A stretch of 63,838 nucleotides of DNA, filler included. It is 5 parts of 5 records of this genome, joined end to end, with 100 filler letters (N's around TTAATTAATTAA, not from the genome) between each part and the next. Parts side by side here need not be neighbours in the genome. Positions count along the whole stretch, not along the records: positions 1 to 24,649 come from DRR723986_11609; 4 more parts are not named here. One strand, given 5' to 3'. Below the pieces are notes generated by a model. It did not search any database, was not told the DNA's origin, and saw only the letters and a program-made list of their open reading frames with translations. This document shows, piece after piece, positions 1-63,838 of the stretch (position 1 is the stretch's first letter; each line of letters starts with the position of its first letter). The translations under genes and the position numbers were made by a program.

Positions 1-35
1 AAATCTGGTGCGTCTACCAATTTCGCCACATCCGC
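1..35 (-). tRNA. tRNA-Leu, 5' half, probably anticodon TAG; truncated by the window edge
   Basis: The reverse complement reads GCGGATGTGGCGAAATTGGTAGACGCACCAGATTT, i.e. the acceptor 5' strand, a D-arm (TGGTAGACGC) and the anticodon-stem strand CCAGA-TT-T typical of bacterial tRNA-Leu(UAG). Only the first anticodon base lies inside the window. Confidence 0.85.
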
Positions 36-40
36 ATGCA

Positions 41-53
41 GGCGCGCATTATA
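41..53 (-). promoter_or_regulatory. Sigma70 -10 box with GC-rich discriminator (stable-RNA promoter of the tRNA)
   Basis: Minus strand reads TATAAT (53-48) followed by GCGCGCC just upstream of the tRNA 5' end; no clear -35 box. Confidence 0.6.
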
Positions 54-122
54 GCCCGATTTTAACTTTGAAGCCCTTACAATGTCATTTATTGACTGCA
101 TTACCCCCAATTAGAAGGTGAC

Positions 123-968
123 ATGGCTGTATCTCTAGAAAACCCGCTTGCCTACTGCCGCGAGAAAGTAAGCGGGGAAACCGCCTCCCTGCACTACGCA
201 ACCCTGTTTCAAACCGAGGAACTGAAAGCATTTTGGCTTGGTTGCTTCACCCTGAATCACGAGTTGCGGCAGGCTTGCCTGAAGCAGCTGGAGGCTGGCT
301 TGACACAGGTCAAACTGGGTTGGTGGCAAAACGCCCTTGCCAACGCCGGGGGCAACAGCAACCCTCACCCGGTCATTACTGCGATATCAAAACCCGTGAT
401 TGCCACACTACCAGCCGAGCAGTGGGGCGAATTGATTAACCGGGTGGCCAGCGGATGCGAGCCCAAGCGTTACAACAGCATGGCAGATTGGCACAACGAC
501 GTGCTGCTGGAGACCAGACCTTGGGGCCAACTGGTTCAGGCCCGTTTTGAAAATTCAATTACAGATTGCACACAGTTGCTGGAATTCTGGACTTCAGCCA
601 TCCGCCTGTGCCAGTTGCTCAGGCTGGCGAAGTACCTGGATCAGGGGTTTCAGCCCTTGCCTGTTGAATTGCTGGCCAAACACGGGGTAACAGCAGAGCA
701 AATCAAACGCAGGGAACACAACGAGGCCAGTACAACCCTGTTCAGCGAGGTGGGTGTGCATCTGCTTGAAAAAGCCAACGCAGCCTGGAGAAACATGCCT
801 GCAGACCAGCGTCTTGTCTTAAGGCCATTGCGGGCGCTGTTCCGCATGCGTGCTGCCGAACTGAAAGTGCACCAAGCCGCTGGTTACCGTTTATTGACCG
901 AGCAAAAAATCATCACCCCGTTCAAGAAATTCAGCATTGCATGGACAACACAAGTACTGAGGCGGTAA
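123..968 (+). CDS. Squalene/phytoene synthase (HpnD-like) family protein with degenerate active site
   Basis: YCREKV..SLHYATLF, VKLGWW and PHPVITAI resemble HpnD/CrtB; both Asp-rich Mg-binding motifs are absent. Confidence 0.7.
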   Translation: MAVSLENPLAYCREKVSGETASLHYATLFQTEELKAFWLGCFTLNHELRQACLKQLEAGLTQVKLGWWQNALANAGGNSNPHPVITAISKPVIATLPAEQWGELINRVASGCEPKRYNSMADWHNDVLLETRPWGQLVQARFENSITDCTQLLEFWTSAIRLCQLLRLAKYLDQGFQPLPVELLAKHGVTAEQIKRREHNEASTTLFSEVGVHLLEKANAAWRNMPADQRLVLRPLRALFRMRAAELKVHQAAGYRLLTEQKIITPFKKFSIAWTTQVLRR

Positions 969-982
969 TTTCCGGCCCCGGG

Positions 983-3900
983 TTACAACTTGGGTTTGCG
1001 AATTCGATAAGCTGCAGCGTACAGCGCTGGCAGGAAAAACAGGGTCAACAGAGTAGCCACAATCAACCCGCCCATAATCGCCACCGCCATGGGGCCCCAA
1101 AACTGCGAACGCATCAATGGGATCATGGCCAGTACGGCAGCCGCTGCAGTCAGTAAAATTGGCCGAGAGCGCCGAATGGTCGAGCCAATGATGGCCTCAT
1201 AGGGATCTACGCCAGCCGCCCTGTCTTGCTCGATTTGGTCCACCAAAATAACCGAATTTCGAATGATCATCCCGAACAAGGCAATCACGCCCAGTTGTGC
1301 GACGAAACCAAACGGGCGTGCGGTGATGATCAAGGCCAAAGCTGCACCGATAATGCCCAACGGGCCGGTGAAGTAAACCAGCAAGGTTCGGCCAAAGCTT
1401 TTCAGTTGCAACATCAGCAAGGTAAGCACAATAAACAGCATCAAAGGCACATTGGCCATGATCGACTGCTGGGCCTTGCCAGAGTCAGCGGCAAGGCCAT
1501 CCAGATTCACCGAGACACCCAGCGGTAACTCTGCACGAAGAGGGTCGAGGTCCTTGTTCATGGCCAAAGCCACAGTAGTACCCTGAATACCGGAGACCAC
1601 ATCGGCCTTTACAGTAATTCCAAACTCACCGCCCTCACGCCAAATAACACCAGGCTCAAAGCTCATGGTGACATTGCCCACTTGGGACAAGGGAACATAG
1701 GCACCACTTGCTGTGGGTACATTGGCGTTCATCAGCTCAGCCAGGGTGTCGCGTTCGCTTTCAGGGTTGCGAAACACAATATCGATCAGGCGATTATTTT
1801 CCCGGTACTGCCCAATGGTTGCGCCTGACAAAATGACATGCGAGGACTCCGCAATACTTTGGCTGCTAACCCCCAAAGCGCGTGCGCGGGCCTGGTCTAC
1901 CTCAACCTTCATCACCTTGATGTTTTCATTCCAGTTGTCGTGCGTGCCGCGAGTGTATTCGCTGGAGGCAACCGCCTCTTTCACCTTGTCGGCCACCACT
2001 CGCACCACGCGGGGATCCGGGCCCTGCACCACAAACTGAACGGGATAAGTGACGGGCGGGCCGTTGGGCAACAAGGTAATTCGCGGGCGAATGTCGGGGA
2101 AGTTACCTTCCAGATGCGCTTTCAGTTTGCCCCGAAGTATTTCCCGGTCTTCGAATGTTTTGGGAATGACAATCAACTCGGCCAAATTGCTTTGCACAAA
2201 TTTTTGATCCAGCGACAGGTAAAAACGCGGCGCGCCATCACCCACAAAACTGGCATAGCCCTGCACTTCGGGTTGCTTGGCCAACCACTGCTCAAGCTTG
2301 ATCGCCTGTTTTTCAGTTTCCTCAAATGCGGTGCCCTCGGGCAACCACAAATTCACCATGATTTCCAGTCGATTGGAATCAGGGAAAAACTGCTGTTCAA
2401 TGAATTTGAAAGAATAGCCGCCACCGATAAAAGCCAGCACGGTGACCGATATTGTGATCCAGCGGTGGTTAACGCACACCTCAATCCAGCGACGGAATCG
2501 CTGATAAAACGGTGTGTCGAACACCTCCGTGTGGCCTTGGCCGTCTTTTGGCTTTTTAAGCAACCAATAGCCAATGTAAGGCACAAAAATAACTGCGACA
2601 AACCAAGACAACACCAAGGCAATGGCGGTCACCGCAAAAATTGAATAGGTGTATTCCCCCGCTGCCGATTGCGCCAAGGCAATGGGCAGAAAGCCCGCTG
2701 CTGTAATCAAGGTGCCTGTCAGCATGGGAATCGCTGTGGAGTCGTAAGCAAAAATAGCCGCGTCAAAACGCGAATAACCCTCTTCAAGCTTGCGAACCAT
2801 CATTTCAACCGCGATGATTGCGTCGTCCACCAACAAACCCAGGGCGATAATCAGCGCGCCCAGCGAAATTTTGTGCAGGTTAATGTTGAAAAACGACATC
2901 GCCAAAAAGGTAAGTGCCAGCACAAGAGGAATGGTCAGCGCAACGACCAAGCCCGGTCGGGTGTCAATTCGAAAAGGTTTGCTGTGCAGCCCCAAACTCA
3001 AAAAGCTGACTGCCAGCACAATCACAATCGCCTCAATCAGTACTTTCACAAACTCATTGACCGAGGTACTGACTGATTTGGGCTGATCTGCCACGCGCTG
3101 AAGCTCAATGCCTACGGGAAGTTCAGCCAGTATGCGGCGCTCAACTTTTTCCAGTTCTTGGCCAAGGCGGATGATATCGCCACCATTGACCATGGAAATC
3201 CCCAAGCCGATCACCTCTTTGCCATTGAAGCGCATTTTGGACACCGGCGGATCTTGATAGCCGCGATGAACATGGGCGATGTCTTTGAGCAGGAGTGTGT
3301 TCTTTCCCGCCCGAATCGGCAGGTTGGCAAGGTCTTCAATGGACTCAAACTGCCCCTGCACCCTTGACCACACTTTTTGCTCTTCCAGACTCAAAACACC
3401 CTGAGAAGTCACGGCATTCTGGCTGTTGATTTGATTGAAAATGTCTTGCGCAGAAATACCCAATTGCGCAATTTTGTAATGCGAGACATCGATAAACACT
3501 TTTTCAGGTTGAACGCCAAATAGCTGCACCTTGGCCACATCGGGCACTTTGAGCATTTCCTGACGTACCTGTGTCACGAAGTCCTTAAGCTCCGCGTACT
3601 TGAATCCATCTGCGGAGAATGCAAGCAACACCCCAAAAGTGTCGCCAAACTCATCGTTGAAAAATGGCCCTACCACACCACGCGGCAGTGTTCCGGCCAT
3701 GTCGCTGACCCGTTTTCGAGTGGTGTACCAGATGTCGGACACCTGCTTGGGCGGCGCGCTATCGTCCAGTTGAAGAAAAATGACGGTTTCACCAGGCTTG
3801 GAGTACGAGCGAATTTTGTAGGCGTAAGGAATTTCCTGAATCACCTTTTCGATCGGGTCGGCCACCTGTTGACCCATTTGCATTGCTGTCGCACCTGGCC

Positions 3901-4060
3901 AGTAAGCACGCACCACCATGCCTCGAAACACGAAGGGCGGGTCCTCTTCCTGACCCAAAGAGAAAAATGCAGCGACTCCGGCGAAAATGAACACGGCCAA
4001 GAGATAACGAACCAATGGCTGGTTCTCAAGCGCCCAACGCGACAGGTTGATTTTTCTCAT
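983..4060 (-). CDS. RND efflux transporter permease (AcrB/AcrD/AcrF family)
   Basis: 1025 aa; LGQEEDPPF N-terminal motif, GLLVDDAII proton-relay aspartates, RSRPILLT, about 12 TM helices. Confidence 0.95.
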   Translation of the reverse strand: MRKINLSRWALENQPLVRYLLAVFIFAGVAAFFSLGQEEDPPFVFRGMVVRAYWPGATAMQMGQQVADPIEKVIQEIPYAYKIRSYSKPGETVIFLQLDDSAPPKQVSDIWYTTRKRVSDMAGTLPRGVVGPFFNDEFGDTFGVLLAFSADGFKYAELKDFVTQVRQEMLKVPDVAKVQLFGVQPEKVFIDVSHYKIAQLGISAQDIFNQINSQNAVTSQGVLSLEEQKVWSRVQGQFESIEDLANLPIRAGKNTLLLKDIAHVHRGYQDPPVSKMRFNGKEVIGLGISMVNGGDIIRLGQELEKVERRILAELPVGIELQRVADQPKSVSTSVNEFVKVLIEAIVIVLAVSFLSLGLHSKPFRIDTRPGLVVALTIPLVLALTFLAMSFFNINLHKISLGALIIALGLLVDDAIIAVEMMVRKLEEGYSRFDAAIFAYDSTAIPMLTGTLITAAGFLPIALAQSAAGEYTYSIFAVTAIALVLSWFVAVIFVPYIGYWLLKKPKDGQGHTEVFDTPFYQRFRRWIEVCVNHRWITISVTVLAFIGGGYSFKFIEQQFFPDSNRLEIMVNLWLPEGTAFEETEKQAIKLEQWLAKQPEVQGYASFVGDGAPRFYLSLDQKFVQSNLAELIVIPKTFEDREILRGKLKAHLEGNFPDIRPRITLLPNGPPVTYPVQFVVQGPDPRVVRVVADKVKEAVASSEYTRGTHDNWNENIKVMKVEVDQARARALGVSSQSIAESSHVILSGATIGQYRENNRLIDIVFRNPESERDTLAELMNANVPTASGAYVPLSQVGNVTMSFEPGVIWREGGEFGITVKADVVSGIQGTTVALAMNKDLDPLRAELPLGVSVNLDGLAADSGKAQQSIMANVPLMLFIVLTLLMLQLKSFGRTLLVYFTGPLGIIGAALALIITARPFGFVAQLGVIALFGMIIRNSVILVDQIEQDRAAGVDPYEAIIGSTIRRSRPILLTAAAAVLAMIPLMRSQFWGPMAVAIMGGLIVATLLTLFFLPALYAAAYRIRKPKL

Positions 4061-5157
4061 TTTGAAAGGTCGCTTGTTTCGATGAAGCGACGAACCTTTT
4101 GGCCTTCGTTCAGAACATGGGTGCCGGCGGTAACAATCAACTCACCATTGCTTAGGCCGTCTTTGACCAGAAAGTCACTTTCAGAGACATCATGGGGTTG
4201 AACGACCCGTTTGTTGACCACACCCTGTTTTTCATCGAATACCCACACGAAAGCACCAGTGTGCTCAGCCACCAGGGCTGAAATTGGAAGCTTGAATGCG
4301 GTCGACTTGACGGCAGTTGAAAACTGCACTGTCGCGCTCATTCCAAAACGCGAAATTCCGGCTGGATCGTTGACATCCAGTAACACCGCAAACGTGCGTG
4401 TCACCGGATCTGCCACCGGGGAAACTTCCCGCACTTTTGCATCCAAAGACTGTTGACCAGACCAAAGCAAGACGCGCGCATCCTGACCAGGCTTGATCTG
4501 ACTGACCCGGCTCTCGGGCACAGCCATGCTGACCTGGACATCATTCTCATCAGCCCACTGGACCACAGCCTGGCCGGGCGCCAACACCTGCCCTACTTCG
4601 GCATACACACTGGAAATGACACCACTGCCCGGAGCACGCAGATCGCCATATTCCCGCTGATTGGCCTGCGCACTCAACTGGGCGCGAGCCTGACTCAAGC
4701 GACTGCCCGCAGCATCGAAGGCCAGTTGTCGACGATCAAGCTCGGCCTGACTGATAAAATTTTGTTGTTTCAGGGTCTTGGCTCGGTCCAGATCAGTTTT
4801 CAACTGAGCATGCTCTGTGGCTGCGGCATCGAATTGCGCCTGAGCTGCCTGCAAGGCAAGACTCAAATCCTGAGGATCAATTTTGGCCAGTACCTGACCT
4901 TTGGAAACCTTGTCTCCAACGTCCACCAGGCGCGACGCCAATTTCCCACCCACTTGAAAGCTGAGTTTTGCCTGAAAACGAGGTTCGATTTGACCGGGAA
5001 AACTTTCTTCAAAAGTGCTGCCTCCAGCCTGAAGTTCCAACACCCGAACAGGTCTAATCACCTCAGTGGTGTCTATTTCAGGTCGGGAACAGGCTGCCAG
5101 CATAAGCGAGCCCACGGTGGCCCACACAACAGGCAGGAATAAACGGCTTTTGGACAT
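4057..5157 (-). CDS. RND efflux periplasmic adaptor (MFP) lipoprotein
   Basis: Lipobox LAAC, lipoyl-like VGDKVSKGQVLA, ADPVTRTF; overlaps the permease start by 4 bp. Confidence 0.93.
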   Translation of the reverse strand: MSKSRLFLPVVWATVGSLMLAACSRPEIDTTEVIRPVRVLELQAGGSTFEESFPGQIEPRFQAKLSFQVGGKLASRLVDVGDKVSKGQVLAKIDPQDLSLALQAAQAQFDAAATEHAQLKTDLDRAKTLKQQNFISQAELDRRQLAFDAAGSRLSQARAQLSAQANQREYGDLRAPGSGVISSVYAEVGQVLAPGQAVVQWADENDVQVSMAVPESRVSQIKPGQDARVLLWSGQQSLDAKVREVSPVADPVTRTFAVLLDVNDPAGISRFGMSATVQFSTAVKSTAFKLPISALVAEHTGAFVWVFDEKQGVVNKRVVQPHDVSESDFLVKDGLSNGELIVTAGTHVLNEGQKVRRFIETSDLSK

Positions 5158-5231
5158 GGATCGCTCAATAGAGTGAATTTATAGTTATCTGCGCAATTGT
5201 CGTATCAATCACAGGTCAAGTCAAAATTGAG

Positions 5232-6614
5232 TCAAAAGCAATCCAGCTTGTCTCTCAGCGCGGCAAGCGCCTTCTCCACGCGATCCACGCCAATCACTTC
5301 AATTCCGTCTATGGGCTGCTTGGGTGCGTTGCTCGCAGGCACAATCGCATGGGTAAAGCCGAGTTTGGCAGCTTCGCGCAGCCTTTCCTGCCCACGCGGC
5401 GCCGGGCGCAATTCACCAGACAAGCCGATTTCGCCAAACACCACCAACTCTTTGGGCAAACGTTTGTTTCTCAGCGACGAGACCATCGCCAGAACAATTG
5501 CAAGATCGGCAGCAGGTTCTGAAATTCGCACACCGCCCACTGCATTGATAAAAATATCCTGATCAAAAAACTGCAGACCCGCGTGGCGATGCATCACCGC
5601 CAACAACATGGCCAAGCGGTTTTGTTCAAGCCCAACCGATAACCTGCGCGGTGATGGTGAATGTGAGGAATCCACCAAGGCCTGAATTTCAACCAGCAAT
5701 GGCCTGGCGCCTTCTTGCGTGCACATTACACAGGAACCGGCCACCCATTCAGCGGTCTGCGACAAAAACAGGGCTGAGGGGTTGTTAACGCCTTTCAAAC
5801 CACGGTCAGTCATGGCAAACACACCCAGCTCATTCACTGCACCAAACCGGTTTTTAAATGCGCGCACCAAACGGAATGAAGATTGTGAATCCCCTTCGAA
5901 ATAAAGGACCGTGTCGACAATGTGTTCAAGCACACGCGGCCCGGCCAGTGTGCCCTCTTTGGTGACATGGCCCACCAAAATGGTGGTAATCCCCATGGCC
6001 TTTGCAAGCCGTGTCAGCTGGCTTGCACATTCGCGTACCTGGCTGACCGATCCCGGCGCAGCGCTCAACTCGCTGGTGTACAGGGTTTGAATGGAGTCAA
6101 TCACCAACACTTGAGGTTTGTGCGTTTCAAGCTGGGCAACAATTTGCTCCAGCTGAATTTCTGTCAGTACATTCAGGTTGGTGTGTTCCAGCCCAAGCCG
6201 TTGGGCGCGCAGGGCAATCTGCCCGGCAGATTCTTCACCGCTAACATACAAAGCCGATGTGGTTTTGGCCAGCGTCACCATGGACTGCAAGAGCAAGGTG
6301 GATTTACCAATGCCAGGATCGCCGCCGAGCAATACCACCATACCCGGGACCATGCCGCCGCCCAGCACACGATCAAATTCGGGTACACCACTGCTGAAAC
6401 GCGGGTGGTCTTGCGCCTGAATTTCGGAAAGCCTGATTACACTGCTGCTTTGCGCAGCCAGCGCTGCGAAGCGGCTGTGTTTGGGAGGCGCAGCGTTGCT
6501 GACAACCGACTCCACCAAAGTATTCCAACTGCTGCAATCCGTGCACTGACCCTGCCATTTGGCAAACACCGCACCGCATTCAGTGCATTGATATTGACTT
6601 TTACTTTTAACCAA
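5232..6614 (-). CDS. radA: DNA repair protein RadA/Sms
   Basis: C4 zinc finger CTECG..CTDC, Walker A GGDPGIGKST, KNRFG motif; TTG start. Confidence 0.97.
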   Translation of the reverse strand: MVKSKSQYQCTECGAVFAKWQGQCTDCSSWNTLVESVVSNAAPPKHSRFAALAAQSSSVIRLSEIQAQDHPRFSSGVPEFDRVLGGGMVPGMVVLLGGDPGIGKSTLLLQSMVTLAKTTSALYVSGEESAGQIALRAQRLGLEHTNLNVLTEIQLEQIVAQLETHKPQVLVIDSIQTLYTSELSAAPGSVSQVRECASQLTRLAKAMGITTILVGHVTKEGTLAGPRVLEHIVDTVLYFEGDSQSSFRLVRAFKNRFGAVNELGVFAMTDRGLKGVNNPSALFLSQTAEWVAGSCVMCTQEGARPLLVEIQALVDSSHSPSPRRLSVGLEQNRLAMLLAVMHRHAGLQFFDQDIFINAVGGVRISEPAADLAIVLAMVSSLRNKRLPKELVVFGEIGLSGELRPAPRGQERLREAAKLGFTHAIVPASNAPKQPIDGIEVIGVDRVEKALAALRDKLDCF

Positions 6615-6635
6615 AACAGCATGTCCCTTCAGCGA

Positions 6636-7733
6636 CTAGGCTTCTAAAAATGGCACGCGAGGGGCAATCGCGCACAACAATTCATAGCCAATGGTGCCAC
6701 AGCGGTCGGCCACAACATCAACAGGAATGTGTTCGCCCCACAACTCAACCACACTGCCGACCTCAGCATTCGGAATGTGACTGACATCGATGGTCATCAT
6801 GTCCATCGATACTCGGCCGGCGACCGGTGCCACATGTCCTTCTACGTAAGTGGGAGTTCCATCCGGCGCATGACGGGGGTAGCCATCTGCATAACCGCAG
6901 GCCACCACAGCGATTCGGCCACTGTCACGAGCCTCCCACCGAGAACCGTAACCAACCCGGTCGCCTTTCCTCACGTTTTGGATCGAAATGATCTCGCTGC
7001 TGAAAGTCATCGCCGGCTTCAATCCATAATTGGCGGCCGCGTTGGGGCCAGGGGTAGCTCCATAGATCGCAATGCCCGGGCGGGCAATATCACCTGCGAG
7101 CATCGGAAAATTCAAACTACCCGCAGAATTGGCCAAACTGCTTTGCCAATGCGCGGGCTTTAAGCCCAGCAAGGTTTGATGCTGGTGCTGGACGAAAGGC
7201 AAGCGACTCCTGGGTTCAGCTTCGTCTGCATTGGCAAAGTGCGTCATCAAAACTGGTGTGGGCCAATCGTGTTTCAGGGTGAATTCATCGAGCCATTGAA
7301 TGGCAGATTTGGCGTCAACTGGCTGAAAACCCAAGCGATTCATGCCGGTGTTCAACTTCAAGAAAATTCGAGGCTTGTGGGTCGGCATGTGACGCGCAAC
7401 AACCTCCAGATCATCCAACTGGTTCTGATTGTGAACAACCCAGTCACAACCCAGTTTCTCAGCCTTGGCCAAATCGGCCTGATCAAAACAGCCTTCGAGC
7501 AACACAATTGGCTTATTCCAGCCCAAATTGCGCAATCGCGCTGCACCATCTATTTCCAAAATGGCCAAAGCGTCGGCTTGTTTCAAACCATCAATGATTC
7601 TCTCCAAGCCATGTCCATAGCCATTGGCTTTAACCACAGGCATCAACTTCACAGGGCCCAATAATTCCTTGATTCTTTTGATGTTGGCGGAGATGGCTGC
7701 AGGATTGACTGCTGCACGTATGGGTCGAGGCAT
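6636..7733 (-). CDS. alr: Alanine racemase
   Basis: PLP lysine motif VVKANGYGHG, NTGMNRLG, GYADGYPR, GRVSMDM, GTIGYELL. Confidence 0.96.
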   Translation of the reverse strand: MPRPIRAAVNPAAISANIKRIKELLGPVKLMPVVKANGYGHGLERIIDGLKQADALAILEIDGAARLRNLGWNKPIVLLEGCFDQADLAKAEKLGCDWVVHNQNQLDDLEVVARHMPTHKPRIFLKLNTGMNRLGFQPVDAKSAIQWLDEFTLKHDWPTPVLMTHFANADEAEPRSRLPFVQHQHQTLLGLKPAHWQSSLANSAGSLNFPMLAGDIARPGIAIYGATPGPNAAANYGLKPAMTFSSEIISIQNVRKGDRVGYGSRWEARDSGRIAVVACGYADGYPRHAPDGTPTYVEGHVAPVAGRVSMDMMTIDVSHIPNAEVGSVVELWGEHIPVDVVADRCGTIGYELLCAIAPRVPFLEA

Positions 7734-7892
7734 GGGCGGGAAACAGGTGATTTAAGGGTTGGCTTGAACTTCGTAAAAAAGGCATTGCTTAATACGCGAA
7801 GCGTCTGGATATGATATAACGCCTCAACACCGTTGAACGAGCAGCGAAACGGCGAAATCGCACTAAATGGATTTCGCTCAATTCACAGTTGA

Positions 7893-9170
7893 ATGAAACC
7901 CGGCTTTTACACCATCATGGCGGCGCAGTTTTTCTCGTCGCTCGCAGACAACGCACTTTTGATTGCGGCGATCGCATTGCTGTTTCAAATTCAGTCGCCT
8001 GACTGGATGACGCCGTTATTGAAACTCTTCTTTGTGGTGTCCTATGTGCTTTTGGCACCCTTTGTGGGCGGTTTTGCTGACACGTTGCCGAAAGGCAGAG
8101 TCATGCTGATCACCAACTCGATCAAAATCGTTGGGTGCCTGATGATGTTTTTTGGTGTGCACCCCCTGATCTCCTATGCGGTGGTTGGATTGGGTGCCGC
8201 AGCCTACTCACCCGCCAAGTACGGCATCCTGACTGAATTGCTACCTCACGACAGGCTTGTAGAAGCCAATGGCTGGATTGAAGGACTCACCGTGCTGTCG
8301 ATTATTCTAGGCACCGTGCTTGGCGGCATATTGATTGCGCCGGGTACTAGCCAATATCTGATGCAACTGCATATTCCGGGTGTCACGGACAATATGGATA
8401 CGCCAGCCGAGGCTGCCATTTTTGTGATCACTGCGGGTTATCTGATCGCAGCCATTTTCAATTTCAAGATCCCTGACACTGGAGCGCGTTACGAACCCCA
8501 GTTAAATCATCCAATCATCATGACTCGCAAGTTCTACGGCTGTGTGAAACAGTTGTGGAACGACAAGTTGGGCCAGATTTCACTGGCAGTGACTACTTTG
8601 TTTTGGGGCGCTGGAGCCACGCTTCAGTTTATCGTGCTGAAATGGGCTGAAAGTGCCTTGGGCCTGCCCTTGGACAAAGGCGCAATTCTGCAAGGGGTGT
8701 GTGCATTTGGCGTAGCCGCTGGTGCTGTCGCCGCGGCCAAGATGATTCCCCTGAAAAAATCGATGTTGGTGCTGCCTATGGGTATCCTGATGGGCATCGT
8801 GTGCATGACCATGGTGTTGGTGAACAATCAAGGCATGGCCTACCTGCTGATTACGGTGATCGGCGCGCTCAGCGGATTTTTCGTAGTACCCATGAATGCT
8901 CTGCTGCAACACCGTGGCCATGTACTGATGAGCGCAGGCCGGTCAATTGCCATTCAAAACTTCAATGAGAACATTTCAGTGTTGACCATGCTTGGCATTT
9001 ACGCCATGTTGATCAGCTTCGACGTTCACGTGAACAATGTGATCTTGATGTTCGGTGGTTTTGTAATGGCCACCATGCTGATGGTAATTCTGTGGCACCG
9101 CCGCAACCAGCGCCTGTACAACGTGGAAGCCCGAATAGGAGAAGACCGCCCTGTGGGCGTACCTCTGTGA
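7893..9170 (+). CDS. lplT: Lysophospholipid transporter LplT (MFS)
   Basis: AQFFSSLADNALL, YSPAKYGILTELLP, VPMNALLQHRG, AIQNFNEN; divergent from alr. Confidence 0.92.
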   Translation: MKPGFYTIMAAQFFSSLADNALLIAAIALLFQIQSPDWMTPLLKLFFVVSYVLLAPFVGGFADTLPKGRVMLITNSIKIVGCLMMFFGVHPLISYAVVGLGAAAYSPAKYGILTELLPHDRLVEANGWIEGLTVLSIILGTVLGGILIAPGTSQYLMQLHIPGVTDNMDTPAEAAIFVITAGYLIAAIFNFKIPDTGARYEPQLNHPIIMTRKFYGCVKQLWNDKLGQISLAVTTLFWGAGATLQFIVLKWAESALGLPLDKGAILQGVCAFGVAAGAVAAAKMIPLKKSMLVLPMGILMGIVCMTMVLVNNQGMAYLLITVIGALSGFFVVPMNALLQHRGHVLMSAGRSIAIQNFNENISVLTMLGIYAMLISFDVHVNNVILMFGGFVMATMLMVILWHRRNQRLYNVEARIGEDRPVGVPL

Positions 9171-9178
9171 CAGATGGC

Positions 9179-9889
9179 TTAAATCAAACCTTGCTGTTTC
9201 AGCAACAACAAATCGTCCCACGCTTTTGATTTTTCCTCAGGTCTGCGCAATAAATACGCGGGGTGGTAGGTCACTACGGCGGGAATATCAAGACCATCCA
9301 GGCTCACTAGGTGAACCACGCCCCGCAAGTCGCCCACTGGCTTTTTTGTATTCAGAAGAGTTTGAATTGCAAAGCGCCCAACCAGCAACAACACTTTGGG
9401 TCCACTTGCCTTGATTTGCTGAACCAGATAGGGCGAACATTGTTCAATTTCTGCCTGCTCAGGATTGCGGTTGCCCGGCGGGTGACACTTCACCACATTG
9501 GCAATGTAGGTGTTGGTTGTACGGCTTGCGCCAATCGCTTTCAGCATGCGGTCCAACAACTGCCCTGACTTGCCCACAAATGGCAGACCGGTCGCATCCT
9601 CCTCCACGCCTGGCCCCTCCCCCACCACCATCAAGGGGGCATGGGGTACGCCATCGGCAAACACGGTTTGCTTGCGGGTTTCGCACAAACCGCATTGTTT
9701 GCACGTAGCTACACTTTCCCGCAGCGATTCAAGCGAAGGTGCTGCTGTCGACATTTCGTCAAACGCCACGCCACTTGCCATCGCGGATGGCTTTGACTCG
9801 CTTTCCTGTTTCCGCAATTCCCACACTGGGCCGATACCCATGGCATTGAACAGATCAGCTTTGCTTCGAGTGCTTGTCATTCCGGTCAA
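9179..9889 (-). CDS. Uracil-DNA glycosylase family 4 (4Fe-4S)
   Basis: CKQCGLC, VGEGPG, PFVGKSG, NVVKCHPPGNRNP, TYHPAYLLR; exact start uncertain. Confidence 0.92.
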   Translation of the reverse strand: MTGMTSTRSKADLFNAMGIGPVWELRKQESESKPSAMASGVAFDEMSTAAPSLESLRESVATCKQCGLCETRKQTVFADGVPHAPLMVVGEGPGVEEDATGLPFVGKSGQLLDRMLKAIGASRTTNTYIANVVKCHPPGNRNPEQAEIEQCSPYLVQQIKASGPKVLLLVGRFAIQTLLNTKKPVGDLRGVVHLVSLDGLDIPAVVTYHPAYLLRRPEEKSKAWDDLLLLKQQGLI

Positions 9890-10338
9890 CCTGTAAATCG
9901 TTTGAACATCACCAAGGCGTCTTCGCGGCCCAGTTGAGACGGGTAGTAATTCTTGCGGGCCCCAATCAGTTTGAACCCCTCTTTCTCATACAGGTTTTTT
10001 GCAGTCACATTGCTGGGTCTGACCTCTAGCAACATGCCGGTTGCATTGGCCAGTTTGGCCTGGCCAATGCCCCATTGCAACAAGTGCTTGCCGTGCCCCA
10101 TGCCTTGCAAATCGGCACGAATAGAGATGTTCAGCAAGTGGTATTCATCCACCACGTGCATCATCACGATGTATCCTGCAAGTTGCTCATCCAACCACAT
10201 GCAGTGCATGTGATAACCCGCCCGCAAAGAGTCCAGAAAATTCCGGTCTGTCCAGGGAAACTCGTAAATCTGGTTCTCAACCAGAATTACAGCAGGCACA
10301 TCGGCCTCTGTCATGGGTCGAATACTAAATAACGCCAT
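9886..10338 (-). CDS. rimI: Ribosomal protein S18-alanine N-acetyltransferase
   Basis: HLLNISI..QGMGHG, LEVRPSN, RKNYY..GREDALVM; directly downstream of tsaB. Confidence 0.93.
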   Translation of the reverse strand: MALFSIRPMTEADVPAVILVENQIYEFPWTDRNFLDSLRAGYHMHCMWLDEQLAGYIVMMHVVDEYHLLNISIRADLQGMGHGKHLLQWGIGQAKLANATGMLLEVRPSNVTAKNLYEKEGFKLIGARKNYYPSQLGREDALVMFKRFTG

Positions 10339-11029
10339 GCTTCAACGCCAATCGTTCAGTGGTGGTTTGGGCGACCTTGTCGCGAACATACAAAGGCTGA
10401 CAGTCAAACGGCGCAACCACTCGACCTGCCGCAAACTCTTGCCAGGCCAACTGTGCCAAGCGAGTTGCACAGACTACCCCAGGCTCAATGCCTTTACCGG
10501 GGTTTGCTCGCTGAGCATACAAATGGGCATCACACACAGCAGGCCCTTGAATGTTCTGAAATTTATCCATGGCCAACAAATGGGGAGGATCCAACCACTC
10601 CGTACCCTTCGAAGTCCGCCGAATGCGAGCGGCATAGATTTCATTCAAACGCGCATCAATCAATAGTGTGAACGACTGATCACTGTACTGTTCGGGCAAC
10701 ATGCATTCAAAGCTGGTCAACGGCACAGCGGGTACTTGCCAGGCCACAGCCAGACCTTGGGCAATACCACATGCTGTGCGCAAGCTGGTAAAGCCACCTG
10801 GGCCAATATCTACGGCAATCGCTGCACACTGGGCGGGCTTTGCCCCAGATTGTTCAAGGTGTTGCCGAATCATGGGCAGCAATTGGGCAGACTGGCTTTT
10901 GTAATCCACAATTTCAAAACCAAACAGGCCAGCACCCAGCGAATCGGATCCATGCGGTTCAGTGGTGGCCACCACCTTGGCAACACCGGAACTGGTACTG
11001 ATCGCCAAAATAAAACGGGAAGCCATCAC
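10325..11029 (-). CDS. tsaB: tRNA t6A biosynthesis protein TsaB
   Basis: [35 protein letters not shown]. Confidence 0.92.
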
Positions 11030-11520
11030 TCACCCTTCACCATCAGCACCACAGCCTGCGCCTCAATGGCCTCCTTGCGACCAAGGTAACCCAGTTTTTC
11101 GTTGGTTTTGGCCTTGATGTTGACTGCATCCAGTGGCAAGCCACAAAGGCTGCTTAAACTTGAATGCATGGCTGCCATGTGAGGGGCAAGCTTTGGGCTT
11201 TGGCAAATCAGAGTGGAATCGATATTGATCAAGGTAAACCCCTTACGCCCGGCCTTCTCGATCACGTTTTTTAATAGGATGCCGCTATCAGCCCCTTCAA
11301 ACTGTGGGTCTGTGTCTGAAAAATGAGTGCCAATATCGCCCATCGCGCAAGCGCCCAGAATTGCATCAGTAATGGCGTGCAACAGCGCATCTGCATCGGA
11401 ATGACCCAGCAAACCGAGCTCGGAAGGAATGTGTACTCCGCCCAAAATCAGCCGACGCCCTTCGACCAGGCGATGTACGTCATACCCCTGCCCCACTCTC
11501 AAGCGGCCAATTTCACTCAT
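11026..11520 (-). CDS. ispF: 2-C-methyl-D-erythritol 2,4-cyclodiphosphate synthase
   Basis: [35 protein letters not shown]. Confidence 0.97.
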
Positions 11521-12248
11521 TCAAAATTCTCCTGATGCAAACCAAGCAATCTGGCCACTGTCCGCAAATCTTCGGCTTGGGTAATTTTCATGTTTTCCAC
11601 ATGCCCCGGAACGATCAGGGGACCAATGCCCAGGGTTTCAATCGCACTGGCATCGTCGGTTAACTGGGCACCTTTGTACAAGCACTCGGAAATAGCCATG
11701 CTAAGCGCCTGCGCCCGAAACATTTGCGGCGTCTGCGCCGCCCACAAGTGGTCTCTGGGCACCGTGTGTTGAGCAATCACTTCGCCTTCTTGGGCCAAGC
11801 TGGTTCTCTTCAAGGTATCCGCCACAGGCACAGCCAACAACGCGCCCGCAATGTGTTCACTGCCCTCATCAATCAGGCGTTTCAACGCGGCAGCGCTCAA
11901 GCCAGGCCGCGCGGCATCGTGCACCAAAACCCAATCGGTTTCACCCACCAGTAAATTTTCAAGCAAATGGTTCAGGCCATTGAGCACGCTATTCACGCGT
12001 TCCTGTCCCCCCAAGGGCAGGCAGATAACCTGGCTGTTGCCCTGAAACAGCTTCATCGCTGCGGAATCATCACTTGCAACAACCACGAACACCTTTTCCA
12101 CGCGCGGGTCAGCCAACAATGCCCCTACGCTGTGCTCCAGCACTGTTTTAGCGCCCAGTATCGTATATTGCTTGGGAATGGCGCCACCGAAGCGACGACC
12201 CGCCCCACCTGCGGGCACCAATCCAAAATACTTGGCAGTTTTTGCCAT
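11517..12248 (-). CDS. ispD: 2-C-methyl-D-erythritol 4-phosphate cytidylyltransferase
   Basis: [40 protein letters not shown]. Confidence 0.97.
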
Positions 12249-12343
12249 GAAAGCCTGTTCCTATGCGGGTACTTGCCGCCGTATAATACGGGCCTTGATT
12301 CATCGACCCAAAACCCGAACTTGACGCCCACTGGAAAACCAGC

Positions 12344-15300
12344 ATGGTTGTTGTATCCAAGCGGGCGAACCTTATGCTGTCATATTTTACTTCTTCTTTT
12401 CAGCTAACCAGCGGCCACAGGCTCAGCTTGGCGCACCCACCAGGCAGCGCTGATGCGTTTTTGTTGGCGCAACTGTGTACCCAGGCAAAGACACTGGACA
12501 AACTTTGCCTGATTACCTGCGCCAACCCACACGACGCCACACGCCTACAAGAAGAAATCGCCTTGTTTGCACCCGCATTAAAAGTGCATTACCTGCCTGA
12601 CTGGGAAACACTGCCCTACGACAGTTTGTCAGCCCACCAAGACTTGGTATCCGAACGACTCGCCACGCTTTACCAAACCCAGCGTGGTGATCTGGATGTG
12701 TTGATTACAGCGGCCAGCACTGCCATCCAGAAACTGGCACCCCCTTCGTTTTTGGCTGGCAGTACTTTCTACTTCAAAACGGGCGACAAACTGAATGAAA
12801 AGAAGCTGCGTGAGCAGTTGACGATTGCGGGTTATAACCATGTTTCACAGGTCATGACACCCGGTGAATACTGTATTCGCGGCGGCATTATCGACCTGTT
12901 TGCAACCGGCACTGCATTGCCGTTTCGAATTGATTTGTTTGATGATGAAATTGAATCCATCAAAACATTCGATGTAGACACCCAACGCAGCCTGTACCCC
13001 GTGCGGGAAATGCGCCTGCTACCTGGCCGCGAATACCCCATGGATGAACAAAGCCGTGCGCAATTTCGCAGCAAATGGCGGGAACGTTTCGAAGGTGACC
13101 CTTCCAAGGTGTCCATTTACCGAGATATGGGCACGGGCGTGGCCAGCGCAGGCATTGAGTATTACCTGCCCCTGTTTTTTGAGAACACCGCCAGCCTTAT
13201 TGATTACCTGCCCAAAAAAGAACTGGTGTTTATTCAACATGGCGACGTCGACCAAGCCTTGCAAACATTTTGGGCTGACACACAAAGCCGTTTCGATTTT
13301 CTTTCGAAAGACATTCAACGCCCTATTCTACGACCTTCCGAAATTTACCTGAATGCCACTGAATTCTTTAGTAGTTTCGAGAATGCTGCACGCGTAAATT
13401 TGTCGGCATCCAAGAACGCCCTGGTGCCGGAATACAGCGGCGCGCTGCTGCCCGACCTGGCTGCAGATCGCAAAGCCGACGATCCAATTTTCAAGTTCCG
13501 CAACCTGGTAGAACGAACGGGTGCAGGAAGCTACAAACAAGTCATCATGGTGGCACCAAGCGATGGTCGCCGCGAAACCCTGAACCAGTATTTTCTGGAA
13601 CACAAACTAAAGCCCCACCAAACAGAAACACTGCAAGGTGCACTAGAAAGTGGCGAACGTTTTGTACTGTGCACTGCAGTGCTCGACCAAGGATTTGGCG
13701 TACACCGCGGGCTGGAAGCGCAAGTGGCGTTCGTCACGGAAGCAGAATTATTCTCGCTCTCACCCCGCCGCCGCGGCGCACGCAGGCAACAGGAAAGGCA
13801 AAGCAACGTTGAATCCATGATTCGCGATTTGTCTGAACTGAAAATTGGCGATCCGGTAGTGCACCAGCAGCATGGCATAGGCCGCTACAAAGGTCTGATC
13901 AGCATGGACCTTGGTGAAGGCGCATCTGAATTCCTGCACCTTGAATATGCCAATGGTTCAAACCTGTTTGTGCCGGTCGCCCAACTGCATGTGATTGCCC
14001 GCTATAGCGGCGCTGACCCGGAAAATGCGCCAGTACATGCCCTGGGTTCAGGCCAATGGGAAAAGGCAAAAAAGAAAGCGGCAAAAATGGTGCGCGACAC
14101 CGCGGCCGAATTGCTCAACCTTTATGCCCGCCGCGCGCTGCGCAAAGGCCATGAATTCAAGTTAAGCATTGGCGACTACGAAGCCTTTGTTGAAAAATTC
14201 GGTTTTGAAGAAACCGCTGACCAGGCCGCTGCGATTCGAGCCGTCATTGCCGACATGACCTCACCTCGCCCCATGGACCGCCTGGTGTGCGGCGATGTGG
14301 GCTTTGGAAAAACCGAAGTAGCCTTGCGTGCTGCTTTCGTCAGCGTAATGGATGGCAAACAGGTGGTGCTGCTGGCACCCACCACATTGCTTGCTGAACA
14401 ACATTTTCAGACCTTCTCAGACCGGTTTTCGGACTGGCCTGTGAAGGTGGTTGAATTGTCGCGTTTCAAATCGCCCAAGGAAATTCGGGATGCAGTTGAA
14501 TTAATCAACAGTGGGCGTGCCGACATCATTATTGGTACCCACAAGGTGCTGAGTTCCGAGGTGGAGTTTTCCCGCCTTGGCTTGGTAATTATTGATGAAG
14601 AACATCGTTTTGGTGTGCGCCAAAAAGAAGCGCTGAAAAACCTGCGTGCCGAAGTAGATGTGTTGACACTGACCGCAACACCCATTCCACGTACCCTGGC
14701 CATGAGCATGGAAGGCATTCGCGATTTTTCGGTGATTGCCACCGCACCGCAACGTCGCCTGTCGATTAAAACCTTTGTGCGCCGCGAAACCGACAGTGTC
14801 ATCCGTGAAGCCGTGCTGCGTGAATTGAAACGTGGCGGGCAGGTGTACTACCTACACAATGAAGTGGACACCATTGAAAACCGTCGAGAAGCGCTTGAGA
14901 GAATATTGCCCGAAGCACGAATCGGGATTGCCCACGGGCAAATGAACGAACGCGACCTTGAACGTGTGATGCGCGATTTTTACCAGCAACGCTTCAACGT
15001 GTTGTTGTGCACCACCATCATTGAAACCGGTATTGATGTACCCACCGCCAACACCATTGTCATTCATCGCGCGGATAAATTCGGCTTGGCACAATTGCAC
15101 CAGCTGCGCGGCCGGGTTGGGCGAAGCCACCACCAGGCCTACGCCTACATGATGGTGAACAATGAAGAAGGTTTGAGCAAGAATGCGGAGCGTCGCCTCG
15201 AAGCCATTACCATGATGGAAGACCTTGGCAGCGGTTTTTACCTGGCCATGCATGACCTTGAAATTCGTGGCGCTGGTGAAGTGCTGGGCGCCAACCAGAG

Positions 15301-15838
15301 CGGCAATGTGCACGAAGTGGGTTTTCAAATGTACACCGATATGCTGAACCACGCCGTACGCAGTTTGCGCGCAGGTAAAGAGCCCGATTTAACCGCACCG
15401 CTGAACGCCACGGTAGAAATTAACCTCCACACCCCTGCCCTGCTACCGGAGGATTACTGCCCCGATGTACATGAGCGTCTTACGCTGTACAAGCGCCTCG
15501 CCAGCACAGAAGAAATGGACTTTATTTCAGAGGTACAAGAGGAATTGATTGACCGTTTTGGCAAATTGCCTGACGCAGCCACGGCACTGCTGGAAACGCA
15601 CCGTCTACGCATTCTGGCCAAACCACTGGGCATTGCAAAAATTGACAGCTCCACCGACGCAACGGTGGTGCAGTTTGATGCCCAACCGAATGTGGATGCG
15701 GGCAAAATTATCTTGATGATTCAAAAAGAAAAGGACATGAAACTGGCTGGTGCTGAACGCTTGCGGATCACACGCAGTTTCCCGAAAGTCAGCGACCGTG
15801 TACAGTTTCTCAAAGGTTTGATCAAACAACTGGCTTGA
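12344..15838 (+). CDS. mfd: Transcription-repair coupling factor
   Basis: LPDWETLPYD, CGDVGFGKTEVA, DEEHRFGV, QLRGRVGR and TRCF C-terminal domain; start may instead be 12374. Confidence 0.97.
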   Translation: MVVVSKRANLMLSYFTSSFQLTSGHRLSLAHPPGSADAFLLAQLCTQAKTLDKLCLITCANPHDATRLQEEIALFAPALKVHYLPDWETLPYDSLSAHQDLVSERLATLYQTQRGDLDVLITAASTAIQKLAPPSFLAGSTFYFKTGDKLNEKKLREQLTIAGYNHVSQVMTPGEYCIRGGIIDLFATGTALPFRIDLFDDEIESIKTFDVDTQRSLYPVREMRLLPGREYPMDEQSRAQFRSKWRERFEGDPSKVSIYRDMGTGVASAGIEYYLPLFFENTASLIDYLPKKELVFIQHGDVDQALQTFWADTQSRFDFLSKDIQRPILRPSEIYLNATEFFSSFENAARVNLSASKNALVPEYSGALLPDLAADRKADDPIFKFRNLVERTGAGSYKQVIMVAPSDGRRETLNQYFLEHKLKPHQTETLQGALESGERFVLCTAVLDQGFGVHRGLEAQVAFVTEAELFSLSPRRRGARRQQERQSNVESMIRDLSELKIGDPVVHQQHGIGRYKGLISMDLGEGASEFLHLEYANGSNLFVPVAQLHVIARYSGADPENAPVHALGSGQWEKAKKKAAKMVRDTAAELLNLYARRALRKGHEFKLSIGDYEAFVEKFGFEETADQAAAIRAVIADMTSPRPMDRLVCGDVGFGKTEVALRAAFVSVMDGKQVVLLAPTTLLAEQHFQTFSDRFSDWPVKVVELSRFKSPKEIRDAVELINSGRADIIIGTHKVLSSEVEFSRLGLVIIDEEHRFGVRQKEALKNLRAEVDVLTLTATPIPRTLAMSMEGIRDFSVIATAPQRRLSIKTFVRRETDSVIREAVLRELKRGGQVYYLHNEVDTIENRREALERILPEARIGIAHGQMNERDLERVMRDFYQQRFNVLLCTTIIETGIDVPTANTIVIHRADKFGLAQLHQLRGRVGRSHHQAYAYMMVNNEEGLSKNAERRLEAITMMEDLGSGFYLAMHDLEIRGAGEVLGANQSGNVHEVGFQMYTDMLNHAVRSLRAGKEPDLTAPLNATVEINLHTPALLPEDYCPDVHERLTLYKRLASTEEMDFISEVQEELIDRFGKLPDAATALLETHRLRILAKPLGIAKIDSSTDATVVQFDAQPNVDAGKIILMIQKEKDMKLAGAERLRITRSFPKVSDRVQFLKGLIKQLA

Positions 15839-15842
15839 ATTC

Positions 15843-16886
15843 ATGACCCACAACGCTGGCAGACACCAAATTTGGTTGCACTTGTTGGGCGCAGCGCTTC
15901 TTGGCTGTGCGATTCTCAATGCAGCCACCGCCAAAGCGGCGGAAAGCCCGACGGCTGGCGATGCTGGGATGACCGTGTACAAAGCGCTTCTACCAAAGGC
16001 CGAAGCGGGCGATGCTGAGGTACAAACCACACTTGGGCTGATGCGCTTACGCGGCGATGTGGTAGAGCGCGACCTGAAAGTTGCACGCGTGTGGCTGGGT
16101 AAAGCAGCCCTTCAAAACCATACTCCTGCTCAATATTATCTGGGGCAATTGCTGTTGCTTGATGTATTCAACGCCAGTCAAAGCGATTTGAACAAACAGC
16201 TAACCGAGGGTATGGGTTGGTTGCGTCGCGCATCGCGAGACCAACACCACCCATCGCAATTGCTGTATTCAAAAACCGTGCTTGAAAGCCAATTGGAGAG
16301 CCCATTCGGACACAGTAAAATTGAAGCCCAGCAACACCTTGATTCCTGCGCAGAAGTTCATTTGCCCTGCACGCAGTACGCACTACAGCGACTCGACCAA
16401 GGAAAAGAAGAGGTTTATTGCCCCAACAATGAATTCTGTGAACAGAAAAAACGATTGTTGTATACGCTAGCCAATTCAGATGACGCCAATGCTCGTTACC
16501 GGCTGAGCAAATTCGAAGGCGAAGACCGCATGTTTTGGATAAGGCGTGCTGCGCGCTTGAATCATCCAAAGGCAAGCCACGAGTTGGCCGAGTTGGTGTT
16601 GAAAAATGAAGTGCCCCTGCAACCCGAAGACCCTGCCGTACTGGCCCTGCTCAACGCAGCCGCGCAACAGGGTGAGCTTGAATCCATGTATCTCCTGGGC
16701 AGCCTGCTCCATGAAGGAACCCGATTTCCTGTCAACAAGCCCTTGGGGTTACAATGGTTAAACCTTGCGGCGCAACGGGGTCACAAACCCTCGATTGAAC
16801 TCTTGGCACAACTTCAAGAGCCCGCCGGCAACATTCCTGCAACTGACAAGGTAGAATCCGCGCAACCCACGGAGAGCACACCATGA
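15843..16886 (+). CDS. Exported Sel1-like repeat protein
   Basis: Signal peptide ending AKA; Sel1 motifs AEAGDAEVQTTLG, WLGKAALQNH..AQYYLG, WLNLAAQRGH. Confidence 0.8.
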   Translation: MTHNAGRHQIWLHLLGAALLGCAILNAATAKAAESPTAGDAGMTVYKALLPKAEAGDAEVQTTLGLMRLRGDVVERDLKVARVWLGKAALQNHTPAQYYLGQLLLLDVFNASQSDLNKQLTEGMGWLRRASRDQHHPSQLLYSKTVLESQLESPFGHSKIEAQQHLDSCAEVHLPCTQYALQRLDQGKEEVYCPNNEFCEQKKRLLYTLANSDDANARYRLSKFEGEDRMFWIRRAARLNHPKASHELAELVLKNEVPLQPEDPAVLALLNAAAQQGELESMYLLGSLLHEGTRFPVNKPLGLQWLNLAAQRGHKPSIELLAQLQEPAGNIPATDKVESAQPTESTP

Positions 16887-17755
16887 GCCGACTATTCTTT
16901 TCCTCGCAAACTTTAAGCACAGCACAAGTGCACACAGCCCTGGATGCACTGAGCCTTCCAACCTTGGGTGTTGAGGTGCTGAATCACCAGGCATGCATCG
17001 AAATTCCAGAAGCCTATACCCTGCCCAAAGCTGCAATCACCGACACCTTGAGACCGTTGGCACGTACACATCAATTCGATTTTGCAATTCTGGATGCCGA
17101 GTTTCAGGCCAATGAATTCAAGCTGCTGGCCATGGACATGGACAGCACCTTGATTACCATTGAATGCATCGATGAAATTGCCGACTTTGCGGGCAAGAAA
17201 AAAGAGGTTTCAGAAATTACCGAAGCTGCCATGCGCGGCGAGATCAAAGATTTTTCTGAAAGCCTGAACCGCCGCGTGGCCTTGCTCAAGGGCGTGCCGG
17301 AAAGCTGCCTGCAATCCGTATTTGAAGAACGCCTGCGCTTATCACCGGGCGCAGAAGAACTGATAGCGTATGCCAAAGCAAACAAGTGGAAAACATTGTT
17401 GGTCAGTGGTGGCTTCACATTTTTCACAGACAAAATGAAAGAAGTATTGGGGCTGGATTACACCCGCTCCAACACGCTTGAAATTGTAGATGGGCATTTG
17501 ACAGGCCGTGTGCTGGGCACCATTGTGGATGCAGAAGTAAAACGCGAAACCGTGTTGGAAACCTGCACAATATTGGGCTGCGAGCCCTCACGCGCCATTG
17601 TGGTGGGCGATGGATCGAACGATTTGAAAATGATGGAAATTTCAGGTGCCAGCGTGGCTTTTCATGCCAAGCCAGTGGTGCAGGAGAAAACAGATTTTTG
17701 CATCAACCACGGCGGCTTGGACACGATATGCAAGTGGTTTGAAGCAAACGTATAA
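16883..17755 (+). CDS. serB: Phosphoserine phosphatase
   Basis: HAD motifs MDMDSTLI..ECIDE, LVSGGF, GDGSNDL. Confidence 0.95.
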   Translation: MSRLFFSSQTLSTAQVHTALDALSLPTLGVEVLNHQACIEIPEAYTLPKAAITDTLRPLARTHQFDFAILDAEFQANEFKLLAMDMDSTLITIECIDEIADFAGKKKEVSEITEAAMRGEIKDFSESLNRRVALLKGVPESCLQSVFEERLRLSPGAEELIAYAKANKWKTLLVSGGFTFFTDKMKEVLGLDYTRSNTLEIVDGHLTGRVLGTIVDAEVKRETVLETCTILGCEPSRAIVVGDGSNDLKMMEISGASVAFHAKPVVQEKTDFCINHGGLDTICKWFEANV

Positions 17756-17840
17756 CTCATTCAAATTACCCTCCAACAAATGAACTTTCTGGAAATGGCA
17801 TGCAACACAGTCGGTCACAGATCACCGAAGCAAATGTTGC

Positions 17841-19559
17841 ATGCTCCCTACACCGGAATCATCGTCCCTTCTAAAAACCGCGCTGCAAGGCCATAGGCGC
17901 TGGCTAAAAGTTTTAATCGCTTTCAGCGCCGCAATTAACCTTTTGGCACTTACACCCAGCATTTACATGATGCAGGTGTACGACAGGGTATTAAGCAGCC
18001 AAAGCCAATCCACACTACTGGCACTCACTGCCTTGGTTGTTGGGCTTTACATCCTTGCAGGCATGCTGGAACACCACCGCGTCGCCACCCTGACCCGAAT
18101 TGGAAATGCTCTTGAACAGGAATTCAGCGCCAGGCTGCACACTGCGGCGTTTCAACGTGCCCTAAAAACGCAGGGAAAAGACAACACCGGGCAAGCCATT
18201 CGCGATTTCTCCGCAATTCGTCAATTCATGACCAGCCAGGGTGCCATTGCCCTGTTCGATACTCCGTGGGTGTTGTTCTACATCACATTGCTGTTCGCAT
18301 TTCACCCCTTGTTTGGATTGATGGCACTTTGCTGCGTAGCAATCTCGATCACATTAAGCTGGCTTCACCTTCGAAGCACACGCCCTTTCGAGGAACAAAC
18401 CAACGCACTGGGCATTCTCAGTGCGAACACCATGAACTCGACCCTTCAAAACGCCAACTCCATTCAGGCCATGGGAATGCTACCCACCGTTCAAACCGAA
18501 TGGCTGAGTATTCAAAACGAGCAAACCAACCAACACACCGGGTCTGCCGATGCTTCCTCGGTGTGGACGAACAGCAGCAAATACTTCCGCATGTTTGTGC
18601 AAAGCGCAGCCCTTGGGCTTGGTGCTTATTTGGTATTGAATCAATCACTCAGCGGCGGGATGATGATTGCCGCTTCGATTTTAATGGGCAAGGCACTTGC
18701 CCCGGTCGACATATTAAGCAGTGCCGCCAAAGCATTAACCGGTACACGCCAGGCGTATGAACGCCTGAATAAATTGCTCAACAACAGCCCGCAGACCCGC
18801 GAATTAACCGAATTGCCCACACCCAAACCTGTTATCGAATGCCGCAACATGTACCTGGCAGCGCCTTTGTCAGGCCTATGGCTTTTAAAAAATATTCAGT
18901 TACAAATACCTGCGGGAAGTACCGTGGGTGTAATCGGCCCCAGTGGGTCGGGTAAAACCAGCCTGCTTCATGCACTTGCAGGCATTCTGCCAATTTCCCA
19001 GGGCCGCCTGGAAATTGATGGTGCCGACATTGCACAATACCCCCGCAGCCAACTGGGTGCATGGACAGGTTACCTGGCCCAGCATGTTGAACTGTTTGAA
19101 GGCACAGTTGCACAAAATATTGGTCGCTTTGAACACAACAACGACGAACACATCGTACAAGCCGCTATGGCAGCAGGCGTACACGAACTTGTATTGAAAC
19201 TACCCAAAGGCTACAACACACCACTGGGTGCACAGGGCGAAGGCTTATCGGGTGGCATGCGTCAACGAATAGGGCTTGCTCGGGCCCTGTACAAAAAGCC
19301 ACAACTGTTGCTGCTCGACGAACCCAACGCTCATCTTGATGAAGCAGGTGAAGCCGCTTTGGCCAACGCACTGGTGCAGCATCAACAACACGGCAACACT
19401 GCCATTGTAGTAACCCACAAAAAATCGATTCTGCGCGTGTGCAACAAATTGCTGGTTCTTCGCGACGGTGAAGTATCCGTGTACGGAAACACCCACGAAG
19501 TACTCACACATCTTCAACAACAACCCCCTACACAGCTGACAAGAGTAAAAAATGCATAA
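17841..19559 (+). CDS. Type I secretion ABC transporter (PrtD/AprD type, no C39 domain)
   Basis: YMMQVYDRVL, GPSGSGKT, LSGGMRQRIGLARALY, LDEPNAHLD. Confidence 0.93.
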   Translation: MLPTPESSSLLKTALQGHRRWLKVLIAFSAAINLLALTPSIYMMQVYDRVLSSQSQSTLLALTALVVGLYILAGMLEHHRVATLTRIGNALEQEFSARLHTAAFQRALKTQGKDNTGQAIRDFSAIRQFMTSQGAIALFDTPWVLFYITLLFAFHPLFGLMALCCVAISITLSWLHLRSTRPFEEQTNALGILSANTMNSTLQNANSIQAMGMLPTVQTEWLSIQNEQTNQHTGSADASSVWTNSSKYFRMFVQSAALGLGAYLVLNQSLSGGMMIAASILMGKALAPVDILSSAAKALTGTRQAYERLNKLLNNSPQTRELTELPTPKPVIECRNMYLAAPLSGLWLLKNIQLQIPAGSTVGVIGPSGSGKTSLLHALAGILPISQGRLEIDGADIAQYPRSQLGAWTGYLAQHVELFEGTVAQNIGRFEHNNDEHIVQAAMAAGVHELVLKLPKGYNTPLGAQGEGLSGGMRQRIGLARALYKKPQLLLLDEPNAHLDEAGEAALANALVQHQQHGNTAIVVTHKKSILRVCNKLLVLRDGEVSVYGNTHEVLTHLQQQPPTQLTRVKNA

Positions 19560-20844
19560 CGAACTCGACATCAAAAAAGTGTCCCGCAGAGGCCTTGTTA
19601 CTCTGATTGTCGGTTTCATCGGCTTCGTGGTGTGGGGCAGCCTTGTGGCCATGGACAGAGGCGTGGTGGTAAACGGCACACTCACCTTTCATGGGGAACG
19701 TAAAACCATTGTGCACCCCCACGGCGGCGTGGTTGAAAAAATATGGATTACCGAAGGGCAACTGGTACAACAAGGCCAAACACTGATCAGCCTGAACAAC
19801 ACTGACAGCCAAACCCAGTTGAACGCGCTTCAGGTTCAACACAAAGCGTTGTTGGCAAAGATGGAACGGCTTCAAAAAGAAACAGGCAACAACCTCGAAA
19901 CCACCACAAAGCCTGAAAGCACGGGCAAAGCGGCTGACCCGTTTCAAACCCGGCAACACGAAGCAGAAGCAATGCTGTACGCGAGCCGCCAACGTGCCTT
20001 GCAAAACGACATTCGCATGCTTGAACTGGAAAGCAGCACCGCCCAAAACAGCCTGACTTCGCAAAACAATGCACAACGCAGCAAACAGCAGCAATTGGAA
20101 AGGTTGAAACAACAACACCTTGGCATGGCAGACATGGTGGCCAAAGGCTACATGCCTGCCAACCGGCTTGTAGAACTGCAAGGCCAAATCAGCGCGCTGG
20201 AAGTGGCACTGGCTCAAGATGAAATTCAAATCAGCCAACTGAATGCCACCATACGCAACGCAAAACTGAAAAAGCAGCAACTTCACAACCAGCTGCAAAC
20301 AGAAAGCCAAACCGTACTGGCCGATGTACAAGCCGAACTGGCCGCGCTGGATGAGCAAATTCAGCGCATCGCCTTTGTTGTTCAACACACCAACATTCAA
20401 AGCCCGGTGGCTGGCCAGGTATTGGGATTAAAGCTATTTACGCAGGGCAGCGCCATGCCAGCGAACACACCGATCATGGACATTGCACCGAATGGCAGCG
20501 AACTTGAAATTAGCGCAGAACTTGAACCTGCAATGGTTGATCAGGTAAAAGCCGAACAGCCGGTAACAGTTCGTTTCAGTGCCCTTAAAACAGCACAAAC
20601 GCTGGAAGTTGAAGGTGTTTTAAATCGCGTAGGCGCAGACCAGTTAAGCAACCCCACCACAGGCATGCCCTACATCCCCGTGAATGTTCGCCTGACACAA
20701 AAGGCGTTAGAAGAAATTGCACAACACCGTATACAGGCAGGTGTGCCGGTTGAGTTATTGATTGTAACTGGCGAGCAAACGCTAATGCAGTACCTGTTCA
20801 AACCGATTACAGACAGGCTATTTAGTGCCATGCGGGAGCATTAA
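19552..20844 (+). CDS. Type I secretion periplasmic adaptor (HlyD/PrtE)
   Basis: N-terminal TM, HPHGGVV, long coiled coil, IQSPVAGQV, TGEQTLMQYLFKPI. Confidence 0.92.
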   Translation: MHNELDIKKVSRRGLVTLIVGFIGFVVWGSLVAMDRGVVVNGTLTFHGERKTIVHPHGGVVEKIWITEGQLVQQGQTLISLNNTDSQTQLNALQVQHKALLAKMERLQKETGNNLETTTKPESTGKAADPFQTRQHEAEAMLYASRQRALQNDIRMLELESSTAQNSLTSQNNAQRSKQQQLERLKQQHLGMADMVAKGYMPANRLVELQGQISALEVALAQDEIQISQLNATIRNAKLKKQQLHNQLQTESQTVLADVQAELAALDEQIQRIAFVVQHTNIQSPVAGQVLGLKLFTQGSAMPANTPIMDIAPNGSELEISAELEPAMVDQVKAEQPVTVRFSALKTAQTLEVEGVLNRVGADQLSNPTTGMPYIPVNVRLTQKALEEIAQHRIQAGVPVELLIVTGEQTLMQYLFKPITDRLFSAMREH

Positions 20845-20848
20845 CACC

Positions 20849-22177
20849 ATGGCACTCAAGCTGAAAAACATGTTGAAACTATTTGCAGCTGTGTGCTGCT
20901 GGTGGGCACTTTCGCCTTCAGCACACGCAAAAAGTGTTGAACAATTGCTGCAATACGCCATTGAAACATCTCCCGAGGTAGCCACGGCCAAGGCTCAAAT
21001 GCAGGTTGCACAAGCTGACCTGAAAATAAGCGAAGCCGCCTGGCTTCCCCAAGCCAGCGCGCGGCTATACAACGGCGTAGGCGATACCAAGCAATCCAAC
21101 CCGTTTGCCAACCAGCGCAATGCGAACGAAACCATTCAGAACAACAGCATCTCCCTTCAACAGAGTATTTACAACAAACCCGCTTCCATTCAAATTGAGC
21201 AAACTCAACTCACCGTTCAAGAAGCCGAGTTGCGCCATACTTTGGCTGTTCAAACCACCATTCAATACTGGCTAGCCAAGCTAATGGACTACAAACAAAG
21301 CAAGGCTTTGCTGAACCTGACCGAACACAAACAACAAACAGCCCTGCTTCAAAAAGAACATGTAGAACAAGGTTTGATGAACGGTGAAAACAGCGCACTG
21401 GAACTTGCCAACGCAGAATCAGAGGCTGCCCTGCGCCAGGCCGAGCATGTGCAGGCCGAGCAGGCGGTGAAGCAGCGCTTGTGGGAACTCTCGCAGCTAA
21501 CCGGGCAAGAAGTGGTTCCGGTATGGGTTGATGATATTGAATTCAACATGCCCCCTACCCGGCACAACGAAAAGGAACTTGAACAGGAAGTGCTTCAGAA
21601 CAACCTGGGCTTGAAAATTCAGCAGCTGTACAAGCAAGCCGCTACTCTGGAAATTAACAAAGCAAATGGGCAACACCACCCCACCCTGAAACTGGTGGCC
21701 CAATATTCGCAAAGCCAATCAGAAACAGTCAGTACCCTGGGCAACAGGGTTGAACAAAACGTGCTGGCCATTCAAATGGACATTCCATTGTTCAACGGTT
21801 TTGCTACCCAGGCACAAACTGAAAAAGCAGCAGCCAGCCTGAACCAGCAGCATGCTGACTACAACAAAACCAGCGCCCAAGTGTTGCGCGATACCCAAGC
21901 TGCACACCGGCAACAGAATAGCGCCACCCATTTGTGGAAAGCCTATACACAGGCAGACCATGCGGCCACACAACAACAACTGGCCATTGAAACAGCAATT
22001 AAGTACCAACTGGCCACACCGCTTGATTTGGCAAAATCCAAAGAAAAACTGACTGAACTGAAAACAAAGAAAATGGAATACCTGCTGGCAGCCAATAAGG
22101 CTTACTTGCTGGTTCATGAATTGACCGGGAAATTGAATATTGAAAGTGCTGTAGAGCGCTTATCAACGCGGGAATAG
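20849..22177 (+). CDS. TolC-family outer membrane protein of the T1SS (PrtF/AprF-like)
   Basis: Signal peptide ending AHA, AWLPQ / HHPTLKL repeats, IPLFNGF; ATG at 20849 preferred over the longer track start. Confidence 0.88.
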   Translation: MALKLKNMLKLFAAVCCWWALSPSAHAKSVEQLLQYAIETSPEVATAKAQMQVAQADLKISEAAWLPQASARLYNGVGDTKQSNPFANQRNANETIQNNSISLQQSIYNKPASIQIEQTQLTVQEAELRHTLAVQTTIQYWLAKLMDYKQSKALLNLTEHKQQTALLQKEHVEQGLMNGENSALELANAESEAALRQAEHVQAEQAVKQRLWELSQLTGQEVVPVWVDDIEFNMPPTRHNEKELEQEVLQNNLGLKIQQLYKQAATLEINKANGQHHPTLKLVAQYSQSQSETVSTLGNRVEQNVLAIQMDIPLFNGFATQAQTEKAAASLNQQHADYNKTSAQVLRDTQAAHRQQNSATHLWKAYTQADHAATQQQLAIETAIKYQLATPLDLAKSKEKLTELKTKKMEYLLAANKAYLLVHELTGKLNIESAVERLSTRE

Positions 22178-22302
22178 AGGTGATGTGTAACCCGGAAGAA
22201 TGGGGTTAACTTGACCACTTTTGTGTTTCCTTGACATGGAGATATTCTGCGTTAGCTAGGAGATAAATGGCGAACTGATCAACAAACGAAAATACGGATT
22301 TC

Positions 22303-22881
22303 ATGAAAAGTTTAAAGGAGGTAATTTTTGTGCATTTTCTACTCAATGTATTGACAGCCATCTTGTTGCTACTAGGTTTATTCTCACCAAGGTTTGGTGA
22401 GTTGCTTTCACCTCAGACGACTGTAATTACCTTGCTAGTCTCAGCGATTGTTCTCTCAATAAGTATCGGTATTTTGTGGTTCAGCGCAATCAAGAGGGAG
22501 ATGGCAAATGGCGCTATCACGAATATCCATAAAACCGTTGACGCGCTTTTAAAGAACAAAAACAGATGGCTGCAAGTAGTTCTACCAGTTGTCTACGCAA
22601 GTAAAAATGATAGTAGCCGCGATGCAAAGTCGTGCATGAATATTATTCAGCATAGATTTATGTCCTCATTTCTCATGAGTATTTGGGCCTTAGGAATCGG
22701 AACAATTGCAGCATTGACTTTCGAAGACGCTCGCAGTAGCAGGGGACTTTTTAGCATGTTGCTTAATAGTTCTGAAGGGAAAGGTCTAGCGATAGCATTC
22801 AGTCTTTACATCAGCATCTCAAGTCTCGCATTTTTGACAATCGGTTTTCTAGCATTCCTTAATAGAGAGAATTCAAAATGA
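22303..22881 (+). CDS. Hypothetical 4-TM membrane protein (AT-rich), overlapping the RTX gene start
   Basis: 192-aa ORF with four hydrophobic segments; its stop overlaps the next ATG (ATGA, 22878-22881). Confidence 0.75.
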   Translation: MKSLKEVIFVHFLLNVLTAILLLLGLFSPRFGELLSPQTTVITLLVSAIVLSISIGILWFSAIKREMANGAITNIHKTVDALLKNKNRWLQVVLPVVYASKNDSSRDAKSCMNIIQHRFMSSFLMSIWALGIGTIAALTFEDARSSRGLFSMLLNSSEGKGLAIAFSLYISISSLAFLTIGFLAFLNRENSK

Positions 22882-24649
22882 TTTATATCTTCACTAAAGC
22901 TGGTATCGTCGCAGTTGAAGGCGGATATGGTGCTGTTTCCGCACTTCGACATATTGGGGCACAAATCGCTGATGATTTGGCAAGATTTGCAGGGGAAATA
23001 GATGACGCTAACTCACTAAGTGAGGTTGTGCAAAATTCTCTGAACGGTAACGAATTAGAAACTTTAAAGGTCGTTGGCGCGGTTGCCTATGGAGGTGCAA
23101 TTGGAATGGGGATTGCAGCAGGAGCTGTACCTGCTGTTGGCACTATTGCCATTTCGTTTGGTGTTGGATGGTTGGCTGGGATGCTCTACGAGTGGGCATT
23201 TGACGCGGCTGTAGGAGCAGGTCAACGTGCGGGGTCTGCTGCTTACGATTCATGGGGTGGAGACGCTATCGATCCATCTCTCTACAAAGACTGGAACACC
23301 GCCAAGCAAACAGTGTCCCCCCTCATCCTCGACCTCGATGGTGACGGTGTTGTTGAAACCCAAAGTAAAACGGAAGGCATTTACTTCGACCACGCAGGCG
23401 ATGGCTTCGCTGAAGCAAGCGGCTGGGCCGGTTCGGATGATGGCCTGCTGGTGCGCGACCTCAATGGCGATGGTGCGATTAACAATGGGACTGAGCTGTT
23501 TGGCAACAACACGCGTCTGAAAAACGGCCAATACGCCGCCAACGGTTTTGAAGCCCTGAAAGACCTCGACAGTAACAAAGACGGCAAACTGAACAGCGCT
23601 GATGCTGCATGGAATTCACTGCGCGTGTGGAAAGACACCGATGCCGACGCACAAACCGACGCAGGCGAATTGCTCAGCCTGGCTAATGCAGGCGTAAGGG
23701 AAATCAAACTGGCTTACACCAATGCAGGCACCAACCCGGATCAACTCGGTAACGAACACAGACAAACCAGCACCTACACAACAACCAGCGGCACCGTACG
23801 CGCGGTTCACGATGTTTGGTTCAGTACCGACAACTGGAACACAGTCGACCAACGCACGCCCATTGAACTGAGCAGCACCGTAGCAGCCATGCCCGAAGTA
23901 ATTGGCAGCGGCACACTGGGCAGCCTGCGCCAGGCCATGATGCGCGATACCACTGGCCAGCTGATTACAGCGGTTAATAAGTACCTGACAACAAGCAACC
24001 TTGCGCAGCGCGACAGCCTGCTTCAGGACGTGTTGTACCGCTGGGCAGGCGTAAAAGATCAAGACCCCACCCTGCGTGGGCCCTACATAGAGGATGGCCG
24101 AAAGTTGGCTGTGCTAGAGGCTTTTTTTGGTGAGCGATATGTACAAGAGGGCGGAGCTCAACCGGGCTTTACAATCAACGACCCCGGCCCAGCAGCAGCC
24201 GATAAACTAATCAGTCTTTTTGCTGACGTAGCAACCAAGCTAGCAGCTCAACTGGACATTCACGGTCATGATGCCCCCTTCTACAATGCAATTAGCTTGA
24301 ACTGGAACGAAAGCACCAACAGCTTCTCCATAGACGCATCGGGTGTCGAGGCATATGTTCGTGAGCTGTATGCACAGCAACCCACACAAGCCTTGGATAA
24401 CTTTGGTCATTTCATTTTTAATTTGAAAGAATTGGGTACAACAGAGGTACTCAATGCCTTGGCTGTTGTAGGAAACCTGGAAGGTGATGAAATTGATCAA
24501 TTGCTTGCACGTGTAAGCTGGAGTTGGGGGACAAGGGGTGATGATCAACTAATAGGGAATCCCAACCAAGATAATTTCTTGTTTGGCTGGAGGGGTAATG
24601 ACTCGCTTTCGGGTGGAATTGGCAATGACACCATCCATGGGGGTACCGG
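22878..24649 (+). CDS. FrpC-like Ca-binding RTX protein, T1SS cargo (3' truncated)
   Basis: PLILDLDGDG..GW..SDDGLLVRDLNGDGAINNGTELFG..DSNKDG..LRVWKD matches the FrpC self-processing module; RTX nonapeptides begin at GWRGNDSLSGGIGNDTIHGG just before the contig end. Confidence 0.88.
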
Positions 24650-24749
24650 NNNNNNNNNNNNNNNNNNNNNNNNNNNNNNNNNNNNNNNNNNNNTTAATTA
24701 ATTAANNNNNNNNNNNNNNNNNNNNNNNNNNNNNNNNNNNNNNNNNNNN
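24650..24749. other. Artificial contig spacer
   Basis: 44 N + TTAATTAATTAA (stops in all six frames) + 44 N. Confidence 0.98.
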
Positions 24750-24860
24750 CAGGTTGTTCATCAGCATCCGCATCGGCGCCTCGGTCAGCCAGCTTTTGGC
24801 GGTGATCTCGGTGCCCGTGGCGGGGAAGACGTCGCGGATGTTGTGGCGGGGATCGGTCAT
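24750..24860 (-). CDS. hutU: Urocanate hydratase, N-terminal fragment (absent from the ORF track)
   Basis: Own translation: [37 protein letters not shown]. Confidence 0.92.
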
Positions 24861-24863
24861 GGG

Positions 24864-25658
24864 TCAGCCCTTCAGCTTGGGGGCCAGCTCGGCCAGGGTT
24901 GTCAGGATTTGGCCCAGATACGGGCGCAGGCGGTCGGCCTTTTCGGGGGCATAGGCCCACCCGGCGGTTTCGTCGGCCAGATGGGTGGATTGCGCCAGTT
25001 CCATTTGGATGGCGTGAAAGCCCTGATCAGGTTGGCCATAATGGCGCGTGGTCCAGCCGCCCTTGAAACGGCCGTTCAGGACATGGGTGTAACCCGCCGC
25101 CCCTGCGCAGACACCCAGAACAGACGCCTCGACTTCGGGCGCGCAGGTGGTCCCGCCATTGGTGCCAATGTTGAAATCGGGCAGAACCCCGTCGAAGAGA
25201 TGCGGAATGACCGACCGGATCGAGTGGCAATCATAGAGGATCGCCACACCATGCGTGGCCCTTACCCGCTCCATCTCCGCCTGCAGGGCGGCGTGGTAGG
25301 GCGCGTGGAAGGCCATGCGACGCGCCTCGATATCCGCCGCACGCGGCGGATCGGCCCAAATGGGCGCACCGTCGAAATCCGTGAGCGGCACCAGCCCGGT
25401 GGTGTTCTGCCCCGGATAAAGGCTTGCCCCCGAGGGATCTCGGTTCGCATCGATCCCGTAGCGGTGGAAGGTGGCGCGCACGGTGGTGACGCCGGGCGCG
25501 AGCCCGGCATAGAGCCGGTGGATGTGCCAATCGGTATCGGAAAGCTCGCGCCCGCGCGCGTTCAGCCGCGCGTGGATGTTTTCAGGCAACCAGGTGCCGG
25601 TATGGGGTAGGCCAAGGACGATGGGGCCATCGCCACGAGTCACTTCGACGGGGGTCAT
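24864..25658 (-). CDS. hutG: N-formylglutamate deformylase
   Basis: LPHTGT, DTDWHI, IDANRDP, YDCHSIRS, LNGRFKGGWTTRHYG, IQMELAQ; GGAGGG RBS before ATG 25658. Confidence 0.95.
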   Translation of the reverse strand: MTPVEVTRGDGPIVLGLPHTGTWLPENIHARLNARGRELSDTDWHIHRLYAGLAPGVTTVRATFHRYGIDANRDPSGASLYPGQNTTGLVPLTDFDGAPIWADPPRAADIEARRMAFHAPYHAALQAEMERVRATHGVAILYDCHSIRSVIPHLFDGVLPDFNIGTNGGTTCAPEVEASVLGVCAGAAGYTHVLNGRFKGGWTTRHYGQPDQGFHAIQMELAQSTHLADETAGWAYAPEKADRLRPYLGQILTTLAELAPKLKG

Positions 25659-25682
25659 CGGTTTCCCCTCCACCCGCGGTTG

Positions 25683-25726
25683 GCGGCGCGTCGACGCGCC
25701 GCAAGTGCCCTGCGTCGACGCAGGGC
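25683..25726. repeat. Two tandem perfect 20-bp palindromes (REP-like element)
   Basis: GCGGCGCGTCGACGCGCCGC (25683-25702) and GCCCTGCGTCGACGCAGGGC (25707-25726). Confidence 0.8.
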
Positions 25727-25755
25727 CTCCCGCTCCGCTCTTGCCGAACGCCAGA

Positions 25756-27278
<1,523 letters not shown>

Positions 27279-27282
<4 letters not shown>

Positions 27283-28460
27283 GCCACGACCTCGCCGCCG
27301 AACCAGCGTTCCGCCAGCGGGTTGAAGCCGAACCGATAGGCCAGCTCCGCCGGTTGCTTGACGTCCCAGACCGCCAGATCGGCCCGACACCCCGCCGCGA
27401 TCCGGCCCGTGTCCGATAGACCGAGCGCCTTGGCTGCGTTCACCGTCACGCCCCTCAGCGCCTCCTCCGGCGTCAGGCGGAACAGGGTGCAGCCCATATT
27501 GACCGCCAAGAGCAGCGAAAACATCGGGGACGAACCGGGGTTCGCATCCGTCGCCAGCGCCATCGGGACGCCATGGCTGCGGAATGCATCGACCGGCGGC
27601 ATCTGCGTTTCATGAAGCGTGTAGAACGCGCCGGGCAGCAGCACGGCGACAGTGCCAGCGGCGGCCATCGCCTTTGCGTCAGCTTCAGTTGCGTATTCCA
27701 CATGATCGGAAGACAGCCCGCCATACCGCGCCACCAGGTCCGTCCCACCCAGATGAGAGAGCTGCTCGGCATGCAGCTTCACCGGCAGGTTCAGCGCCTT
27801 GGCAACCTTGAACACCCGCTCGATCTGAGCGGGCGTAAACGCGATCCCTTCACAGAAGCCATCGACCGCATCAACCAGCCCTTCGCCATGGGCCTGATGC
27901 AGCGCCGGGATGCAGACCTCGTCGATATAGGCATCGGCATCCGCCCCCGGCGGCACCGCATGGGCACCAAGAAAGCTGGTCACGATCCGCACCTTGCGGT
28001 GACGTTCCAAGGCCCGCGCCGCGCGCAACATATTCAGCTCTGCCTCGATGCTCAGCCCATAGCCGGATTTCACCTCGACGACGTTGACACCCTCCGCCAG
28101 CAGCGAATCCAGTCGCGGCAGCGCCAGCGCCACCAGATCCGCAACGCTTGCAGCACGGGTGGCCGTAACCGTGGACAGGATGCCGCCCCCTTCGCGCGCG
28201 ATCTGCTCATAGCTCGCGCCTTCCAGCCGCAATTCGAACTCTCGGGCGCGATCGCCCGCGTGGATCAGATGGGTGTGGCAGTCGATCAGCGCGGGCGTGA
28301 TCAGCCGCCCGCCCATGTCGCGCGTCTCGGCCTCTGGCGCCTCGGCACGAGGCCCGACCCATGCCACCCGGTCACCGTCCAGCAACACCGCCCCGTCAGG
28401 GATCAACCCATAGGGCGCGCCCTCTGCCATTGTGGCCACCGTCGCATTCACCAAAAGCAT
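27279..28460 (-). CDS. hutI: Imidazolonepropionase
   Basis: [40 protein letters not shown]. Confidence 0.96.
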
Positions 28461-28499
28461 GATCGACTCATTTCGCTTGATTAATCCCTGCTCGAAAGC

Positions 28500-28517
28500 A
28501 TTATGTATGCACATAAT
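28500..28517. promoter_or_regulatory. HutC operator between divergent hutI and hutF
   Basis: ATTATGT-ATGC-ACATAAT inverted repeat containing TGTAtgcACA, close to the HutC consensus TGTA-N2-TACA. Confidence 0.8.
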
Positions 28518-28539
28518 CGAGTCAAGCAGGGATTTGACC

Positions 28540-29901
28540 ATGGAACATGTCTGGGCACAGACCGCGCTGACCCCCGATGGCTGGCAAAACGATGTGCTGG
28601 TCACGCTGGATGCCGGGCGTATTGTCCGCGTCTCGCCGGGGGCCGCACCGCAGGGCACGCGCACCGGCTGCCTGCTGCCCGCACCGGTCAACGCCCATTC
28701 CCATGCGTTTCAGCGCGCCATGGCCGGGCTGACAGAACGCCGTGGCCCCGACCCAAGCGACAGTTTCTGGACCTGGCGGCAGCTGATGTTCCGCTTTCTG
28801 GACCGGATCACGCCCGAACAGGTGGAGGCCATCGCCGCCTTCGTGCAGATGGAGATGCTGGAGGCGGGCTATGCCACCAATGTCGAGTTTCACTATCTGC
28901 ATCATCAGCCCGGCGGCACGCCCTACGCGCGACTGTCCGAGCTGGCCGACCGGATCGCGGCGGCGGCGGACCTTTCGGGTATCGGCCTGACCCTGTTGCC
29001 GGTCTTCTACCAGACCGGCGGGCTGGATGGGCGCGGGCTGGCTTCTGGCCAGCAACGCTTTGGCAATCACCCGGACCGTTTCGCCCGCTTGGCGGAGGAG
29101 GCCCGCGCGCGTATCGCGGCAGGCCCCGACGACTTTGGTTTCGGGATCGCCCCCCATTCGCTGCGCGCCGCTCCCCTAGAAGGCATCCGGCAGGTCACAC
29201 AACTCGCCCCCGATGGCCCGATCCACATGCATCTGGCCGAGCAAAAGGCCGAGGTGGAGGAGGTACTGGCAGCGACCGGCAAACGCCCCGTGGAATGGGT
29301 GCTGGACACACTCGCCCCCGATCACCGCTGGCATTTCATTCACTGCACCCAGATGGAGCCGCACGAAACCGAGGGGCTTGCCCGGTCCGGGGCGACCGCC
29401 GTCCTGTGCCCGCTGACCGAGGCCAGCCTTGGCGACGGCATCTTTGACGGGGTCCGCTGGATGAATGCGGGCGGGCGCATTGCCATTGGCTCTGACAGCA
29501 ACATCCGCATTGCTCTGGCTGAGGAGCTGCGCCAGCTCGATACCAGTCAACGCCTGCGCGATCATTCCCGCGCGGCTTTGGCGACGCCGGATCGTTCTAC
29601 CGGGCGGCGATTGTTCGAAGCGGTCACCCAAGGCGGCGCAAGCACGGCGGGCCGTCAGACCGGCGCCCTTGTCGTTGGAAACTGGGCCGATATGCTGGCG
29701 CTCGACACGAACAACCCGGACCTTGACGGCATGAATGGCGACCTGATCCTCGACAGCTACATCTTTGCAGGCGATGACCGCATGGTGTGCGACGTCTGGT
29801 CCGCTGGCCGCCACATGGTCACACAAGGCCGCCACATCCACCGCGACGACATCGAAGCCGCCTACAGGGCCGCCGTCCGCGCGCTTCGGGCAACCGCATG
29901 A
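28540..29901 (+). CDS. hutF: Formimidoylglutamate deiminase
   Basis: [39 protein letters not shown]. Confidence 0.95.
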
Positions 29902-30599
29902 GCGACACCAACACATGGCAGGGCGTACAGAACGAAGTGCGCCGCCGCATCCGGTCCCGGCAATGGAAACCGGGCGACCTGATCCCGAATGAGGCCGATC
30001 TTGCCACCGAGTTTGGCTGTGCCCGGACAACCGTGAACCGGGCGCTCAGGGAACTGGCGGGGTCAGGTCTGGTGGAACGCCGCCGCAAGTCCGGCACCCG
30101 CGTGGCGCTGCATCCCGTCGGCAAGGCGGTGATCGAGATCCCCGTCATCCGGCAGGACATAGAGGGCAGCGGCCAGCGTTACGACTATGCGCTGCTGAGC
30201 CACACGATCACCCCGCCGCCACCCCGGATCGCCTATGCGCTCGGGCTTGGGGACGCCACGCGCAGCCTGCATCTGACCGCCATCCACCTTGCCGATGGCG
30301 CGCCCTATGTTCTGGAAGATCGCTGGATCAACCTGTCTGCCGTGCCGCAGGCAGAACACCATGATTTCAGCCGCAAAAGCGCCAATGAGTGGCTGCTGGA
30401 AACCGTCCCGGTCGCGCGCGGGGAACTGGCGATTTCGGCCCAACCCTGCGGGGCAGAGGAGGCGCGTGCCCTCGATCTGGCCGTCGGCACGCCGCTTCTG
30501 ACACTGGAACGCAGTACCTGGGGGCCTGACGCCCCCGTTACCTTCGTGCGGCTCTGGCACATGCCGGGCCACCGGATCGTGTCGCCTATCGCGGGCTGA
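29898..30599 (+). CDS. hutC: Histidine utilisation repressor (GntR-UTRA)
   Basis: GntR HTH PNEADLATEFGCARTTVNRAL plus UTRA domain; ATGA overlap with hutF. Confidence 0.88.
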   Translation: MSDTNTWQGVQNEVRRRIRSRQWKPGDLIPNEADLATEFGCARTTVNRALRELAGSGLVERRRKSGTRVALHPVGKAVIEIPVIRQDIEGSGQRYDYALLSHTITPPPPRIAYALGLGDATRSLHLTAIHLADGAPYVLEDRWINLSAVPQAEHHDFSRKSANEWLLETVPVARGELAISAQPCGAEEARALDLAVGTPLLTLERSTWGPDAPVTFVRLWHMPGHRIVSPIAG

Positions 30600-30668
30600 C
30601 ATGTCGGTTGCGCGTTTGACCTGTCGCCCGGTGCCCTACATGCTGCACAGGGGTTGGAGGACAGCACG

Positions 30669-32369
30669 ATGACGGATCAGGCAGAGCATGACGCCACGAA
30701 GGCAGTCCCCTTGCGCCCGCCCGCACAAGTGATGCGGCTGGCGCGGCTCGGGTCTTTGCACCAATGTCGGCTCAGCTTCATGCGACAGCTAACCCGCCGG
30801 ATGGCCCGGGAAGGCTGGCAGTTCACGCGATCGGTGTTCGAGGTGACCTCGCAGGGTGTGGGCCATGCCGTCTATACCGCCACTGGTCCTGACCGGAGCT
30901 ATTCGCTGGTGGCCTTCGCCCATGACCTGCCCGACGAATTGCGTTCGGATCGCGTGATTGCCGAGGCTTGGGACGCGACCTTCACGCTGTTTGACGGGGT
31001 GCCTTCGCCGCAGGACATTGCCCGGCTGGCCCGAAATGTGCCAATTCAGGAAGCAGGCCGCATAAAGGAAAGCGAGCTGTCGCTTTCTCGTGCGAACCGA
31101 TCGGTACGCCTGTGGACACATGTGGTGAACCGGCTGGCGCGAGGCCAGCAGCCCGACCCGGATATGATTGCTGAAGTCGGCTATCTGATGCGAACGACAG
31201 CGGTCTACGGATCGGGAAAGTTTGGCGCGGCAGATCGCGACGTGATCGCAGACCGGCCTGAACTTGCAGCGCCCTTTCAGGCAGAAATGCTCTCGGTCTT
31301 CCTCACCCGCTGGTTCGTGCGGGACATGGTCGAGCACATGGCCCGCGTACAAGGCGGCGACCGGGCCGTACCGCTCGACCCTGACCTTGCCAGCCGCCTC
31401 GGCATCGGAAATTCCACCGGGCTTGGCATGGCCCCCTTCCTCGTCAATCACCCGATGCTGGTGAACAACTGGGTGCTTGTGCGCGAAACCGCATTGGCCC
31501 GCGTTCGCGCCCTGCCCGCCGCAACCCCGGATGAGGTGGCCCTGTTCCGCTCCCTGCTGGCGCGAAGCGCCCGCGCTGTGGCTGGTTGGCAAACGGGGCA
31601 TCCGCATCAACTGGCCAAGCTGGCGTCGCTCCGGGCTGATCTGGCCCTTCTGTTGCCCCGCGCAGACGCCGCAGACCTTGGCACCGCTCACCCCTGGGAC
31701 AGGCTGTTTCTATGGGCGGAGGAGACCCTGTCGAAGGAAGGGCAGGAACTGCTGGCGTCGCTGATGCTGGAACCTTACGGCCCCCTGGTGGACGGGCTTG
31801 GGCCTTGCATGGCCGCGGTTGAAGAGGCTGGATTTCGCATTGATGGCTCCATGACACTGAACGACATGGCGAGGCTGATCGAAGACCAGTTTCCGTGGGC
31901 GCTTGGCACCGATTGGAGCAGTCGAGAGGCAACCGCACGGGCCTGGTATGTCTCGGAAGAAAAGCTCGAACCTCGCTTGGGCGAACGTCACGACGAAGAC
32001 ATCGCCGCCTATGAACAACCCCTGGCCACCGGCCGCGATGCCGCTGCGCTGCACAAGATGCTTGCCGCATGGCCCGGTGAAACGCCGCTGGCGGCCTTCT
32101 TGCTGAAGCATCCCGAACACCGCCACATCGCCCGCCGTCTACAGATCGGCGCAAATGCGCCCTACGGCGAGATCCGCGACAACACCATCGGCGCGGATAT
32201 GCTGCCCATCGACATGCTGCGCGCAAAGCTGTCCTTCTTCGGCGCAACCAGCTTCGATCCACGCTCGGACCGGTGGATCCGCATCACCATGTTCGCAGGA
32301 GCACCCTATCCGCCCGATCTAACCGAAGAGAACGCCGATTTATGGGTCTACCCCGGGGCCGATGCATGA
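30669..32369 (+). CDS. Uncharacterised soluble protein (about 566 aa)
   Basis: Long ORF with genome-like codon use, GGAGG RBS before ATG 30669, coupled to the next gene; no family recognised. Confidence 0.85.
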   Translation: MTDQAEHDATKAVPLRPPAQVMRLARLGSLHQCRLSFMRQLTRRMAREGWQFTRSVFEVTSQGVGHAVYTATGPDRSYSLVAFAHDLPDELRSDRVIAEAWDATFTLFDGVPSPQDIARLARNVPIQEAGRIKESELSLSRANRSVRLWTHVVNRLARGQQPDPDMIAEVGYLMRTTAVYGSGKFGAADRDVIADRPELAAPFQAEMLSVFLTRWFVRDMVEHMARVQGGDRAVPLDPDLASRLGIGNSTGLGMAPFLVNHPMLVNNWVLVRETALARVRALPAATPDEVALFRSLLARSARAVAGWQTGHPHQLAKLASLRADLALLLPRADAADLGTAHPWDRLFLWAEETLSKEGQELLASLMLEPYGPLVDGLGPCMAAVEEAGFRIDGSMTLNDMARLIEDQFPWALGTDWSSREATARAWYVSEEKLEPRLGERHDEDIAAYEQPLATGRDAAALHKMLAAWPGETPLAAFLLKHPEHRHIARRLQIGANAPYGEIRDNTIGADMLPIDMLRAKLSFFGATSFDPRSDRWIRITMFAGAPYPPDLTEENADLWVYPGADA

Positions 32370-32989
32370 GCCTTTCCATGACCGAAACGGAAAGCCTCGC
32401 CAAAACGGCGGCGCGTGGAGCTGGCCTGTCCTGGGGCATGGCAGAGGAAGCCGCAAAGGCGACCCGATGGCTTTGCGCACGCGGTGTGGACGCCTGTGAT
32501 CCGTTGGTTGCGCTGTTGTTCCGACATGACGAGGAAGGCCATGCGCAAACCGGGCCTGACAGGTCTGGCGACCGTTGGCAGGGTGCTGAAGGCTGGCTTT
32601 GCCCGATCGCGACTGGCGCATATCTGTCCGATCTGGCTGGCGAAACCCCTTTGCCGCTTGGCTTGAAACGCGTGGCCTTGCCCATCTTTCTGCTGCCCTT
32701 TGCAGCGCAGCTGGCCCGTGACATTGGCAGCCCGGTCAGCCTGATCTGGGACGGCGGCAAGGCCGCCACGGATGGAGAAGCCATCGCGTTGACCTGCCCG
32801 CCGCCGATGTCGGATGTGGCACTGATGAAGGGCGGCACGATTGCCGCTCCGTCAGTCCGCCACACCCGCGCCGAAAGCGACCAGATGATCCTGGTTTCAC
32901 TTGGCATCTATGCCGCCCGCACCCGCGCGCCCGCGACCGAGGCTTCACGCCTGGCCGGAGCCGGGGCTGGCCTGACAGACAATGATTGA
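32366..32989 (+). CDS. DUF3726-like protein
   Basis: SLAKTAARGAGLSWGMAEEAAKATRWL N-terminus, CPIATG, and C-terminal APATEASRLAGAGAGLTDND; ATGA overlap. Confidence 0.75.
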   Translation: MSLSMTETESLAKTAARGAGLSWGMAEEAAKATRWLCARGVDACDPLVALLFRHDEEGHAQTGPDRSGDRWQGAEGWLCPIATGAYLSDLAGETPLPLGLKRVALPIFLLPFAAQLARDIGSPVSLIWDGGKAATDGEAIALTCPPPMSDVALMKGGTIAAPSVRHTRAESDQMILVSLGIYAARTRAPATEASRLAGAGAGLTDND

Positions 32990-33001
32990 GGAGAGAAAAA
33001 A

Positions 33002-34012
33002 ATGTCCGAAACCCGCACGATGACACTGGCCGAGATCGAAGATCTCTCATTCCGCGCGCTTGTGGCCGCAGGCACCAGCTCCGAAAACGCCCGCCCTCTG
33101 GCGGTTGCGACCGCCGCGACCGAAGCCGATGGGGTAGCCAGCCACGGGCTGGCGTATATCCCGATCTATGCGGAGCATGTGCAATGCGGCAAGGTTGACG
33201 GAACCGCAAAGCCGGTGATGGACATTCCCCGGCCCGGCGTCATCACCGTCGACGCCGCCACTGGGTTCGCCCATGCTGCCATCGACATGGGGTTCAACGA
33301 GTTGATCCCGCTGGCGCGCGAACAGGGCATCGCTGCGCTGGCCATCCGCAACAGCTACAATTGCGGGGTTCTGGGCTATCACACGACCCGGCTGGCAGAG
33401 GCTGGTCTGGTGGGTCTGGGCTTTACCAATGCGCCCGCGTCGATTGCACCCTCGGGCGGGTCGAAACCGGTTGTGGGAACCAACCCGTTCTCGCTGGCCG
33501 TTCCGGGGTTGGACGGGCAACCGGCATTCATGATCGACCAAAGCGCCAGCACCATCGCCAAGAGCGAAGTGATGAAGCATGCGCGAGAGGGCAAACCCAT
33601 TCCGGTCGGGTGGGCGCTTGACGCTGACGGCAATCCGACGACCGACGCGGAGATTGGGCTGAAGGGCTCCATGGCGCCATCGGGTGGCTACAAGGGGGTT
33701 GGCGTGGCGCTGCTGGTGGAAACCATGGCGGCGGCGCTGGCGGGCGCGACGCTTGGCAAGGACGCCTCGCCGTTTTCGGGAACAGCAGGTGGCCCCCCCA
33801 AGACCGGACAGTTTTTCATTGCCATCGATCCCGGCGCGACATCTGGCGGCGGCTTTGCAGATCGCATCTCGGCGCTCACCGATGCAATCCACGCGCAGGA
33901 CGGTGCCCGGCTGCCCGGTGACGGGCGCAAATCCAAACGGATCAAGGCGGCGGCAGAGGGTGTCGCGGTCAGCACAGCGACACTGTCCAGGATCGAAGCA
34001 CTGCTGAATTGA
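33002..34012 (+). CDS. Ldh_2 family (ComC/AllD/DpkA-like) NAD(P)-dependent oxidoreductase
   Basis: DGVASHGL, DAATGF, GTNPFS, GWALDADGNPTTD, GGYKG, RLPG. Confidence 0.92.
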   Translation: MSETRTMTLAEIEDLSFRALVAAGTSSENARPLAVATAATEADGVASHGLAYIPIYAEHVQCGKVDGTAKPVMDIPRPGVITVDAATGFAHAAIDMGFNELIPLAREQGIAALAIRNSYNCGVLGYHTTRLAEAGLVGLGFTNAPASIAPSGGSKPVVGTNPFSLAVPGLDGQPAFMIDQSASTIAKSEVMKHAREGKPIPVGWALDADGNPTTDAEIGLKGSMAPSGGYKGVGVALLVETMAAALAGATLGKDASPFSGTAGGPPKTGQFFIAIDPGATSGGGFADRISALTDAIHAQDGARLPGDGRKSKRIKAAAEGVAVSTATLSRIEALLN

Positions 34013-34022
34013 GATCCGAGCA

Positions 34023-34122
34023 CCAAAACTCTTGATCCAAGAGTTTTGGGCGTCCTCGTCAGCAATTTTTTGATCCAAAAAATTGGCGTGCGACCAAGGA
34101 TTTTGATTCAAAATCCTTGGTC
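34023..34122. repeat. Three tandem AT-rich hairpins sharing a TTG-AT(C/T)-CAA apex
   Basis: CCAAAACTCTTG-atc-CAAGAGTTTTGG; CAATTTTTTG-atc-CAAAAAATTG; GACCAAGGATTTTG-att-CAAAATCCTTGGTC; located between convergent genes. Confidence 0.85.
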
Positions 34123-34131
34123 TTCGCGACT

Positions 34132-34986
34132 CTAGCGCACCGGGAAGATCACATTGGTCTGACCGGTGCCGGAGCTTGGGAAATACTCTGTCACGACCTC
34201 GCAAGGTTGGTCATAGCTGTCCCAGCCAAGCGCCCCGTACAGCATCGCCGTGTCATGCATGGCCCCTTCCCCGCAACAGAACTGTGCATATTCGGGCAGC
34301 ATTTTCAGAAACGTCGCGTGGTCGCCCCGCTGCCACATATCCAGAACATGCAGGTCCATCTGCCGATTGAATTCGGAACTGATGGTGAAGGTTCCGTTAT
34401 TCGCGGCGTAGTCCTTGTTCGCCCAGATCTTGTGGCTGAGCGACCCGGACGCGACCAGCAGCACCTTGCTGTCCGAGGCCTCCACCGCCGCCCGGATCGC
34501 TTCCCCCACCACGCGGCTTTCCTGATGATCATGGACCGTACACCACGCGGCCACGGACACCACTTTCATGTCATGTTCCCGGCTCATGAAACGCATCGGC
34601 ACCAAGGTGCCATACTCCAGTTCCAGACTGTCGAGATGATGGGAGAGCGTATGCACGCCCCGAGAAGTCGCCTCTGCCGCGATGGCATCCCCAAGCGCGG
34701 GGTTGCCATCATAGCCATAGGGCAGGTTCTGGATGAACTGCGGAAATTCGTTCGAGGTAAACAGCCCCTCGAACCGCGTATTGGCGTTGATGTGGAAGCC
34801 TGCATTGATCACCCAATGGGTGTCGCAGATCACCACCGTATCAGCCCCCAGCGCCTTGGCCCGGCGTGCGATCTCTCGGTGTCCATCAATGGCGGCCTGC
34901 CGTTTGCCCTTGATCGGCCCTTCCTGCTCGGACATGAGCATGGTGGGCACATGGGTCATTTTCGCTGCAAGAACGATCTCTCCCAT
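34132..34986 (-). CDS. hpaD: 3,4-dihydroxyphenylacetate 2,3-dioxygenase
   Basis: AAKMTHVPTM, DTHW, LEYGTLVPMRFM, ASGSLSH, SSGTGQ. Confidence 0.93.
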   Translation of the reverse strand: MGEIVLAAKMTHVPTMLMSEQEGPIKGKRQAAIDGHREIARRAKALGADTVVICDTHWVINAGFHINANTRFEGLFTSNEFPQFIQNLPYGYDGNPALGDAIAAEATSRGVHTLSHHLDSLELEYGTLVPMRFMSREHDMKVVSVAAWCTVHDHQESRVVGEAIRAAVEASDSKVLLVASGSLSHKIWANKDYAANNGTFTISSEFNRQMDLHVLDMWQRGDHATFLKMLPEYAQFCCGEGAMHDTAMLYGALGWDSYDQPCEVVTEYFPSSGTGQTNVIFPVR

Positions 34987-35027
34987 TGTCTCCTCCTCTT
35001 TGGCTTGGGCGCGCTTCCCGGTGGTAT

Positions 35028-36535
<1,508 letters not shown>

Positions 36536-36539
<4 letters not shown>

Positions 36540-36928
36540 GGACGCTCCTTCGGAAGATGGTCGCGGATCGTGCCCGTTTTGGGGCTGAGATCGGGGTCGA
36601 TATCGCGCATCTCGAAAGACAGCGCGATGGAATGCGTGGTCATTGCGGGGGCCAGGAAATCCTTGGCGGCTGCAAAGATATGGGCGGTTGCGGCGCGTTT
36701 GGCATCATCGGGGCGACCGCCACGCAGGCGCAGGCTGATATCTATGAACCCGTGTTTCGGGTCGCCATCGGCGATGCTGACATGGTTTGCGCAGAAGGCA
36801 CGCACACGGATACCGGGCATGGGCAGGATACCCGTTTCAATCGCCGCCAGCCGCAAAACATCGCAAAGCGCCGCGATATTCACGCGCTCTTCCATGTTGG
36901 GCGAATAGTCGACGCTGATATGGGGCAC
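36536..36928 (-). CDS. hpaF: 5-carboxymethyl-2-hydroxymuconate isomerase
   Basis: Catalytic N-terminal Pro (MPHISVDYSPN), GIRVRA, GGRP; GTG start. Confidence 0.9.
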
Positions 36929-37010
36929 TTGGGCATCTCCTCAATTACTTGCTTTGTTAAGCATATTGAGGCAACGAGTCAACCTGAATTTGACGTGATC
37001 GGGTGCGGCA

Positions 37011-37071
37011 CGGGCGGGAAGCGGTTTTGAAACCGCTTTTGAAAGGGCCTATCAAGGCCCTTCCCCGCCCG
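37011..37071. repeat. Y-shaped element: outer stem enclosing two hairpins
   Basis: CGGGCGGG...CCCGCCCG outer stem; inner AAGCGGTTT-tg-AAACCGCTT and AAGGGCCT-atca-AGGCCCTT. Confidence 0.75.
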
Positions 37072-37081
37072 ATATCCAGCG

Positions 37082-38308
37082 TTACACCAGACCTCTGGCG
37101 CGCCAATCGTCAAAGATCTCCAGCGCCCGCTGTGCAAACGCCTCGTCATTGATATGCGCCGGAACTTCCTCCAACCGCACCTTGTCGGGGCAACATCCCC
37201 GCATCTCGTCAAAGAACGCGTCCAACCCCTCGGGGTTATGCAGATCCGCCCCCGGCCGGTCCCATTCCCCGCAGCCGCCAAGCGGCAACAGCAGCACCGT
37301 TTCGCCTGTTGCCTCTGCCAGCGCCCGGCCATGGGCCCGAGCCACCACGCGCACCCCTTCGGCATCCAGCACAACGGATGTGATCAGCCGGTTATGCGCA
37401 TGGCTCGGCAGATCGGCCCATTTCTCGGGGATGCCCCGCCACGCCGCGAGGTCCACCAGATCATAGCAGCCGGTCGACACGATCTGCGGCGTTCCCGCCC
37501 GCCCTGCATTGGTCAACCGGTCCGCCCCCGCCGTCACGTCGGAGCCGTGGGTATGGTTGCCCAATTCCTGCGTGCAGAAATCGAACACGGCGGCGAAAGC
37601 GCCCTGCCCGGCCAGCGATTCAAACGCCCGCCCGCCCATGCCGGTGGCGTGAAACACCGCCACTTCAAACCCGCGCGCCTCCAATTCAGGCTTCAGGTAG
37701 ACCATGTATTTCAGGGCCGACTTGCCGAGGCTGGTCATCCCGATCAGGGGCTTTGACTGGTCTGGGGCCTCTACCGCGCGGGTCGCCCCCAGAACCGCGC
37801 CTGCGGCTTGGCTGAGTGAGGATTTACATACCGAGTTCAGCCCGTAGAGCCCCCCGGCCCACAGGATCATCTGGATATCGGCGGGAAGACGTTCAGCCGG
37901 GATCAGGGTGGAGAAGGCCACCGTCGAGACGATGTATTTCGGCACGCCAAGGGGCAACGCGCTGCACAGGTCGAGCGCCAGGTCCGTGCCCATGGACCCA
38001 CCCAACACAACCACACCGTCAAAGCGCCCCTCGGCCCAGGCCTGCGCCGCCAGCGCAGCCGACCCGCGCGCCATGATCTGCATGGCGGTGTTTTCATCGC
38101 CCGAGGCAATCGCCGCCTCGATCGACGATCCGCCTTCGGCAGCGACGTCGTGCTTTGAGATGTCCGTGGGTTGCGATGGATCGCCCAGAACCGAGACATC
38201 CATGGTCAGCACCCCACCGCCCTGCGCGCGGATACGGTCGGCCATATAAAGCAACTCGTCGTCCTTGGTGTCGTAGGTGCCCACCACCAGAATGGTCTTG
38301 TCCGCCAT
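37082..38308 (-). CDS. Tm-1-like ATP-binding domain protein (UPF0261)
   Basis: VGTYDTKDDEL, GGSMGT, LPLGVPKYIVST, VFHATGMGG, HINDEAFA. Confidence 0.88.
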   Translation of the reverse strand: MADKTILVVGTYDTKDDELLYMADRIRAQGGGVLTMDVSVLGDPSQPTDISKHDVAAEGGSSIEAAIASGDENTAMQIMARGSAALAAQAWAEGRFDGVVVLGGSMGTDLALDLCSALPLGVPKYIVSTVAFSTLIPAERLPADIQMILWAGGLYGLNSVCKSSLSQAAGAVLGATRAVEAPDQSKPLIGMTSLGKSALKYMVYLKPELEARGFEVAVFHATGMGGRAFESLAGQGAFAAVFDFCTQELGNHTHGSDVTAGADRLTNAGRAGTPQIVSTGCYDLVDLAAWRGIPEKWADLPSHAHNRLITSVVLDAEGVRVVARAHGRALAEATGETVLLLPLGGCGEWDRPGADLHNPEGLDAFFDEMRGCCPDKVRLEEVPAHINDEAFAQRALEIFDDWRARGLV

Positions 38309-38319
38309 TGTCCCCCCGT

Positions 38320-39807
38320 TCAAAGCTGAATCCACGCGGTTTTCAGGTTCTCGTATTTCGCCATCGCGTGAAGCGACTTGTCACTGCCATTGCCGGATTG
38401 CCCCACACCGCCCAAAGGTACGGTCAGGTCCGATCCGCCATAGGTGTTCACATGCACCACGCCTGCGCGAATGGCCCGGATCATCCGATGCGCGCGGGAC
38501 AGGTCGCGGGTCCAGACACCCGAGGACAAGCCATAGTCGGTGCCATTGGCAAGACGCACGGCCTCTGCCTCATCCTTGAACGGCGTCACCGCCAACACCG
38601 GACCAAAGACCTCGTTCTGTGCCAGCCGCGTATCGGGCCTGACCCCGGCCATGACAGTGGGGGCCATGTAGGTGCCGCCGGTCTCCTCCAGAATGCGCCC
38701 CCCGCCCGTCAGCCTTTGCGCGCCCTCTGCCTCGGCCTCCTCCACGAACCGCAGATTCTGCGCCAGTTGCCGTTCCGAATGAACCGCGCCGACCTGTGTG
38801 TCTTGAAGCAGCGGATCTCCGACGCGAAAACCATTCGCCGCCTCGACCAGCGCCGCGACGAAGTCATCATGGATGCTTTCCTCGACCAGCAGGCGTGAGG
38901 CCGCGACGCAAACCTGTCCCGCATTGCGGAAGATCCCCGCCGCCGAGACCTTGGCCGCCTGTGTAAGATCCGGTGCATCGGCAAATACCACATTGGGCGA
39001 TTTGCCCCCAAGCTCCAGATAGCAGCGCTTGAGGTTCGACCGCGCCGCGTAGTCCAGCAACCGCCGCCCCGTTGCGCCCGACCCGGTAAAGGCCAGCACA
39101 TCAACGCCCATGGACAGGCCAAGCGCCTCGCCCACCACCGGGCCTTCGCCTGTCACCACGTTCAGAACGCCCGGCGGCAGCCCCGCCTCCAACGCCAGCG
39201 CGGCGATGCGCAGCAAGGTCAGAGAGGCAGTTTCCGCCGGTTTCAGCACCACGGAATTGCCAGCCGCCAAGGCTGGCGCCAGCTTCCATGCGCCGATCAT
39301 CAGCGGGAAGTTCCATGGAACAATGGCCCCGACCACGCCCACGGGTTCGCGATGCACCAGCGCCAGCACATTTTCCGCCGTCGGCGCGATCTCTCCGTAT
39401 TGCTTGTCGATAGCTTCCGCATAATAGCGGATCGTGGCGGCGGCTGACCCCGCCTCGGCCTTGAAGGCCATACCGATTTCCGTACCATTTTCGCGCACGC
39501 CCATCACGGCCAACGCCAATGCCTCTGCCTCAATCAGCTCGGCCCATCTCAGCATGACTTTCCTGCGCGCCGCAGGCGGCTGGCGGGACCAGCGACCGTC
39601 CTCGAACGCGTCACGCGCCACGCTTACCGCACGCGCCACGTCCTCTGTCGTTCCGCGCGCCAAAGTGGTCAGCACCGCACCATCAATGGGAGAGGTGGTC
39701 TCCATCACGCCACCATCCGAGGCGGCCACAACCTGCCCGCCGATCAGATGCCCCTGCGCCGCTACCGGTTCCGCCCGAAGCGCGTCAATTCTGCCTTGGT
39801 CCAGCAT
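38320..39807 (-). CDS. Aldehyde dehydrogenase (PuuC-like subfamily)
   Basis: PWNFPL, LELGGKSP, NAGQVC, EVFGPV, SGNGSDKSLHA. Confidence 0.93.
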   Translation of the reverse strand: MLDQGRIDALRAEPVAAQGHLIGGQVVAASDGGVMETTSPIDGAVLTTLARGTTEDVARAVSVARDAFEDGRWSRQPPAARRKVMLRWAELIEAEALALAVMGVRENGTEIGMAFKAEAGSAAATIRYYAEAIDKQYGEIAPTAENVLALVHREPVGVVGAIVPWNFPLMIGAWKLAPALAAGNSVVLKPAETASLTLLRIAALALEAGLPPGVLNVVTGEGPVVGEALGLSMGVDVLAFTGSGATGRRLLDYAARSNLKRCYLELGGKSPNVVFADAPDLTQAAKVSAAGIFRNAGQVCVAASRLLVEESIHDDFVAALVEAANGFRVGDPLLQDTQVGAVHSERQLAQNLRFVEEAEAEGAQRLTGGGRILEETGGTYMAPTVMAGVRPDTRLAQNEVFGPVLAVTPFKDEAEAVRLANGTDYGLSSGVWTRDLSRAHRMIRAIRAGVVHVNTYGGSDLTVPLGGVGQSGNGSDKSLHAMAKYENLKTAWIQL

Positions 39808-39813
39808 CAGCCC

Positions 39814-41331
39814 CTACCGTGTCTGTGAATCGTGAATATCGTGATCGGGTTCCTCGATCCGCGCGCGATGTTCCTTGATCAGGGTGCGGACATGCAGACC
39901 GATCACCAAAAGGATCGCGCAGAACAGGATGAAGGCAATCGGCCTGTCGATCATGTCCCGAGGCGTGCGCACCCGCGCCATGGCGCTGCGCAGCTTGACC
40001 TCCATGATGCCACCCAGAACCATGCCCAGGATGATCGGCACCACCGGCAGGTTCAGCCGCTTCAGGATCAGCCCCAACACCCCGAAGGCGCTGGCAATCG
40101 CGCAATCGGTGAAGGAATTGCGCAGGGAATAGACGCCCACAAAGCTAAGCGCCAAAATCACCACGCCCAGAAACCGGGTCGGCACCTGAATGATCTTGGT
40201 CAACAGATTGGTGGAGAACATTAGGAAAATCAGAACAATGGCGTTCAGCAGAAGCATCACCATGTAAAGTGCCACCACGAAATCCATATCGTTCTGAAAG
40301 AGCTGCGGTCCCGGCACCACATTGTGCACATAGAAGACCGACAGCATCATCGCGGTCAGCGCCTCGCCCGGGATGCCCAGCGCCAAAAGCGGGATCATGG
40401 CGGCCCCCGGAACGGCGTTGTTGGAGGCCTCTGACGCGATCAGCCCCTCGGGGCTGCCCTTGCCGAACTCTGCCGGCGTCTTGGAGGTCTTCCGGGCGTA
40501 GGTGTAGCTGAGAAACTGCGCCGTGAACTCTCCCACACCGGGGATCATCCCCATCAGCACCCCGAAGCCGGAGGACACAGTCGCCACCCGCTTGAAACGG
40601 AAGAGCTCCTTCAGGCCGGAAAAGAGGCTGCCCTCCACGCGCTGCGCTTTCGGCGCGTCGTCCTTGTCGACCAGCAGCATGAAGGCCTGCGAAATGGCGA
40701 AAAGGCCAAGCACCACAACGATCAGGTCAAAGCCCGATGCCAGCCAGCTTTGATCGAACGCGTAGCGGCGGGAATAGCGCACCGGCTCCAACCCCACGGA
40801 ATTGAGGAAGATGCCGAAACTGGCCAGCATGCCCGCGGCAAAGACCTGTCCGCGATGCGCCAGCACCACAAGGATGATGCCCAGAAGGGCGGCGAGAAAA
40901 ATCTCTCGGCTGCCGAACATGGGCGCGATCCAGGCCAGAACGGGCGACAACAGGATAAGACACAGGATCGACAGCACGCCGCCGAAAAAGGATGCCGAAT
41001 AGGCCAGCGACAGCGCCCGCCGTGCCTGCCCTTTTTGGGTCATCGGGTAGCCGTCATAGGTGGTCAGCGCATTCACTGCCGTTCCGGGCGTGTTGATCAG
41101 AATGGCCGGGATCGCCCCGCCATACATGGACGAGCCATAGATCCCCAGCAAAACGGTCAGCCCCACGATCGGGTCGAAGCTGAAGGTGGCGGGCAGCAGG
41201 ATGGCAATCGCCACCGCCGCCCCCACACCGGGGATCGCGCCGATGATGACGCCCCCGACAGAGCCGACCAGAAGGGCCAGAAGCACATCGAGCCGCGCGA
41301 GCGTCGATAGGCTGGAAAGCAGAAGATCCAT
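39814..41331 (-). CDS. Tripartite tricarboxylate transporter permease TctA
   Basis: GAIPGVG, YGGAIPAILINTPG, YDGYPM, SEASNNA, LGIPG. Confidence 0.93.
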   Translation of the reverse strand: MDLLLSSLSTLARLDVLLALLVGSVGGVIIGAIPGVGAAVAIAILLPATFSFDPIVGLTVLLGIYGSSMYGGAIPAILINTPGTAVNALTTYDGYPMTQKGQARRALSLAYSASFFGGVLSILCLILLSPVLAWIAPMFGSREIFLAALLGIILVVLAHRGQVFAAGMLASFGIFLNSVGLEPVRYSRRYAFDQSWLASGFDLIVVVLGLFAISQAFMLLVDKDDAPKAQRVEGSLFSGLKELFRFKRVATVSSGFGVLMGMIPGVGEFTAQFLSYTYARKTSKTPAEFGKGSPEGLIASEASNNAVPGAAMIPLLALGIPGEALTAMMLSVFYVHNVVPGPQLFQNDMDFVVALYMVMLLLNAIVLIFLMFSTNLLTKIIQVPTRFLGVVILALSFVGVYSLRNSFTDCAIASAFGVLGLILKRLNLPVVPIILGMVLGGIMEVKLRSAMARVRTPRDMIDRPIAFILFCAILLVIGLHVRTLIKEHRARIEEPDHDIHDSQTR

Positions 41332-41340
41332 CGGGGGGCC

Positions 41341-41880
41341 TCAGAAATAGGTCAGCATGAAGGTAGACAGCCCATCCGGCAGCACATGATAGAGCTGCCC
41401 GCCCGGCAACCGCACCTGAAGGAAGGTCTTGAAAAGCAGCACGATCGCGACCCCGGTGCAAGCCGCCGCGCCAATCATGCGAAGGTCGCGATAGCCCATG
41501 CGAAGGGTCAGCACCGCCATGAACCCGACCGTGGCCAGCAGGTAGCCTGCCCATGGCACCAGCCAGACATAGGCCAGGAACCACCCCACGAATTCCAGCG
41601 CGCGAACCCAGCTCAACACCTCGGGCCAGCGGCCCGGAATACGATCCGAGGCGACGGAACTAAGGAAATGAAGCGCCCCGAACCCGGCCATGCCGAACAC
41701 GCCAACAGCAGGCCAGAACCTAGGCTGCGCAAAGAGGTGCTGGCCGTTGGCCCAGATGGTCTGGGACTGCAACTGGCTGGCCAGCCATAGAGACAGCAGA
41801 AGAAAGACCGTGGCGAAGACAAGATCACCCGGCCGACGGTAGCGTTTGAACATCTGCTGAAGGGTCTCGAACCGTCCCAT
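41341..41880 (-). CDS. Tripartite tricarboxylate transporter small subunit TctB
   Basis: Four to five TM helices, PRFWP, FLQVRLPGG; lies between tctC and tctA. Confidence 0.85.
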   Translation of the reverse strand: MGRFETLQQMFKRYRRPGDLVFATVFLLLSLWLASQLQSQTIWANGQHLFAQPRFWPAVGVFGMAGFGALHFLSSVASDRIPGRWPEVLSWVRALEFVGWFLAYVWLVPWAGYLLATVGFMAVLTLRMGYRDLRMIGAAACTGVAIVLLFKTFLQVRLPGGQLYHVLPDGLSTFMLTYF

Positions 41881-41890
41881 CCGCTTGCCC

Positions 41891-41938
41891 CAATTTTGTT
41901 ACAACAAAATTGCGGATCGGCCCGTCAGGGCCGATCCG
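41891..41938 (-). terminator. Hairpin pair after tctC (internal terminator or mRNA stabiliser)
   Basis: Minus strand: CGGATCGGCCC-tgac-GGGCCGATCCG followed by CAATTTTGTT-gt-AACAAAATTG. Confidence 0.65.
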
Positions 41939-41947
41939 TCACCGATT

Positions 41948-42338
41948 TCAGTCGAGCATGCCCGAGATAGTGCCAAGCGTCTCGATATCGGCCTCGATCT
42001 GCGCCGTAGCGGCCGCAGCATCCTGCCAATAGACCAGCGCGCCGGTTTCCGCCGCCAATTGCTGGGCCCGTTCGCTCATCACCGTGGCTTGCGCCACTTC
42101 CGCGATACGGTCGCGTACCTCTTGCGGTGTGTCACGATGCACGAACAGTCCGTTCCACAGCGCCACGTTCAGAGACGGATCCAGTTCGGCGACAGTGGGC
42201 GCGTCCGGTGTCAGGCTGATCCGCTCGGACCCGATAGAGGCCAGCACATTGACGCTGTCCAAACAGGGCAGGATCAATTGCAGCGTGGTGTTGATCACAT
42301 CCGCATCTCCCGAGGCCAGCGTGTTGCAATCCAGCGCA
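41948..42338 (-). CDS. TTT substrate-binding protein TctC, C-terminal fragment
   Basis: PDAPTVAEL, WNGLFVHRDTP; 5' end cut by the contig edge. Confidence 0.82.
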
Positions 42339-42438
42339 NNNNNNNNNNNNNNNNNNNNNNNNNNNNNNNNNNNNNNNNNNNNTTAATTAATTAANNNNNN
42401 NNNNNNNNNNNNNNNNNNNNNNNNNNNNNNNNNNNNNN
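42339..42438. other. Artificial contig spacer
   Basis: 44 N + TTAATTAATTAA + 44 N. Confidence 0.98.
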
Positions 42439-42498
42439 CCAGGGAACCATTTCACCATCCAGCCAGATGACACCGTCGCGATCCGCCAGGCTCATCAT
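42439..42498 (-). CDS. ilvE: Branched-chain amino acid aminotransferase, N-terminal fragment (absent from the ORF track)
   Basis: Own translation: MMSLADRDGVIWLDGEMVPW; overlaps the glnE stop, matching the glnE-ilvE order of pseudomonads. Confidence 0.85.
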
Positions 42499-45410
42499 TC
42501 TTCTCCTTTCTCTGTCTCTGTCTTGTCGTCGGTAAGCTGCCCGAACAACCTGTTCCAATACGCCCGCACCGCTGCCCGCTCACCGGAAAACCGGTCCGGC
42601 GGAACGACACCGGGTGCTTGCTGCAGTGCTAGCTGGTGCGAGGCCGAGCGGAAGGCGAGATAGGCGTTGGTCAACAACTCACAATCCCGCTGCTGGAACA
42701 GGCTTTCCCGTCCCAGGACCTCCAAAATCCGCACGTTGTCGGACCAGCGTGCCAGTTCAGGCACCCTGTGGGCCCAGGCGAGGACCGCGTATTGCACCAT
42801 AAATTCGATATCGACGATACCGCCGTCACCCTGTTTGAGGTGAAATTCCCCACCCTCGGTTTGCCCGCCCGGCAACAGGTGTTCCCGCATGCGCCGGCGC
42901 ATCGAGACAACTTCGCGCCCCAGCGCTGCCTCATCACGCTCCTTGCACAGCACATCCCGGCGCACGGCATCAACTTTCTCCGCCACGCCCGGATCGCCGG
43001 CGACGAAACGCGCGCGCACCAGAGCCTGGTGCTCCCAGGTCCAGGCCGAATCGGACTGGTAGCTGCTGAAGCCGCCCGCCGTGGTCACCAGCATGCCCGA
43101 CTCCCCGGAGGGCCGCAGGCGCATGTCCACCTCGTACAGCTGGCCCATCGCCATCCGGGTGTCGAGGATGTGGATCATCCTCTGGCCGAGCCGGGTATAA
43201 AAAACCACGTTGTCGATTGATCTGGGGCCATCGGTCGCGCCCTGGGGCGTGGCGTCCTGGACGAACACCAGGTCCAGGTCGGAGCCGTAGCCAAGCTCAA
43301 TCCCGCCCAGCTTGCCGTAGCCATAAACCGCAAAGCCATAGCCCTCACTATCCCGCCGCGGCTCCCCGTACTTGGCGGTGAGGTCGGCCCAGGCGACTGC
43401 CAGCACCTGTTCCAGGATGACCTCGGCGATGAACGTTAGCTTGTCGCTCACCTGCATCAAGGGCAGGCGCCCCGCCACTTCGCTGGCTGCCACACGCAGC
43501 ACCTGGGACGCCTTGAAATAGCGCAGCGCGTCCATTTGCGCCTCCAGGTCCTCGATCGGCAGGCGAGCTACCTGCTGGCGCAATTCGTCCTCCAGGGCGG
43601 CGCGGTCCGGGGCGGTATACAGGCTGGAGCGATCCAGCAGTTCATCCAGCAGCACCGGATGACGGGCCATCTGGTCCGCGATCCAGGGGCTGGCCTCGCA
43701 CAGGATGACCAGCTCGTGCAGGGCCGGCGGATTTTCCAGCAGCAATACCAGATAGGCGCTGCGCCGGGTAACCGCCACCACCAGCGGCAGGATCCGGGCC
43801 AGAGCCAGGTCAGGATCCTCGGTTTCGGCGCAGGCCTCCAGCAGCTGCGGCATGAACTGGGCCAGTCGCTCCCTGCCCTCGGCCTGCAGGCCGAGCACCC
43901 GCTTGCTGGTGCGCAGCTCCTCCAGCTGTGCCAGGGTCTCGTCAGCCCGGCGATAGCCGAGTTCGGCCAGCGCCTCGGCATTGAGCGTGTCATCCCATGC
44001 CGCGACCGGCTGCACCGTCTGGTCAGCCTCTTCCTCATCTTCCGGCGCAGCAATGAGATTAGTGAAATGCGCCTCCACCTGTTGCCGGTGGCCAGCCAGC
44101 GCACTGTGGTACTGCGCCCAGTCGGCAAAGCCCATGACCACGGCCATGGCCAGGCGGGGGTGTTCATCTACCGGCAGGCTCTGGGTTTGACGGTCGGCGT
44201 AGCCCTGGATTGCATGCTCGCTGTCGCGCAGGAACAGGTAGGCCTGGCGCAGGCTGTCGGTCGCCTCCTCGGGCAGGCAGCCGAGCTTCGCGCACTCCTG
44301 CAGCACCTTGAGCAATTCCCGCTGCTGCAGCCCCAGGTCGCGCCCACCCCGGATAAGCTGGAAACACTGGGCAATAAACTCCACCTCGCGGATGCCGCCG
44401 CGCCCCAGCTTGACGTTATCGTCCAGGCCCCTGCGGCGCACTTCCGAGAGGATCATCTGCTTCATACCGCGCAGGCTGTCGATCACCCCGAAGTCGACAT
44501 AACGCCGATAGACAAAGGGCCGTAAGGCAGCCATCAGCCGTGCCGCCTGGCGCGGATCCCCGGTTACCGGGCGCGCCTTGATCAGCGCGTAACGCTCCCA
44601 ATCCCGGCCCTGCTCCTGGTAGTACTCCTCCAGGGCAGTGAAATTGTGCACCAGTGCGCCGCTGTCGCCGTAAGGCCGCAGGCGCATATCGACCCGGAAC
44701 ACGAAGCCGTCCACGGTCTGCTGATCGAGGATATTGATCAGGGCGCGGCCCAGGCGGGTAAAGAATTCCTCATTACTGAGGGGCTTGTCCGTACCGTCGG
44801 TCTGCCCCGCCTCCGGGTAGGCGAATACCAGGTCGATATCCGAGGATACGTTCAGCTCCCGGGCACCCAGCTTGCCCATAGCCAGCACAATCAGCCGCTG
44901 GGGCTGACCGTCGCTTTTGCCCAGCGGTCGCCCGTGACGGGCGACCAGCTGTTCCTCGCACACGGCAAGCCCCAGTTCAATACAGGCCTCGGCGAGTAGC
45001 GAGGTGTCACGGACCGTCTCCTGGGTATCGGCTAGCCGGCAGAAATCGCGCCAGATGATGCGCAGCATGTGCCGCTGGCGGAAACGGCGCAGGACGGCCG
45101 CCGGCTCATCAGGCGTTTCCTGCAGGGCCAGGCGCAGCGAATCGAGCCAGGCGGACTCGGGTAACCGGCAATGCAGGTCGCCACTGGTGACCAGCTCCAG
45201 CAGCAGGCCCGGCTTGCGGCGGGCGAGGTCGACCACAAAATGGCTGCAGGCCAGGACTTTCGCCAGCTCCCGCGCCAGCGACGGATCGGCAACCGCCTGC
45301 TGCAGGGCTTGCCGCTGGTCGGGGTCAGCGCGTTCAAGGATATGCTCCCAGGCGGTATCGGCTGCGCCGACGAGTCCAGCTGGCAGTTCTGTTGTATCGG
45401 GTCGGTTCAT
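42495..45410 (-). CDS. glnE: Bifunctional glutamine synthetase adenylyltransferase/adenylyl-removing enzyme
   Basis: Two NT domains, MGKLGARELNVSSDIDL and GYGKLGGIELGYGSDLDL; RVDMRLRP. Confidence 0.97.
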   Translation of the reverse strand: MNRPDTTELPAGLVGAADTAWEHILERADPDQRQALQQAVADPSLARELAKVLACSHFVVDLARRKPGLLLELVTSGDLHCRLPESAWLDSLRLALQETPDEPAAVLRRFRQRHMLRIIWRDFCRLADTQETVRDTSLLAEACIELGLAVCEEQLVARHGRPLGKSDGQPQRLIVLAMGKLGARELNVSSDIDLVFAYPEAGQTDGTDKPLSNEEFFTRLGRALINILDQQTVDGFVFRVDMRLRPYGDSGALVHNFTALEEYYQEQGRDWERYALIKARPVTGDPRQAARLMAALRPFVYRRYVDFGVIDSLRGMKQMILSEVRRRGLDDNVKLGRGGIREVEFIAQCFQLIRGGRDLGLQQRELLKVLQECAKLGCLPEEATDSLRQAYLFLRDSEHAIQGYADRQTQSLPVDEHPRLAMAVVMGFADWAQYHSALAGHRQQVEAHFTNLIAAPEDEEEADQTVQPVAAWDDTLNAEALAELGYRRADETLAQLEELRTSKRVLGLQAEGRERLAQFMPQLLEACAETEDPDLALARILPLVVAVTRRSAYLVLLLENPPALHELVILCEASPWIADQMARHPVLLDELLDRSSLYTAPDRAALEDELRQQVARLPIEDLEAQMDALRYFKASQVLRVAASEVAGRLPLMQVSDKLTFIAEVILEQVLAVAWADLTAKYGEPRRDSEGYGFAVYGYGKLGGIELGYGSDLDLVFVQDATPQGATDGPRSIDNVVFYTRLGQRMIHILDTRMAMGQLYEVDMRLRPSGESGMLVTTAGGFSSYQSDSAWTWEHQALVRARFVAGDPGVAEKVDAVRRDVLCKERDEAALGREVVSMRRRMREHLLPGGQTEGGEFHLKQGDGGIVDIEFMVQYAVLAWAHRVPELARWSDNVRILEVLGRESLFQQRDCELLTNAYLAFRSASHQLALQQAPGVVPPDRFSGERAAVRAYWNRLFGQLTDDKTETEKGEE

Positions 45411-45429
45411 GGATTTACAGCGTCAGGTA

Positions 45430-47205
45430 TCAGGCGTCGAGCACCGGCGCTACCCGCATCACTTCCTCAATCGTGGTCTGGCCCCGGGCCACGCGATCAG
45501 CACCGCTGAGGCGCAGGGTCTGCATGCCCTCATCCATGGCAATCTGCCGCACTCGCCGGGTATCCATATGCGGCTGGATCTCCGCCTGCACTGCCGGGCT
45601 GTTAACCAGCACCTCGTAGATCCCCTGGCGTCCCACGTAACCGGTATCGCGGCAATTGCGGCAGCCCCCGGGGCGGGCAATTCGCTCCGGCAGCGGCATA
45701 TCCCAGGGCTGCACGAGCTGCTGCCAGGCGTCGGCATCCGGCGCTTCCCAGCGCTTGCAGTCGTTGCACAGGATCCGCACCAGGCGCTGGGACATGACGC
45801 CGCGGACGGTGGCCTTGATCAAATAGGGCGCGACTCCGAGTTCCAGCAAGCGCGAGATCGAACTGGGCGAATCATTGGTATGCAGGGTCGACAGCACGAG
45901 GTGACCGGTCAGCGCTGCCTGCACCGCCATATTGGCAGTTTCCAGGTCGCGGATTTCCCCCACCATGATGATGTCCGGATCCTGGCGCATCAGGGCGCGC
46001 ACCCCGGCCGAGAAATCCAGCTTGATTCCGTGGTTAACCTGCATCTGGTTGAAAGCGCCCTCCACCATCTCAATCGGGTCCTCGATGGTGCAGACGTTGA
46101 CTTGCGGAGTCGCCAGCTGACGCAAGGTGGAGTACAGGGTCGTGGTCTTGCCGGAACCGGTAGGGCCGGTAACCAGCACAATGCCGTTCCCCATGCCCGT
46201 CATCTGGTTCCAGCGCGCCAGGTCCTGGTCCGCCAGGCCCAGATCCTCAAAACTGCGCTGCAGCACATCCGGATCGAAGATCCGCATCACCAGCTTCTCG
46301 CCGAAGGCCGTGGGCAAGGTCGACAGGCGCAGCTCTACCTCGCTGCCCTCCGGCGAGCGGGTTTTCAGCCGACCATCCTGGGGCCGGCGCTTCTCCGCCA
46401 CGTCCATGCGCCCGAGAATCTTGAGCCGGCTGGTGACTGCGGCGCAAACCTGTTGCGGCAGTTCGTAGACGCTGTGCAGCACGCCATCGATCCGGAACCG
46501 GACATAGCCAAGCTCGCGCCGGGGTTCGATGTGGATATCACTGGCGCGTTGCTCAAAGGCGTATTGCAACAGCCAGTCGACCACGCTGACGATGTGCTGG
46601 TCGTTGGCATCGGGCTCCTTCATCGAGCCCAGTTCCAGCATCTGCTCCAGATTACCCAGGCCCGGCGCGGAGTCCGGCCGGCCGCCGCCATGCGCGCTGC
46701 GCACCGAACCGGCCATGGTGTAAAACTCGGCGGTGAACCGGACCAGGTCCCGCGGATCAACCAGCACCCGTCGTATCGGCTTGCGCAGGGCGTGCTGCAG
46801 GTTCGCTTCCCAGGCGCTGACAAAAGGCTCGCCACTGGCAATGGTGACCTCCCGGTCACTGACTTCTACCGCCAGAATCCGGTGTCGCTGGGCGAAGGCG
46901 CGGGACATTACCTCGGACACCGCCGAGACATTGATCTTCAGCGGATCAATTTCATAGACCGCCTGGCCGGTGCGGCCCGACAGCCAGGCCAGCAGCTGGT
47001 CCATGTCCAGGACCAGGCCCGGCCGGGATGCATCGGCGAGCTTTTGTTCCGCCAGGAAAACCAGGGGGTGAACGGCACCGATCATCATCTTGCGCAAGCG
47101 GTTGAAGTCGGTCTCCGCCAGCCGGCCATCCGCGCGCAGGTCCTCCGCCAGGCCCGCCAGGGTCAGGCGAGCTTCCACGGGAAAGTCGATTGTTTGGTCA
47201 GCCAT
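45430..47205 (-). CDS. GspE/PulE/PilB family secretion ATPase (orphan)
   Basis: ASDIHIEP, GPTGSGKTT, TIEDPIE, MRQDPD, HLVLSTLHTN, tetra-Cys LCNDC..CRNC. Confidence 0.93.
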   Translation of the reverse strand: MADQTIDFPVEARLTLAGLAEDLRADGRLAETDFNRLRKMMIGAVHPLVFLAEQKLADASRPGLVLDMDQLLAWLSGRTGQAVYEIDPLKINVSAVSEVMSRAFAQRHRILAVEVSDREVTIASGEPFVSAWEANLQHALRKPIRRVLVDPRDLVRFTAEFYTMAGSVRSAHGGGRPDSAPGLGNLEQMLELGSMKEPDANDQHIVSVVDWLLQYAFEQRASDIHIEPRRELGYVRFRIDGVLHSVYELPQQVCAAVTSRLKILGRMDVAEKRRPQDGRLKTRSPEGSEVELRLSTLPTAFGEKLVMRIFDPDVLQRSFEDLGLADQDLARWNQMTGMGNGIVLVTGPTGSGKTTTLYSTLRQLATPQVNVCTIEDPIEMVEGAFNQMQVNHGIKLDFSAGVRALMRQDPDIIMVGEIRDLETANMAVQAALTGHLVLSTLHTNDSPSSISRLLELGVAPYLIKATVRGVMSQRLVRILCNDCKRWEAPDADAWQQLVQPWDMPLPERIARPGGCRNCRDTGYVGRQGIYEVLVNSPAVQAEIQPHMDTRRVRQIAMDEGMQTLRLSGADRVARGQTTIEEVMRVAPVLDA

Positions 47206-47360
47206 GCGGTCCTCCAGCTAAACCGGCTCGCCACCTCTGCGAGCATGCTAGCACAGGCGCTGGCAACTACCCCCGCCAGGGCACCGATGACAGCAGCGAG
47301 ACGGCCTGTGACAGCGCACCCGGGAAAACCTATACTGCGCGCACTGAAGTGCGGAGAACA

Positions 47361-48044
47361 ATGATGGCTACCGGTAACCCGCTGGGTCGACTGTTCGGAA
47401 AATCACCGATCGGGCCCATCCAGGAGCACATGCAGCTCGCGGAGGAAGCCGCGTCTTTCCTGCCCCAGCTGTTCCAGGCCAGCATCGACGCCGACTGGCA
47501 GCGCGCCGGTGAGGTGCATCGCCAGATCAAGGCCGCTGAGTCGGAGGCTGACCGACTGAAGCGCAAGCTCCGCCAGAACCTGCCACGCAGCCTGTTCCTC
47601 CCGGTGCCCCGTGGTGACCTGCTGGAACTGATCACCATCCAGGACAAGGTCGCCAACGTGTCCAAGGATATCGGCGTACTGGTGACCAGCCGGCAAATGC
47701 GCTTTCCACAATCCATGGAACCATCACTGATGGAACTGACCGAGGCCTCGCTGCGGACTGTTGGCCTGTGCCTGACCGCAATTCAGGAACTCGACGAATT
47801 GCTGGAAGTAGGTTTCACCGGGCAGGAAGTGAAGCGCGTCGAGAAGATGCTCAAGGAGCTGGATCGCTCCGAGGCGCAATGTGACAAGAAGGCCGCAAAG
47901 GTGAGAGAGCAACTGTTCAAGCTTGAGCCTGAACTGCCACCGGTGGACGTGATGTTCTTCTACCGAATCCTCGCCCTGTTATCCAAACTCGCGGACGTCG
48001 CCGAAGGTGTGGGCGATCGACTGCAGATCATAATCGCACGCTAG
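47361..48044 (+). CDS. DUF47/TIGR00153 PhoU-like phosphate transport regulator
   Basis: LFGKSPIGPIQEHM, LFLPVPRGDLL, PVDVMF, LADVAE; GGAG RBS before ATG 47361. Confidence 0.9.
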   Translation: MMATGNPLGRLFGKSPIGPIQEHMQLAEEAASFLPQLFQASIDADWQRAGEVHRQIKAAESEADRLKRKLRQNLPRSLFLPVPRGDLLELITIQDKVANVSKDIGVLVTSRQMRFPQSMEPSLMELTEASLRTVGLCLTAIQELDELLEVGFTGQEVKRVEKMLKELDRSEAQCDKKAAKVREQLFKLEPELPPVDVMFFYRILALLSKLADVAEGVGDRLQIIIAR

Positions 48045-48056
48045 GGAGTCCGGCGG

Positions 48057-49334
48057 ATGGAAATCATTGCGCAGCACGGGACAATCCTGCTGATACTGGC
48101 CTGCGTTTTCGGCTTTTTCATGGCCTGGGGCATTGGCGCCAACGACGTGGCCAACGCCATGGGTACCTCGGTGGGGTCCCGCGCGCTGACCATCAAACAG
48201 GCGATCCTGATCGCCATGATTTTCGAATTCATGGGCGCCTACCTGGCGGGTGGCGAGGTCACCTCCACTATCCGCAAGGGAATCATCGATCCGGAAATTC
48301 TCAGCGATTCCCCGGAATTGATGGTATTCGGGATGATGTCCGCGCTGCTGGCCGCCGGCACCTGGCTGCTCATTGCCAGTCTCAAAGGCTGGCCGGTCTC
48401 CACCACCCACTCAATCGTTGGCGCAATCGTCGGTTTTGCCGCAGTGGGTATCTCAGTCGACGCGGTGCACTGGAACAAGGTTGGGACCATCGTCGCCAGT
48501 TGGGTGGTGTCCCCGGTACTGGCGGGATCAATCAGCTTCGGCCTGTTCATGAGCGTCAAGATCCTGATCCTCGACACGGACAACCCCTTCCAGCGCGCGC
48601 AGCGGCTCATCCCGATCTATATGTGGATGGTGGGCTTCATGATCGCCATGGTCACCCTGCTGAAGGGCCTGAAACATGTCGGCCTGGAGATGGATCTGGG
48701 GCTGGGTTCGGCGTTTGCCAACGCCTTGCCCGTGTCAGCGGCCATCGGCCTGGTGGTTGCGGGCGGCGGCTACCTGATGCTGCGCCAGGTCAAGGAGGAG
48801 TTCGACGAACGCAACCGTTTTGCCAGTGTCGAGCGCGTGTTCGCCATCCTGATGATCTTCACCGCCTGCTCCATGGCCTTCGCCCACGGCTCCAATGATG
48901 TTGCCAATGCCGTCGGTCCGCTGGCCGCCGTGGCCAGCACCATAAAAAGCGGCGGGGAAATCGCCGCCAAGTCGGCCATGCCCTGGTGGATCCTGCTGAC
49001 CGGCGCTGTCGGTATCGTGATCGGCCTGGCAACCTACGGCTGGAAAGTTATCGCCACCATCGGGCGCAAGATCACCGAGCTGACCCCGAGCCGGGGTTTT
49101 GCTGCCGAGCTGGGAGCCGCGTCCACCGTAGTCATTGCCTCCGCCAGCGGCCTGCCCATCTCCACCACCCATACCCTCGTTGGGGCGGTGCTGGGTGTCG
49201 GCATCGCCCGCGGCATCGGGGCGCTGAACCTGCGCACCGTGGGCGCAATCTTCATGTCCTGGGTCATCACCCTGCCGGCGGGCGCCGGGCTGGCGATCCT
49301 GTTCTTCTTTGTCTTCAAGGGCATCTTCGGTTAA
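48057..49334 (+). CDS. Inorganic phosphate transporter (PiT family)
   Basis: GANDVANAMG, PVSTTHS, HGSNDVAN, PISTTH. Confidence 0.95.
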   Translation: MEIIAQHGTILLILACVFGFFMAWGIGANDVANAMGTSVGSRALTIKQAILIAMIFEFMGAYLAGGEVTSTIRKGIIDPEILSDSPELMVFGMMSALLAAGTWLLIASLKGWPVSTTHSIVGAIVGFAAVGISVDAVHWNKVGTIVASWVVSPVLAGSISFGLFMSVKILILDTDNPFQRAQRLIPIYMWMVGFMIAMVTLLKGLKHVGLEMDLGLGSAFANALPVSAAIGLVVAGGGYLMLRQVKEEFDERNRFASVERVFAILMIFTACSMAFAHGSNDVANAVGPLAAVASTIKSGGEIAAKSAMPWWILLTGAVGIVIGLATYGWKVIATIGRKITELTPSRGFAAELGAASTVVIASASGLPISTTHTLVGAVLGVGIARGIGALNLRTVGAIFMSWVITLPAGAGLAILFFFVFKGIFG

Positions 49335-49436
49335 GGCTGATTGGCGCCGGGGCGCGGCTTGACTAGACTCGTGGGGTGCCCTGCCCGCGGCTGATGCCCG
49401 CGCAAACCCGTCACGGCCGCGCAAACAGGAGAATTC

Positions 49437-50588
49437 ATGCCACTTCCCCACCAGCTCCTGCTGGACCAACTCGGGCAATTGATTGCCACGCCGTCGGTCA
49501 GCTCCACCGACCCCCGTTGGGATCAGGGCAATCGCCCGGTAGTCGAACTGCTGGCGCAGTGGGCCGCCGACCTTGGCTTCAAGACCGAGCTGATCGACGT
49601 TACCCCCGACGGCCGCAAAGCCAACCTGCTGGCCAGCCTGGGCACCGGCCCGGGGGGTCTCGTACTGGCCGGGCACACCGACACCGTTCCTTTTGACGAG
49701 GGCCGCTGGAGCAGTGATCCCCTGCAGCTCAGCCAACGTGACCAGCGCCTCTACGGCCTTGGCAGCACCGATATGAAGGGCTTTTTCCCCATCGCGCTGG
49801 CGGCTGCGGCGCGCTTCGCCGACCAGCCGCTGCGCCAGCCGCTATTTCTGCTCGCCACCGCAGATGAGGAAAGCTCGATGAATGGCGCCCGCGCACTGGT
49901 GGAGGCCGGCAGGCCACGGGCGCGGGCCGCAATCATCGGCGAACCGACCTCGCTGGCCCCGGTTCGCCTGCACAAGGGCATCATGATGAATGCCGTCCGG
50001 GTCACCGGTCGCGCCGGCCATTCCTCCAACCCGGCGCTGGGCAACAATGCGCTGGACGCCATGCACGTGGTCCTGGGCGACCTGATCGCTTACCGGGAAA
50101 GCCTCCGCACCCGGTTCAGCAACCCCCTGTTCGAGGTTGCCTTCCCCACCCTCAACCTGGGCTGTATCCACGGCGGCGACAACCCCAACCGTATCTGCGG
50201 CAGTGCTGAACTGCACTTCGACCTGCGGATGACCCCGGACGGTGACAACGCCACTATCCTTGGGGAGATCGAGCAGCGCGTTGCCGCACTGGCCGCGCAG
50301 CTGGCAATCGAGATCGAGCTGCGACCGCTGGTGCAACCGGTGCCACCCTTTGAACAGCCGGCGAACAGCCCCCTGGTGCAGCTCGCGGAGCAGCTGACCG
50401 GGCATACCGCTCATGCCGTGGCCTTCGCCACCGAGGCGCCCTTCCTGCAGCAGCTCGGCATGGAAACTATCGTGATGGGGCCCGGGTCCATCGATCGCGC
50501 CCACCAGCCCGACGAATACATGGAACTGGATCAGGTTCAGCCCTGTATCGACCTCCTGCAGCGGTGCATCAGCCACTACTGCCTGTAA
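49437..50588 (+). CDS. argE: Acetylornithine deacetylase
   Basis: GHTDTVP, GSTDMKGF, ADEES, GEPT, AHQPDEY. Confidence 0.93.
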   Translation: MPLPHQLLLDQLGQLIATPSVSSTDPRWDQGNRPVVELLAQWAADLGFKTELIDVTPDGRKANLLASLGTGPGGLVLAGHTDTVPFDEGRWSSDPLQLSQRDQRLYGLGSTDMKGFFPIALAAAARFADQPLRQPLFLLATADEESSMNGARALVEAGRPRARAAIIGEPTSLAPVRLHKGIMMNAVRVTGRAGHSSNPALGNNALDAMHVVLGDLIAYRESLRTRFSNPLFEVAFPTLNLGCIHGGDNPNRICGSAELHFDLRMTPDGDNATILGEIEQRVAALAAQLAIEIELRPLVQPVPPFEQPANSPLVQLAEQLTGHTAHAVAFATEAPFLQQLGMETIVMGPGSIDRAHQPDEYMELDQVQPCIDLLQRCISHYCL

Positions 50589-50672
50589 GACTGTGTATTA
50601 TTGCCATTAGCTAATGCCTTGGCGTTTTCGGTAACCTGTGCGCCTTGAAAATTACGGACTTGGGACGATCAG

Positions 50673-51980
50673 GTGAGCACCGCAAGCCGCGAGCATATTC
50701 GCTGGTTCAGAAATACCGCACCCTACATCAACTCGCACCGGGGCAAGACCTTCGTGCTGATGTTGGGGGGCGAGGTGGTGCGCCAGGATAATTTTGCCAC
50801 CCTGATCCACGACATCGCCCTGCTCAACAGCCTCGGCATACGACTGGTTATCCTTGTCGGCTGTCGGCCGCAAATCGCCGAGCGCCTGCAAGCAGCCGGC
50901 CTGGAGAGCCAGTATCACGAGAGCCTGCGGGTTACCGATGCAGCCGCGATGGCACACGTCAAAGACGCCGCCGCAGAAGTGCGGGTCCAGACCGAAGCCC
51001 TGCTGTCCATGGGGCTACCGAATTCCCCCATGCAGGGCTCGCGTATCCGGGTTTGCTCGGGCAACTTCATTACCGCCCAGCCCATCGGCGTGGTCGAAGG
51101 GGTCGACCTGCATCTCACCGGCCGGGTCCGCCGGGTAGATGCGGAAGCGATCCAGCAGCAGCTGGCCGCCGGCTCCCTGGTTCTGCTGTCACCGCTGGGC
51201 TTCTCGCCCACGGGCGAGGTATTCAATGTCAGCCTTGAGGATATTGCCGTGCACTGCGCTGCGGCCATCGGGGCTGACAAGCTGATCCTGCTGGGCGCAG
51301 CGCCCGGTATCGAGGGCCCTGATGGCGGCCTGGTACGCCAGCTTGCCGTGGGCGAGATAGCCGGCCTCGGGGTGACCGATCCAGAGCAGGCCGCACTCCT
51401 GGCAACCGCGCAGCGCGCCTGCCGGGCCGGTGTGCCCCGCTGCCAGATCATCACCTATCGCGACGATTGCTCGCTGCTGGAAGAACTGTTCACCCATGAC
51501 GGCTCCGGCACCCTGGTCGCCGAGGACCAGTATGAACAGTCGCGCACCGCGGCGATCGACGACATCGGCGGCATTCTCGAACTGATCGAGCCCCTGGAGC
51601 AGGCGGGCGTGCTACTCAAACGCTCGCGGGAGCTGCTGGAAGCGGAGATCAGCCAGTTCCGCCTGCTGGAACGGGATGGCCGGATCATCGCCTGTGCCGC
51701 GCTCTACCCCTTCACCAGTGAGAGCTGCGGTGAGCTGGCCTGCATCGTCACCCATCCCGATTACCGGGGCGGCAAGCGCGGCCAGCGCCTGCTGGAGGAG
51801 CTGGAAACCGAGGCCCGCCGGCAGGGCCTGGAGCGGGTCTTTGTGCTAACCACCCAGACCGCCCACTGGTTTATCGAACAGGGTTTCGAGGAACTGACCC
51901 GCGACGCACTACCGGCTGAGCGCAAGGCCCTGTACAACCTGCAGCGCAACTCCAAGGTCCTGTTCAAGACCCTGGGCTGA
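50673..51980 (+). CDS. argA: Amino-acid N-acetyltransferase (N-acetylglutamate synthase)
   Basis: WFRNTAPYINSHRGKTFV, ELFTHDGSGT, GNAT domain, YNLQRNSKV; GTG start. Confidence 0.96.
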   Translation: MSTASREHIRWFRNTAPYINSHRGKTFVLMLGGEVVRQDNFATLIHDIALLNSLGIRLVILVGCRPQIAERLQAAGLESQYHESLRVTDAAAMAHVKDAAAEVRVQTEALLSMGLPNSPMQGSRIRVCSGNFITAQPIGVVEGVDLHLTGRVRRVDAEAIQQQLAAGSLVLLSPLGFSPTGEVFNVSLEDIAVHCAAAIGADKLILLGAAPGIEGPDGGLVRQLAVGEIAGLGVTDPEQAALLATAQRACRAGVPRCQIITYRDDCSLLEELFTHDGSGTLVAEDQYEQSRTAAIDDIGGILELIEPLEQAGVLLKRSRELLEAEISQFRLLERDGRIIACAALYPFTSESCGELACIVTHPDYRGGKRGQRLLEELETEARRQGLERVFVLTTQTAHWFIEQGFEELTRDALPAERKALYNLQRNSKVLFKTLG

Positions 51981-52067
51981 GCGCCCCCGCGCCGCCAAAT
52001 TTTGCTATCCTGCCCTCCCGCCACGCGCGGGACCAGAACCCGTTAACGCCCCGACAGGTGCTCAGAC

Positions 52068-52408
52068 ATGCCCCAATACCGCTCCCGAACCTCCACCCAC
52101 GGACGCAATATGGCCGGTGCGCGCGCCCTGTGGCGCGCCACGGGCATGAAGGATGACGACTTCCAGAAGCCGATCATTGCGGTGGTTAATTCATTCACCC
52201 AGTTCGTGCCCGGCCATGTCCACCTGAAGGACCTGGGCCAGCTGGTGGCGCGCGAGATCGAGGCTGCAGGCGGGGTCGCGAAGGAATTCAACACCATCGC
52301 TGTGGATGACGGGATCGCCATGGGTCACGACGGCATGCTCTACAGCCTGCCATCCAGGGACATCATCTCCGATTCTGTGGAGTACATGGTCAACGCCCAC
52401 TGCGCCGA
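52068..52408 (+). CDS. ilvD: Dihydroxy-acid dehydratase, N-terminal fragment
   Basis: [41 protein letters not shown]. Confidence 0.96.
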
Positions 52409-52508
52409 NNNNNNNNNNNNNNNNNNNNNNNNNNNNNNNNNNNNNNNNNNNNTTAATTAATTAANNNNNNNNNNNNNNNNNNNNNNNNNNNNNNNNNNNN
52501 NNNNNNNN
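52409..52508. other. Artificial contig spacer
   Basis: 44 N + TTAATTAATTAA + 44 N. Confidence 0.98.
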
Positions 52509-53036
52509 GGCGGGGCCGATGAAGATGCCGTCAACGCCGTCAACCGCAGCGATCGCTTCGATATTGGCGAGTGCCTCGGCGGTTTCGACCTGCACCAGCA
52601 GGCAGATTTCCTCGGACGCACGCGTTGCGTAATCCTTGACCGCGCCATAACGCGTGGCGCGCGTGGTGCCGGCCATGCCCCTGATGCCATGCGGCGGATA
52701 GCGGGTGGCGGCGACGGCGGCAGCGGCCTCATCCGCGTTCTGGACGTAAGGGATGAGCAGCGACTGCGCCCCGCAATCGAGCAGTTTCTTGATCTCGACC
52801 GCGTCATTCCAGCCGGGCCGCACCACTGTGCTGACCGGATAGGGGGCAGCGGCCTGCATCAGCGGCATCGTTTCGACGGCGCCCATGGGGGAATGTTCGG
52901 TGTCGATCAGCAGCCAGTCATAGCCGCAACCGGCCAGCAACTCGACCACCCCGCTATCGGGAATCGACACCCACATTCCGATCTGTTTCTTGCCCGCCTT
53001 GAGCGCGGCTTTGAAGGCATTCCTGGGCAAGTCCAT
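52509..53036 (-). CDS. HpcH/HpaI aldolase family protein (3' truncated)
   Basis: DWLLIDTEHSP, LLDCGAQ, RYPPHGIRG, QVET, GVDGIFIGP. Confidence 0.92.
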
Positions 53037-53166
53037 GACGGGGTGTCCTCTGCGGGTTCGTGTTACTTGACATGTTCAGCATTGCATGGGGACGCGAGGA
53101 AGGAAAGATGGCTTGCACGCCCTGTCCGGGCTTCTCAAGTCACCGCCTGCGGGCTATGCCCTAGGG

Positions 53167-53523
53167 ATGAGCGCGAACCCCGACCATATCCCCGGAATGC
53201 ACCTTATCGTGGACCTTTACGGGGTCGCCCGGCTGGATGATGCGGCCTTTCTGGAAACCGCCCTGCATGCAGCGGCGGGGGCGGCGGGGGCCACGGTTCT
53301 GGCAGGGCATCTGCATCATTTCGGCGAGGGGCACGGGGTGACTGGCATTCTGCTGCTGGCGGAATCTCATATCTCGATCCACACATGGCCGGAGACCGGC
53401 TATGCCGCCGTCGATATCTTCCTGTGCGGCCGGTCCGATGCCCACAAGGCCGCCGACCATCTGCACGACATCCTGCGGCCCGAGCGCGTTCAGATCACCG
53501 AGATCGCGCGCGGGCAGGGGTGA
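53167..53523 (+). CDS. speD: S-adenosylmethionine decarboxylase proenzyme (class 1b)
   Basis: Pyruvoyl cleavage motif LLAE-SHISIHTWPE and AVDIFLCG; start at 53167 is inferred. Confidence 0.92.
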   Translation: MSANPDHIPGMHLIVDLYGVARLDDAAFLETALHAAAGAAGATVLAGHLHHFGEGHGVTGILLLAESHISIHTWPETGYAAVDIFLCGRSDAHKAADHLHDILRPERVQITEIARGQG

Positions 53524-55068
53524 TCAGGGGAACCACTGGTCCCAGCCGTCGAGATAATAGCCGACAAGCGCATGGGATTGCAGGGTGTTGGGCTCTGCCT
53601 CGACCCGCGAGATATCGCCGCCAAAGAGCCGCGCCGCCTGCCATTCCTCCTCATTGAGATAGCGCAGGCCCTCTGGCAGCGGCAGGGTGTCCACCCCATG
53701 TTCCAGCGGGGCCGCAATGATGAAGCCCCATTCCCCGAAACTGGGCACATAGGTGTGATAGGGCAGCGTCCACAGCCCTGCGGTGCCGGGGATCAGCGGG
53801 TTGTTGGCGGTCTCGAACGTTTCGATCAGCGACCAGAAGGCCTGCCGGGCAAAGAGCGGCGATCCGGCTTGTGTGACGATCAGCCCGTGGGTGGACAGGC
53901 GTTCGGCCAACAGCCCGTAGAAGCTGCGGGAATAGAGCCGCGAGAGCGCAAGGTTCTTGGGGTCGGGCAGGTCGAGGATGATGACGTCATAGAGCGTTTC
54001 GGCGTGCTCGATGAACTCCCACGCGTCGGAATTGATGATGGTCACACGCGGGTCGCTGAAGGCGTGGTCATTGAGCGGCGCAAGGTCGGGGTGATCGCGG
54101 AAGAGCGTTGTCACGGCGGGGTCGAGATCGACCAGCGTCACGGTTTCCACGCCCTCATGGCGCAGCACTTCACGCGTTGCCATGCCGTCGCCACCACCGA
54201 GGATCAGGATGTTTCGGGCACGCGGCGCAAGGCCCATGGAGGGATGCACCAAGAGCTCATGATAGCGGTATTCGTCAATGCTGTCGAACTGGATGGAATG
54301 ATCAAGGAACAGCCGCACCCGATCCTGAAAGCGGGTCACGGTGATCTGCTGATAGGGCGTGGCCTGATCGAAGATGATGCTGTCTTCGTAAAGCCCGGCA
54401 TCGGCGATCGAGACCAGCCGTTCCGATTGCACCAGCCCGGCCAGAGTGGCGGCAAAGGCGAGCGCCCAGAAGGTCACCTGCGTGCGGGTCACAAGATCGC
54501 GGAAGATCCACAGTGACAGGCCCGCAACGGCGAGGTTCAGCGCCCCGAAGGTCAGGCTGGCAGACATCAGGCCCAGATGCGGGATGATCAGCAGCGGGAA
54601 GGCCAGCGACGCGGCCAGCGCGCCGACATAGTCCACGGTCAGGACGTTCTCAAACCGGAACTCGCTGGCGCCCTCGGCCTTCAGGATGCGCACGATCAGC
54701 GGAATTTCCATGCCGGACAACACGCCGACGGCAATGAGCATTCCGTAGAGCGGCAGGCCCACATCACCCAACCAGCCATAAATGATGAACAGCACCGGCG
54801 CCATGAAACCGCCGACAAGCCCCAGCAGGATCTGCGCCCAGACAAAGCCGGAAAACGCCTGCCCCACATAGCGCGACAGCCACGATCCCAGCCCCATCGA
54901 GGACAGGAAGATCCCGATCACCAGCGAGAACTGACGCACGGAATCGCCAAGCAGATAGCTCGACACCGTGGCCGCGACCAGTTCGTAGATCAGCCCGGCA
55001 ATGGCGACCAGAAAGGTCGCCGCCAGCAGCCAGACCTCGCGCAGGCGCGGGGCTTGGGCTGTTGTCAT
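53524..55068 (-). CDS. Membrane-bound polyamine aminopropyltransferase (about 7 TM + spermidine-synthase domain)
   Basis: GLIYEL..LLGDSVRQFS TM domain; DEYRYHE, LGGGDG, VDLD, IILDLPDP, PSFGEWGF; ATG 55068 overlaps the DUF350 stop. Confidence 0.92.
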   Translation of the reverse strand: MTTAQAPRLREVWLLAATFLVAIAGLIYELVAATVSSYLLGDSVRQFSLVIGIFLSSMGLGSWLSRYVGQAFSGFVWAQILLGLVGGFMAPVLFIIYGWLGDVGLPLYGMLIAVGVLSGMEIPLIVRILKAEGASEFRFENVLTVDYVGALAASLAFPLLIIPHLGLMSASLTFGALNLAVAGLSLWIFRDLVTRTQVTFWALAFAATLAGLVQSERLVSIADAGLYEDSIIFDQATPYQQITVTRFQDRVRLFLDHSIQFDSIDEYRYHELLVHPSMGLAPRARNILILGGGDGMATREVLRHEGVETVTLVDLDPAVTTLFRDHPDLAPLNDHAFSDPRVTIINSDAWEFIEHAETLYDVIILDLPDPKNLALSRLYSRSFYGLLAERLSTHGLIVTQAGSPLFARQAFWSLIETFETANNPLIPGTAGLWTLPYHTYVPSFGEWGFIIAAPLEHGVDTLPLPEGLRYLNEEEWQAARLFGGDISRVEAEPNTLQSHALVGYYLDGWDQWFP

Positions 55069-55289
55069 GAAACGATGACGGCCGCGATGATGATGGCGAT
55101 GGACAGGAACAGCATGCCGATCATGACGGCCAGCGCGACGTTCTGATCTTCCTCGATCTCCTTGATGATCGGGAAGGGCGAAGCCGCGACGATGATCTTC
55201 CACACGATCCACATCAGCACCATTCCGATGCCGGTGTAGACGATGGTGCCGAGGATTTCGGCCAGTTGAAGCTCTGCAAACAGTTCCAT
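55065..55289 (-). CDS. DUF350 (YjfL-like) small membrane protein
   Basis: Two TM helices around KEIEEDQNVALAV..LSIAIIIAA. Confidence 0.85.
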   Translation of the reverse strand: MELFAELQLAEILGTIVYTGIGMVLMWIVWKIIVAASPFPIIKEIEEDQNVALAVMIGMLFLSIAIIIAAVIVS

Positions 55290-55302
55290 TGGATCCTCTT
55301 TC

Positions 55303-55470
55303 TTATTTGACGCGACCGAAGCCGAAGAAGCCGGTATTGCCGCCGCTGCCGGTCCTTAGCGAGACGTGCCGACTGGTTGTGTCGGGGGCCGCGCCCCGGT
55401 AGGCGACGTAGGACACACCGAGAACGGCGACGATGGTAACGGCCAGGAATATGGTGCGAAACAGGTTCAT
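55303..55470 (-). CDS. 55-aa single-TM peptide with Gly/Ser/Arg-rich tail
   Basis: MNLFRTIFLAVTIVAVLGVSYVAYRGAAPDTTSRHVSLRTGSGGNTGFFGFGRVK; GAGGA RBS, start 1 bp after the upstream stop. Confidence 0.75.
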   Translation of the reverse strand: MNLFRTIFLAVTIVAVLGVSYVAYRGAAPDTTSRHVSLRTGSGGNTGFFGFGRVK

Positions 55471-55471
55471 G

Positions 55472-56797
55472 TCAGTCCTCGCTCGTCCAGTCCGATCCGC
55501 TCCAGCGATTGCGGTTGAAGTACCACTTGCGGGCGAAGCTGATGAGCACAACGATCAGGAACACGATCGCCAAACGGTAGAGCCAGTAGCCGCTGGAGAT
55601 ATCGCCATAGCTGCGGATGGTGATCGAGCCTTCGGTCAGCCGGGGCGGGGTCTGGTTGTTGGCGCTCGGCCCGTCGGCACCGACGGCCAGCGCCAGTTGG
55701 TATTGGCCTGCTTGTGTGCTGGGGAAGATCATCTCCAGGTGATTGGTGCTGCCTGCGGGCTGTCCGGCCCGCTGGCCACCGACATAGACCCGCGCGCGGC
55801 TTGGGCCGTTGGGGGCGGCACTGCCATCGGCCAGCAATAGCTGCGCATCAATCCGCGACCAGCGATTTGAGTTGGGCGCACCCGCCCAAGGGGTCACATG
55901 GGGCGTGCCGTCCAGTGTCAGCCGGACCGGGCCGGGCATATCGGGGATCTCTATGGGGATTGCCATCGGCAGTTGCGCGGCCTGCACCTCGATCGGGGTG
56001 CCGATCTCTCGTCCGGTGCGGGTGTCGAAGATCATGGCCAATGCAAAGCAGGCGACCATGGCAACAAGGGCCACGATGCGCATGAACCGGTCATTGCCGT
56101 CGCCGGTATAGGGCTGCATCGGGTGGCTGCCCTTTGGAACCGGCGGGTTGGTCACGCCGAAGGACGCAGAGACCGCCGCGCTGTCCAGCAGTTCCGAGCG
56201 ATAGACCTCGCGTTCCTGATTGGTCTCGGAAAAGCCAAGCATCGCATTGTCGGTCAGCATCGACACGGTGGTTGTCTTTTCGCCGATCTTGGGAGCCCAG
56301 GTGAATTCACCTTCTGCAAAGATGATCTGGCCATCGGAGGTTTCATAGTAGCGATAGCGGTCGCCATCGACGCGGACCGTGGGCGGGTGGTTGGCCCGTT
56401 CCACCTGTGCGGACGACACCCAGACCGGCCGCCGGTAGCGGCGCGTAAAGACAAGATGCCCGTCCTCGATGGTCAGCCAGGCATAGCCATGGGTGGGGGA
56501 ATAAAGCTGGTGGTCGATCCAGGTCCAGGTCTGGCCGCGATACCGCTCGCGAAACTCCAGCATCCCGATGACGGTATAGTCGACGCCCTTGATCTTGCCC
56601 GCCATGCCGATGCGGAAGGGGCTGTCGGGGCGTTGCAGCCCGTCGAACTTGGCGATGACCTTGTAGTCGTCCTGCGCGTCCAGTTCGGCCCCGCAATAGG
56701 GGCAGATATGGACCATGATCCGCCCGCCGCCGAGCACATCCAGCCCGGCCCCGCAGGAGGTGCAATTGACGGTTGTGGTGGCGGCGGCAAGGCTCAT
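55472..56797 (-). CDS. Zn-ribbon + DUF4178 domain membrane protein
   Basis: CTSCG..CPYCG, aromatic-rich domain (GYAWLTIEDGH, AEGEFTW), two TM helices flanking an extracytoplasmic domain, C-terminal RWSGSDW. Confidence 0.8.
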   Translation of the reverse strand: MSLAAATTTVNCTSCGAGLDVLGGGRIMVHICPYCGAELDAQDDYKVIAKFDGLQRPDSPFRIGMAGKIKGVDYTVIGMLEFRERYRGQTWTWIDHQLYSPTHGYAWLTIEDGHLVFTRRYRRPVWVSSAQVERANHPPTVRVDGDRYRYYETSDGQIIFAEGEFTWAPKIGEKTTTVSMLTDNAMLGFSETNQEREVYRSELLDSAAVSASFGVTNPPVPKGSHPMQPYTGDGNDRFMRIVALVAMVACFALAMIFDTRTGREIGTPIEVQAAQLPMAIPIEIPDMPGPVRLTLDGTPHVTPWAGAPNSNRWSRIDAQLLLADGSAAPNGPSRARVYVGGQRAGQPAGSTNHLEMIFPSTQAGQYQLALAVGADGPSANNQTPPRLTEGSITIRSYGDISSGYWLYRLAIVFLIVVLISFARKWYFNRNRWSGSDWTSED

Positions 56798-57408
56798 GCT
56801 TGCCTCCTGACCGTGATCTCGAAGGGATCAAACCAGTAGCCGAGGAACCACGATTGACCACCCTCCCAGATCTCGCCGGACAGCAGCAGGCCGTTTGACG
56901 ACTGTGCGTTGACGAAGCTGTAGGTCTCGCCCACTTTCAGTTCCTCGTCGAAACTGCCGCGCAGGGCCACGCAATCGGCGCTGTCGACCTCGACCACCTT
57001 GAACGACTGGTCCTGACAGTGCAGTTCGCGGCCCGGGCGAAATTCTCCCTGAGCGCGGGGGTAATTGCGGGCGGGGACCGGTTTCTGGACCACGATATCG
57101 CCCTCGTCGACGGACACCCACATGGGATCGCCCGAGGGGGTTTCGCCCCAGAATTCCTCCCAGAAGCCGCGACCGTAGGAAAACCGCGCATGGCCATGCA
57201 GCGTGACCGTCGTTTCACCGCAAATCACGGTGTCGCCGATGTCGAACAGCATCGGAACCTCGTGCATCACACCCTGTTCGCCGGCCAGCCGCACGGCTTC
57301 GGATTCGATCAGGATGGTGGAGTCGCAGGACGGGCAGGTGACCATGCGCGCGCGCGCAATGGTGGGGGTGACGTCATCGCCACAATTGGGGCAGCTGAAT
57401 GTGCTCAT
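56794..57408 (-). CDS. Zn-ribbon + DUF4178 domain soluble protein
   Basis: CPNCG..CPSC, GFWEEFW, WVSVDEGD, LLSGE. Confidence 0.8.
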   Translation of the reverse strand: MSTFSCPNCGDDVTPTIARARMVTCPSCDSTILIESEAVRLAGEQGVMHEVPMLFDIGDTVICGETTVTLHGHARFSYGRGFWEEFWGETPSGDPMWVSVDEGDIVVQKPVPARNYPRAQGEFRPGRELHCQDQSFKVVEVDSADCVALRGSFDEELKVGETYSFVNAQSSNGLLLSGEIWEGGQSWFLGYWFDPFEITVRRQA

Positions 57409-57517
57409 AAGCTAATCAAGCGTCGATCAATGGGCCCGCAAGGGGGCGGAAATGCAGTAACTTGGCAAAGCCTAAGCGCACAACGTCGCGAAATAAAGCC
57501 TGAATTTCCGTGCCGCG

Positions 57518-58146
57518 TCAGTCGCGGCGGCCATAATCGCTGAAGGCGGTCAGAGCTTCTTCTATCTGGAACCGGTCAAGAATGTGGGGCTGACCGATCG
57601 AGAGCGACAGGACATAGCCCCGCGCCAGCGTTTCCAGTTCACCTATGCGCCAAAGCGCTTTTTCGAGCGTTTCGCCCACAACCGTGGCCCCATGATTGGC
57701 CATCAGGCAGGCGTGGCGGTCGACCATGGCATTGACGACGTTGCGGGCCAGTTCCTCACCCCCAAAAAGCGCATAGCCCGCCAGCGGCACGTCATGGCCG
57801 CCAAAGGCCGCCACCATGTAGTGGACCGCCGGGATGGGCTGCCGGTTCTGCGCCAGCGCGGTGCAGTAGACGGGGTGGGCATGGATGACGGCATGCATGT
57901 CGGGCCTGGCTGCCAGAAGCGCCTGATGAAAGCGCCATTCGGAAGAGGGCTTAAGGGCGCCCTGCGGCCGCGGGTCACCCGACAGAGGCACCGGCTGGAT
58001 CATGTCGGGGGTCATGGCGTCATACGGCACGCCCGAGGGGGTGATCAGCATCGCATCGCCCGCGCGGAGCGAGATATTGCCAGAGGTGCCCTGATTGATG
58101 CCCTCCGCGTTCAGTGCAAGGCAGGCGTCGATAATGGCCTGCCGGG
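57518..58146 (-). CDS. Class II aldolase/adducin family (FucA-like), 5' truncated
   Basis: Frame extends to the contig edge: GINQGTSGNIS, ITPSG, PSSEWRFH, HAHP, MANHG. Confidence 0.92.
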
Positions 58147-58246
58147 NNNNNNNNNNNNNNNNNNNNNNNNNNNNNNNNNNNNNNNNNNNNTTAATTAATT
58201 AANNNNNNNNNNNNNNNNNNNNNNNNNNNNNNNNNNNNNNNNNNNN
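58147..58246. other. Artificial contig spacer
   Basis: 44 N + TTAATTAATTAA + 44 N. Confidence 0.98.
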
Positions 58247-58263
58247 GTAAATTCAAGGCTCAT
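58247..58263 (-). CDS. Probable start of CoA-transferase subunit B (CatJ)
   Basis: ATG overlaps the catI stop (TGATG) with AGGAG upstream; only MSLEF is visible, so the call rests on context. Confidence 0.5.
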
Positions 58264-59078
58264 CACGCAGCTCCTTTCTCGAAAACGTTCTCTTTCAGCC
58301 AGGCCTGGAAGGTCTCGCGGTCGCGGGCGATGCCGTCCCAGTCCTTGTAGAAAGCGTTGTCACGGTCGTAGTAGCCCAGGGCATAGGACGGCTTGGCGCC
58401 TTGGGGGGCCTCGGCAATGGCGGTGATCGCCCAGGACGGGAGCACGCAGGCATTTACCGACGCGCCCAGGTCGTCCACGATTTCCTCAACGGTGACGATG
58501 CTGCGCCTGGCGGCCAGGACGACCTCTTTCTGAATGCCAACAATGCCTTCAATCAGCACGTTGCCCTTGCGATCAGCCCGCTGGGCGTGGATTACCGCTA
58601 CATCCGGGCGAATGGAGGGTATCGCTGCCAGGCGCTCTCCGGTGAACGGGCATTCGATGAACTTGATCTGGTCATTCACTTTGGGCAGGTCGCTCCCCAC
58701 ATAGCCGCGCAAGACGGCCAGCGGCAGGCCGGCCGCTCCGGCTTCATAGGCGTTGGCCATGGCGGCGTGGCTGTGCTCCAGGATCTCCAGCTTGTTAGGC
58801 CAGCCTTTTTCCACCGCGTCACGCAGTCGATGCAGGGAACCCACGCCGGGGTTGCCGCCCCAGGAAAAAATCAGCTTTTTCGCGCAGCCGGCGCCGATCA
58901 TCTGGTCGTAAACCAGGTCCGGGGTCATGCGGATCAGAGTCAGATCGCGCTTTTCCTGACGGATGATTTCGTGGCCCGCAGCAAACGGGATCAGGTGAGT
59001 GAAGCCTTCCATCGCCACGGTGTCACCGTTGTTGATGTATTTGCTCACCGCTTCCTTGAGGGGAAGAAACTCGGCCAT
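58263..59078 (-). CDS. catI: 3-oxoadipate CoA-transferase subunit A (glutaconate CoA-transferase-like type)
   Basis: EGFTHLIPFAAGHE, RMTPD, GGNPGVGSLHR; GGAGG RBS before ATG 59078; cat-cluster context. Confidence 0.88.
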   Translation of the reverse strand: MAEFLPLKEAVSKYINNGDTVAMEGFTHLIPFAAGHEIIRQEKRDLTLIRMTPDLVYDQMIGAGCAKKLIFSWGGNPGVGSLHRLRDAVEKGWPNKLEILEHSHAAMANAYEAGAAGLPLAVLRGYVGSDLPKVNDQIKFIECPFTGERLAAIPSIRPDVAVIHAQRADRKGNVLIEGIVGIQKEVVLAARRSIVTVEEIVDDLGASVNACVLPSWAITAIAEAPQGAKPSYALGYYDRDNAFYKDWDGIARDRETFQAWLKENVFEKGAA

Positions 59079-59109
59079 CGCAGTGCCTCCTGTATCACTT
59101 CTGTGATTA

Positions 59110-59147
59110 GTTCGTAACACGAACATAAGTTTAATATGCGAACATAA
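59110..59147. promoter_or_regulatory. PcaR-type operator 1 (palindrome plus direct repeat)
   Basis: GTTCG-taaca-CGAAC (59110-59124); CGAACATAA repeated at 59120 and 59139. Confidence 0.75.
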
Positions 59148-59209
59148 TGGCGCGATTGGTTTTGGGTCGTCAAGTACAAATTTTCACCAGTTGGCAAAAA
59201 TGCACGGAT

Positions 59210-59224
59210 GTTCGGAGTGCGAAC
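59210..59224. promoter_or_regulatory. PcaR-type operator 2
   Basis: GTTCG-gagtg-CGAAC upstream of the IclR gene. Confidence 0.7.
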
Positions 59225-59274
59225 CAGCTGTTACCATGCTCGGATATCGAGCTTTGCAGGGCGAAGGAGCCGGA

Positions 59275-60054
59275 ATGGACGAATCGATACTGAAGCCGGG
59301 GGACCGGGATTATGTTGGAGCGCTGGCCTCGGGGTTGGAGGTGCTGCAGGCATTTGACGCCGACCACCCCAGAATGACCCTGAGCGAAGTGGCGGCGCGT
59401 ACGGATATGGATCGCGCCAAGGCCAGACGGTTTTTGCTGACCCTCCACGCTCTGGGATTTGTGAAGCGTAGCGGCCGGCAGTTCGAGTTGACGCCCCGGG
59501 TACTGCAGCTGGGTTATGCCTATCAGGCCTCCAATCAGTACCGGGCGGTGATCCAGCAGTACCTGGAAGACATCACGGCGGAGCTGGGAGAGTCGTCTTC
59601 GCTGGCGGTGCTGGATGGCGATGAGGTGGTGTATGTCGTGCGTTCGGCCGCGCGCCACCGGCTGATGGCGATTACACTGTCGGTGGGTACCCGACTGCCA
59701 GCGGCTTATACCTCGATGGGGCGGGTATTGCTGGCGCAGTTACCGGAACCGGAGCTTGAAGCCTGTCTTGAACGGATCAGGCTTGAACGCTACACCTCGT
59801 CGTCGCTGACGGACAGGAACGCTTTGCGTGAAGAAATCAGCAAGGTGCGCGAGCAGGGCTATGCCATTGTGGATCAGGAACTGGATCTGGGCCTGAGATC
59901 GGTGGCGGTGCCTGTGTTTACCGCCAGCGGAGAACTGTTGGGTGCGTTGAATATCAGTACCAACGCGGCCCGTGTCGATATGGATACCCTGCTCAATACC
60001 TATTTGCCCAGGCTGCAGTTGGTGGCCGACAAGGTTCGGCAGACGGCTCGCTGA
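59275..60054 (+). CDS. pcaR: IclR family regulator, PcaR/PcaU/PobR subfamily
   Basis: DYVGALASGLEVL, ARRFLLTL, VGTRLPAAYTSMGRVLL, DQELDLGLRS; AAGGAG RBS. Confidence 0.88.
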   Translation: MDESILKPGDRDYVGALASGLEVLQAFDADHPRMTLSEVAARTDMDRAKARRFLLTLHALGFVKRSGRQFELTPRVLQLGYAYQASNQYRAVIQQYLEDITAELGESSSLAVLDGDEVVYVVRSAARHRLMAITLSVGTRLPAAYTSMGRVLLAQLPEPELEACLERIRLERYTSSSLTDRNALREEISKVREQGYAIVDQELDLGLRSVAVPVFTASGELLGALNISTNAARVDMDTLLNTYLPRLQLVADKVRQTAR

Positions 60055-60957
60055 TTACGGGTAACGGCCGGTCAGCCGGTTCTCAACCAGTTCTGCCAGT
60101 ATGGTGTTGGTCAGGCGCATGACCGCATTCGGGTTCTCGCCGCGCCGACGGGAAGCGATCACCGGCGTGGTGATATTGTCGTCTTCCAGCGGCATGTAAT
60201 CCACACCTTCCCGTTGCAGACGGCGCACCTGCTCTGGCACCAGGGTGAAGCCCATGTCAGAGGCCACCAGCGACAGCGCCGTCTGAACATCATTGACCTG
60301 TTGTATCACATTCACCCTGAGGCCGCGGCGGTGAAACAGGCCCTGGGTAATGTCTGAAAAGTTCGGCCCGGCACCCGCTGGAAAGGTGATCATAGGAACC
60401 TCTGAGAGCTCTTTCATTGAAGGTGGATGCCGAGTAAGCGGATGGTTGGCTGGCACCGCTGCAATCATCGGTTCGTCGAAGAGAAGTTCCTGCTCGACGT
60501 CCGGGTCCTGAATGTTCAGACGGCCAAAGCCGATATCGATCTTGCCCGCTTTCAAGGCTTCAACCTGTTCCCGGGTTTTCAGCTCGTGCAGCACGATTTC
60601 CAGATTCTTGTTCTGCCGCAGCCGTCGCACCATTAGCGGCAGCTGGCCGTAAAAGACTGAGGGCACGAAGCCAATCGAGAACAGGGTTTTCCGATGGCGC
60701 GCAATCCTGCGGGTGTCGTCGATGGTGGCGTTAACCTTGTCCAGCACCTGCTTGGCCTGTTCCAGAAAGTATTCACCCCCGGTGGTCAGCTCCAGCCCGC
60801 GGGGTTTGCGAATGAACAATTCCACGCCCACTTCTTCTTCCAGCTGCTTGATGGCCCGGGTCAGGGGCGGCTGGGCAATAAACAGTTTTTCGGCAGCACG
60901 GGTCAGGTTGCCGGCTTCGGCCACTGCGACGAAGTAGCGCAAGTGTCTCAGCTCCAT
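60055..60957 (-). CDS. catR: LysR family regulator CatR/CatM-like
   Basis: MELRHLRYFVAVAE..IAQPPLTR, IDIGFGRL; divergent from catB. Confidence 0.9.
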   Translation of the reverse strand: MELRHLRYFVAVAEAGNLTRAAEKLFIAQPPLTRAIKQLEEEVGVELFIRKPRGLELTTGGEYFLEQAKQVLDKVNATIDDTRRIARHRKTLFSIGFVPSVFYGQLPLMVRRLRQNKNLEIVLHELKTREQVEALKAGKIDIGFGRLNIQDPDVEQELLFDEPMIAAVPANHPLTRHPPSMKELSEVPMITFPAGAGPNFSDITQGLFHRRGLRVNVIQQVNDVQTALSLVASDMGFTLVPEQVRRLQREGVDYMPLEDDNITTPVIASRRRGENPNAVMRLTNTILAELVENRLTGRYP

Positions 60958-60959
60958 CC

Positions 60960-60974
60960 ATACCTCCAGGGTAT
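60960..60974. promoter_or_regulatory. CatR/BenM/CatM recognition site
   Basis: ATAC-CTCCAGG-GTAT, a perfect ATAC-N7-GTAT, adjacent to the catR start. Confidence 0.85.
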
Positions 60975-61063
60975 CGGTTATTACTTAATCAATATTGGTT
61001 CACGCTGGTGAAACTTCGTAGTGTTCGAATCACAGGATTTTTACCTAGCGATTCGGAGCAGCC

Positions 61064-62185
61064 ATGTCAGCCACCATTCAGTCCATCGAAGCGATCCTGG
61101 TCGATATCCCGACCATCCGCCCGCACAAGCTATCCATGACAACCATGGGGGTTCAGACCATGGTGATTGTGCGGGTGAGGGATTCTGATGGCCTGGAAGG
61201 TCTCGGTGAGGCGACCACCATCGGTGGTCTGGCCTACGGCCCGGAAAGCCCCGAAAGCGTAAAGCTTACGATTGAAACCTATTTCAAACCGCAACTGATT
61301 AACCAGCCTGCCGGCAACATCAATACCCTGAGGGTAATGTTAGACCGCTCGACCCGCGGTAACAACCTGGCCAAGTCAGCCATCGAGACCGCGCTGCTGG
61401 ACCTGCAGGGCAAGCGATTGAATCGCCCGGTCTCAGACCTGCTCGGCGGGGCCCTGCATCAGCATGTTCCGGTGCTCTGGACCCTGGCCAGCGGTGATAC
61501 CCGAAAAGACATCGAAGAAGCCCTGGGGCTGATCGAAACTCGTCGTCACTGTGACTTCAAGCTCAAGATCGGTGCCCGTCCGGTGATGGACGATGTGCGT
61601 CATGTGGCGGCTATTAAAGAAGCCGTGGGTGACAGCGCCAGTGTCCGTGTGGATGTCAACCAGGCCTGGGACGAAGCGACTGCGGCCAAAGGCATGGCCG
61701 AATTGCAGTCGGCTGGTATCGACCTGGTAGAGCAGCCAACGCCGATGAAGGATCACGCCGCGCTGGTGCGTCTGTCTGAGAAATTCCATCTGCCCATTCT
61801 GGCCGACGAGGCCGTGGCCGATGCCAAAGATCTTTACAACCTGGCCGCTGCCGGTTTCTCCGGTGCCGTGGCCATGAAAATCGCCAAGGCCGGTGGACCG
61901 GTACAGGCACTGAAACAGGCCGCGGTGGCCCAGGCTGCCGGCATTGGTCTGTACGGCGGCACCCTGCTGGAAGGCACCATCGGCACCGCTGCTTCTCTGC
62001 ATGCCTGGTCGACCCTGGAAACCCTGCACTGGGGTACCGAGATGTTCGGCCCGCTGTTGATGAAAGACGACATCGTGGCCAAGCCGCTGCATTTCCATAA
62101 CAACGGCGTTGACCTGCCGCAGGGCCCGGGCCTCGGCATCGAAATCGATGAAGACAAGCTGGCCCGGTATCGCCGCAAGGCCTGA
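61064..62185 (+). CDS. catB: Muconate cycloisomerase
   Basis: PTIRPHKL, FKLKIG, RVDVNQAW, EQP, ADE, GTEMFGPLL. Confidence 0.96.
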   Translation: MSATIQSIEAILVDIPTIRPHKLSMTTMGVQTMVIVRVRDSDGLEGLGEATTIGGLAYGPESPESVKLTIETYFKPQLINQPAGNINTLRVMLDRSTRGNNLAKSAIETALLDLQGKRLNRPVSDLLGGALHQHVPVLWTLASGDTRKDIEEALGLIETRRHCDFKLKIGARPVMDDVRHVAAIKEAVGDSASVRVDVNQAWDEATAAKGMAELQSAGIDLVEQPTPMKDHAALVRLSEKFHLPILADEAVADAKDLYNLAAAGFSGAVAMKIAKAGGPVQALKQAAVAQAAGIGLYGGTLLEGTIGTAASLHAWSTLETLHWGTEMFGPLLMKDDIVAKPLHFHNNGVDLPQGPGLGIEIDEDKLARYRRKA

Positions 62186-62218
62186 GCCGACAAAGATTCA
62201 GTAAACGGAGGAATGCAC

Positions 62219-62509
62219 ATGCTGTTCAAAGTCGAGATGAAGGTGAATATCCCTCACGACATGCCCGCCGACGTGGCGGCAGACATCAAGGCCCGGGAAA
62301 AAGCCTACGCCCAGGACCTGCAGCAGCAGGGCAAGTGGCGTCACCTGTGGCGGGTAGCTGGCAGCTACGCCAACGTCAGCATTTTTGATGTGGCCGACAA
62401 CGCCGAGCTGCAGGACCTGGTCAGCAACCTGCCTTTGTTCCCCTATATGGACATCACCGTCGCGCCCCTGTGCCGGCACCCGTCGTCGATCCATGAGGAT
62501 GATCGCTGA
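62219..62509 (+). CDS. catC: Muconolactone delta-isomerase
   Basis: 96 aa; GKWRHLWRVAG, LPLFPYM, LCRHPSSI. Confidence 0.96.
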   Translation: MLFKVEMKVNIPHDMPADVAADIKAREKAYAQDLQQQGKWRHLWRVAGSYANVSIFDVADNAELQDLVSNLPLFPYMDITVAPLCRHPSSIHEDDR

Positions 62510-62549
62510 ACGCAAACACACCGTTGCCATCTGATGACCTGATTTGAGC

Positions 62550-62560
62550 AACAAGAATAA
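62550..62560 (+). promoter_or_regulatory. A-rich AAN-repeat (Hfq/Crc CA motif) before the catA RBS
   Basis: AACAAGAATAA directly upstream of GAGGAG. Confidence 0.55.
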
Positions 62561-62577
62561 TACTGAGGAGAACCACC

Positions 62578-63519
62578 ATGACCGTTAAAACCATGCAAAC
62601 AGCCGATGTGAAGGACCTGCTGGAGAAAGTCGCCGGCTTCAACCAGGACGGTGGAGATGAGCGGGTGAAGAAGATTGTTCACCGTTTCATGCACGATGTT
62701 TTCCAGCTGATTGAAGACTTCGATGTGACTCCGGAAGAGTTCTGGCAGGCTGTGTATTACGTTGGCGACCTGGGTAAGAACGGCGAGGCGGCCCTGCTGG
62801 CCCCGGGCCTGGGTATGGACAAATACCTGGACATCCGCATGGATGCCGAAGACGAGCAGGCCGGCCTGGCGGGCGGCACGCCGCGCACCATCGAAGGCCC
62901 GCTGTACGTGGCCGGTGCGCCCATGAGCGAAGGTTTTGCCCGCATGGACGACGGCTCGGATGAAAACGCAGAGACCATGATCCTGACCGGCCAGGTGACG
63001 GAAGAGAATGGTAATCCGCTGGTCAACGCGGTGGTGGATGTCTGGCACGCGAATACCATGGGCAACTACTCCTACTTTGATCAGTCCCAGAGCGAGTACA
63101 ACCTGCGCCGCCGTATTCGCACCGATGAAAACGGCCGTTACACCGCGCAGTCCATCATCCCGGCTGGCTACGGCTGCCCGCCCGAAGGTTCCACCCAGGC
63201 GCTGCTGAACCTGCTTGGTCGCCATGGCAACCGCCCGGCCCATATCCACTTCTTTATCTCCAAGTCCGGCTTCAAGCACCTGACCACCCAGATCAACCTG
63301 GCGGGTGACGAGTACACCTACGACGACTTTGCCTTCGCAACCCGCGAAGAGCTGGTAGTCGAAGCCAACCGCATTGACGACCCGGCGCAGGCCGAGGGGT
63401 ATGGCCTGAACAAACCGTTCACCAAAGTGGAATTCAACATCCAGCTGGTCTCCACCGACAAGCCAGAGCTGCAGAGCCGCCACGAGCGCAAGCGTGCGCT
63501 GGAAGGCGAAGCCGCTTAA
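62578..63519 (+). CDS. catA: Catechol 1,2-dioxygenase
   Basis: TPRTIEGPLYVAGAP, VWHAN..GNYS, NLRRRI, RPAHIHF. Confidence 0.97.
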   Translation: MTVKTMQTADVKDLLEKVAGFNQDGGDERVKKIVHRFMHDVFQLIEDFDVTPEEFWQAVYYVGDLGKNGEAALLAPGLGMDKYLDIRMDAEDEQAGLAGGTPRTIEGPLYVAGAPMSEGFARMDDGSDENAETMILTGQVTEENGNPLVNAVVDVWHANTMGNYSYFDQSQSEYNLRRRIRTDENGRYTAQSIIPAGYGCPPEGSTQALLNLLGRHGNRPAHIHFFISKSGFKHLTTQINLAGDEYTYDDFAFATREELVVEANRIDDPAQAEGYGLNKPFTKVEFNIQLVSTDKPELQSRHERKRALEGEAA

Positions 63520-63555
63520 GCCATCAACCTTTAATTGACACGTTTTGTGATCCGA

Positions 63556-63577
63556 CCGGCCCGTACATGCGGGCCGG
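63556..63577. other. GC-rich hairpin between catA and benA
   Basis: CCGGCCCG-tacatg-CGGGCCGG with no U-tract. Confidence 0.5.
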
Positions 63578-63614
63578 CACCGGGGCCCCTCGCGCCCGAA
63601 AAAACGGTAGTCAC

Positions 63615-63622
63615 AACAACAA
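63615..63622 (+). promoter_or_regulatory. Hfq/Crc CA motif before the benA RBS
   Basis: AACAACAA directly upstream of GAGGGAG. Confidence 0.6.
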
Positions 63623-63637
63623 GAGGGAGTGACGAAC

Positions 63638-63838
63638 ATGACTCGCCAACTCGACAGACTTGAAAAGCAGATCCGTGGGGCGGTAGAAGCCGACCCGACC
63701 ACCGGCCACTACCGCTGTGATCGCAGCATCTTCACCGACGAGGAGCTGTTTGAGCTGGAGATGAAACACATCTTCGAAGGCAACTGGATTTTCCTGGCTC
63801 ATGAAAGCCAGATTGAGAATCCGGGCGACTACTACACC
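63638..63838 (+). CDS. benA: Benzoate 1,2-dioxygenase alpha subunit, N-terminal fragment (absent from the ORF track)
   Basis: Own translation: MTRQLDRLEKQIRGAVEADPTTGHYRCDRSIFTDEELFELEMKHIFEGNWIFLAHESQIENPGDYYT; AntA/XylX relatives cannot be excluded. Confidence 0.8.
   Translation, partial: MTRQLDRLEKQIRGAVEADPTTGHYRCDRSIFTDEELFELEMKHIFEGNWIFLAHESQIENPGDYYT

Follow-up and report, generated by a model that had tools for sequence, protein, structure and literature searches.

A candidate T1SS polymorphic toxin with an exchangeable N-terminal head and an upstream four-TM partner

Introduction

Like the locus reported here, FrpC and FrpA of Neisseria meningitidis are T1SS substrates composed of an N-terminal part, a self-processing module (SPM) and RTX repeats, and the gene of a partner, FrpD, lies directly upstream. 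In excerpts from the cited papers, the N-termini of FrpA and FrpC are described as unrelated to each other (PMC3034196), the Asp side chain of the Asp-Pro pair as the nucleophile of the FrpC mechanism, and the SPM-bearing RTX proteins studied so far as showing no cytotoxicity on host cells (both PMC7078468). FrpC/FrpD differs in having Asp-Pro and a lipoprotein partner, whereas the present locus has Ser-Pro, a four-TM partner and an unrelated head.

Polymorphic toxins (CDI/CdiA, Rhs, MafB; Zhang et al. 2012, PMC3482391, in excerpt) resemble the locus and its relatives in several further respects: a constant body with recombining toxin modules, a linked co-varying small gene, lower-GC cassettes, strain-level variation, and displaced "orphan" cassettes still carrying part of the conserved junction. 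Their toxin is C-terminal with immunity downstream, whereas here the variable part is N-terminal, the partner lies upstream and the orphans of relatives lie upstream as well; such a mirror-image layout is expected because the T1SS signal is C-terminal. Their junctions are of the VENN, PT-HINT and similar types, in contrast to the SPM-like module found here. In the first 300,000 characters of PMC3482391, the terms "T1SS" and "FrpC" are absent, and "RTX" is used only for host-directed toxins.

Caulobacter Cdz likewise sends a Gly/Ala-rich hydrophobic killer out via a T1SS, with a small multi-TM immunity protein, CdzI, of 3 predicted TM segments; CdzC/D are 84–86 aa long, with N-terminal leaders and extended GxxxG zippers, and are described without RTX or SPM (PMC5380434, in excerpt). 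The window, in contrast, has a 134-aa head, in which GxxxG is not enriched over composition, on an RTX protein of >1000 aa, and the two are alike by description. Pore-forming colicins combine a hydrophobic helical hairpin payload with an immunity protein of 3–4 TM segments. The present locus shares a putative hairpin payload and a multi-TM immunity candidate with them, but neither its delivery nor the order of its domains is that of colicins. For Min-Wnt (Lipocone; bioRxiv 10.1101/2025.01.14.632903, in excerpt), too, a toxin domain is noted ahead of an RTX beta-roll and interpreted as a polymorphic-toxin domain exported by a T1SS, but in a single remark without SPM junction, upstream immunity cassette or orphan arrays, and for another head family. 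In our literature search, no paper was found that describes such an arrangement of N-terminal head and upstream partner. The locus resembles a bacterial weapon paired with an antidote, in a layout that mirrors known systems.

Results

An accessory island carrying a complete T1SS

The window, that is, the whole stretch of 63,838 nucleotides analyzed, consists of five contigs joined by N44-TTAATTAATTAA-N44 spacers. The host of the locus is a freshwater bacterium. The island occupies the end of contig 1:

17757..24649, + strand, accessory island (T1SS, small gene and RTX gene); left edge known, right side truncated with the contig
17841..19559, + strand, T1SS ABC transporter, PrtD type, 572 aa
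19552..20844, + strand, T1SS membrane-fusion adaptor (MFP, HlyD family), 430 aa
20825..22177, + strand, TolC-family outer-membrane protein (OMP), 450 aa
24650..24749, no strand, artificial contig spacer

The full ABC-MFP-TolC set described in the earlier note was confirmed by profile searches: the transporter matches TIGR01842 (E 4.5e-187, 622.9 bits against a cutoff of 510) as well as PF00005 and PF00664; the adaptor matches TIGR01843 (E 4.8e-81) and PF13437; and the outer-membrane protein matches PF02321 (E 3.5e-28) and TIGR01844 (E 2.4e-36, under the model's own cutoff). The three genes lie directly upstream of the small gene and the RTX gene on the same strand. The conspecific genome G001 is 99.1% identical to the window across 7187–17756 and then lacks the island; the stop of its HAD gene is followed 57 nt later by the thiolase gene with nothing between, and neither the RTX protein nor the small protein finds any match in that genome. 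The island is thus accessory, with presence or absence at the strain level. The locus order in Limnobacter is mfd-Sel1-HAD-ABC-MFP-OMP-(small gene)-RTX-thiolase. In the window, only 125 nt separate the OMP gene from the small gene, and no displaced cassette lies between them.

The small upstream gene

22303..22881, + strand, small four-TM gene, candidate immunity protein; ORF of 192 aa, likely start at GTG 22330 (183 aa)

The ORF does span the 192 aa previously given for this gene, but the product probably has 183 aa, because an AAGGAGG lies 7 nt 5' of GTG 22330 and homologues begin at that position (3/3). These are the only three homologues among 5.8 billion proteins (98, 69 and 69% identity), and the protein matches no Pfam or NCBIfam family. 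The 183-aa form has hydrophobic segments at residues 1–23, 25–56, 110–132 and 151–179, and the TGA of the gene overlaps the ATG of the RTX gene (ATGA) at 22878, in agreement with the original description of a four-TM orphan whose stop overlaps the RTX start. The N-terminal region contains no Cys; an FrpD-like lipobox is therefore absent, and the protein is not a surface lipoprotein.

All three loci with the head family of the window (the window, L019 and L081) carry a gene for 183–189 aa with the order TM1-TM2-loop-TM3-TM4 and the ATGA overlap. The small proteins of the window and L081 align over their full length at 21% identity (pairwise E 9e-6), while the 189-aa four-TM protein of L. olei resembles that of the window neither in sequence nor in profile comparison, though the heads are ~40% identical. 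Homology of the partners has thus been shown for two of the three loci only.

The RTX protein

The RTX gene is cut after residue 590 by the end of contig 1 at 24649, so the C-terminal secretion signal is out of sight. The following parts can be distinguished:

22878..23279, + strand, N-terminal head, residues 1–134: a polar part followed by a Gly/Ala-rich hydrophobic helical hairpin
23280..23318, + strand, conserved junction motif DWNTAKQTVS, ending at Ser147 (the position of FrpC Asp414)
23319..23840, + strand, SPM-like module, residues 148–321 (phmmer against PDB 6SJW_A)
23841..24527, + strand, conserved linker between SPM and RTX repeats, residues 322–550
24528..24647, + strand, first RTX nonapeptide repeats, truncated where the contig stops (PF00353; CyaA RTX in PDB 7USL)

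The head had been described as a hydrophobic Gly/Ala-zipper domain of ~145 aa. An N-terminal head with a Gly/Ala-rich hydrophobic stretch does exist, but it comprises 134 aa, of which only residues ~63–105 have this character, residues 1–62 being polar or amphipathic. The zipper label is not supported: four GxxxG motifs were observed against 2.4 expected, a count reached in 350 of 2000 shuffles and hence not above composition, and no Pfam glycine-zipper family (PF13488 and relatives) matches the head at E ≤ 0.01. The features of a Cdz-type glycine-zipper bacteriocin, a protein of ~85 aa with an N-terminal leader and an extended GxxxG zipper, are not seen here, where the head has 134 aa, belongs to a long RTX protein and contains only the GxxxG count just given. 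The lead from head to glycine zipper consists of an Atlas score of 0.88 only. The head does not match Pfam Colicin, and its predicted structure is too poor (pLDDT 54) to indicate a fold; a link to colicins appeared as a weak language-model lead (0.87). Searching 1.84 billion proteins retrieved 25 representative relatives of the head at E ≤ 1e-3. The matched part is N-terminal in all 24 for which positions are given, and an SPM-type motif follows the head in 15 of the 16 inspected.

A W.TAK.T.SP junction is common to the window and the relatives P0007–P0015. Beyond it, residues 148–321 align end to end with residues 1–174 of the FrpC SPM (E 8e-43). The two Trp corresponding to FrpC W451 and W519 are conserved (W183 is invariant, and W251 is present in at least 90% in A1), as is the position of D579, while that of D478 is Asn. 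In FrpC itself, D478N lowered cleavage without abolishing it (PMC7078468, in excerpt). The residue preceding the SPM proline is Ser147 (Ser147-Pro148), not Asp, and Ser occupies the scissile position in 117/120 body homologues. The module was rightly assigned to the FrpC type by homology, but it is not canonical, and clip-and-link chemistry cannot simply be assumed because of the Ser-Pro pair.

The linker has no Pfam match over residues 322–550 and belongs to a 456-residue stretch that is 91–95% identical to P0007–P0010. PF00353 matches residues 565–589 (E 1e-4) with 22.7 bits, just under the cutoff of 23, as only the first repeats precede the end of the contig. Full-length relatives contain 4–11 repeat stretches together with HCBP_related modules, and those 91–95% identical in the body contain 5–11.

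Codon composition

The small gene has a GC3 of 0.41, and head residues 1–125 have values of 0.28–0.36, compared with 0.54–0.68 in RTX residues 126–425 and 0.54–0.56 in neighboring genes, and the step coincides with the start of homology near residue 135. The small gene and the head therefore do share the A/T-ending codon use previously noted, in contrast to the module, but low GC3 is not restricted to them because it falls again to 0.34–0.38 at residues 500–590. Across 71 cassettes, the GC3 of the body exceeds that of the head in 57 and that of the upstream gene in 60.

Exchange and co-variation of head and upstream gene

22232..23286, + strand, variable cassette without DNA counterpart in otherwise near-identical Limnobacter loci (blastn)

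The blastn matches of L019 (98.2% identity) and L098 (95.3%) both stop at 22231, and DNA homology to L096 stops at 22249 and restarts at 23287. At the protein level, homology with the nearest bodies begins only at residue 135. These bodies, 55–95% identical from that residue on, bear five other, unrelated head types, none of which matches the head of the window at E ≤ 1e-3, giving six types in all.

A survey of 26 Limnobacter genomes yielded 8 with a body match. The cassettes at the syntenic locus combine a 155-aa four-TM protein with a 267-aa head, a 199-aa one-TM protein with a 231-aa head, a 173-aa soluble protein with a 436-aa head, and a 172-aa two-TM protein with a 174-aa head. In L. olei, a displaced 199-aa gene and a remnant comprising a head and a partial SPM are retained upstream of the active gene, 98.5% and 96.5% identical, respectively, to the active cassette of G194, together with part of a head of a third type. 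Truncated ORFs of head plus partial SPM also precede the full-length gene at L011, L021, L030 and L081. L040 has a possible displaced head ORF, with an upstream ORF cut by the contig start. The unrelated heads on close bodies, the swapped Limnobacter cassettes and the displaced remnants bear out the proposal of an exchangeable cassette on an RTX body. The body is constant in the sense that near-identical bodies carry differing heads, but less so in L. olei, whose T1SS is 98% identical to that of the window while its body is only about 40–43% identical.

Co-variation across relatives, the check named in the earlier note, was evaluated in 71 usable cassettes from 90 ORFs and was found: heads are also related in 17 of the 18 pairs with related upstream proteins (Fisher OR 424, p 7e-23, for pairs that are not independent). 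In the other direction, 17 of 112 head-related pairs have detectably related upstream genes, a fraction to be read in light of many weak or partial head matches and some miscalled upstream ORFs. The gap to the upstream gene is at most 40 nt in 61/71 cassettes. Annotated heads of the class include Lipase_3 (9/70), Peptidase_M23 (1) and phage lysozyme (1), and among the upstream genes are ankyrin proteins (3/70) and PD40 or WD40 propellers, a repertoire with an antibacterial character. The head at L041 gives a sub-threshold match to the Colicin domain (E 6.7e-4; score 20 bits, cutoff 23.4).

Discussion

We propose, with a probability of about 0.6 and on sequence grounds, that the locus encodes a T1SS polymorphic toxin in mirror-image layout, in which a membrane-active head forms the N-terminus and a membrane protein confers immunity. 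The interpretation in the earlier note, taken as a whole, is partly supported. Points that count against the proposal are the Ser-Pro pair, the dissimilar partner in L. olei, the small share of head-related pairs with related upstream genes, the truncation of the gene in the window, and the findings on host cells for SPM-bearing RTX proteins.

Closer adherence to the FrpC/FrpD precedent would make the head part of an adhesin, retained at the surface or cross-linked, with the upstream protein as its anchor or receptor instead of an immunity protein. The SPM homology is strong, and in Neisseria the upstream partner FrpD has an affinity of about 0.2 nM for the FrpC N-terminus (PMC5233953, in excerpt), the pair being interpreted as an adhesin whose N-terminal variation is ascribed to immune pressure and not to a toxin with immunity (PMC5472700, in excerpt). 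We nevertheless consider this quite improbable for the present locus: the partner has four TM segments and, without any Cys near its N-terminus, does not qualify as a surface lipoprotein; Ser-Pro cannot yield the Asp anhydride required for linking; the heads of the class include peptidoglycan hydrolases and lipases; and conflict systems typically show such turnover of cassettes, with displaced remnants left behind. LapA-type adhesins stay attached to the envelope of the producer, and in the established model of type I secretion the N-terminus emerges last, so a head containing a hydrophobic hairpin could tether the RTX protein in this manner, the neighboring gene being unrelated. This appears very improbable given the stop/start overlap and the same gene plan in 3/3 loci with this head family, the exchange of heads, enzymes among them, between near-identical bodies, and the self-processing module directly after the head.

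The M23 and lysozyme heads, which make sense only against bacteria, speak against a reading of the protein as a pore-forming RTX cytolysin directed against eukaryotic grazers or hosts. In that reading the upstream protein would hold or chaperone the hydrophobic head for secretion instead of giving immunity against incoming toxin. RTX proteins are classically cytolysins (PMC3034196, in excerpt), a hydrophobic hairpin needs shielding ahead of export, and lipase heads could attack eukaryotic membranes; still, strict pairing and co-variation together with strain-level presence or absence fit self-protection in kin competition better, and we regard a eukaryotic target as unlikely. This explanation overlaps with the toxin–immunity reading because a holding factor would confer self-immunity too.

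If the locus does encode a toxin with its immunity protein, the RTX/SPM body would serve as a vehicle for export and processing, and the upstream T1SS would export it C-terminus first. Outside the cell, calcium would fold the SPM-like module, probably freeing the head by a release chemistry that must differ from that of FrpC because the scissile pair is Ser-Pro. The 134-aa head would be the payload, most likely acting on membranes via its Gly/Ala-rich hydrophobic helical hairpin, and the translationally coupled 183-aa four-TM protein, presumably in the inner membrane, most likely protects the producer. Across the class, upstream proteins with at least 2 TM segments accompany 9 of 21 hydrophobic heads and 6 of 50 others (OR 5.5, p 0.008).

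Organization of the locus

Five contigs make up the window, divided by four artificial spacers (N44-TTAATTAATTAA-N44), and the finding is confined to contig 1 (1-24649), which has a GC content of 52% versus 56–67% in the remaining contigs and whose last gene, encoding an RTX protein, is truncated by the contig end. Contig 1 is Limnobacter DNA, being 99.1% identical to genome G001 over 7187-17756, and it matches L. olei P1 at 98.2% over 17891-22231 and genome G194 at 95.3% over 15034-22231. A 4-kb high-GC probe (26000-30000) gave no match in three Limnobacter genomes, and the assembly is therefore probably a mixed bin. The relevant features are:

12344-15838, + strand, mfd (Pfam TRCF, DEAD and related domains)
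15843-16886, + strand, Sel1-repeat protein (PF08238)
16883-17755, + strand, HAD phosphatase (PF00702)
17841-19559, + strand, ABC exporter (TIGR01842, PrtD type, E 4.5e-187)
19552-20844, + strand, HlyD-type adaptor (TIGR01843, E 4.8e-81)
20825-22177, + strand, TolC-family protein (PF02321)
22303-22881, + strand, small ORF without a family match
22878-24647, + strand, RTX gene, ending at residue 590 (contig end)
24650-24749, 42339-42438, 52409-52508 and 58147-58246, contig spacers

The earlier note had described a complete type I secretion system (T1SS) followed by a four-TM gene that overlaps the start of the RTX gene. This was borne out by the TIGR01842, TIGR01843 and PF02321 matches and by the small ORF, which encodes four hydrophobic segments and whose TGA overlaps the ATG of the RTX gene. 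Because a strong AAGGAGG sequence (22316-22322) precedes an in-frame GTG (22330) by 7 nt, and the three database homologues of the small protein all start at this GTG, the product is probably 183 aa long and the longest-ORF start, ATG 22303, is probably wrong.

The T1SS-plus-RTX island (17757 onward) is accessory: the conspecific G001, which has the 99.1% identical flank, contains none of it, the HAD gene being followed after 57 nt by a thiolase gene (locus L108, G001:C21), and that genome lacks any match to the RTX protein or the small protein. Scans for promoters, terminators and repeats around the cassette, i.e., the small gene plus the N-terminal head of the RTX protein, returned nothing exceeding chance.

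The head and its partner gene

The first ~145 residues of the RTX protein had been read as a hydrophobic Gly/Ala-rich head of glycine-zipper type. A Gly/Ala-rich hydrophobic stretch is indeed present but limited to residues ~63–105, and the glycine-zipper assignment was not supported: four GxxxG motifs are seen versus 2.4 expected from composition, a number reached in 350 of 2000 shuffles, and no Pfam glycine-zipper model matches the head. Neither the head family nor the 4-TM partner matches any known family, and an ESM Atlas look-up of both proteins gave weak leads (scores 0.84–0.91; for the head, glycine-zipper 0.88 and colicin-like 0.87). Both are rare among billions of proteins: 25 representatives of the head (residues 1–150) were retrieved at E ≤ 1e-3 from 1.84 billion, and the small protein has three homologues among 5.8 billion (98, 69 and 69% identity). 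The matched stretch is N-terminal in all 24 head representatives for which it is given, and an SPM-type motif (self-processing module) follows the head in 15 of 16 sequences inspected. In GTDB genomes, the head family occurs in 1 of 301 (family sample) and 1 of 401 (order sample), L. olei both times, and a metagenome scan with a closer head alignment gave one locus, the contig L081.

All three loci with the window's head family (the window, L. olei locus L019 and L081) have a 183–189-aa gene directly upstream, with a common plan of TM1-TM2, a polar loop of ~55 aa, and TM3-TM4, and with the same ATGA overlap with the RTX start. The small proteins of the window and L081 can be aligned along their entire length (21% identity, pairwise E 9e-6), and the corresponding heads are 47% identical. 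Similarity between the 189-aa L. olei protein and the window small protein was not detected by profile comparison, so that partner homology is shown at two loci out of three and a common architecture alone at the third. An AlphaFold2 model of the head from a 24-row alignment (pLDDT 54) was too poor for a fold search, and a co-fold of the head (1–146) with the small protein (10–192), where alignments were unused and the partner fold was uncertain, scored 0.00 and is uninformative either way.

The codon contrast pointed out in the earlier note is visible in GC3, where values of 0.41 (small gene) and 0.28–0.36 (head residues 1–125) stand against 0.54–0.68 in residues 126–425 and 0.54–0.56 in neighboring genes, but it is not exclusive to the cassette: GC3 falls again to 0.34–0.38 at residues 500–590 (24378-24647), leading into the RTX repeats. 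The latter segment nonetheless lies within a stretch that is 91–95% identical in the nearest relatives (P0007–P0010), and could represent an additional mosaic part of the body.

Exchange of heads on related bodies

The body (residue 135 onward) is common, with 713 long relatives reaching E ≤ 1e-5 in a pool of 8000 scored candidates. The nearest bodies, P0007–P0010 from Limnobacter-like MAGs, are 91–95% identical to residues 135–590 and share nothing with residues 1–134. Nine close bodies (55–95% identical) carry five head types, none matching the window head at E ≤ 1e-3, and homology with them starts at a common junction motif, W.TAK.T.SP, immediately before the SPM. Members of the window's head family sit on both Asp-Pro (10 representatives) and Ser-Pro (3) bodies, a further 12 representatives ending ahead of the junction; the head therefore moves between body subtypes.

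Eight of 26 Limnobacter genomes have a body match. The syntenic locus reads mfd-Sel1-HAD-ABC-MFP-OMP-[small gene]-RTX-thiolase, and the pair of small gene and head varies; in G250, a related 170-aa gene and head are located elsewhere in the genome.

Cassettes compared in Limnobacter
Source; upstream gene; head
Window; 183 aa, 4 TM; 134 aa
G306; 155 aa, 4 TM; 267 aa
G194; 199 aa, 1 TM; 231 aa
G279; 173 aa, soluble; 436 aa
G307; 172 aa, 2 TM; 174 aa

The 95–98% DNA identity with L. olei and G194 ends at 22231, 54 nt past the OMP stop, and identity with G306 resumes at 23287, just ahead of the SPM, which places the variable cassette at ~22232-23286.

Traces of displaced cassettes are found in L. 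olei (L019 4577-7226), where the T1SS is separated from the active RTX gene by two relics. The first pairs a gene of 199 aa with a 368-aa ORF (head plus internally deleted SPM stub), which match the active G194 cassette at 98.5 and 96.5% identity, respectively, and the second is a 103-aa fragment whose first 64 residues are 72% identical to the start of the head type of relative P0014. These are followed by the active pair, made up of a 189-aa 4-TM gene and an RTX gene of 1681 aa with a window-family head. The stub and the active gene have an identical junction, IYQDSDDESSC-P, which would be the expected trace of cassette insertion via recombination in the conserved junction. Truncated head-plus-partial-SPM ORFs also precede the full-length gene at loci L011, L021, L030 and L081; L040 is a possible further case, in which the upstream ORF runs off the contig start and the SPM match is full length.

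Co-variation across SPM-bearing loci

The survey drew on 80 genome loci and the window, with 90 SPM-bearing ORFs. To count as a cassette, an ORF needed a complete head of 60 aa or longer and, within 200 nt upstream on the same strand, another ORF of 70 aa or longer; 71 passed, and 19 were left out owing to open ends, short heads, or the lack of a qualifying upstream ORF.

Relatedness among cassette pairs (2485 total)
Upstream proteins and heads both related: 17
Only upstream proteins related: 1
Only heads related: 95
Neither related: 2372

The earlier note had proposed that head and upstream gene co-vary while the body stays constant. The former was found, as 17 of the 18 pairs with related upstream proteins also have related heads (Fisher OR 424, p 7e-23; the pairs are non-independent, so that p merely describes the table). 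Constancy of the body is incomplete: the L. olei and G194 bodies are just ~40–44% identical to that of the window, and whole-gene replacement occurs as well. Matches in many of the 95 head-only pairs are weak or partial, and some of these pairs arise from miscalled upstream ORFs (e.g., L017/L018).

The upstream gene lies within 40 nt in 61 of the 71 cassettes. GC3 is higher in the body than in the head in 57/71 and higher than in the upstream gene in 60/71, and the GC3 values of head and upstream gene are correlated (r 0.89). Upstream proteins with at least two TM segments accompany 9 of 21 heads with hydrophobic segments versus 6 of 50 others (OR 5.5, p 0.008, non-independent). Pfam matches among 70 heads were Lipase_3 (9), Mbeg1-like (6), DUF6973 (5), Peptidase_M23 (1) and phage lysozyme (1); peptidoglycan-hydrolase heads are sensible against bacteria only. 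Twenty hydrophobic or long heads searched individually gave a sub-threshold Colicin match (L041), lipase-type matches (L025) and nothing more, and 70 upstream proteins gave ankyrin-repeat (3), PD40 (4) and WD40 (2) matches.

The SPM-like module and its putative cleavage site

A module homologous to that of FrpC follows the head, as proposed earlier: RTX residues 148–321 align end to end with the self-processing module of Neisseria FrpC (6SJW, E 8e-43), and both tryptophans of the FrpC W451/W519 pair are retained. The RTX repeats start near residue 551. The residue preceding the SPM proline is Ser147 (Ser147-Pro148, 23316-23321), not Asp, and the position of FrpC D478 is occupied by Asn.

Residue before the SPM proline
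Set; Ser; Cys; Asp; motif not found
120 body homologues; 117; 0; 1; 2
90 locus ORFs; 64; 7; 9; 10

Ser-Pro or Cys-Pro thus replaces the canonical Asp-Pro in 71 of the 90 locus ORFs, accompanied by an extended conserved junction, (F/W)..A(E/K).T.SP. In FrpC, the side chain of Asp414 attacks its own carbonyl in a twisted Asp-Pro amide (PMC7078468). Serine is unable to perform this chemistry, and head release is the weak link of the mechanism. The occupation of this position by Ser, Cys or Asp suggests a nucleophile, and possible routes for Ser/Cys-Pro are: (i) direct hydrolysis of the strained bond, or (ii) an N-to-O/S acyl shift one bond upstream. Neither cleavage of such variants nor its route is described in the portions of the literature examined. 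If the toxin reading given below holds, the predominance of Ser-Pro/Cys-Pro in the set examined makes the cleavage chemistry directly testable and could broaden the NeissLock-type protein-engineering toolbox.

Proposed function and relation to known systems

The observation behind the earlier note is confirmed with corrections, and its interpretation is supported by comparative genomics. We regard the cassette architecture as very likely, and judging from sequence we give a probability of about 0.6 to the reading that the window's head and 4-TM protein are a toxin and its immunity protein. By analogy with established T1SS and SPM behavior, the RTX body would be exported C-terminus first and the head would emerge last, whereupon extracellular calcium would fold the RTX and SPM portions (PMC7078468). 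The freed head could then act on membranes through its hydrophobic hairpin, with the 4-TM protein shielding the inner membrane of the producer.

Classical polymorphic toxins have a C-terminal toxin and a downstream immunity gene; the window locus lacks this defining feature, being its mirror image, although it would otherwise work alike. It contains an SPM homologue yet departs from FrpC in lacking Asp-Pro, and its likeness to the Caulobacter bacteriocin Cdz is limited to the T1SS, a Gly/Ala-rich hydrophobic payload, and multi-TM immunity, a candidate role in the window (PMC5380434). The N-termini of FrpA and FrpC are mutually unrelated (PMC3034196), and this variation has been put down to immune pressure, and the pairing with its upstream-encoded partner FrpD to adhesion (PMC5472700). 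The accessible text of Zhang et al. 2012 (PMC3482391) does not treat T1SS polymorphic toxins, whereas a remark in a 2025 preprint places Min-Wnt toxin domains N-terminal to RTX repeats (bioRxiv 10.1101/2025.01.14.632903). SPM-RTX proteins as toxin-immunity cassettes were not described in the full main texts searched outside subscription journals.

With somewhat less than even odds, we tentatively extend this to SPM-bearing RTX proteins overall, which may form a sizeable and so far overlooked class of polymorphic toxins delivered by T1SS, the mirror image of CDI/Rhs. Such a class may combine an N-terminal toxin, an upstream immunity gene, displaced head-plus-SPM-stub cassettes accumulating upstream, and a calcium-triggered SPM as extracellular release device. 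Since most environmental members have Ser-Pro or Cys-Pro, they would use a second, undescribed cleavage chemistry. In this scenario, FrpC/FrpD and FrpA of Neisseria, instead of being adhesins, could be pairs of toxin and immunity protein. If this is true, T1SS joins T5, T6 and T7 as a polymorphic-toxin route, with an architecture set by the C-terminal secretion signal, and the SPM, whose role in FrpC/ApxIVA is so far unclear, gains a rationale in releasing an N-terminal payload on meeting extracellular calcium.

Further cassette arrangements

The 436-aa head type occurs at L099 5273-6661 (G279) and L102 1936-2448 (G250) with soluble upstream proteins of 156–173 aa whose N-terminal ends are alike. 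Two tandem copies are present in G279, and the G250 cassette is located away from a T1SS, adjoining two unidentified ORFs. In G309 (L097 5189-7236), two paralogous 147-aa genes precede the RTX gene; alongside them is a second pair, in which a gene of 143 aa is joined by one encoding a 124-aa 4-TM protein. They may represent additional immunity genes or a separate toxin-immunity pair. Limnohabitans sp. JirII-31 (L008 3616-10022) carries two tandem cassettes with 98% identical bodies, 35% identical heads and 43% identical upstream genes, showing cassette divergence over a homogenised body.
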